Below, piece after piece: positions 1-46,879 of a stretch of 46,879 bases of DNA. The notes below the pieces were generated by a model. It saw only the letters and a program-made list of their open reading frames with translations, made no database searches and was not told the origin of the DNA. Every line of letters starts with the position of its first letter. Position 1 is the first letter of the stretch. The position numbers and the translations under genes were made by a program. This DNA is from Octopus sinensis (taxonomy: Eukaryota), in NCBI RefSeq assembly GCF_006345805.1, contig NW_021834586.1:1-46879 (forward strand). Direction: 5' to 3'.

Positions 1-659
1 AACTTGAAGAGCCAGTAACCATTAAGAGACATTAAAACCCTTTAGAATGCTTTTAATGATTCATCTGAACGGAAAGAAAAGGACATCATGGTATTATAGT
101 TATATTTAGGCGAAAGCATATTTACAACGTCAAGAAAATTAACTAGTTATGAAAAATGCGATGAGTAACAGACAATGCTTCTGCTCATTCGTTCTCGATG
201 TGTGTTATTTAACTAAACTGAGACGACATGAGGAACGTAAATAAATTTACATTATATCTTTAATAAAGATAATTTTAGTTTTGTTGTGCTTGCATTTTTA
301 TTAAACATAAGCATATACACCAGAGATAGGCAAACAGACACACACACACACACACATATATGTGCGTGTGTGTATGTATGTATATGGTTATATATATATT
401 ATATATATATAATATATATATATATCGAGAGAGAGAGAGAGAGAGAAAGGTCACAAAAGTGATGGAAGATGCGGCCAGCACCCTCCATCCTTTTTTGACG
501 TCTATTAATTTTGCCTTTTGGTTCTAATTGCTATAAACCACCCTTTTTATTAGTTTTACACACCACACCACCATATAGTTAATATATGTATATTAACTAT
601 ACAGGTGTGTATCAACTATAGGATACATATGTAATATATATATATATATATATATATCT

Positions 660-717
<58 letters not shown>

Positions 718-1653
718 CTGTACACATATATGCGTGTATTGTACATGTAGAGGTAGGTACGTACATATTGTTTATAATATATGCATATGTTCTATTTTAT
801 TAACATATTATACGACTAACGCACGCAACCCTATTAAGTAAGATTGTTCTGTTTATCAAGTTAGCCTTGATATTAACTCTCACGCGACTCTGCATCTTTC
901 TTTCTTTCTCTCCCATTCCCTTTTTCGTCTTTTTTTTCCCTCACTTAACTTGTCTTCTCCTCCTCTCTCCCTTTCACCATTCTTCATGGTCTCCTCGCAC
1001 CATTCCCCTCTTCTCTCTCTCTTTCTCTTGCTCCTCCTCCCCCATTCCCTCGTCCATCTGCGACGATACTTCCGTCGTAACTGCTATCCTGTCTTTCTCT
1101 TCGCCCCCCTTCTAAGGCTACTGGTCGACACATTTTTTCTCTCTCTCGTCGTCACGATAATCCAGCGTTTGCAATACTTTTTTTCGTCTGCGTTAACAGC
1201 CCTTCTTATCTTGTTCTCCTTGTCCGTCTCTCTCACTGTTATATATTATTTTTTTCCACTGTTTATATATATATTTTTTACTGTTTATATGTTTGTACTG
1301 TCGTTACCGTCTTGCTTTTTATTTACCCCTCTGCGAAAAGATCTCAGAATTTTAATTGATTTGCTTTTCGCGGGAAGAAGTTTTTCTCGAAGTATACGTC
1401 TCGCTTTTATCCTTCGAAACGTTTAGTAGATGAAACCTTACGACAGAAGAAGGAGATTTTTCGTTGTGCTTATTGTCCTGTATCTCTCTTTTTTTTTGCT
1501 TGTCTTGTTCCTTGGTTGTGTCTATGTTTCGTCTCTCTATTGTTCGACGTCTTTTTGGTGTCCTGTACACATATATGCGTGTATATGTACATGTAGAGGT
1601 AGGTACGTACATATATGTTTATATATATGCATATGTTCTATTTTATTAACATA
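718..1653 (+). repeat. ~90 bp direct repeat pair (718-807 and 1563-1653)
   Basis: ctgtacacatatatgcgtgtat...gtagaggtaggtacgtacatat...ttctattttattaacatat occurs twice, differing by small indels. Confidence 0.85.
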
Positions 1654-1859
1654 TGCAGTGGCGCCCAGTTCTGGCATTTGTGTAAATCTCGATGCCAAAG
1701 TTTGGGACAAGTCCTTCTAGGATCTTCCAGATGTATATTATAGCATATCTTTCTCGCCTACTCTCTAAGGAATAGAGTCTCAATCTCTTGAGTCTTTCCC
1801 AATAGCTTATATGCTGCACATAGGCTATCTTCTTCGTGTAGCTTCGTTATATATGTATA

Positions 1860-1910
<51 letters not shown>

Positions 1911-1950
1911 TATATAGAATATATATGTATATATATATATACCTACATAG

Positions 1951-1982
<32 letters not shown>

Positions 1983-2226
1983 ATATATATATATATATAT
2001 ATATTCTATATATATATACCTATATATACATATATAACGAAGCTACACGAAGAAGATAGCCTATGTGCAGCATATAAGCTATGGGAGACTCAAGAGATTG
2101 AGACTCTATTCTTAGAGAGTAGGCGAGAAAGATTGCTATAATATACATCTGGAAGATCCTAGAAGGACTTGTCCCAAACTTGGCATCGAGATTTACACAA
2201 ATGACAGAACTGGGCGCCACTGCATA
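1652..2226. repeat. Fold-back palindrome: ~200 bp arms of LINE sequence around an (AT)n spacer
   Basis: 1652-1859 is the reverse complement of 2025-2226 (atgcagtggcgcccagtt ... aactgggcgccactgcat). Confidence 0.9.
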
Positions 2227-2554
2227 GTGCCAAGGACTCCAATTTGCCATCAAGATGTAGGACAAATACTATGAGATAGCCTGGGCTTCCGAGGCCCCAG
2301 CTCTCAATATTCTCCCGAAGAACCTAAGAGACCTGCATGGGGTGGATGCAGATGTCTTTAAAATGAAACTGGATCTCTTCTTGTCAAGTATCCCAGATGA
2401 ACCAACTTCACGGCAGGAGGTGCAGATGAGGGCAGCTGCATCGAACTCTCTCATGCACCAAATGGCAATTGCTAAAAAGTATTCGTGAAGTAAAATCATG
2501 TAGCAACACCAAATGGTGGTGCCCCAGCATGGCTACAGCCAGTGAGATGAAACT
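2030..2554 (+). mobile_element. 3' fragment of a CR1/L2/Jockey-group LINE (RT C-terminus plus 3' UTR)
   Basis: Reconstructed frame SYWERLKRLRLYSLESRRERYAIIYIWKILEGLVPNFG...DLFLSSIPDEP resembles CR1-group RT C-termini; it ends in ggtggtgccccagcatggctacagcc. Confidence 0.7.
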
Positions 2555-2571
2555 CATATGTATAAATGCTC

Positions 2572-2606
<35 letters not shown>

Positions 2607-3159
2607 TTGTGTAATTTAGAAACGATTTCCAAACAAACTGAAACTACATGTTGGGACAATGAAGAACACCTCAAATTCTTGATATTCTCTGATAAAACGC
2701 TGTACGAATAAGTCTGTTTCACTTCCAGTAAGCTTTTTAAAACACCATACACAAATACAGAATACAAATACTCAAAACTAATCTATCAACAACAAGATCA
2801 AGTCTATAGCACCAAGATTAAAATTAAATAAGAAAGTAGGTTGGATAACTGAATGTAAATACTACATAACTCCAAAAATTTCATAAACAAAATTTCACTA
2901 TAAACCCTCAAGTGCTAAATCAATAATCCTCTCAAAATTTAATTTGGGAGTGTCTTTTGCTATATTCTATATGGTCTTTTCTAATAAGATTTAGGGAAAC
3001 TACTAGCTTGCGACTTTTTGATAATAAAAATTCTGAAAATGTCATTGTAATGGTGGCAATGCTATTTGGTTATGTTGGAAACCCAACTCAACATTACTAA
3101 TATTTACCCATCCATTTTTAAAACTCTATTCTTATACTTAAAAGTTACCTTAGATATAA

Positions 3160-3420
3160 GGGTGGGTACTCCGTCGATTACAATGACCAGTGTTCTAGCT
3201 GATACGTTCATCGGAACAGCCTGCTCATGAAATTAACGTGCATGTGGCTGAGCACGCCACAGACACGTGTAACCCTAAAGTAGTTCTCGTGAAAATTCCG
3301 CGTGACACACCGAATGTAAGAAGGATGGCCTTTTTGTACATCTCATTTTTGCCACCACCGCTGGGAACCGAGCACACGAGCTTAAGATCGTGAGCCGAAT
3401 ACAGTAATCATTAAGCCATA
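3160..3420 (-). mobile_element. tRNA-derived SINE, degenerate
   Basis: tRNA-like head at ~3420; body ggaacagcctgctc.tgaaattaacgtg...gtggctgagcac.ccacagacacgtgt is shared with the copies at 3553 and 28090. Confidence 0.7.
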
Positions 3421-3552
3421 GACCTTCACCTTAGATTTAAACACAGATAGAAAGCTAAAGTGAAAATCCCGAGTACAATTACGCATTCTCATCACGCATA
3501 AACTTATAATCTTCAAAAACTTAATCAACAAAATAATTCCTTACATTAAAGG

Positions 3553-3840
3553 AGCATTCCATCGGTTACGTTGACGAGAGTCCCAGCTGATTCACTCAAC
3601 GGAACAGCCTGCTTGTAAAATTAACGTGAAAGTGGCTGAGTACTCCACAGACATATGTACCCTTAACGTAGTTCTCAGGGAGATTCAGCGTGAATTACTA
3701 ACAAAACTCGTTTTTGCCAGCTGAGTGGGCTGGAGCAACGTGAAAGTAAAGTGTCTTGCTCAAGGACACAACGCGTCACCGGGAATTGAACTCACGACCT
3801 TACGATCGTGAGCCAAACATCCCAACCACTAAGCCATGTG
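3553..3840 (-). mobile_element. tRNA-derived SINE
   Basis: Minus-strand head catggcttagtggttgggatg...gtgagttcaattcccgg has A/B-box-like motifs, followed by the conserved core tgtgtccttgagcaagacacttt. Confidence 0.8.
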
Positions 3841-4331
3841 AATTTCTTACATAATCTCAGATAAAACCACATTTGAATAGCAAATTACGACAATCAATCG
3901 TTAGAAAACAGAGACTTTCTGGGATAAATCAGTTTTATATCTATGAAAAGAAAACAGCATTGGATGAAGAAAGTGAACGATAAACGAAATGCAACCAGGA
4001 CCAGAATGTAGTTTGTTTCAACTTTTTCCCCATTCAATCTCATGAAATTAAGAGAGAGTTGCACAATCAATAAACGTCTATATTTTAGTATTTACTGTTA
4101 AATTACATATTTTAACTCACAATCCTTTTTTTTTTTTGTAACCAACAAGGAAAAACTGTTAAAACAGCGGATATTTAAATTTCAAAACTAAAATTTGTAA
4201 ATGACTTTACGAGAACAGATTTTATTTAATTAATATAGTATACGTACAAATACATACGACTAATCTGTCAAACACAAGAACGAGTTTATAGCACCAGACT
4301 AAAAGTAAATAAAAAAACAATGATAAGATGA

Positions 4332-4935
4332 AGGCGGCGAGCTGGCAGAAACGTTAGCACGCCGGGCGAAATGCGTAGGCGTATTTCATCTATCGTTACG
4401 TTCTGAGTTCAAATTCCGCCGAGGTCGACTTTGCTTTTCATCCTTTCGAGGTCGATTAAATAAGTACCAGTTGCGCACAGGAGTCGATATAATCGACTTA
4501 ATCCGTTTGTCTGTCCTTGTTCGTCCCCTCTGTGTTTAGCCCAATGTGGGTAGTAAAGAAATAGGTATTTCGTCAGCCATTACGTTCTGAGTTCAAATTC
4601 CGCCGAGGTCGACTTTGCCTTTCATCATTTCTGGATCGATAAATTAAGTACCAGTTACGCACTGGGGGCCGATGTGATCGACTTAATCCGTTTTGTCTGT
4701 CCTTGTTTGTCCCTTCTGTGTTTAGCCCCTTGTGGGTACTAAAGAAATAGGTATTTCATCTGCCATTACGTTCTGAGTTCAAATTCCGCCAAGGTCGACT
4801 TTGCCTTTCATCCTTTCGGGGTCGATTAAATAAGTACCAGTTACGCACTGGGGTCGATATAATCGACTTAATCCCTTTGTCTGTCCTTGTTTGTCCCCTC
4901 TATGTTTAGCCCCTTATGGGCAGTAAAGAAATAAA
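4332..4935 (+). mobile_element. tRNA-derived SINE with one head and three tandem ~185 bp body units
   Basis: Head ggcggcgagctggcagaaacgttagc; gttctgagttcaaattccgcc...gtttagcccc...taaagaaata is repeated three times. Confidence 0.9.
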
Positions 4936-5326
4936 AAACTGTGATGCTTAACTAAACGTCAACCCTACATAACTCTAAAAAATCACAAGCAAATTTCACT
5001 ATAGGCCCTCAAGGTCTGCCAAATTTGAACTTGGGTGTGTCGGTTGATAGATATTATACGATATCTCAAACAAAATTATATGTTGCTGATATTGTAAGAG
5101 ATATATAGTACACGAACGAGTACTATGTATAGCACTCAAGCTAATTTAAGTGCAAATAACAATTACGTTAGCGTATTCTACTCACCACGTCCGTTGGCGT
5201 AGCTATTAGGTAGCCTTGAAGCTCAACTGACTATACACACATGCATACATACATACATACACACACACATATATGCGTGTATTTACACACACACACACAC
5301 AAACACACATATATATACACGCGTAT

Positions 5327-5409
<83 letters not shown>

Positions 5410-5584
5410 GTTTACCCTAACTAAATGTAAAACAATTCAAGGCAAATATATTAAAAATATTTCTTTGCCCTGAGTTGTTTTTTTGTTAATTTCGTTGGAC
5501 GTTATATTAAATAATATTGCTCTGAGCAATTCGTTTGTCGAGCTCTTTGATACAGTAAAAGAGAATCGATCCTCGTCGTTAGAC

Positions 5585-5701
5585 AGGTAGAGAGGTAGGC
5601 AGACAGACATATGACAGACAGACAGACAGACAGACACGGCAGACAGGCAGGCAGACAGACATATAGATAGATATATAGATAGATAGATGATAAGATAGAT
5701 A

Positions 5702-5746
<45 letters not shown>

Positions 5747-5880
5747 CAGACAGACGAGACAGACTGATAGACCGACAGACAGATAGACGATACATAGATA
5801 GATAGATAGATAGATAGTAAAGAAGATAGATTATAGATAGATAGATAGAAGATAGATAGTAGATAGATAGATAGATAGAT
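5585..5880. repeat. (GACA)n/(GATA)n compound microsatellite, 3' flank of Tx1 copy 1
   Basis: Directly visible. Confidence 0.95.
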
Positions 5881-6030
5881 AACTTTTTATTGTAGCCACA
5901 CAGGGCTAAACACAGAAGAAAAATGGACGAAATACAATGTAGAATTTTTTCTTATCGAGGTGGGATGGTTGGGGCACAAAAAAAAACGTTTGATCAATAG
6001 GGATCTGTGGGTTGTGTGGAGTAATAAAAG

Positions 6031-6063
<33 letters not shown>

Positions 6064-6179
6064 TTCACAGTTTAGGTGTAGCCTTGGAAAGAAAACCTAC
6101 AAAAAAGACCAAGGTCACCTCAGACAGTTCGAAAAGAACACATGAGTAAGTCGCCTTACTTCTCGTTGTCTCTTCTGGT

Positions 6180-9100
6180 TACAGATTTATGCTTAAAATA
6201 GTTGTCGTCTTTCATACTGACCATTTTTGCCACTTTTTACCCATTTTTATTAAACATTCGTTCGACAAAGCCTTCCTCTCTATTCTCATCCTCCTTTTCA
6301 AGTGGTACTTGAAAAATTGACGAGAGACTGACCAGAGAGGAAGGTGTTTGTTTGCAAACCTTTCAAACGCGTCCACCACACACATTCTTTCGCCATAGCC
6401 ATCAGCGTAACGAAAACAGTTTTTCCTTCCCGTTTAAAGGAAGGTGGTGGAACAATATTCACGATAGACTCGGCCGATAAGCGGGCCCGACCTACACGTG
6501 ACAACAGCTGTTCGACGAAGGTCCACAGCTCTGAAATATCTGGACACTGCACGAGTGCGTGCAGAACGGTTTCGTCGCTCTGACCGAATCTCGGGCAAGT
6601 CGGTCCGGTGATGGTTTTCGAACCGTGTCTGTAGCTCTTCTCTCGAACAGGTAGTGCGTCTCGATAGCACTGCCAAGCCAGGATTTCTGGAAGTTATCCA
6701 TAGGCCCCGGCCCGAACGTCGTCCTGACAGCAGGTTAGGAATTTCCTCGGTTTCTCGTCGACGCCCAGGTTTTACCCGAGTGTGTCGTCGACCTCCCCTC
6801 CACTAATCCTCTATAGAACGCTTTAGTGTCGTTTGTAAGTTGCACAAGTTTGACCCCGGTCGGCAGAGCTGCTGTAGAGCTTGGCTACACTCCCTGGGCC
6901 AATCGCCCAGTTCGGTCTTTCTTGATCCACGTGAGCAGTTCGGTCAGTGAGACGAGCTGCGGGAAGGCGCGCTTCACAAACGGAACCCACACCTGTTCAC
7001 CGTCGTCGATGAAGTTCCAGAGATGCCGCAGTCTCAGCGCATGCCTGCGCATCATCAACCAACGCCTTGCCCAGTCCTCCACAGGAAGCGGAAGAGTATG
7101 CGTTCCAGTTTGGTGATGGTGGCGTCGGGACAAGGTACGACGGTCAGGCGGTAATCGATGACGGATGCGATTTACGCGTTCGCCACCTCCGCCCGACCTT
7201 TTAGAGACAGCTTTCTCTCGGCCCATGTTTGGCTGAGAGCAACCACTCTACTCGTGATCTCGTCCCAGTTCTTATCCATTTGGAGGTCCGGACTGAACCA
7301 GACCCCGAGCAATTTAACCGGTCCGTCCGTCCAGCGTCCCACTACTGAGCCGCAGTCGGACGGCATGGGCTTGCTTCTCCAGGTGCCGAGTAGCAAACCA
7401 CTGACTTTTCCGGGTTAATCTTCGCTCCCGTCACCGTTTCGTATTTTCTTAGTGTCTCGCCTATCATCTGATGTGTTTGTCGTTCGACACTATGACGGTG
7501 ACATCGTCCGCATATGCCGACACACGCTCGTCCGCAACCCAGTTCCGTGGGATGCCCCTCAGTGTCGCCAGCTTCCGCAGTAGCGGCTCGCGAGTCAATA
7601 CATACAGAAGCGCCGACAGGGGACACCCCTGACGGACCGAACGAGTGATGTCAAACGGTTTCGACAGGTGACCGTTCACCCGAATCACCGATCGGATGCC
7701 GCTATACAAGGCAGCGATCCAACCGCCGAAGACGGGACCGAAGCCAGCCGCCCTGAGAACGACCGCCAAGTACCGATGGTCGACCCTAGCGAAGCTTAGA
7801 CTGATCCAAATTAATCAGCATCCCACCCATGCCAGGATCCTTAACTACCCTGTCCACAATGTAGCGCATCAGATGGAGGTTGTCATGTATGGTTCTGCCC
7901 GGCACGGTGCATGTTTGCGCCCTATCGACCAGTTTACCAATGACAAGCGCCAACCTCTCGGCTATTACTTTGGCCAAAATTTTCAAATCTGCGTTGAGCA
8001 GAGTGATGGGCCTGAAATTATCTATAAAATTCCCCTTTTTTGGGTTTTTCTTCAGCAACATTACTGCACCTCGGCTCACGAAACCGTGGATTCTCCCGTT
8101 TTGTTGCCAGTTGAAGTAAACTGATGCCAAGAGGTCGCCAAACAAGTCTGGCATTTGACCATACAGCTCGTAGGGTAAACCATCCAATCCAGGCGACTTA
8201 TACCTTGCGCAGCCCGCCATCGCATCCCGCACGTCAGCGGCTGTGATGGGACATTCACAACACACCGCTTCTCTTGCCGAGAGCCGCGGCAGGTCGGTCA
8301 GGTAGGCACTGAAATCCATCCCGCGTTTCGACCCACCACTCGCACCAAACAGTCGAGCAAAGTGCTGTTGAAAGGCCTCACACATCCTTTCGGGTTCGAG
8401 TAAGCTGCATCCCTGTTGATCTTTTAGAGACTGAATGGTGGCTCTGTTGCCACGCTGCGCCTCCGCTACCCTGGCCTCTCGCGCAGCTTCGATCCCTTCG
8501 TTCCTTAAGGCATGCATTTTAGCTCTGACGACGCAACCTTCGTGCTTGGTGTTGAGGTGTTGGTCGAGGGCCATCCTCGCAGCCAGCACGTTGGTTCCGC
8601 TGCCAGTGGTAAGTGCCTCTTCTAGTTTCTTAACTAGGTCTCCCTCTACTCTGATTCGATCTATCGCTAATTCCTTGCTGAACCTAATTGATTCCGATTT
8701 TATTGCCATTTTCAGGGCGAACCACCAGCGGTTGTTAACGACGGCTCCCGTCAGCGCCCTCTTAATTAACTCGCTAATCCGGTTCCTGTAAACCTGTAGC
8801 GCTAACAGCGACGTGTTCAGTTTCCAGTAACCGGGACCCTGCCTATGTGTTTTATCTAAGTCGAGCGTACACGTAACAAATTTGTGATCTGTGTAGCTGA
8901 CTATTTTAAATTGTGGACATCCTACACTATCCTTATCCGCTGTCCTGCATAGAATTCTATCTAGATAAGATCTCGACGATCCGACGCGGTTTGTCCAAGT
9001 CCACGTTGGCACGTTCGGATGGTCGAGTCGGAACCTGTCAGACAAATGGAAACGTCTGAGTAGGTCTTTGAGGACATTACACACCCCCTTCTATTTCTAT

Positions 9101-9563
9101 CCATTCCCACATAATCTAGATGCGTGTCCAAGGTAGCGTTCCAATCCCCTACAGTACAGTAAAGTCTAGACGTACCCAGGAAAACCTCTAGACGTCTGAA
9201 GGAATCCGCCCGACCCGTTAAGGACGGTGCATAAACTACCATCAGACGGAATGCACACCCATTTCTGCCATCCACGTCCAAGACAACCAGCCTACCCCCG
9301 GGTCTAAGATATGTTCTTACTTTTACATTTAGACTCTTTCGAAAAAGCACCACGGTACCTCCACCACCCATGTTCGGCAGACAGGGAGAAAAATAAATGT
9401 CAAATTGATCGCCAAACATGCACGCGAGGGCCCGCGGTTTGCTGAGTCTGGTTTCACTGATAGCTACTATATCCACGTTCAGTGACTTGATGTCGTTTAG
9501 AAGGTAATCTTGCTTCCAAGCCGACGCCAAGCCACGCGCATTCACACAACCTAATTTAAGCAT
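6180..9563 (-). pseudogene. Tx1 copy 1 ORF2 (APE endonuclease-reverse transcriptase), frameshifted
   Basis: Track pieces 8961-9563, 7786-9084, 7464-7769, 7172-7396, 6885-7226 and 6298-6552; 3' end approximate. Confidence 0.88.
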
Positions 9564-9629
9564 AACTGACGTTTACGAAAATTGTGTTTCACACACTACA
9601 TTGGAAGAGACAAGAGGCAAGAGGGAAGG

Positions 9630-11472
9630 TCACTTACTCATTTCGAAAATTTCAGTTTTTTCTTCTTCTTTTGTAGTGTCTTTGAGGAGGTGTTTGTATA
9701 GTTTTTTGGAGAGGTATCGTTGAAACCCGCCTACCGCATTTGGAAATATTGTTTTCAGTGCATGGTGTTGGGTTTGTGTTATGTGTACAATTCTTATGTG
9801 TTTCGGTGGTGTGGTGCACGGATGATTGTTTGTCTTAAAGTCATCTTCACAGATGTCGGTGTTGGATGCAATGTAATCCATTAATTTTTTATTGTCTCTG
9901 TCTATTGCAGTTAGTTGTGTGTGTAGTTTTGCGGGTTCATTGATTTTTATTGTCTAGGGGGATGCTGTCCGGAGTTAAATATCTCCCTGCTTTACTTCCT
10001 TGTTTGGTGGGCTTTTTTTATCTTTTCCTTTTACCCCCTGTGGCTATTTGCCATTCCGTCGAACTTTCGTCGTCCGACGTATCAGAAGGGGGTAAAGGCA
10101 AAGCATTTGCGTTAATATGTATGCTTGTAGAAATTGTCGATGTTTTGTGCGGTGTTTGTGTTGTTGTGGTGTTAGGGGTAGAATTTGTTTTCTCGTCACT
10201 GTTTTCTGTCTTTTTAATTGTCGTCCTCGGTGTTGGTGTTGGTCTATCTTTTGTTGGTTCAGCATGATGAATTGGTTGCGACGTCAACGGTGATTGTGTT
10301 GGTACTGTTTCTTTTGTTGATGATGTTGTTGGGGTTTGTTTGCTGGTTTGTTGTTTTTCTTGGCATTGTTCCATAATTGAGAGTGTTGGTGTTGGTGTTG
10401 GCAACAAGGGTTTTTTTATTTGTTTTCTGATTTGTTCTTTCTTGTTTTTTCTGTGCTAGAGCGCATTTGGCAATTAAATGCTCTGGGCTGCCACAGTTGT
10501 AGCATCTAGGCTTTTTTTCCTTCTGCCACAACATATAGGCTTTGCCCATTTTCTAAGTGGATCCTATCGGGTAGGTTCTCGATAGAGGCCCCCTCAAACT
10601 GGATGGTCACTACTATTGTTTTTCCACCCCAATTGTCGTTTAGGTACACGGCGGTTTCTAAAATATTTATCTTTTTCAAATGGTAACAGATTGCCCCTGT
10701 TATACATTTGTTCGGGATCTCGGGGGGTACATTTTTAATAGTAATTCTACTCACTCTCTGGCCTTTGTAATAAGGTACCATTTTGATATCATCATTTTCC
10801 AAAGACTCGGTAGAGTGAGCTTTTGCCACTTCCTGGTCAGGGAAGCGGACCACTACTGTGTTAAACTGGGGACCCCAGTTTATATATTCTTTTTTTTCAT
10901 TATGTTTTTTAAACATTTTTCAATATCCGTTTTTGTAATCTGTTCATTTTGTTTTTTGATTTTTCTTATAATTTTATACATAATTGTCTTATTTTCTATT
11001 TGTTCCTTTATGTGTTGAGGTGTATGCAGCACTAAATGTTGCCCACGGGTTGTAAAGAGAGATCTCGTTTCTATCAATTCTTCATTTGTAAATTTTACAA
11101 TTTCTTTTTTCTGACGCAGAGTGTCAGCGAAATTTACTGGTGTTGTTGATTATTTTATATTAACATCTTCACTATTAGATAGTTCATTTTATTGTTGTTC
11201 TTGTTGTTGTTGTTTTTCTTAATAGTATTCGCGTGATTTTCATTTTTATCATTTATGTTGGTCGTGGTAGCAGTAGTAGTCTCGTTGTTGTTGTTGTTAG
11301 TGGTGGTGGTGACAGGGCTGTTACCGCAAGTGGTTGCAGCGTTCACTACCACGTCATTCAGGTTTGCACTTTGCGTGCATGAGTTCTTTTTTTCTCCTAG
11401 CGTTTCCAGACTAGGAAAATGCTGGTCCATAAAGGAACGCGACCAGCGTTCTACAATAAAATTTCTCGACAT
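9630..11472 (-). pseudogene. Tx1 copy 1 ORF1 (gag-like, zinc knuckle), frameshifted
   Basis: Track pieces 11155-11472, 10506-10916, 10259-10549, 10018-10407 and 9630-9881 in shifting frames; homologous to copy 2 ORF1. Confidence 0.75.
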
Positions 11473-11670
11473 TTTTTAATGTCGAGAAGAAAATTACACA
11501 AATTAAATAGGGTTGAAACTGCCCCTAGGGGTAAATTCCTCCCTTGGAAAAACACTCAAACGAAAGTTGGGTGGCTTTAACACCTTATTTACAAAAATGT
11601 ACACAAAATATGGGCTATAAATAGTCAAAATAAACGATTACCTTCGGAGCCGAGGTTGACAACACCTCCG

Positions 11671-12022
<352 letters not shown>

Positions 12023-12023
<1 letters not shown>

Positions 12024-15000
12024 AAGGCCCATCACTCTGCGTTGAGCAGAGTGATGGGCCTGAAATTATCTATGACGTCCCCCTTGTTTGGGTCTTTCTT
12101 AATCAGTGCCACTGCTCCTCGCTTTACAAAAGCAGGAATACTCCCGTTTTGCTGCCAGTTGCAGTAGACAGCTGCCAAGACGCCTCCAAACAAGTCTGGC
12201 ATATGAAAATAAAGTTCGTAGGGCAGACCATCCAAGCCTGGTGACTTGTCTCTCGCGCAGCCTACCATCGCATCCTGTACGTCCGCATCTGTGATAGGCC
12301 TTTCACAAGACTCCACCTCTCTTGCTGAGAGTCGTGGCAAGGCATGCAGGTAGGCACTAAAGTCCACTCTGCGTTCTGACCCACGACTTGTCCCAAACAG
12401 TTGGGTGAAGTGTTGTTGAAAAGCCCCACACATCCTTTTAGGCTCGAGTACTTCGCGCCCCTGTTCATCTATAAGAGACTTGATGGTGGCTCTGTTGCCT
12501 CGTTGCGTCTCCACCACTCGGGCCTCTTGGGCGGCTCCAACTCCTTCGTTCCTCAGAGCACGCATCCTAGCTCTGACAACGCATCCCTCGTGTTTGGCGT
12601 TGAGGTGTTGGCCGAGGGCCAATCTCGCCGCCAGCACGTGTGACGCGATGCCAGTTCTAAGTGCCTCTTCTAAAACCTTAACTAATTCTCCCTCTATTCT
12701 ATTTCGGTCTAATGCTAGGGCTTTACTGTATCTGACTGATTCTGCTTTAATTGCTTTTTTTAGGGCATACCACCATCTGTTGTTGATGATGGTACCCGTC
12801 AAAGCTCTCTTAACTAATGTGCTGATCCGGTCCCTGTAAACCTGTCGTGACGCGTTCAGTTTCCAGTAACCAGGACCCTGCCTATGTGTCTTATCTAAGT
12901 CAAGTGTACAAGTCACAAACTTGTGATCTGTGTAACTGACTATATGAAATTGTGGACAACCTACACTATTTTTATCTATTGTCCTACAGAATACTCTATC
13001 TAAGTATGATCTGGACGACTCCATGTCCACATTGGCACATTCGGGTGGTCCAGTCGGTACCTGTCAGACAGTTGGAAACGTCTGAGCAGGTCTTTGAGGC
13101 ATTTGCATCCCCTTCTATTGCTATCTCTGCCCACGTAGTCTAGATGCGTGTCCAGGGTGGCATTCCAATCCCCCACTAAAAGTAAAGGACGAGACGTTCC
13201 CATGAAAGACTCTAGACGTCGAAAGAAATCTGGTCGGCCTGTTAAGGACGGAGCATAAACTGCTATCAGTCGAAAAGCACACTCATTGCTGCCATCGACA
13301 TCCAAAACGACCAGCCTACCCTCCGGGTCTAGGAAAATTGCTCTTACTTTGAGATCCAGACTCTTCCGGAGAAGCACCGTGGTGCCACCTCCGCCCATTC
13401 TCGGTAGACACGGAGAAAAATAAATGTTGAAATGTGTACCGAAACTGTGCTGGAGTGCCCGCAAGTTGTGGAGTCTGGTCTCACTGATGGCTATGATATT
13501 CAGATTTAGTGACTTGATGTCATTTAACAGGTAGCCTTGTTTCCAAGGCGACCCCAAGCCACGTACATTTATACTGCCTATTCTGAGCATGTTCCGATAA
13601 AAAATTGTGTTTTACACACGAAAAGAAAGTGCAAAAAAGGAAAGAGAGAGAGTAAAGGTTACTTGTTGTTCGAAAGTCCTTTGTTTTTCACCTCACAGTC
13701 TTCTTCCATGAGTCTTTTGTATAGTTTCTTTGATGAATACTTTTGAAATCTCCTTACTGCATCAGGGTAAAGAGATTTCAGGGTGCTGTATGTGTTCTGT
13801 GTTACGTGTATTATTTTAATGTGTTGTGGTGGTGTTGTGCGTGGGTGGTTACTTGTTTTTATGTCGTTTTCAGTTATGTTGGTGTTTGACCTAATGTGTT
13901 CCATTAGGTCGTGGTTGTTTGTGTTTATGGCTGTCAACATTGTTGGGGGGTTTGATGATGGTGTGTTTGTGTTGTTGATGTTTTGTTTTCTGTGGATGTT
14001 TTTGTTTCGGGAGTGGTGAATCTTCCTGCTTTGTTTGCTATCTTTTCTTTTCTAATTACAAATCAGAGGAATCAGAGCTTGGGAGAGGGAAAATATTGGG
14101 TCTATTGTAGACTGTGTTGATTTTGTTGTTGGTGTTGGTTGGTGAGCGTTAGGTTGTGGTGTATGCGGTTTTGAAGGTGGGGTGTGGGTATTTTGTGTTT
14201 GAGTGATTGTAGGTATTGTTGTGTTGTTTGGGGTGTCAATTTTGTGGGGATTTGGAGTAGTAATTGTTTCTTCATTTTCGATGAGTGTCTTTTTGGCAGA
14301 TGTCCTTGGTTTTGGAGTTGGTTTATTCTTGGTTGTTGTTGTGGTGGTGTTGTTGCTTCTGTTCTTGGTGCAGTTGGTGTGGTTGTTTGGTTGGTGAGGT
14401 TTGTTTTTTGTTGATTTTCTGTGATTAGTCCTGTTCGTGCAAAACGTGGTGTGGGTAGTAAAGCTGGTTTATTTGTTTTTTTTTCCGGCTGCTGTTGTTG
14501 TTGCTGTTGTTTCTTGCGGCAGATTTGCAATCTTTTTTTCAGGTGTTGCTCACTGCCGCATATGTAGCAACGTGGTCTTCTGCCATCGACGACCACATAC
14601 AACTTGTGGTCTTATGATACACATATCTGGGTGGGTATTTTCTTTATGTCCTCTTGGTTTATATGTAGTAGAAATTCTACTTTTTTTCCCACCCAGTTTT
14701 TGTGACCGTGGTTTCTAAAATTGTGAAATCTTTCATTTTCACACATAAGGCCTTTACTAGCCATAGATTGTTAGCTATTTTTGGGACATTGTTTAAAGTG
14801 ATCTTAGTCACTTTCTGTCCACGATAGCTTGGTGTTAGTTGAAGTTCATCTGAATGAAGAGTTAGCGTTGAGAAACGTCTTGCTAACTTGTTCCACCAGG
14901 TTACATACTCTTTGTAGTTCCAGATGGGTTTCAAGCATTTTTCGATTTTGCTTGTGTTAGCCTTCTCTGCACTTTTTGTTTTCTTATTAATTATTTTATA

Positions 15001-16012
15001 AATAATTGTTCTTTTTTTTTCATCTTCTAATATTTCTTGTGGTATGTTTATTTTTACTATACCATCTACTTCTGTTATTAAAATGTTTGTGTTTTTATTT
15101 GTTGTGCAGTAAAACATACTGTTGTCTTTTTTCTTTAATCGCCTCGGCGAAATTTGTTGTTGTTTTGTTATTGTTGTTGCTGGTGGTGATGTTGTTGTTG
15201 GCTGCAGTTGGTAAAATCGGTGTATTTGGTTTGATTGTGCAAGTAGGAAGGGGTGGAAAATTACTTGCATAGTTTATCCCTGTATTCAAGCAGCTTTTGT
15301 GAATTTGTTTGGTGGTCACAGTCTTTTGTTTATTCCCTTCAGTTCTTGTTGTTGGAGTAAAACAGGTCTGAACCTGTTGTTATTGTTGTTTTTGTTGTTG
15401 GTGTTGGCGGTGGTGTCGGTGGCAGAAGAGATAGCCGTGGCAGAAGATGTCGAAATGGTGGCGCAATTTTTATTTTTGTTGTCATTGTTATTGTTGTTGT
15501 TGTTGTTGGTAGTTGAGGTAGTGGATGAGGTGGCGGCGGTGGTGGTGGTGGTGGTGGTGGTGAAGGCGGTGGTGGTAACAGTAGTAGTCTCTTTGTTGTT
15601 CTTGTTAGTGGTGGTGGTGGTGGTGGTGGTGGTGGTGGTGGTGGTGGTGGTGACAGGGTTGTTACTACAAGTGGTTGCAGCGTTCATTGCAAAGTCATTG
15701 ATGATTTTACTTTGCGTGTATAAATTCTTTTTTTCTCCTAGCGTTTCCAGACTAGGAGAAAGCTGGTCGATAAAGGAACGCGACCATCGTTCTACAATAC
15801 AATTTCTCGACATTTTCAAAATGTCGAGAAAGAAATTACAAAAATTAAATAGGGTTGAAACTGCCCCTATGGGCGAATTCCTCCCTTGGAAAAGCACTCA
15901 AACGAAAGTTGGGTGCCTTACACACCTTATTTACAAAAATGTACACAAAATATGGGCTATAAATAGTCAAAATAAACGATTACCTTCGGAGTCGAAGTGA
16001 CAGCACGTCCGT
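12023..16012 (-). mobile_element. Tx1-clade element, copy 2: intact 5' end, ORF1 and endonuclease; 3'-truncated early in RT
   Basis: 5' leader nearly identical to copy 1; ORF1 knuckle CYICGSEQH; ORF2 MLRIGSINVRGLG...SETR...GDWN...RPITLLNAE, then a hairpin and (ATCT)n. Confidence 0.9.
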
Positions 16013-16043
16013 CGATAGATAGATAGATAGATAGATAGATAGG

Positions 16044-16136
<93 letters not shown>
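16013..16136. repeat. (GATA)n spacer between Tx1 copies 3 and 2
   Basis: Directly visible. Confidence 0.95.
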
Positions 16137-16138
<2 letters not shown>

Positions 16139-18700
16139 AGAGGGCACAAAATACAAAGCAGAGCTTTTCTTTTTGGGAAGAAGAAGGGGAAAAGGGGGGT
16201 TCGAATTTCGATCAAAATTGATCTTGAAAAAAAAAGGCTGATCGATAAGGATCGTGTATCACAGAAATGTCAATGTAAAAAGAGAATACAGACCACGGTA
16301 ACCTTGGGCAATTATGTCATGCAAAAAAACACATTACAATAAGTGACTCTTTTTTACTTTCTTTTTTGTTTTGGTGCATAGGATCATTGTCAAGATGTCT
16401 TCGTCATTCATACGTGCCATCCTTGCTACATTCACCCATCTTTTTTTTAAACATTCGCTAGACAATACTTTCCTCTCTACCCTCACCTTCCTCTTCAAGT
16501 GACACTTGACGAAGTTGATGAGAGATTGACCAGATGCGCCATAGCCACAAGTACGATGAAATTGCCTCTTCCTTCCCGTTTCAAGGAAGGAGATGCGACA
16601 ATATTCACGATAGACTCGGTTGATAAACCAACTCGTCCCAAACGCGATAGCAGTCGTTCCACGTAGGCCCACAGGTCAGAAATGGCTGGACACTGTACGA
16701 GTGCGTGCAGAACGGTTTCGTATCTCTGAGCGTATCTCGGGCAGATCGACCGCGTATTTCTCGAGGTATGCCTATAGAGCTTATCCCGAACAGGTAGCGC
16801 TTCTCGATAGCACTGCCAGGCCAGTGATCTCTGGAAGTTTTCCATAGGTCCCGGCCCGAAAGTCGTTTCAAACAGACGGGTCAGGTATTCCTCGTTGACA
16901 CCCAGGTTCGCCCCGAGATCGTCATCGTACCTCCACTCCACTAATCCCCTTTAGAATGCTTTGGTTGTGTTGAAATCGCTCAAGGTCGATTCTGGACGAC
17001 ATAGTTGCTTGAGAGCAACGCGACACTCGCGGTGCCATTCGCCCTTCCTCGGTCATGGAATGGAGATGAGGGAAAGCGCGCCATACAAACGGCGACCACA
17101 CCTGTTCACCGTCGTCTACATAGAGCCGGAGATGTCACAGTCTCAGCGCATGCCTGCGCATTATCAACCACGGCATACCCAGCCCTCCTTTTATCGAGCG
17201 TTGGCAGTAAACGGATCGCCTGACCATCGAAACGCATCCTTTCCACAAGAAGCGGAAGAGAATGCGTTCCAGTTTGGTGATGGTAGGGTCGGGACAAGGC
17301 ACGACGGTCAGGCGGGTAGTAGATGACAGAAGCGATGTACGTGTTCGCCACCTCTGCCCGACCGTTTAGAGACAGCTTCCCCTCAGCCCATTGGCGGGCG
17401 AGAGTGACCACCCTACTCATTATCTCGTTCCAGTTCTTCTCCGAGCAACTCGACCGGAGCCTCTGTCCAGCGTCCAATGAAGGAGGTGCTGGTGGACGGC
17501 ATGGACTTGCTTCTCCAGGTGCTGAGCCGCAATCCCACTGACTTTTCCGGTTGACTTTCACTCATGTTACCGCTTCGTAGTATTTCAGTGTCTCGCCGAC
17601 CAGCTCGATGTGCCTCTGGCTAGACACTATAACAGTGACGTCGTCCGCGTATGCAGACACGCTCGTCCCGCATCCCAATTCTCGCGGGATGACCCTCAGT
17701 GTCGCCAGCTTCCACAGTAGTGGCTCGAGTGTCAATACGTATAGAAGCAACCAGAGGAGGCATCCCTGACAGACCGAACATGCAATGTCGAAGGGTCTCG
17801 ATAGATGCCCATTTACGCGAATTACCGAACGGATACCTCTGTGGAAAGCAGCTATCCAGCCGCGGAAGACGGGGCCGAAACCAACCGCTATGAGGACAGC
17901 GTCAAAGTATCGATGGTCTACCCTATCGAAAGCTTTGTTTGATCCAAATTGATCAGGGTCCCACACCCTGTCTATGATGTAGCGCATCAGATGGAGGTTG
18001 TCATGGATGCTCCGCCTCGGCACGGCGCACCCTCTTGGCTAACACCTTGGCCAAAATTTTCAACTCTGCATTGAGCAGAGTGATGGGCCTAAAGTTATCT
18101 ATTACATTCCCCTTGTTTGGGTCTTTCTTCAGCAGCGTTACGGATGCTCACTTTTTGCTGTTTGTTGCAGTACACTGCTGCCAAGACGTCTCCAAACAAG
18201 TCTGGCATACAAGTGTAAAGCTCGTAGGGTAGACCATCCAAACCCAGCGATTTGTCCCTCGAGCCTTCTGCCATTGCGTCCCGCACTTCCGCCGCCGTGG
18301 TAGCACCTTTCTTGTCGAGAGTCGTGGCAGACTGTGTAGGTAGGCACTGAAGTCCACCCTGAGTTCTCGCTTGTCAATCGTCCCGAACAGTCGGGCAAAA
18401 TGCTGTTGAAAGGCCTCACACGTTTTACTTGGCTCGAGTAATTCACGCCCCTGTTCATCTACCAGAGACCGAATGGTGGATTTGTTGCCCTGTTGCGCCT
18501 CCATCACCCGGGTCTCTCGCGAGGCTCCAACACCTTCGTTCCTTAGAGCACTCATCCTAGCTCTGACAACACACCGTTCGTCTTTGAAGTGTTGGTCGAG
18601 GGCCAACCTCGCCGCCAAAACGTCGGATACGATGCCACTTCTAATCGCTTCTTCTAGCTTCTTAACTAGGTCACTCTCTACTCTGTTTCTATCTATGGCT
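16137..18700 (-). mobile_element. Tx1-clade element, copy 3: 5'-truncated, with internal deletions
   Basis: Starts at [18 protein letters not shown]; contains KAFDRVDH, SAYADDV and QCYREALPVRDKLY; 3' UTR is homologous to copy 1. Confidence 0.9.
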
Positions 18701-19603
<903 letters not shown>

Positions 19604-19606
<3 letters not shown>

Positions 19607-22600
19607 TATGGCTGCTCCCTCGTTATCGAGTATGGCCATTGCACGAAGCTTAACCATTATTGGTGCGGTGATCGAATGTGACTTTTTAGCCCAGCTAAAG
19701 ATCTACAATGTCTACAGAATTGGCAACTAAAACCTTCACCGGTAATAGCCGGCTGTAGTTGTAACTGGGCTTCATGTACCTTTGCATGTCGTTTAAGTCC
19801 TCCTGCCGAATTACACTCTCTTCCACATGCCCGACAGATATGATTAGTATGGTGTGTTACACCACCACCACCACCAGTGGCCAGGTTGTCACTCATCTTT
19901 CTCGCTTTATGACTACGTAGGTGTCTCTTGAGTCCAGCTTTACTGAGGCAGGTCTTACACAGACACTGCATGTCAGCATCATAAGAAGACCCTTCCCATC
20001 TGGAAGTGTAACAGTGATGCCCTTCCTGACATCTCTCCTTACTTTCTCATGTTGCAACTCGAGATTTCTCAAAAGTGGCAGTCCCCTCGTGCACAATCCT
20101 TCTCCACCTGTTACGATCAATGGCTATGCCTTCCCAAAGGAAGCCTTCGGCAAGTCCTTATACCTCTTTTTTGGGTTTATGTGGAGGTTGTTCTTCTTTA
20201 GCTAACTCTCCATAAAAGAGTTGCTTTGGCATCCTTGAATCCTTCATTCTGACCAGATGACCACTCCATCTGAGCCTTTGCTTTAACACAAGAGCTTCTA
20301 TACTTTCACACAGAGAGCCTGTCAATATTTCAAGATCACTGATGCGGTCTTTCCACTTAATGCAATATATTCGTCTGAGGCACATCTGATGAAAACGTTC
20401 TAGTTGTTTAAGGTGGTATCGATATGTGACCCACGTCTCGCAGGCATAGAGAAGAGAAGGGAGCACATATGCCTTGTACACCTTTATCTTTGTCTTTCTG
20501 CATATGTCTCGCCGACTCCAGAGGCGCTTTTCTAGCCTTCCGAAAGCAACACAACACTTGCTTTCCTAATTCTATATGGAATTTCATCATCCAAATTGCT
20601 ATATCTATTAATAGTGCTTCCCAGGTAGACAAACTGATCAACTACATCAAGTCGTTTACCATACACATAGATATTTGGTACACTATACTGCTTACCAGGG
20701 GCAGGTTGATGCATGACAACAGTTTTCTTAAGATTGACTGTCAAGTGTAAGCATCAGAGAATGCATTCAAGATGTGCTGCATATCAATTTCTGTATGTGC
20801 TACTAGCTCACAATCATCTGCATACCAAAGGTCTCTTATGATAGAGGTAAATACCTTTGTTTTTGCAACAAAGTGCCTGATATTAAATATGCTGCCAGAG
20901 GTTCGATAATGGATGTAAACACCGTAACAGCAGTTTCTGAATGCAATACAGAACACCATCGCAAAATATATGGAAATTAGGGACGATGCCAGAATAACCC
21001 CCTGTTTCGCTCCATTTTGTATTGAAATGGGCTCCGACATTTTCCCTCTAGCATTCATCCTACCATTCATGTCTTCATGAAAAGACCTAACCAAACAAGG
21101 AACTTTTCAGGACACCCAAGTTTCTGGATGACTTTTCACAATGCTTTTCTATTGACGGTATCGAAGGCTTTTGTCAGATCGACAAAAACCTGATACAAAT
21201 CCAGACCATGTTCCACACACTTTTCCTGAAGCTGTCTAGCTGAAAAGATCATATCAGCAGTGCCACGTCCCACACGAAAGCCAGATTGACTTTCTGGAAG
21301 AACACAATCTGCAATGTATTTCAGCAGACGATGCAGAAGTACTTTGCATAAAACCTTTCCTACGACAGACAGCAATGATACTCCCCTATAATTACCATAA
21401 TCATTCCTGTTGCCCTTTCCCTTATACAGGACCACCATTACTGTATCTCTCCAGTCCTCAGGTACAGATTCACTAGTCCATATCTTACCAAACAAAGAGT
21501 GAAGTTTCTGCATAAGTTTCTCACCCCCATGCTGTAACAACTCCGCATGTATGCCATCCATACTCGAAGACTTCCCATTATTCAACCTTGAGACAGCCAT
21601 TGCAACTTCTTCCAACTTTGGTGGTTCTGCGAGTGCTGCCTTCACAGGTAATCCAGGGATGAGATTGAGAACATCCTCACTAACTACAGACTGCTGATTC
21701 AAAAGTTCATCAAAGTGTCCTTGCCACCTTCTCAGAATTCCTTGTGAATCACGAAGAAGTTCTTTACCATCCCTGCTTCGAAGTGGTGTCATCAGGGAAG
21801 ACGTCGGTCCATAATCTTCTCACAAGAGACCATATAACAGCTTTGGAATCTGATGCCGCCTGTATCTCATCAGCCTTCTTACTCCACCACGTATCCCTCA
21901 TCTGAGAAAGCTTTTGCCTCACACGTGATTTTACATCCTATGCAACATTTCCCTTTCCAGTGGATTTGCTGACAAATAGCGTGACAAAGTACGTCTTTTA
22001 TCAGCCAATAAATCATCTATATGTTCATCATTTTCTTTAAACCAATCTTGATGCTTTCTTTGTATCAATCCCAGAACTTTCTTGCCTATATCATAAACTA
22101 ACTTTTTAAGGATCGCCAATCCTCCCCAATATCTGCAGCATTCATTTCCTCTCGTAAAGTTCTCTTCACACTATTACACCTAAGACGATCAACATTCAGT
22201 CTTTTAGGCAGGGTGATCCCTGCAGTTCGGATTTTATGTTTTGTGACTAATTTCACTTTTGCACGTACTAGGCGGTGGTCAGTCCAACACTCAGCTCCAC
22301 GAAGAACACGAACACACTGCACATCCTGTCTGTCACGCACCCTAACAAGGATGTAATCCAGAATATGCCATTCTTTAGATGCTGTGTGCATCCATGTAGT
22401 CTTAAACTTATTCTTTCGTTGAAACATGGTATTCGTAAACACACAGACGCAGCTCCTCACACATCTGCAGCAAAAGCATGCCATTACTATTACACTTCCC
22501 CACCCCATGCTTTCCAATTACAGTCCATGTGTTAAAATCCCTACCCACTCAAGCATTAAAGTCACCCAGTACGATGACTTTGTCTGCCCGAGGGATATTT

Positions 22601-23756
22601 CTTATAATGCTCTTCAAAGCATGGTAGAAAGAAAGTTTTTCGTCATCAGTATAGCACATAGTTGGAGCATACATACTCACCAAGGTCATATAATTTCCTT
22701 TAACCAAAGGAATTCTCATGGACATAAGACGCTCGTTAATTCCAACTTGTCCACAGGAGTAGTCTTAACAGCAAATGCCACTCCAGCTTCTCCTCTAAAC
22801 TCTTCATTCCTCCCTTTCCAAAAGAATGTATATTTTCCACAAGATTCTGTAAGATGACCATCTCCAGGTAATCTCGTCTCAGATAAAGCAACGATGTCAG
22901 GATCATAGCGTTGAAGCTCCTTCGCAACAAGCGCAGTCCTTCTTTCAGGACATTCAGAGGACTTGCGGTCAAGCAGTGTCCGTACATTCCAACATTCAAT
23001 ATTTTCTATGGTTCTATCACGGTTACATGATGTGATGCTCTGGAGCTTAGACTGTGATGCTCTGGAGCTCCTGCCGAGCCAGACTCTTTCAGCTGATGTG
23101 GTTCCAGAGTCCTTACTGCCATTTATTTTTATAGTTTTGGTACATCATTGATTTTTTGCTTTTTAGGGCTACAGCCAGCCAGTCAGTTGAGACTCACAGC
23201 ACCATCAACAATCATGAATTAGTTAATCAATTTAATCAATCAATCAATGTTGTTATCGTGCAATGTCTGTGCAAGAAGATATTTTTTAAAGTGAGGAAAG
23301 GCTGTGCACTGAGTCAATCCCACTCACTAAGCAACAGCAGCCATAATCCGAAAAGAAGAACACGTCAACATCATCGGTAACCACTGAGCCGCAAGTTTTA
23401 TGTCGGAGTTATCCCAGTTACCTGAGTTACCTGAGTTACCTTCTCCTAGAAGGATGCCCTAACAAAGGCTAGGAGTCCTTCACTCCCAATGGTTTAACCG
23501 CACGATCAGGTATTCAGTTCGATTATTTCTATGTCCCCGCGCATGATACAGCCTTAAGGCAGTTATTGATGGCCGTTGACTCTCAAGAGTTCCTTCGCCC
23601 TTTGACGGGTTTTGTTTTTCATCCTGCGGGGTGTCCAATAAACACCCTCCTCACCAAACAAGCTTGGTGTGGTTGCCGGTTTAGTCGCCGACGACCCGAC
23701 CATGCAACAGGTTGTACTGGGTTACATGTTACCAGTAGCACTCGAAAGTGACCTGA
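19604..23756 (-). mobile_element. Near-full-length RTE-clade (BovB-like) LINE, disrupted
   Basis: APE start WNVRTLLDRK...ERRTALVAKELQRYDPDIVALSETR; CWTDHRLV; RT motifs NYRGVSLLSVVGK, VDLTKAFDTV, WYADDC, LLYACETW; three C-terminal C2H2 motifs. The 5' boundary is inferred from the abutting (CATA)n. Confidence 0.88.
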
Positions 23757-23822
23757 CATAACATACATACATACATACATACATGCAGACGTACGTACAT
23801 ACATACATATATACCTACATAC

Positions 23823-24060
23823 ATGGTTCAGTGGCTAAGGTGTTGCACTCACGATTGTGAGATCGTGGGTTCGATTCACAGACCGGACGTTGTGTTCTTG
23901 AGCGAAGCCCTTCATTTCACGTTGTTCTGCGATCATTTCGACATCTGACAGGTAGCATCCAGTTGCACCTGTACAGGTAATGTTGATCTGATGGAGGAAG
24001 TGAGCTTATGTCTACACAAATATTTGATCACTATAAACAAATCATTTGTTTGATTGTTCG
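23823..24060 (+). mobile_element. tRNA-derived SINE, degenerate
   Basis: tggttcagtggctaagg (A box), gtgggttcgattc (B box), core tgtgttcttgagcgaagccc. Confidence 0.7.
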
Positions 24061-24350
24061 GTGAAAAATTATTGAATTTTGTCTCTTAAATCAGCGCACC
24101 ATTCTCTATTGATATCTTTAGAGACGCACAGATATACACAGAGGGACACAGCACAGACGTACATACACATGTACATTCAAACCAACGCATACACTGATAT
24201 ACACACATATGCGAATATATGTACATGTATAGATACACACACACACACACACACACACACATATCTAAGAGAATATTACGGTAGTAGTTTTAATACCTGG
24301 AAATAATATCTATTGAAATTATATTCCGTTCGATTGGCCCCTGTTAATAT

Positions 24351-24420
<70 letters not shown>

Positions 24421-24523
24421 ATGTATGTATGTATGTGTGTGTGTGTGCATGTATGTATGTATGTATGTATGTATGTATGTATGTATGTATGTATGTATGT
24501 ATGTATGTATGTATGTATGTATA

Positions 24524-24755
24524 TATTGGTGCGTAATTATTGCGGCTCTTTTTTTTTCAACAAATTTTATTCAACAAAAACAGTTTTAAATGATTATTGC
24601 GGAGCTTATTCACCATCTACTTCAATTTCTGCTTCCCATTTGCTTGGCAAACGGTCAGACCATCATTTAAAGATGTGTTTGTTAAATATTGTTATTGTTT
24701 TTGTTGAATAAAATTTGATGAGAAAAAGCCGCAATAATTATGCACCAACCCAATA
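24524..24755. mobile_element. mariner-derived MITE (~230 bp)
   Basis: TIRs ttggtgcgtaattattgcggc / gccgcaataattatgcaccaacccaata resemble mariner TIRs (ttaggttggtgcaaaagtaattgcgg); the inverted match extends into aaattttattcaacaaaaaca. Confidence 0.8.
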
Positions 24756-25399
24756 CATATATATATTATGCTTCGGTGTTTTTTGCATTGATAAGGTTTT
24801 TGATTCATGGTATATGTTTTCATCAAAGTTAAATTCTGCCAAAATTATCTTTGCTTTCTAAATTTCGACATTTATCATGTTAGTACCAAAACAAGAATAT
24901 GAGTCGATGGAACTGGCTCAGCCACGTTTGTGAAATGACCTTGCGTCGCCTATGCGTGTTATGTGTCCGGTCAGGATTGTAAGGTAGGGGGGTTTATTTT
25001 ACAATCGGATGTATGTATGTATGTATGTATGTATGTATGCATGTGTGTGTGTATGTATTTATTTTCACTTTCTCTTTTTAATTTAGGCTAAATTTTGACC
25101 GGCCACCGACTTGATAGCAACGTTATAAAAGAAAGTTTCTTGAGTTAACCGGCTCCTCTAAATTTAAAGATGTTCTTGCAGTTTCCTACAGTTTCAGATA
25201 TCGTGGTCAATTATAGTATGGGAATTAAGGATTTGCATTCTCTCCCCGAGAATTCAGGTCCAGTAACAGTTTGTTCCCACCAAGTTGGTATGTACCCTGT
25301 CACTCCAAATAAAATAAGCTGGAAAATGCAAATGTTGTGTATTGGTTCGCAAACTTGTTTATCAATGTTCTCTTCCTCTTATATATTTCTAACTTTGGT

Positions 25400-25640
25400 A
25401 TCAAGAGAGACGGGTGATTCCCAGAACAAAACATCTTTCCTAGTGGTCCCGCACAAATATATCTGCTCAGTTGTGCTTCAGCTTTTTAAGTTCTACCAAT
25501 ATTCTTTTGACCCATCGTTCTCAATATGATAAACATCGTTTGTAGGTCTTTCGTTTTTGTTTTCTTCTTCCAGACTGTTTTGGAGACCGTATTATGTCTC
25601 ATGTTAAGGCAATATCTAGAAGGCATTCTTACGCAGTTGA
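25400..25640 (-). mobile_element. Ancient RTE-like RT C-terminal remnant
   Basis: Stop-ridden frame ...SGRRKQKRKTYKRCLSY*ERWVKRILVELKKLKHN*ADIFVRDH resembles RTE C-termini. Confidence 0.35.
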
Positions 25641-27627
25641 CAACAATGTAGTTGCTGTGTGTACATGTGTGCATGTATATGTTTGTGTGGTGTGTGTGAA
25701 TATATAGACAGGGAAAAGTGTAGAGATTTATGTGATGAAATTTCTCCCTGACTTCCAGCAGGTTACTTTGGTGCAAATCGTATTATTCTTGGAGTGTTAT
25801 CATACTGAGTTCGATTTCCATGAGAGCGTCCTGCATAACTTTTATTTTCTACTCACGTTTTGTGACTTTTGTAAAATTGTTTCACAGAAATTTCGTAAAT
25901 GGAAGATAATGTGTTATGTTTAATAATAGTTTTGAATGTATTAACACTCATTGTATCGAGTGCTTATAATTTATGTATCTGAAGAAATATGAGGAATATA
26001 CTATTAATATAGTAATAGCACGGTGTATTAAATACCGACTGTCATACAGAGGGATGTTTTTTCATGAAACACAACTTACCAAGAGTAAATCAACAGGGGC
26101 CAATCGAGCGGAATATAATTTCAATAAATATGATTTCCAGGTATTAAAACTACTTCCGGAATATTCTTTCAGTTATGTATGTGTATGTATACATGTGCAT
26201 ATATTCGTACATGTGTGTATTGTTGCTGTGTATGTACATGTGTATGTGTGCATGTTCATGTATGTTTGTGCTGTGTCTCTGCGTGTATATCTGCACGTCT
26301 GTTAAAATATCAATATGGAATGGTGCGTGTGCAGATTTAAGAGGCAAAATTTCATATCTCGTTTCTAGCTTGCTAATTTAGTATAAATAGTGCAACTCTC
26401 GAGAATGGTTCTCTCGACTGTGAATTAAATTAATATTCAAGTTGCAGGTAGAAGTTTTGTTCCTCTTATTTTTGGTTTCTATTGTGATATATCTTACATA
26501 AAAAAAATTTCAAGAATAAAAGATAAAATGGTATCTTTAATAATATTTTGTAATTAAATGAATATTAGTCATACTGAAGATATCCTAAGAAACCCTAAGC
26601 TATATATATATATATATTATATATATATATATATACATATATTCTGTATTTTGTATTGATAATACTTTTATTTCTTGGTATATATTTTCATAATTTCAAG
26701 TTAAATGACCGCAAAATAACCTTTGCTTTATAATTTTTTTATGTTTATAATGTGAGTACCAAACCAAGACCATGACTTGTTGAAATTGGCTAAGCCACGT
26801 TTATGCAATCACCTAGCATCGCCGATGCATGTGAGATGTCCTGGCAGGACTGTATGACGGAAGATCACGGTTGAAATGCTTTTGATCATACGTTTGCTTA
26901 ATCAGAGATAGTCTGAGGTGAAATGATGATAATAACAAAAATAACAACCAATAATATCTCTCTATCATTGATAACTAAAATCAAAGGTGAGAGATAATCA
27001 TCTACGCTGTTATCAATGTTCAAAGTGAAGCAACGTCTCAGAGATTCACCATCTATCTTTGCACATCGTCAAACATCCAAGAACGATCAACCCTTAACAG
27101 AACCAAAACATGCATTCTTCTCTCCAACTAACAACATGGTTTCGGGCTACTAAACTCAAAAACCATTCTGCTCACAAACCTACACCAAAATTTCCTGATA
27201 GTTTCTTCGATTATCATTCACACAAGCGAACACCGTCTTAAGTTCCATTGCAAAAAAATTCTCAACTCTAATCTTCTCTACCTACTTGGAGGTAAATTCT
27301 AGAAATGTTGCTATATTTTAATACATAATTAATACACAATCTTGATTATTGCTTTCACTACGTTTCGACTTTTACACGCTCCAGCCTACTGATTAATGTA
27401 AACAGTGTTTACATTATATGAATTCCCCGTCTCACAAACATAGAATTGTATTATCCAATCGGTACAGAGCCAACATAAGCTATCGATTGAGGTTTATAAG
27501 CCTTAAACATTCATTCTGACACTGCCTACAGACGTAACGTAATGGTTAAAGACCTTGAATAATGTAGTGCATGCACATAGGTGTTCTGAATCCAATGTCC
27601 AAGCAAGACACTAAAGTGAATCACAAA

Positions 27628-27667
27628 ACACCTGAAGAAGGTTGGGGTGTACATCCGAAACGTAGTG
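27628..27667 (+). ncRNA. Minimal type I hammerhead ribozyme motif (Penelope pLTR-type)
   Basis: cac CTGAAGA aggttggggtgtacatcc GAAAC GTA gtg: intact catalytic core, cac/gtg stem I, palindromic ACGT stem III; stem II is decayed. Confidence 0.6.
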
Positions 27668-27731
27668 AACTAAACAATTAAGATGAGGTCATCAGTCTGA
27701 CTGATATAAACAGTATACGTAATATATATTC

Positions 27732-27963
27732 TATTTCTTTACTACTCACAAGAGGCTAAACACAGAGGGGACAAACAAGGACAGACAAACGGATTAAGTC
27801 GATTACATCTACCCCAGTGCGTAACTGATACTTAATTTATCGACCCCGAAAGGATGAAAGGCAAAGTCGACTTCGGTGGAATTTGAACTCAGAACGGAAC
27901 GGCAGACGAAATACGGCTACGCATTTCGCCCGGCGTGCTATCATTTCTGCCAGCTCGCCGCCC
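27732..27963 (-). mobile_element. tRNA-derived SINE with a perfect 18 bp target-site duplication
   Basis: Same family as 4332-4935; tatacgtaatatatattc at 27714-27731 and 27964-27981. Confidence 0.92.
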
Positions 27964-28089
27964 TATACGTAATATATATTCGCCATCTCAGAAATATAGA
28001 CTTGTAACATCTAGGTTCCTTAAATTCTTGAATGGAGTACAAGGATCTATCTTTTTTTTAACCATCATTTTTATTATGAACTTATGTAA

Positions 28090-28350
28090 TTGCTAAAGAA
28101 TATTCGGTTCACGATTGAAAGATTGTGCGTTCAATTCCGGGCGCTGCGGCGTTGTATCCATGGGCAAGACACCTTATTGTTTGTTGGTCCAGTTCATTCA
28201 GCTGGTAGAAATGAGTAGCACTTGTATTTCAAAGGGCCGGCCTTGTCACACTTTGTGTCACGCTGTATTTCCCTGAAAACTACGTTAAGGGCACGCGTGT
28301 CTATGGAGTACTCAGCCACTTGCACGTTAATTTAGCGAGCACATTGTTGA
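28090..28350 (+). mobile_element. tRNA-derived SINE (family of 3553-3840)
   Basis: gttcaattcc B box, tgggcaagacacc core, ctacgttaagggcacgcgtgtctatggagtactcagccac. Confidence 0.75.
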
Positions 28351-28530
28351 TCGGAACATCCGCCGTGCCAATCCCGTAAAATATCGCAAGCTTCATAAAT
28401 AGATGATATCACACACAACATGTAGCTATATGGCTGTTCCGCGTCCCTACAAGTTATCGCGAAGCTTTATAGACAGATATCACGTACATCCTTTTGTACC
28501 ATTCTGCAGACACATCTTCCGAACTACACC

Positions 28531-28607
28531 TTGACGGAAGGGCACCTCCAGGAGTGGAGCCTGTGGCTTAATTTGACTCAACACGGAAAAACTCACCCGG
28601 TCTGGAC
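28531..28607 (+). pseudogene. 18S rRNA gene fragment, left part
   Basis: ttgacggaagggcacc.ccaggagtggagcctg.ggcttaatttgactcaacacgg.aaaactcacccgg is a conserved SSU rRNA segment. Confidence 0.92.
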
Positions 28608-29283
28608 GCGAAATTTTTTCCCACGAGAGTTCCGGACCCCAGTAACGAACTCATTTGCATACAGCCAATCAGAGCTCACCTTGAAAATCCACATACTGTG
28701 TACTGCTACAGTACAGCCAGTCAGGCATAGAATGGTGTATGTCACTCTGTGAGTACAGCCTAGCAGGTTTCACATAAGCGCCACAACCCCTAATACCACC
28801 ACCACCTTATAGATCAATTGAGTACCATCTCTGTTTGCAGCTAACATTAGGTACCTATGGCTCACATTGAGATTAGTGATACTGCATGTACGCATTGTAT
28901 TAAGCAAGGAGGGCGCAATACGACACAACGCCATATTGATTACGTTGTTCCCAGATCAACACACCAACATTTTAAATTAGGAATGTACAAATCAGTCAAA
29001 AAACTAGGAACTACACACGTTTACATTTTCTAGTAAAATACGCAAATTGGCAACACTTATGGCATCATCGGTGAGCAGCTCTCCATTCACTTTATACACT
29101 AAATTTCACATTTGTTACCTCTATTAACCCGTTTAGAACTGTTAGGTTTTGCTATGACGCACATTTTCCCCTGAACTCAACCTGAGTATTTTTGTGACTA
29201 GGTAGACACTAGATCGATAGTTGAGTTCTGATTGGTTGTATACAAATGAGTTCAAAACTAGAGTCCGGAAAAAAAAATTTGCA
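28608..29283. mobile_element. 676 bp non-autonomous TIR element inserted in the 18S fragment
   Basis: Inverted repeats 28631-28678 and 29222-29269 match at 40/48 by hand alignment; terminal aaatttttt/aaaaaattt; flanking duplication GTCTGGAC/GTCCGGAC; no ORF. Confidence 0.85.
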
Positions 29284-29525
29284 GTCCGGACACCGACAGG
29301 AGTGACAAATCGATAGCTCTTTCCCGATCCGGTGGGTAGTGGTGCATGGCCGTTCTTAGTTGGTGGAGCAATCTGTCTGGTTGATTCCGATAACGAACGA
29401 GACTCCGGCCTGCTAACTAGCGCGTCGATTAGTGCTTTTCCGGTAACGCGGCGGCGCCGAAGCCGTCGTCCGTAGCTCCGAGCGCGGCCCGGGCTTGCCG
29501 TTGCCGCCGTTCTCCTTCGATCAAC
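29284..29525 (+). pseudogene. 18S rRNA gene fragment, right part, ending in a GC-rich V7 expansion
   Basis: gtccggacaccgacagga.tgaca.a.cgatagctc...ggtgcatggccgttcttagttggtggagc...gataacgaacgagactc...gctaactag continues the left fragment. Confidence 0.9.
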
Positions 29526-29789
29526 AAGAAACGGTAATTTGAAACATGGGACTTAAAATAGCTTTGGCAAAATGTACTGTCTCTGTTCTTACCAGCAACA
29601 ACAAAGAACATAACCATCATACTCGACAACATGAACACGCAAACACACACACACACACACATAGACAGACAATAACGTTAGTAGTTACATACAGTATCTC
29701 CACCGTAGAGGAGGGTAAAGAAAGCATAATGTCTCTACAAACACACTTAGTGCATCCACAGGTGCCAAATTTGGGTAACAGAACTAAGT

Positions 29790-30240
29790 AACAATAAAAT
29801 GCATTATATCCGTCGTGGAATACACCAGTCATGTCTGTCTCCAGCACCCCTCTCCACAACAAACCACATTAATCTAGCAAGAATATAAACAAAGCATTTA
29901 ACGCCATCACAGGATGCACGCATACAACACCTACGACCCACCTGCATAATCCAACAAAGTTGCTAAAAATGAAAGTTAACATGGACATGAAAGGGACACA
30001 GTTGCTGCAGTAGGCTTCCTCCACCACCGCAAAACCCCACCGCGCAGTCCCTTTGCTTACACGCACAATTACACTTGAGACAGACACATCTATAACTAAC
30101 TCCCACCGCACTGCTGCAATACCTTCAACGAATTACCAACCTTCCCATTCGGTATAGACACACCTATGAAATCCCAGTACACTACAATGGTACTTGCCAC
30201 CACATCCCCAAGAAAATACTGCAACACCGTTCTAAGTTGA
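29790..30240 (+). mobile_element. Decayed LINE RT C-terminal fragment (I/Jockey/RTE-X-like)
   Basis: Frame AFNAITGCTHTTPTTHLHNPTKLLKMKVNMDMKGTQ resembles the post-RT 'TGC..TP..HLH' motif. Confidence 0.4.
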
Positions 30241-30414
30241 ACAAACGTAAAACACACAATCAGACAGACAAAGACAAAGAGAGGGTGGGTGAAAGAAAGC
30301 ATCATGGAAAGAAAATTGGCAGTAATGTCTATAAACATTGCGAAATGCCCAGCGCCAGAGATAGTTAGAGGCCAACAGCTTCTCTCTCATTGTAACCCAG
30401 TCTACTTTGCCTTG

Positions 30415-30895
30415 CATACACACACACACACACACACGCACACAAACACACAAACACACACATACACACAGATACATATATACATGCATACATGCATAAA
30501 TACAAACATACATACATACATACATAAATAGATACATACATACATACATGCATACATACATGCATACATGCATACATACATACATACATACATACAAACA
30601 TGCATGCATACATACATAATACATACATCCAAACATAAATACATACATACATACATACATGCATACATACATACACACATACATACATACAAACATGCAT
30701 ACATACATACAGACATACATACATGCATGCATACATACATGCATACATACATCCAAACATAAATACATACATACATACAGATATACAAACATGCACATAT
30801 ATATACATACAAACATGCATACATACATACAAACATAGATACATGCATACATACATACAAACATGCATACATACATACAAACATACATACATACA

Positions 30896-30928
<33 letters not shown>

Positions 30929-31103
30929 GCATGCATACATACATACATGCATACATACAAACATGCATACATACATACATACATACATATATACATACAT
31001 ACAAACATGCATACATACAGACATACCAGCATACATACAAACATACATACATGCAAACCTACATACATATATGCATACATGCATACATACATGCATATAT
31101 ACA
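30415..31103. repeat. Degenerate (TACA)n array at the 3' end of RTE copy 2
   Basis: Directly visible. Confidence 0.95.
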
Positions 31104-32359
31104 TTATTGTGGCTGCCGCCTCGTTATCGATTATGGCCATTGCTCGAAGCTTAACTAATACTGGTGCTGTGATCGAATGTGACTTTTTAGCCCAGCTAAA
31201 GATTTACAATGTCTTGTACAGAATTGGCAACTAAAACCTTTCCTGGTAATAGCCGGCTGTAGTTGTAACTGGGCTTCATGTACCTTTGCATGTCGTTTAA
31301 GTCCTCCTGCCGAATTACACTCTCTTCCACATGCCCGACAGATATGATTAGTATGGTGTGTTACACCACCACCAGTGGCCAGGTTGTCACTCATCTTTCT
31401 CGTTTTATGACAACGAAGATGACTCATGCGTCCAGCTTTTCTGAGGCAGGGTCTTGCACAGACGTTGCGTGTCAGAATCAAAGGAAGACCCTTCCCTTCT
31501 GGAAGTGTAACAGCGATACCCTTCCTGACATCCCTCCTTACTTTCTCATGTGCAACTCGAGATTTCTCAAACGTGGCTATCCCCTCATGCACAATCCTTC
31601 TCCACCTGCCACGATCAATAGCTATGCTTTCCCATGTGTCAGGAGAGATGCAAGCATCTCTTAAGGAAGCCTTCGGCAAGTCCTTATACCTCTTTTTTGG
31701 TTTATGTGGAGGTCGTTCTCCTTTAGCTAACTCTCCATAAAAGAGTTGTTTTGGCATCTTTGAATCCTTCGTTCTGACCAGATGACCACTCCATCTGAGC
31801 CTTTGCTTTAACACAAGAGCTTCTATACTTTCACACCGAGAGCCTTCGAGTATTTCAAGATCACTGATGTGGTCCTTCCACTTAATGCAATAGATCCGTC
31901 TGAGGCACATCTGATGGAAACGTTCTAGTTGTTTAAGGTGGTATCAATATGTGACCCACGTCTCGCAGGCATAGAGAAGAGAAGGGAGCACAAATGCCTT
32001 GTACACTTTATCTTTGTCTTTCTGCATATGTCTCGCCGACCCAGAGGCGCTTTTCTAAACTTCGAAAGCAACACTTGCTTTCTAATTCTATATGGAATTT
32101 CATCATCCACATTGCCATATCTATTAATAGTGCTTCCCAGGTAGACAAACTGATCAACTACATCAAGTCGTTTACCATTCACATAGATATTTTACACTAT
32201 ACTGCTTACCAGGGGCAGGCTGATGCATGACAACAGTTTTCTTGAGATTGACTGTCAATCCTAAGGCAGCGCAAGCATCAGAGAATGCATTCAAACTGTG
32301 TTGCATATCAATCTCTGTGTATTCTACTAGCTCACAATCATCAGCATGCAAAAGGTCTC
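31104..32359 (-). mobile_element. 5'-truncated RTE copy 2
   Basis: Aligns to 19604-20830; ORF 31155-31910 encodes the RT C-terminus and three C2H2 fingers. Confidence 0.92.
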
Positions 32360-33196
32360 ATATATACATACATACATATATACATACAGACAAACATACA
32401 TACATACATATAAACATACATACATGCATACATACAAACATGCATACATACATACAAACATGCATACATACATGCATATATACATACATACATACATATA
32501 TACATACATACATACAAACATACATACATGCATACATACATATATACATACATACATATATATATACATACATACAAACATACATACATGCATACATACA
32601 TACAAACATACATACATGTATGCATACATGCATACATACACACAAACATACATAGATACATACAAACATACAAACATACATACATACATGCATACATGCA
32701 TACATACATACATGCACACATACATACATACACACATACATACATACTTACATACATACAAACATACATACACACACATACATACATACAAACATACATA
32801 GAAACACATACATACATACATACATACATACATACATACATACATACATGCATACATACATACATACATACATACAAACATGCATACATACATACAAACG
32901 TACATACGTGTATGCATACAAACATACATACATACATACATACACACAAACATACATACATACATACATGCATGCATACATACATACATATATACATACA
33001 CGCAAACATACATACATACAAACATACATACATACATACATACATGCATGCATGCATGCATACATACATACATACATACATACATACATACATACATACA
33101 CACAAACATACATACATATATACCTACATACATACAAACATACATACATACATACAAACATACAAACATACATACATACATACAAACATACATGCA

Positions 33197-33227
<31 letters not shown>

Positions 33228-33301
33228 CATACATACATACATACATACAAATCAGCATGCATATATACATACATACATACATACATACATACATACATAC
33301 A

Positions 33302-33332
<31 letters not shown>

Positions 33333-33340
33333 CTACATAC
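32360..33340. repeat. ~1 kb degenerate (TACA)n array at the 5' flank of RTE copy 2
   Basis: Directly visible. Confidence 0.95.
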
Positions 33341-33624
33341 GTAAACAAAACGTAGTTAAAAGAAATAACTAAGAGTGGACGGTAGTATATATATGAACAA
33401 CAGAAAAATTTAGGTATAGTAAATACCCTACAACATAAATTTTTGATTTATTAAAAACGCATTATCTCTGTTTGTAAATGATGCTTAATAATTACGAAAT
33501 GGCAATGAAGATCATGTGCGGATGAGGAAGGGAGATAATCTCAAGAATTAACAATTCTCCTTCCAAATTTGAAATACCAATACGAAAAGGACAGGTTTAT
33601 CGTCTACAGATAAGGGGATAGTTA

Positions 33625-33662
33625 TGAGTACATGTTTCTGCTTCAACAGACATCATCAGCAC
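33625..33662 (-). ncRNA. Minimal hammerhead ribozyme motif, degenerate stem I
   Basis: Minus strand reads gtg CTGATGA tgtctgttgaagca GAAAC at GTA ctcat. Confidence 0.5.
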
Positions 33663-34684
33663 GACAATTGTTCTAACCTGTTTCTAGACATGTATAAAAA
33701 GAATAGAAGACATAAAGAAATAAGAAACGGAGATGGTTTTAATAAATTGACAACCTACGTTATATGTTGTCTCATGTACCTGTATCTTTCTGTGTTGTTC
33801 ATTTGCAACTGGCGTCTATGCCGTGAGTGATGTTACCTTCTATATAAGTGACGACAATACTTAAGTTTGACCCCCTCCTCGCCAATCTTTTTGTATAAAA
33901 TTAATCAACTTTGGAGCTAATGTATGTTTTTATTTCAAATTGGACTTGGACGTTTTGGACTTCTTTGATATTTTATAATCGTGACTGTACTTGCTTATGA
34001 ATCACTTCTTCAATCCTCAACACTCGAAACACCTTGATTATATAAAAATATATATATACATATATACAGTTGTGTGTACGTGCGAGTGTGTGTGTACGTG
34101 CGAGTGTGTGTGTACGTGCGAGTGTGTGTGTGTAAGTCTAAGTGTACATTTACAAACATGTTAATATGTATATGAGGAGTGGGAGAGAGAAGAAAAGGAA
34201 AGAAAAAGAGATGCTTTCAAAAACAATGACTAAATCAAAGTTGACATCTTGAATTGAAATTAAACTTCAACAGGCTGACCACATCGATGCATTATAATTG
34301 AAAAGAAGCCCCTTCTTTCTGTCTTACTCTCTTCTCTTTTTTTTCTTTTCTTCCTCTTTCTTTCTTGTTCTTCTTCCTGCTTTTCTTTCTCCCTTTCTTT
34401 AAAAAACAAAATTGACATCTTGAAATGTCATTAGCACCTGTAAAAAATGCTACAAATGAAGACCATCCTCAAATACATTTCTTTCTTTTTCTTTTTCTTT
34501 CTTTCTTTCTCCATTCTTTTCTCTTTTGTGTCCTTCTTCCGTCTTCTCTTTCTTTCTCTCCTCCCCCATTTCCTTTCCTCTTTCTCCTTTTCTATATACA
34601 CACACGTATAAATAACAAAACAAAACAAAAAACATCGTCCTTTAGATTTTTTTTTAATTCTTTATCCTTTATTTTTTACCTGAC

Positions 34685-34830
34685 TCAGTCATAAGACTAC
34701 GGCCATGCTGGGGTACCGCTTTGAATTTTAGTTGACTGAATGTACATATTTCTAAAAACCTGGTAATTATTCTATCGGTCTCTTTTGCCGAACTGCTAAG
34801 TTACGAGGACTAAACACACTAACACCGGCA
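34685..34830 (-). mobile_element. 3' fragment of the SINE family seen at 39119-39560
   Basis: ggccatgctgggg.accgc...ttattctatcggtctcttttgccgaac.gctaagttacg. Confidence 0.75.
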
Positions 34831-34912
34831 GTTTGCAATACACTCTAGGATTATGTAAAATAAATTATCTTTCCCATATCTCCTTCTCCACGTAAATTCA
34901 CGGAGATAAGAG

Positions 34913-35200
34913 TCACCGGCGTTTGTTTCCACGCTTTAAAAATGCCCAGGTACTCTCAATTTGCTGAGTGTGCATCCCATCTTTTGAGTTTATAAATCCA
35001 GCGCTATGGTTCACAGTTTTTTGTTTGAAATCATAGCCCACGATTTCTGGGAGATGATGATAAGCTCGCCACGGGTCACTGAAGATAGCGGTTGCTGGAA
35101 GAACTATGAGTCGTATGCAGCTCATGTTTACACTCTTTGTGCGCATGCACAGCATGTTTAGTTACTGTGGAAACAGCGTTCTTCGCAATCAGCTATGGAA
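34913..35200 (-). mobile_element. Merlin / IS1595 (ISXO2-like) DDE transposase fragment
   Basis: PATAIFSDPWRAYHHL...GY...TVNHSAGFINSKDGMHTQQIESTW matches the IS1595-family SD-W-AY / TVNHS / HTQ-IES-W motifs. Confidence 0.8.
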
Positions 35201-35653
35201 CACGTGGTGTTTCTTTGCCTAGTATGTTAACAGAACTCCTCAGTAATGTGTAAATTACTCGCTTCTGATTGACTAAAATACCCAAACTTATCAAATTTTA
35301 ATGGCTACTAACTTTTTAAATATGAATTTATAGGGAAAATGATATCCATTTCCATAATTAGTATACAAAATCAAATATGAAAACAACTGGAACAAGTGTA
35401 GACAAAATTGTGACGATAAACACAAAGATCCGAAATTTTCTGTAAAATGTATTTCTGAGGAGACTCTATAAGTGAAACGAAAACGCTAATAAAGAATTAT
35501 CCAAAATTCTGATTACCTCCTTTTTCCTAATATATGCACATGCACGCATACACACACACATATACATGCACACACACACAAACACACATACACACACACA
35601 CGCACACACATATATATATATAAAATATATATATAGAGAGAGAGAGAGAGAGA

Positions 35654-35692
<39 letters not shown>

Positions 35693-35764
35693 AGAGAGAT
35701 GTGGAGAGACAGAGAGAAAGCTATACATGCATACATATATATCAATATACGTACATAAATACAG

Positions 35765-36670
35765 TTGTGGAAATTAAATGCATGTCCCAAAGAAGTCGCA
35801 CGACTCTATCGCAACGTATTATCAGATGAAAGGATGAGCCTATATGAGCAGAAGACCATGCATGGATATATTACTATAAGCTCCGAGGTGATAATAACAC
35901 TGATCATCAAAGCAGTCTATCATGGTTCAATACCCAGATTACTACCTCCCATTTTGAAGGGTATGCGTTTGAACTAAATACCTGATGCACAAAAGAGATA
36001 GAGATGCAAGAAAAGCAGTAAAATGTGACAACCGATGCAGAGTTTGTGGAGTTAACACTGAAAATAGCATCCACGTCATAAGCAGTTGTCTGAAAATGTT
36101 ATCATGGTATTATCTACCGATGAAACCTGATGTTGTAGCTAGGACACTGTATAATGAAATCTGTCGGAAGGATAACCCCGAACACAAAGGAATAAGGACC
36201 CACAGTATGGTAGAAGCCGTAGTCACTCATAATAAAAGTGAGTATCGGTGGAATGTCCCAATGAAAACCTCAATAAAATGCAAAGACAATATACCTGCTA
36301 TAATGATTTGGGATAGAGAAGAGAAACTATGTACAGTTGTGGAAATTAGCTGCCCAGCGGATGTTAGCATAAAGCTGAAGATCAGTGAAAAAGAGAATAC
36401 CTACGCTGAATTATTTAGAAATTTTCAGTTACTTTATCCAGAATACAAGTTCAGGTTTATATCTGTAATTATTGGAACACTGGGATATGTAACACACTGC
36501 CTAAACCCAATATTGTGAAATTAGGCTTTTCAAAACCAGAAAGGAGGAAGCTGATTCGAAGCCATCTCTGGAACTGTAAAAATCTGTAAAACTTACTCGA
36601 AGTTTATCATTTGAATATATATGAGCTTCTCTAGATATGCAAGTATATGCATGAGAAGACATATATAAAA
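35765..36670 (+). mobile_element. 3' part of an R2-group (R4/Dong-like) LINE with a CCHC motif and restriction-like endonuclease
   Basis: CRVCGVNTENSIHVISSC; PAIMIWD...VEISCP.D...K..EK..TY.EL (decayed PD-(D/E)xK); followed by (TACA)n. Confidence 0.75.
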
Positions 36671-39118
36671 CAAAACATACAAATATACAGGCATAGATAC
36701 ATAGATACATACGTACGTACGTACGTACATACATGCATGCATACATACATACATACATACATACATACATACATACATACATACATACATACATACATAC
36801 ATACATACATACATACATACTGGAAAGGATGGTCACAGATTGAGCACTTTCGCTGATAGTTTGGACGAGAACTATTTTCAAGAGCAGCGACAGTGGTGGG
36901 TATCCTTTTAAGAATTTTGCTTCGCTATAACATGTTCTGATTCGATACATAGCGTGGAACTTATAATAAGTAACTTTAATCTTGATGTTGAGTTGACTAA
37001 TAGCTCTGCGAGTTGAATTTTTCTGACGGAAATTAAGCCGAAGCCTATCGTGTACACTGTAGCAGTTATTTGGAGGTGGTGTCAATCGGTCATCTTCTTC
37101 AACACCACCACTATTGTAAGTATTCGGAACATGAGTCGGGTCTGTGTATAAACTACAAAACAAGATATGGATTCCTCCGTTCACACACACACGCACGCAC
37201 GCACACACACGCACGCACGCACACACACGCACGCACGCACACACACGCACGCACGCACACACACACCACACACACACTCTAAGTACTCATTAAAAATAAG
37301 GTGTCAATTCCATAATCACCAACAGCACCAACATCAAAAACCCTAACAAAAATCCGAGATCAGCTTTGCTGCTCTACCTTCGTCTGGGATCAATAAAGTA
37401 CCTTTATAAAACGGTGGCCTGTAGGAACGTTATAAGGGTCGGTGGAGATCGTTTCCGGGAAAGAATCGGAACAAACACAGCAAGAATACCATGTGGTATT
37501 TGGTCCTGCTCTTCGCGTTCTGAGTTCAAATTCCACCGTCGCTTGCTTTCATGTCGGTGTAATACCAACTTCTGCCTTCCGGTTTAGGGATAACTTTCTC
37601 GATCCCAACCGCTTGTTTTAGGTAAACTGTAAAGGATTATGGACGCAATACTACGCGCCTAATAAAAATGCTAAAAAATAACATCAACAACACCCCAACC
37701 ACATCCCAAACAACAGTTCAACAACAACACCCCCCCCAGCAACACCCCTAACAACATTCCATCAACAACCCAAACAACATTCCAACAACACTACCAACAA
37801 CACCCCAAACAACACCATCAAGACGAACATCGACGCCCATTCCAACGCTTCGAACGATGCCAACTCTGGTATCCGCAATATCCCTAGCAACAACCCCATC
37901 AATATCCTCAACACCAACATCCTCAACATCAACTCCACCTCTTCCCACTAATAATGCGATTATAAACACCAGGACAATATCAATATTGTTTATCATGCAA
38001 GTAATAACAATCAAAGCTCCATAATATCTTATAAAAGAAAGAAAGAACACGTTGCACAGTATTATTTTAATGTGAAAGACGATATGCTTGCTTTTTTGCT
38101 TGCTTGTTTGCTTTCAGCAGTATTCAGTCGGAGTGGATAGAGCCGGCTCCAACCAACGAGTTCGCCACATTCCTCACGAATGCAGATCACATCTTGACAG
38201 TCGGCCCTAACTTTCCTGTAGGCAAGGTAATGCTTCTGCTTGCGGTCCAAAAACTCCAGCTTGCAAATTCGACGAATGCCCCATTGGAAGAGAGCAAGCG
38301 CGTTGGATAGCGTGGACACCGTAGCCATTGTAATTTGCAATTGAAGTGTAGAATTCATGTTCGGAGTTTCAGTAGGAATACAAGTTCATATGTGATACCC
38401 GGGACGACGGGATGGTTACGATTGGATCGCCATTATTCATATATCCGCCCAATAATGGCTGACTTATGACGAAGCAATAACAACACAAACAACAACAACG
38501 AATGAGGGGATCGATCGATCTATCTGCTAGACATCATCCTTTTTATATATAACCCTACCGCCTTTCAAACTAAGGAGAGTGTCGCTTCGCGATTGAATGA
38601 CTTGCTTGAAATAGCAGCCAAATCTATCAGTATCATAACATGTCCATCTTAGAAATGGACTCATAAGCTACTGTAGTCCTGGGTTCCGTGAGATGGTTAC
38701 GGATGGAACTCTTTGACAAGAAGTTTTTCCTTCTTCCTTTCTTTGGCGAGAAGTTCTATAAAGGCTGACCTGGGGATTAGACGACAACAACTATCACCCG
38801 CAACATCGACAACATCAACTACAGTAGCAACAACTACAACAAGATTAACAAGGACACTACTAACGGGATCTTCCAAGTGGCGGCTCAACTTACTAGAAAT
38901 AGCTGTTAACTCACCGTGAAGTAAAAAACACACCCTGCCGTCTCAAGTATGGGAAGGACATACTTGACAATATAGTCCTAGATATACTCCTCAAACAACA
39001 AAAATGAAACGGGATCGGCACGGCTAGAATGGCCTGTGATCATAAGCCTGCATGATCAGAGTTAACCACAAGTTAAACTAAAACACCAACAAATAGCCAC
39101 AAGAATAATATCAACAAA

Positions 39119-39259
39119 GGAGTGGGTGTGTGGTAAGTAGCTTGCTTACCAACCTCATGGTTCCATGGGCAAGTGTCTTCTACTATGGCCTCGGCCGACC
39201 AGAGCCTTGTGAGTGGATTTGGTAGACGGAAACTGAAAGAAGCCCGTCGTATATATGTG

Positions 39260-39306
<47 letters not shown>

Positions 39307-39560
39307 TTGTGTGTGTGTGTGTGTGTGTGTATGTATATATGTATGTGTGTGTGTATGTTTGTGTGTCTGTGTTTGTCCCCCAACATCGCTTGACAACCGA
39401 TGCTGGTGTGTTTACGTCCCCGTAACTTAGCGGTTCGGCAAAAGAGACCGATAGAATAAGTACTAGGCTTACAAAGAATAATTCCTCGGGTCGATTTGCA
39501 CGACTAAAGGCGGTGCTCCAGCATGGCCACAGTCAAATGACTGAAACAAGTAAAAGAAAA
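39119..39560 (+). mobile_element. tRNA-derived SINE with an internal (TA)/(TG) microsatellite and a LINE-like tail
   Basis: gtgtggtaagtagcttgc head; tgggcaagtgtcttctac core; ggcggtgctccagcatggccacagtcaaatgactgaaac tail. Confidence 0.88.
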
Positions 39561-40125
39561 AAAGAAAGAAAAAGAACACTAATCCAGAGAGATGGATTAT
39601 CGGAGCAGATGCCCTTGCTGCTGTTGCAATTGTTAGTAATGTTTTCGAGTTCAAATCCTGTCATGGCTTAATCTGGTGGAAACTTTATATCTATCGCTTG
39701 GTTCAACACCAGCGACCACCTGGGGCGTTGAGTGCTATTCGGTAGAGCCCTCTCAGTTGTAAATATTTAGGGTAGGTTTCCGGTTTGAAATAGCTTTCTT
39801 CCACCCTACTCCCTTATACAAGTCTCGGGGTCCCTGTAAAGCATTATGGGTACTGCCTTCCCTTTCTGTTTATAAGATTTTAAATAAAGTTAAAAAATGC
39901 AAAGACAAGAGCACTGACACCACAAACAACAACAACATTAACCACAACACAAGCACCACAAACAACAACAAGGACAGCAAGAGCAGGAATAGCAGTGACA
40001 GTGCTGAAGAAAGAAAATAAGAAAATAAAACAAAATATGAAGAATATATCTCCTACCAACCCATCAAACATCAAGACGCTAAAAAGAATTGTTTTCTTTT
40101 CTTATTTAATGTTCATATTACTGAC

Positions 40126-40221
40126 ATCCAACGGTAAATGTTGCTCTGCAGCCTTTCTGGGGCTCTTTTGTATCTGTTGAAACGACACTCAATGAAACTT
40201 TAACTCCAACCAAAGGCTTAC
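40126..40221 (-). CDS. Candidate 96 bp coding exon of an unidentified host gene
   Basis: Long polypyrimidine tract ending ttttgacag; open frame (G)KPLVGVKVSLSVVSTDTKEPQKGCRATFTVG; possible GTCAGT donor (phase 1-1), or a stop at 40118. Confidence 0.3.
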
Positions 40222-41084
40222 CTGTCAAAAAATAAAAATAAAAACTGGAGAAGGAAAGGGAGAAAAAAGGGAGGAGGAAGGCAGCACAAAACAAAATAAA
40301 GAAAGAAAAAAGAGCATCAGACCCCAGTCTAAGTGCAAATGTAGACAATTGAAAGCCGAGTTTATGTTAAGCAGCAATTTGTTAGTTGCAGGTGATATGT
40401 GCAATAGGGACAACAGCTAAGAACAGTGCACGCATTGTTTATGAGTCATCGCAACTACCCAATTCTGTACTGGGTTCATTTCAAAAATAAATAAGATTAG
40501 AAAAATAAATTGGGAGGTGGGAGGAAGATAAAAACAAGGGCTGCGTGATGGCTTTTGTTGTTTGTTGTTGTTGTTGACATTGCACTTTTTTCTCTTCTAG
40601 AACTGTCTAGTGGTAAGTTAAACTGTCTCCGACTATAAATTATTCCATATCTTTTAAACCCCCTTTTTTCTTTTTTCTTTCCCTACCTTTCCTTTCCTGT
40701 CGTTTCCGTTTATCTCATTTTTATTTTATATTTTATTTTTCTTCTAAATTTTAAATGTTTGTTGTTTTTTTTCTATTTTAGTTTATATTTTATTTTATTT
40801 ATAAAAGTTAAGCCAGGACAAAGGAGAAGAAGCCTTTAGCAGTCTGTCAAGATAGTAAACCATAAATTGACTCAGTGAATTGTGCACCCTGAGGTGCTCA
40901 ATGAAACCCGCTGTGACTTCTGGTATGATTCATTGCTTCGGCTTTTTCCCCTTTTTTGAAAAAAAAGAAAAACAAAATTGCGACTTTGAAAAAAATAGGA
41001 CATTTAAAAAAAATATTTCTTTAAGTCTTTCAACCTCAAAACTGTTCGCGGTTTTGTTGCAAGTTTCTTGCTGCTTGGCTGCTG

Positions 41085-41185
41085 GCGTTGCGGCTGTTGC
41101 TGCTGCTGGCGTTGCGGCTGTTGCTGCTGCTGGCGTTGCGGCTGTTGCTGCTGCTGACGTTGCAGCTGTTGCTGCTGCTGTTGTT
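41085..41185. repeat. 24 bp tandem repeat (gctggcgttgcggctgttgctgct)x~4
   Basis: Directly visible. Confidence 0.85.
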
Positions 41186-41556
41186 TAGCCCCGTGTCGTC
41201 CACAATCGAGCAAATTTATGATCAAACGCATTCCAACCATGACTATCACGTCATTTACTTTCATTGTTTGCAATTTTTTGTTTGTTCTTTTTGTTTGGGG
41301 TTTTAGTTTTGGGGATCTTATTGTTTATGTTTTGTTTTGGGGCTTTTTTTTCAGACTCATGCCATACTACATTCTGTTTTAAGACGGTTATGTGTAATTT
41401 GGAGAAAATTTACTGAGATTAAATAAAGAGAAAAAGAGAAAGAAAGAAAAGGACAGTAGTAAAGATATATATATAGAGAAAACAAAAGACAGGAAGAGAC
41501 AGACGGGAGAAACACGCGCGCGCGCGCACGCCACACAAAACATACACACTCATATA

Positions 41557-41600
<44 letters not shown>

Positions 41601-41654
41601 AATTATATATATGAACTAATTATAGTTCTTCAATCTGACGGCAAGAAGCCAGGA

Positions 41655-41720
41655 GTACATTAGTGTAATGGTAACGCTCTTGTCGCGAAAAAAGAGCTTG
41701 GAATCGATTTCCACGCGTAC
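41655..41720 (+). pseudogene. Degenerate tRNA-like sequence or SINE head
   Basis: tagtgtaatggtaac (A-box-like), ggaatcgatttcc (B-box-like), gtac...gtac acceptor-like ends; no clear anticodon loop. Confidence 0.3.
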
Positions 41721-41916
41721 GGAAAACCCTACTCTTTTTCTGTCGAGGGCTTATATGCCCCAATATTAGAATATTTTCTTTAGTCATTACACAATGATCG
41801 CTTATAAACTTTAAGCTTATAAAATAGTATTATTATCATTATTTACAGAATTGTAAAAATTGACACTGCTTACCACAAACCATCGCAGAAAATATATATA
41901 TTCTATTATAATATGA

Positions 41917-41998
<82 letters not shown>

Positions 41999-42139
41999 TA
42001 TTTAGATCCAATAGAGGTAGAATATATACAAAAAATCACGCCAACCGTAATAGATGAATATCAATTTAATACACAACAGAGAGAGCTACTAACACTTTCA
42101 TGCTTTTATGATACTTTAACTAGGCATATTTATATATAT

Positions 42140-42236
42140 ACATGGGTACATATGTATGTACGTATGTATGTAAGTATGCATGCATGCATGTATGTATGTA
42201 TGTATGTATGTATGTATGTATGTATGTATGTATGTA

Positions 42237-42299
<63 letters not shown>

Positions 42300-42820
42300 G
42301 TATGCATGCATGCATGTATGTATGTATGTATGTATGTATGCATGTATGTATGTATGTATGTGTGTATGTATGTATTTATGTATGTATGTATGTATGCTTG
42401 TATGTATTTATGTATGTATGTATGTATGAATGTATGTATGTATGTATGTATGTATGTATGTATGTGTGTATGTATGTATGTATTTATGTATGTATTTATG
42501 TATGTATGCATGCATGTATGTATGTATGTATGTATGTGTGTATGTGTGTATGTATGTATGTATGTATGTATTTATGTATGTATTTATGTATGTATGTATG
42601 AATGTATGTATGTATGTATGTATGTATGTATGTGTGTATGTATGTATGTATTTATGTATGTATTTATGTATGTATGCATGCATGTATGTATGTATGTATG
42701 TATGTATGTATGTATGTATGTATGTATGTGTGTATGTATGTATGTATGTATGTATGTATGTATGTACGTATGTATGTATGTATGTGTGTATGTATGTATG
42801 TGTGTATGTATGCATGTATA
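42140..42820. repeat. (TATG)n array
   Basis: Directly visible. Confidence 0.95.
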
Positions 42821-43319
42821 TGCTCCTCTAAATACGTGTGTGAGCCGAAACAGAATTACAAACCTACGATTGGTCTACCATCTCATCGCACTGGATTCAG
42901 ACTAATAATAACAAGAACAATGACTCTAGCATAGAATCAATAACCTCGCAAAAAAGACTGTGGAGGCATTTTCTGGGAACAGAAAATATTCTGTTACTTT
43001 CGGTCACAAGCGACGAGAAGAACAAACTGAAGTTACTTTAGAAATGTCATAAGCGACATGCCGACTTATTCATTAATCCACACATGATTTTGAATATGGA
43101 AAATTACCCAAGGCTTTGAAAGCTGAATATCAGCGTAAACCGGATCCTGGTTTGTTAATTACGAGTCTTTTCTACTACAAAACCTCTTTTAGCCGCAACA
43201 CACACAAATACATAGAAACAAACTAATTTCTCTTTATGTAATAAAATAAATATATACAAATTATAAAAATTTGTAATAAAATAAATATATACAAATTATA
43301 AAAATAATAAATAAAAAAT

Positions 43320-43412
43320 ATACAGTACAGTACTGTTACTACTTCGCGGATTTTCACCTATCGTGGGGATTTTGGAACGTAACACCAGCGACAGTCGAGG
43401 GATTACTGTATA
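43320..43412. mobile_element. Tigger/pogo-like MITE remnant
   Basis: tacagta...ttcgcggattttcacctatcg...gcgacagtcgagggattactgta; CAGTA/TACTG ends with TA flanks. Confidence 0.5.
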
Positions 43413-43631
43413 CGCATATGCACGCGCAGGTGTGTAACAAATAAAAGACTATTTATACCCTGCTTTGCATATAGAGTTCTCTTTACTTGTAAAAGCCAAA
43501 GGTACACAGACATGAACATACGCAAACACAAACACACACACACACACACATACATACAACACATACATACATACATACATACTACATACATACATACATA
43601 CATACTACATACATACATATATATTATATAT

Positions 43632-43676
<45 letters not shown>

Positions 43677-43818
43677 GAGTTTCAGATGCCGAGGTGGAAA
43701 TCCACACACCATCTCTTCCGGCCATCGGAAAAATGCTATATTATATTTACAGATAAATTCCTCTATTTACATAATATTGAGGTCTCTTTCTTTTGTTATC
43801 TTACCGTTTTTACCAATA

Positions 43819-43862
<44 letters not shown>

Positions 43863-43872
43863 ATATAATATA

Positions 43873-43913
<41 letters not shown>

Positions 43914-43914
43914 T

Positions 43915-44655
43915 AATAAGACTAGATGAATCAAAAAGCTTCCTCCTAGAGCAAAAATACCCCCTTAAACTAATAGAAAAGGAATCACAAGAGCATTAAA
44001 ACTAGACATCACACAACTCAGGACACCCAAAACAAAAAACAAAGAAAACACTATCCCTTTTATAAACACACACAACCTGGAGTTACCAACATCTTCCAAA
44101 CCATACATTCAAACCTACCAATAGCCTTACAAAGCCCCAAAATGAAAAACATATTAAACAAATATAGCATAAAAACAGTAGACGACAGGACAAAAACCTA
44201 AAAAACACATAACAAGAGCGAAATTCTCTTCAGAAACTAAAACGGAATTCTTTGCAAAAGAGTGCGAGATGGTAGATGTGGGACCTGCAGCAACCCCACC
44301 TACAAATAATAGAGAGCAACAGAGAGATAAGATTTAAAAATGGTGTCATATTCAAAGTAAATGCAGATATGAACTGCAAGACGCAGAACGTCATATACTG
44401 GTAACCTGCCCCACGTGCAAGGAGAATTACGTAGATGAAACTGGTAATTCTTTGTGCCAGCGAGCCAGGATCCACCGACAACAATTCGGCAGGAAGAACT
44501 ACGCAAAATACCACTAAGCACACACCTAGCTACATGTGGAGAAGGAAAATTTAAGATATTTCCCTTCTACAAGTGTCCGAAGAATGACACCCCCTTCAGG
44601 AGGAATATGGAAAAACATTTCATAGCTAAGTTCTCCCCCAAATTAAATCGCTGAG
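43915..44655 (+). mobile_element. Penelope-like element 3' fragment (GIY-YIG endonuclease)
   Basis: Reconstructed MNCKTQNVIY-VTCPTCKENYVDETGNSLCQRARIH...HLATC...FRRNMEKHFIAKFSPKLN. Confidence 0.8.
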
Positions 44656-44669
44656 ACTTTACTCAACAT

Positions 44670-44931
44670 ACATTGAAGGACAAATTTTTCGATTTACAAT
44701 ATGATACAGTGGAACATTTAATATATGTGTGTATATATATAGGTGTGTGTGTGTGTTACCTGTTATATACATTATATTGTTTTTGCAATTTACTTGATCT
44801 TTACTTGCCAATTGTCATTCTAATTTTAACCTTCCTATGATATACAATTTCAAGATGGTATAACTTGATTGTTCACTTTGATTCGATAGAAGGTGGATTT
44901 TTCTCTAATATTTCATGTGTAAGCATGTATA

Positions 44932-44970
<39 letters not shown>

Positions 44971-45260
44971 CATTGAAGACGCATCTTTCGATTTACAATC
45001 TAATATAGTAGAACATTTAGTATATGTCTGTATGTGTATATATGTATATATATATATCTGTGTGTGTATAGATAATATTGCCATGTATATACATTAAATT
45101 ATATTATTATCTTTATAATTTACTTCCATCTTTACCTTTTAATTGTCACTTTAATTTTAACTTTCCTATGATATACAATTTTCAAGATGGTGTAACTTGG
45201 TTGTTCATTTTGAACCGATAAAAAGGTTTTTTCAAATATTTTATGTATAAGTCTGTGTGT
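44670..45260 (+). repeat. Two ~300 bp tandem units after the Penelope ORF (pLTR-like)
   Basis: cattgaag...ttcgatttacaat...aattttaac.ttcctatgatatacaattt.caagatgg at ~44670 and ~44970. Confidence 0.65.
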
Positions 45261-46060
45261 GTATATATATATGTATTGGTATAAATATCAACGCACAAAA
45301 ATATTTTTCTTCTTCTCCACTTCCTCCCTTATTTTTATTTATTTTTATTTAGTTTTTTTATATTTTATTTTTTATTTTTTATTTTTATATTTTTTAATTA
45401 TTTTTTATTTTTATATTTTATTTTTATTTTTTATTTTCCCTTTTCTCTTTTTTCTCTCTCTCCTTCTCCAAACACACAGAGACACACACACACGCACACA
45501 AAACACACACGGACACACACACACACACACACACCTCCACAAAACGATCATAGAAAGTGTGACCCCAAATGACATTTGTTTGGCCAGCCTACGCACAACA
45601 CACACTCAGTGACACGAGACTGGACAGAGAGCAGAGCCAAAATTCTTAGAAAACCACAGGAGGTCCAGTAGGCCAACAGAAATAATACTTCTCCTTCCCT
45701 CTCAGATACAAACGCACACACACACACACACACATACACACACACATACACACACACACACACATACACATACACACATGTTTTCTCTGTCTCACTTCCT
45801 CCTCACCCTTTTATACTGTCTTATTCCTCCCCACTACTACGAAACTATAAAATGTTCAAATTCCCCACAAAGGAATTGATTTGATTTGAAAACCCCATTG
45901 AATTGGGAGAAAGCGGTAATAATCCGAATGATATGATCTGAATGATATGATATATATGTAAAAAAATGTAATATATAAATAAATATCTATAAATATGAAC
46001 CATCCGATCTGATTACCTCATTTTTTCTAATATATAATACCTGTACATCATCTCCAACCT

Positions 46061-46107
<47 letters not shown>

Positions 46108-46116
46108 ATTATATAT

Positions 46117-46157
<41 letters not shown>

Positions 46158-46384
46158 CAATATATACAAATTGGTGTATAAACGAAAGAAGAGTTAAAGA
46201 TTTAAAGATTTATTTGTTTATTTGTTGAATTGGTATTATCCAAATTAGGTTCAATCCTTACTTCAACTTGAAAAAAACCTGTTCTTTTTACGTTCAGAAG
46301 ACATAATCACCACACCATTTAGTTTGCATAATGTAAAAGCTAGTTACTTTTGTTTTACCATTTACTTGATTCGATAATTAGAAT

Positions 46385-46570
46385 GCTGCCTTGTTGGGGC
46401 ACCACCTTGAAGGATTTTAGTCGACCAAATCGATTCCAAGACTTCTTTTAATTCTGGTACCTATTCTATCGGTCTCTTTTGCCGGGGCATTAAATTACGA
46501 GGTTGTAAACAAACCAACACCGATCGTCAAGCGATGGGAAGACAAACACAGACAAAAACACACAGACATG
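46385..46570 (-). mobile_element. SINE fragment (family of 39119-39560)
   Basis: ggggcaccacc...tattctatcggtctcttttgccg...caccgatcgtcaagcgatg. Confidence 0.75.
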
Positions 46571-46589
46571 AATATATATATGCCTGTGT

Positions 46590-46795
46590 GTTTTTGTCAG
46601 TTGCCATGATAGATCGTTAGCCACTACACACATTTTTTTCTCTCCTTGTTTGTTTCTGTGTCCCTTTCTGTAGAAGAGCGTAGACTCGAAACGTAAAAGA
46701 CTTTTTCTATTCCTGAGCGCTATGCAAATACATCTGATTGTTTTGTACACCACCTGTCTTCGTCTTTTGTTTTTTTTTTCGTAAACTCTCCCTAT
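46590..46795 (+). repeat. Interspersed repeat containing a disrupted hammerhead-like motif
   Basis: cttt ctg(tag)aaga gcgtagactc GAAAC GTA aaag at 46664-46699. Confidence 0.45.
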
Positions 46796-46879
46796 ATATA
46801 TAGGTCACTGGAGTGTGACGAAAGAACTCTGGCCGAAATAAGATTAAGATTAATGTAAAAAATAAATAACACTGAAGCA

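What the first reader, a model, noticed from the sequence alone, without database searches (positions are those of the whole stretch)
28531..29525. TIR DNA element inserted at a palindromic site in 18S rDNA: candidate rDNA-targeting DNA transposon
Seen: the conserved 18S sequence ...ACTCACCCG GTCCGGAC ACCGACAGG... is split by 676 bp. The target is duplicated (GTCTGGAC at 28600-28607, with a CpG-type C>T, and GTCCGGAC at 29284-29291), and the insert has ~70 bp imperfect TIRs. Because the site is palindromic, the TSD can be read as 6, 7 or 8 bp. Established: rDNA-specific elements are mostly non-LTR (R1/R2 in 28S; R7/R8 in 18S); Pokey is a piggyBac in 28S; Dada DNA transposons target small-RNA genes with 6-7 bp TSDs. 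I know of no TIR element specific for 18S. Inference: a non-autonomous member of an 18S-targeting family, whose disrupted rDNA unit was dispersed here.
Basis: partly seen in the sequence, partly recalled or inferred. Interest (0 to 1): 0.8.

Follow-up and report, generated by a model that had tools for sequence, protein, structure and literature searches.

The report
Decayed TIR transposon in 18S pseudogene fragment
A 676-base non-coding "cut-and-paste" transposon sits inside a stray, decayed 311-base piece of 18S rRNA gene, at a palindrome (GTCCGGAC) that is the textbook favourite target of two common transposon superfamilies, so nothing yet shows it hunts 18S genes.

Summary
An 18S rRNA fragment (Rfam model 1153 to the V7 region) is split by 676 bp. 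Model positions 1222-1229 occur on both sides: GTCTGGAC at 28600-28607 and GTCCGGAC at 29284-29291. The insert has imperfect 65-74 nt terminal inverted repeats (TIRs), 80-83% identical. Two intact rDNA contigs carry the same site uninterrupted.

The insert is a non-coding, non-autonomous TIR element with an 8-bp target site duplication (TSD). The 18S piece is an orphan pseudogene fragment of about 311 bp, about 5% decayed, with no other rDNA in the window.

GTCCGGAC is exactly the published optimal target of the Drosophila P element. It also fits the hobo (hAT) optimum, GTNCGNAC. The left TIR carries TTCCGGAC at nt 23-30, where the P element carries its own internal target-like site. The palindromic site therefore needs no 18S-specific recognition.

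I found no other copy in the window or in any collection I could reach. Those collections appear not to hold this genome. Copy number and the flanks of other copies, which is the decisive test, stay untested.

- Ordinary P/hAT-type site preference: about 0.68.
- True 18S-targeting family: about 0.2.

The parts
28531..28607 (+). 5' piece of the 18S rRNA pseudogene fragment (Rfam SSU_rRNA_eukarya model 1153-1229)
   Evidence: 66.6 bits, E 4.9e-18. Alignment to intact 18S genes.
28600..28607 (.). Left copy of the target site duplication, GTCTGGAC (one CpG-type C>T change relative to the right copy)
   Evidence: Model positions 1222-1229 are duplicated.
28608..29283 (.). Inserted 676-bp non-coding TIR element (non-autonomous DNA transposon copy)
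   Evidence: 18S continuity resumes exactly at both borders. No protein homologue for any of its six reading frames. GC 40%, like the window.
28608..28681 (+). Left terminal inverted repeat (about 74 nt, starts GCGAAATTTTTT)
   Evidence: (I1, I2), alignment, shuffle test.
29219..29283 (-). Right terminal inverted repeat (about 65 nt; its reverse complement starts TGCAAATTTTTTTTT)
   Evidence: (I1, I2), alignment.
28630..28637 (+). Subterminal TTCCGGAC in the left TIR, nt 23-30 from the end; 7 of 8 identical to the target GTCCGGAC
   Evidence: This is the position where the Drosophila P element carries a target-like site (nt 20-33 of its TIR; PMC2577343).
29263..29270 (-). Subterminal TTCCGGAC in the right TIR (read on the minus strand), nt 14-21 from the end
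   Evidence: Its 14-mer context scores 10/14 against the P target motif, and only 24 of about 46,865 window positions (0.05%) score 10 or more.
29284..29291 (.). Right copy of the target site duplication, GTCCGGAC
   Evidence: The alignment starts at model 1222.
29284..29520 (+). 3' piece of the 18S pseudogene fragment (model 1222 into the G+C-rich V7 expansion). It ends before the conserved CTTCTTAGAGGGAC block.
   Evidence: alignment A1.

Best explanation
This is one old, decayed copy of a non-autonomous cut-and-paste DNA transposon (MITE-like, 676 bp). It has imperfect TIRs of about 70 nt and an 8-bp target site duplication, and it lies inside an orphan 18S rRNA pseudogene fragment of about 311 bp in repeat-rich animal DNA.

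Shown: the insertion, the TIRs, the duplication, the empty-site state in intact 18S genes, and the absence of coding capacity.

Inferred: it was mobilised in trans by a transposase of a superfamily that makes an 8-bp staggered cut. The P superfamily is the more likely candidate and hAT the second. Such transposase complexes act as symmetric multimers and prefer palindromic targets. The published optimum for P is GTCCGGAC and for hobo GTNCGNAC. The conserved 18S sequence CCCG-GTCCGGAC-ACC happens to contain that optimum exactly once. The element's own ends carry the same motif subterminally (TTCCGGAC at nt 23-30 on the left and nt 14-21 on the right). The P element has target-like sites in its TIRs in the same way, flanking its 17-nt staggered donor cut. 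Site choice is therefore explained by ordinary motif preference, not by recognition of 18S as such.

Open: whether the 18S fragment was already here when the element landed, or was copied here together with the element.
For: Insertion, TSD and TIR:
-.

Empty site:
- Intact 18S genes in L001 and L002 carry a single uninterrupted GTCCGGAC. It is the only GTCCGGAC in those 1.94-kb genes.

No coding capacity:
- A six-frame query found no protein with E <= 10 among 5.8 billion.

Target motif:
- P-element optimal motif ATRGTCCGGACWAT, whose central 8 nt are the TSD (PMC2577343).
- Table 4 of PMC3276498 gives hobo GTNCGNAC and P GTCCGGAC.
- The 18S 14-mer scores 10/14 against the P motif. Only 24 of about 46,865 window positions (0.05%) score 10 or more.

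End architecture:
- The P element has target-like sites at nt 20-33 of its TIRs (PMC2577343).
- Here TTCCGGAC lies at nt 23-30 of the left end.
- TCCGGA occurs only 7 times in 46.9 kb, and 3 of those are the target and the two TIRs.

Orphan status and age:
- No other rRNA sequence in the window.
- 4.8% change at invariant 18S positions.
- TIR arms 80-83% identical.
Against: - The termini (GCG.../...GCA) match neither the CA-type ends of known P-superfamily elements nor the YARNG ends of hAT. Those end consensuses are from my own knowledge.
- No autonomous partner or transposase was found, so the superfamily is inferred only from TSD length, target motif and end architecture.
- The P and hobo motifs were measured in Drosophila. 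Whether relatives in this host share them is unknown.
- TIR elements are sparse here: 3 inverted-repeat pairs in 46.9 kb. A blind insertion would hit the 311-bp fragment only about 0.7-2% of the time. A perfect 8/8 match to the optimum is also unusual for P, whose preference is weak (PMC3698922). Both points suggest a stronger specificity than ordinary P or hAT.
- The motif comparison was made after seeing the site.
Confidence: 0.68

Rival explanations
1. The element belongs to a family that specifically targets this 18S position. It would be a DNA-transposon counterpart of R-elements, Pokey or Dada. Its transposase would recognise more than the 8-bp palindrome. The copy seen here, with short 18S flanks, would have been copied out of the rDNA, for example by ectopic gap repair, or the element would have homed to an orphan 18S fragment.
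For: - The element sits in a 311-bp 18S piece although TIR elements are sparse in the window. The chance is about 0.7-2% per window.
- The target is a conserved, multicopy-gene site, which is the 'safe haven' logic of R1/R2, Pokey and Dada (PMC3706591, PMC8869645).
- The TIRs carry the target core subterminally. Dada-U6 shows the same kind of feature: its subterminal inverted repeats also occur in the U6 target (PMC3706591).
- The other GTCCGGAC in the window (7286) is unoccupied, so the 8-mer alone did not attract a copy.
- No 18S-specific DNA transposon is listed in the sources I read, so one cannot say it is already known to be otherwise.
Against: - Only one copy was observed.
- The target is fully explained by the generic P/hAT optimum.
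- The 18S piece is a decayed orphan, not an rDNA unit.
- No related sequence was found anywhere I could search, though those collections appear not to hold the host genome.
Confidence: 0.2
2. The insert was integrated by a tyrosine-recombinase (Crypton-like) site-specific reaction. GTCCGGAC would be the crossover core shared by a circular intermediate and the target, and the inverted terminal sequences would be recombinase-binding arms.
For: An 8-bp palindromic core flanked by inverted arms (AAAAAATTTGCA | GTCCGGAC | GCGAAATTTTTT in the circularised form) has the layout of a lox/FRT-type site. This follows from the sequence.
Against: - Any TIR element with a TSD looks like this when its ends are joined.
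- The 18S sequence on either side of the core (AAAAACTCACCCG / ACCGACAGGAGTG) does not resemble the element's arms, so no binding sites exist in the target.
- TIRs 70 nt long are not a Crypton feature (own knowledge).
- No recombinase remnant was found.
Confidence: 0.04
3. The insert is not a DNA transposon. It would be a group I intron, a truncated 18S-specific non-LTR element (R7/R8-like), or two unrelated repeats that happen to lie in inverted orientation.
For: Small-subunit rRNA genes do host group I introns in this general region in fungi and protists (own knowledge).
Against: - No intron family hit appeared at E <= 1 over 28300-29800.
- Introns make no duplication of the target.
- No poly(A), no microsatellite tail and no RT/endonuclease remnant are present.
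- The inverted repeats abut the duplicated 8-mer on both sides.
Confidence: 0.02

Closest known systems
P-superfamily non-autonomous elements (Drosophila P element and its MITE BuT5)
   Same: - 8-bp TSD.
- The target equals the published optimal P target GTCCGGAC.
- A target-like motif lies inside the terminal repeat at nt 23-30, as in P (nt 20-33).
- Size of about 0.7-1 kb and no coding capacity, like BuT5 (PMC2577343, PMC3276498, PMC3698922).
   Different: - Termini are GCG.../...GCA, not CATG/CA-type.
- TIRs are about 70 nt, against 31 nt in D. melanogaster P and 3 nt plus sub-TIRs in BuT5.
- No THAP-type transposase partner is known for it.
- The host is not an insect.
hAT superfamily MITEs (hobo/Ac/Tol2 type)
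   Same: 8-bp TSD. The target fits nTnnnnAn and the refined hobo motif GTNCGNAC (PMC3276498, Table 4).
   Different: hAT ends are short (about 10-25 bp) and begin YARNG (own knowledge). This element begins GCGAA/TGCAA and has long TIRs.
Pokey (piggyBac, Daphnia 28S rDNA) and its MITEs mPok
   Same: A TIR DNA transposon found inside an rRNA gene sequence. Pokey also occurs outside rDNA (PMC3315735, PMC4912750).
   Different: Pokey makes TTAA duplications in 28S, is shown to occupy many rDNA units, and has an autonomous piggyBac transposase. Here the duplication is 8 bp, the gene is 18S, and only a single orphan copy is known.
Dada transposons (U6, U1, tRNA, 5S rRNA genes)
   Same: DNA transposons specific for multicopy RNA genes. 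Subterminal inverted repeats recur in the target (Dada-U6). The transposase is related to the P/hAT/Kolobok/MuDR group (PMC3706591).
   Different: Dada has no TIRs and makes 6-7 bp TSDs. No 18S target is described (PMC3706591, PMC8869645). This element has 70-nt TIRs and an 8-bp duplication. GCGAAA at its left end is part of the TIR, not a direct repeat.
MITEs in the SSU rRNA gene of the microsporidian Nosema bombycis (SSUME1/2)
   Same: Small TIR elements inside small-subunit rRNA genes (listed in the review PMC10946416).
   Different: Those lie in expressed rDNA units of a microsporidian. Here the element lies in a decayed orphan fragment of an animal genome. I did not compare the sequences.

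Membership tests
TIR (class II, cut-and-paste) non-autonomous element / MITE | Terminal inverted repeats directly abutting a target site duplication | tested here: met
   The empty site is shown.
TIR (class II, cut-and-paste) non-autonomous element / MITE | No coding capacity | tested here: met
   (six frames, no hit at E <= 10); the longest ORF lying wholly inside the insert is 58 aa; a 73-aa ORF spans the left 18S/insert junction.
TIR (class II, cut-and-paste) non-autonomous element / MITE | Many homogeneous copies in the genome (this separates a MITE from a lone defective copy) | not testable with these tools
   The host genome appears to be in none of the searchable DNA collections. There were 0 hits in the window, viral, metagenome and prokaryote contigs.
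P superfamily | 7-8 bp TSD | tested here: met
   8-bp duplication of model positions 1222-1229.
P superfamily | Palindromic GC-rich target motif (ATR-GTCCGGAC-WAT for D. melanogaster P) | tested here: met
   The TSD is GTCCGGAC. The 14-mer scores 10/14; only 24 of about 46,865 window positions (0.05%) score 10 or more (PMC2577343).
P superfamily | Termini of CA(TG) type | tested here: not met
   The ends read GCGAAA... and ...TTTGCA. Known P-family ends vary widely (PMC3698922).
P superfamily | THAP-domain, GTP-dependent transposase encoded by an autonomous partner with the same ends | not testable with these tools
   No partner is in the window, and the host genome is not searchable.
hAT superfamily | 8-bp TSD fitting nTnnnnAn (hobo: GTNCGNAC) | tested here: met
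   GTCCGGAC fits both (PMC3276498, Table 4).
hAT superfamily | Short TIRs starting YARNG | tested here: not met
   The consensus is from my own knowledge.
Dada superfamily | 6-7 bp TSD, no TIRs, insertion in small RNA genes | tested here: not met
   The 8-bp duplication is readable as 6 only by extending the TIR. TIRs of 70 nt are present. 18S is not a described Dada target (PMC3706591, PMC8869645).
rDNA-specific transposable elements (R-elements, Pokey) | Most or many copies occupy the same position of the rRNA gene in rDNA units | not testable with these tools
   Only one copy was seen, in an orphan fragment. The intact rDNA contigs fetched (L001, L002) come from other organisms and are unoccupied.
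Non-LTR 18S elements (R7/R8) | RT/endonuclease ORF or a 5'-truncated derivative with a 3' tail, and no TIRs | tested here: not met

The most novel reading that the evidence does not exclude
The element is a member of a P- or hAT-like family that has turned its general liking for GTCCGGAC-type palindromes into real specificity for this conserved 18S position. It would then be the first 18S-specific TIR DNA transposon. The copy here would be a fossil carried out of the rDNA together with short 18S flanks.
Probability: 0.2. Interest if true: 0.75.

Novelty: new member of a known kind. Interest (0 to 1): 0.3.

Why it matters
As it stands, this is an ordinary fossil: a non-autonomous DNA transposon in an rRNA pseudogene fragment.

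One point is useful. In lineages whose 18S reads GGTCCGGAC, a conserved stretch of the gene is a perfect match to the optimal target of P and hobo-type transposases. 18S genes may therefore be a natural hot spot for such elements. That would be an easy evolutionary route to rDNA-specific DNA transposons.

If the family proves 18S-specific, it would add a third kind of RNA-gene-targeting DNA transposon beside Pokey and Dada. It would also be a candidate safe-harbour integration system.

Tried and rejected
1. Other copies in the window. A TIR core pattern with up to 3 mismatches, and blastn of 28401-29700 against the window, found only the two arms.

2. Other copies elsewhere. Two TIR patterns gave 0 matches in viral contigs and in JGI metagenome contigs (cap reached). 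A third, relaxed pattern gave 0 in prokaryote genome contigs.

3. The protein route to other copies.
- The 73-aa ORF across the left 18S/TIR junction had no candidate.
- A six-frame pseudo-protein of the whole element gave no hit at E <= 10.
- Ten window ORFs are not in the protein collection by exact look-up.
- The host genome therefore seems absent from the reachable collections, and copy number cannot be bounded.

4. Fetching the host's own rDNA through the spurious 18S ORF downstream of the site. 315 18S-derived ORFs were found, but none had this V7 sequence. The three contigs fetched come from other organisms and served only as empty-site comparators.

5. A larger mobile unit around the block. 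No inverted or direct repeats bracket 28531-29525.

6. A Dada link through GCGAAA at the left end (the commonest Dada TSD). Rejected: the matching right end is inverted (TTTGCA), so it is part of the TIR, and Dada has no TIRs.

7. Group I intron or other RNA family in the insert. Only a weak ALIL hit appeared (19 bits against a cut-off of 50), taken as chance.

8. Timing insertion against dispersal from TSD, TIR and 18S decay. All are of similar age (5-17% divergence), so the order cannot be resolved.

Full report
**Observation**

Rfam's eukaryotic SSU model matches two pieces of the window.
- Window 28531-28607 matches model positions 1153-1229 (66.6 bits).
- Window 29284 onward matches model position 1222 into the V7 expansion, ending near 29520 (-109 bits).

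Model positions 1222-1229 are thus present twice: GTCTGGAC at 28600-28607 and GTCCGGAC at 29284-29291. Between them lie 676 bp (28608-29283).

Joining the flanks gives ...ACTCACCCGGTCCGGACACCG.... I reached intact rDNA contigs through a spurious ORF that gene callers place in 18S just downstream of the site. Two of them, L001 and L002, are marine metagenome contigs with complete 18S genes. Both read exactly CACCCGGTCCGGACACCG without interruption. A third, L003, has GGCCCGGAC. The empty-site state is therefore documented in real genes.

**The insert**

- The ends are inverted repeats: 52 nt at 83% plus 20 nt at 80%.
- A gapped alignment merges them into one imperfect TIR of about 74 nt on the left and 65 nt on the right, with a 9-nt indel.
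- The end-to-end alignment score is 34, against 7.6 +/- 1.3 for 2000 shuffles. No shuffle reached it. Only 0.14% of random 676-bp segments of the window did, which I put down to microsatellite palindromes without checking them.
- The longest ORF lying wholly inside the insert is 58 aa; a 73-aa ORF spans the left 18S/insert junction.
- A six-frame query found nothing at E <= 10 among 5.8 billion proteins.

It is a non-coding TIR element with a target site duplication, that is, a non-autonomous cut-and-paste DNA transposon copy. Because GTCCGGAC is a perfect palindrome, the duplication can also be read as 6, 4, 2 or 0 bp with correspondingly longer TIRs. Eight is the simplest reading.

**Context**

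- The 18S material is not an rDNA unit. A permissive Rfam scan of the whole window finds no other rRNA sequence.
- The fragment totals about 311 bp (77 + 234).
- At 188 positions where three intact 18S genes agree, it differs at 9 (4.8%), several of them CpG transitions.
- The TIR arms differ by 17-20%, and the TSD has one CpG change. Fragment and insertion are both old, and their order cannot be resolved.
- No repeats bracket the whole block.
- The surroundings are repeat-rich animal DNA:
  - degraded non-LTR retrotransposons with endonuclease and RT remnants;
  - a SINE-like insertion with a perfect 18-bp TSD (D8);
  - long (ACAT)n and (AC)n arrays.
- From memory, the SINE-like sequences resemble those of octopus. 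I could not test this.

**What explains the site**

The literature gives a simpler reading.
- From more than 10,000 mapped insertions, the Drosophila P element has an optimal 14-bp palindromic target, ATRGTCCGGACWAT. Its central 8 nt are the TSD (PMC2577343).
- Population data give GTCCGGAC for P and GTNCGNAC for hobo, a hAT element. Both make 8-bp TSDs (PMC3276498, Table 4).
- The TSD here is exactly GTCCGGAC. The 18S 14-mer scores 10/14 against the P motif, and only 24 of about 46,865 window positions (0.05%) score 10 or more.

The same paper reports that the P element carries high-scoring target-like sites inside its own TIRs at nt 20-33. Their central 8 nt are nt 23-30. Together with the TSD copy, they flank the 17-nt staggered donor cut. 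In this element TTCCGGAC, 7 of 8 identical to the target, lies at nt 23-30 of the left end and nt 14-21 of the right end. TCCGGA occurs only 7 times in the 46.9-kb window, and three of those are the target and the two TIRs.

The anatomy thus fits the 'staggered-cut palindromic target' model for P-type, or less well hAT-type, transposases. The conserved 18S sequence simply contains the optimum, once per gene.

**Limits of that reading**

- The termini (GCG.../...GCA) fit neither P nor hAT end consensuses, although P-family ends are very variable (PMC3698922).
- No transposase partner is available.
- The motifs were measured in flies.
- I made the comparison after seeing the site.
- P target preference is weak in Drosophila (PMC3698922), so a perfect 8/8 site suggests either luck or a more stringent family.
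- TIR elements are sparse in the window, with three inverted-repeat pairs within 4 kb of each other. A blind insertion would fall in the 311-bp fragment in roughly 0.7-2% of cases. This keeps real 18S targeting alive as a rival. The figure is inflated in significance, however, because the window was flagged for exactly this coincidence.
- The other GTCCGGAC in the window, at 7286 inside a LINE remnant, is unoccupied.

**The decisive test could not be run**

- The element has no second copy in the window.
- Three TIR patterns between them gave no match in viral, JGI metagenome or prokaryote genome contigs.
- Translations of the element and of the junction found nothing.
- None of ten window ORFs is in the protein collection.
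- The host genome appears to be outside every reachable collection. Copy number, the flanks of other copies and the state of the host's rDNA remain unknown.

**Comparison with known systems**

The target-specific DNA transposons named in the introduction of PMC8869645 are:
- Pokey (piggyBac, TTAA, 28S);
- CryptonV (microsatellites);
- Dada (U6, U1, tRNA and 5S rRNA genes; 6-7 bp TSD; no TIRs) (PMC3706591, PMC8869645).

A 2024 review lists LTR retrotransposons in plant 18S genes and MITEs in the microsporidian Nosema SSU gene. The passages I retrieved from it list no DNA transposon in animal 18S (PMC10946416). A truly 18S-specific TIR family would therefore be new. The present evidence shows only a new member of a known kind.

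**Verdict**

| Reading | Probability |
|---|---|
| Ordinary P/hAT-type motif preference explains the site | about 0.68 |
| A truly 18S-targeting family | about 0.2 |
| Tyrosine-recombinase reading | about 0.04 |
| Not a DNA transposon | about 0.02 |

Interest is modest (0.3) unless the genome-wide flank census turns out in favour of 18S.

Noticed in passing
window 27714-27981: A perfect 18-bp direct repeat (TATACGTAATATATATTC) flanks a SINE-like insertion of about 230 bp on the minus strand. This is a clean retroposon target site duplication. From memory the sequence resembles abundant octopus SINEs, which would place the window in a cephalopod genome.
   Followed up: partly
window 7700-22000 (minus strand): Several broken ORFs carry Exo_endo_phos (APE endonuclease) and RVT_1 remnants. 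They indicate at least two degraded non-LTR retrotransposons.
   Followed up: partly
window 7286-7293: This is the only other GTCCGGAC in the window (context GAGGTCCGGACTGA, 10/14 to the P target motif). It is unoccupied.
   Followed up: yes
window 24075-24352 / 26085-26351 and 24509-24582 / 24696-24766: These are the only two other sizeable inverted-repeat pairs in the window (287 nt at 76%; 75 nt at 83%, flanked by TATG). They may be other TIR elements or inverted copies of a repeat.
   Followed up: no
window 27339-27367 / 27656-27684: A 29-nt inverted repeat (83%) lies 288 bp apart. It may be a small MITE. I saw no clear TSD by eye.
   Followed up: no
window 30350-33400, 42100-42900 and others: Long (ACAT)n, (AC)n and related microsatellite arrays produce dozens of sub-threshold Rfam 'mir-297 / mir-3149' matches. 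These are artefacts of low complexity.
   Followed up: yes
window 28383-28530: A partial tandem duplication of about 73 bp (ATCGC(G)AAGCTT..ATAGA..GATATCAC) lies directly upstream of the 18S piece. Its origin is unknown.
   Followed up: no
window 28911-29044 (minus strand, inside the element): A weak match to the ALIL frameshift pseudoknot of IS3-type elements (19.3 bits, cut-off 50, E 0.022). I take it as chance.
   Followed up: no
L002 631-823: In a TARA marine metagenome rDNA contig, a U2 snRNA gene (178 bits) lies about 2.7 kb upstream of the 18S gene on the opposite strand. This is linkage of U2 to the rDNA unit in an unidentified eukaryote.
   Followed up: no
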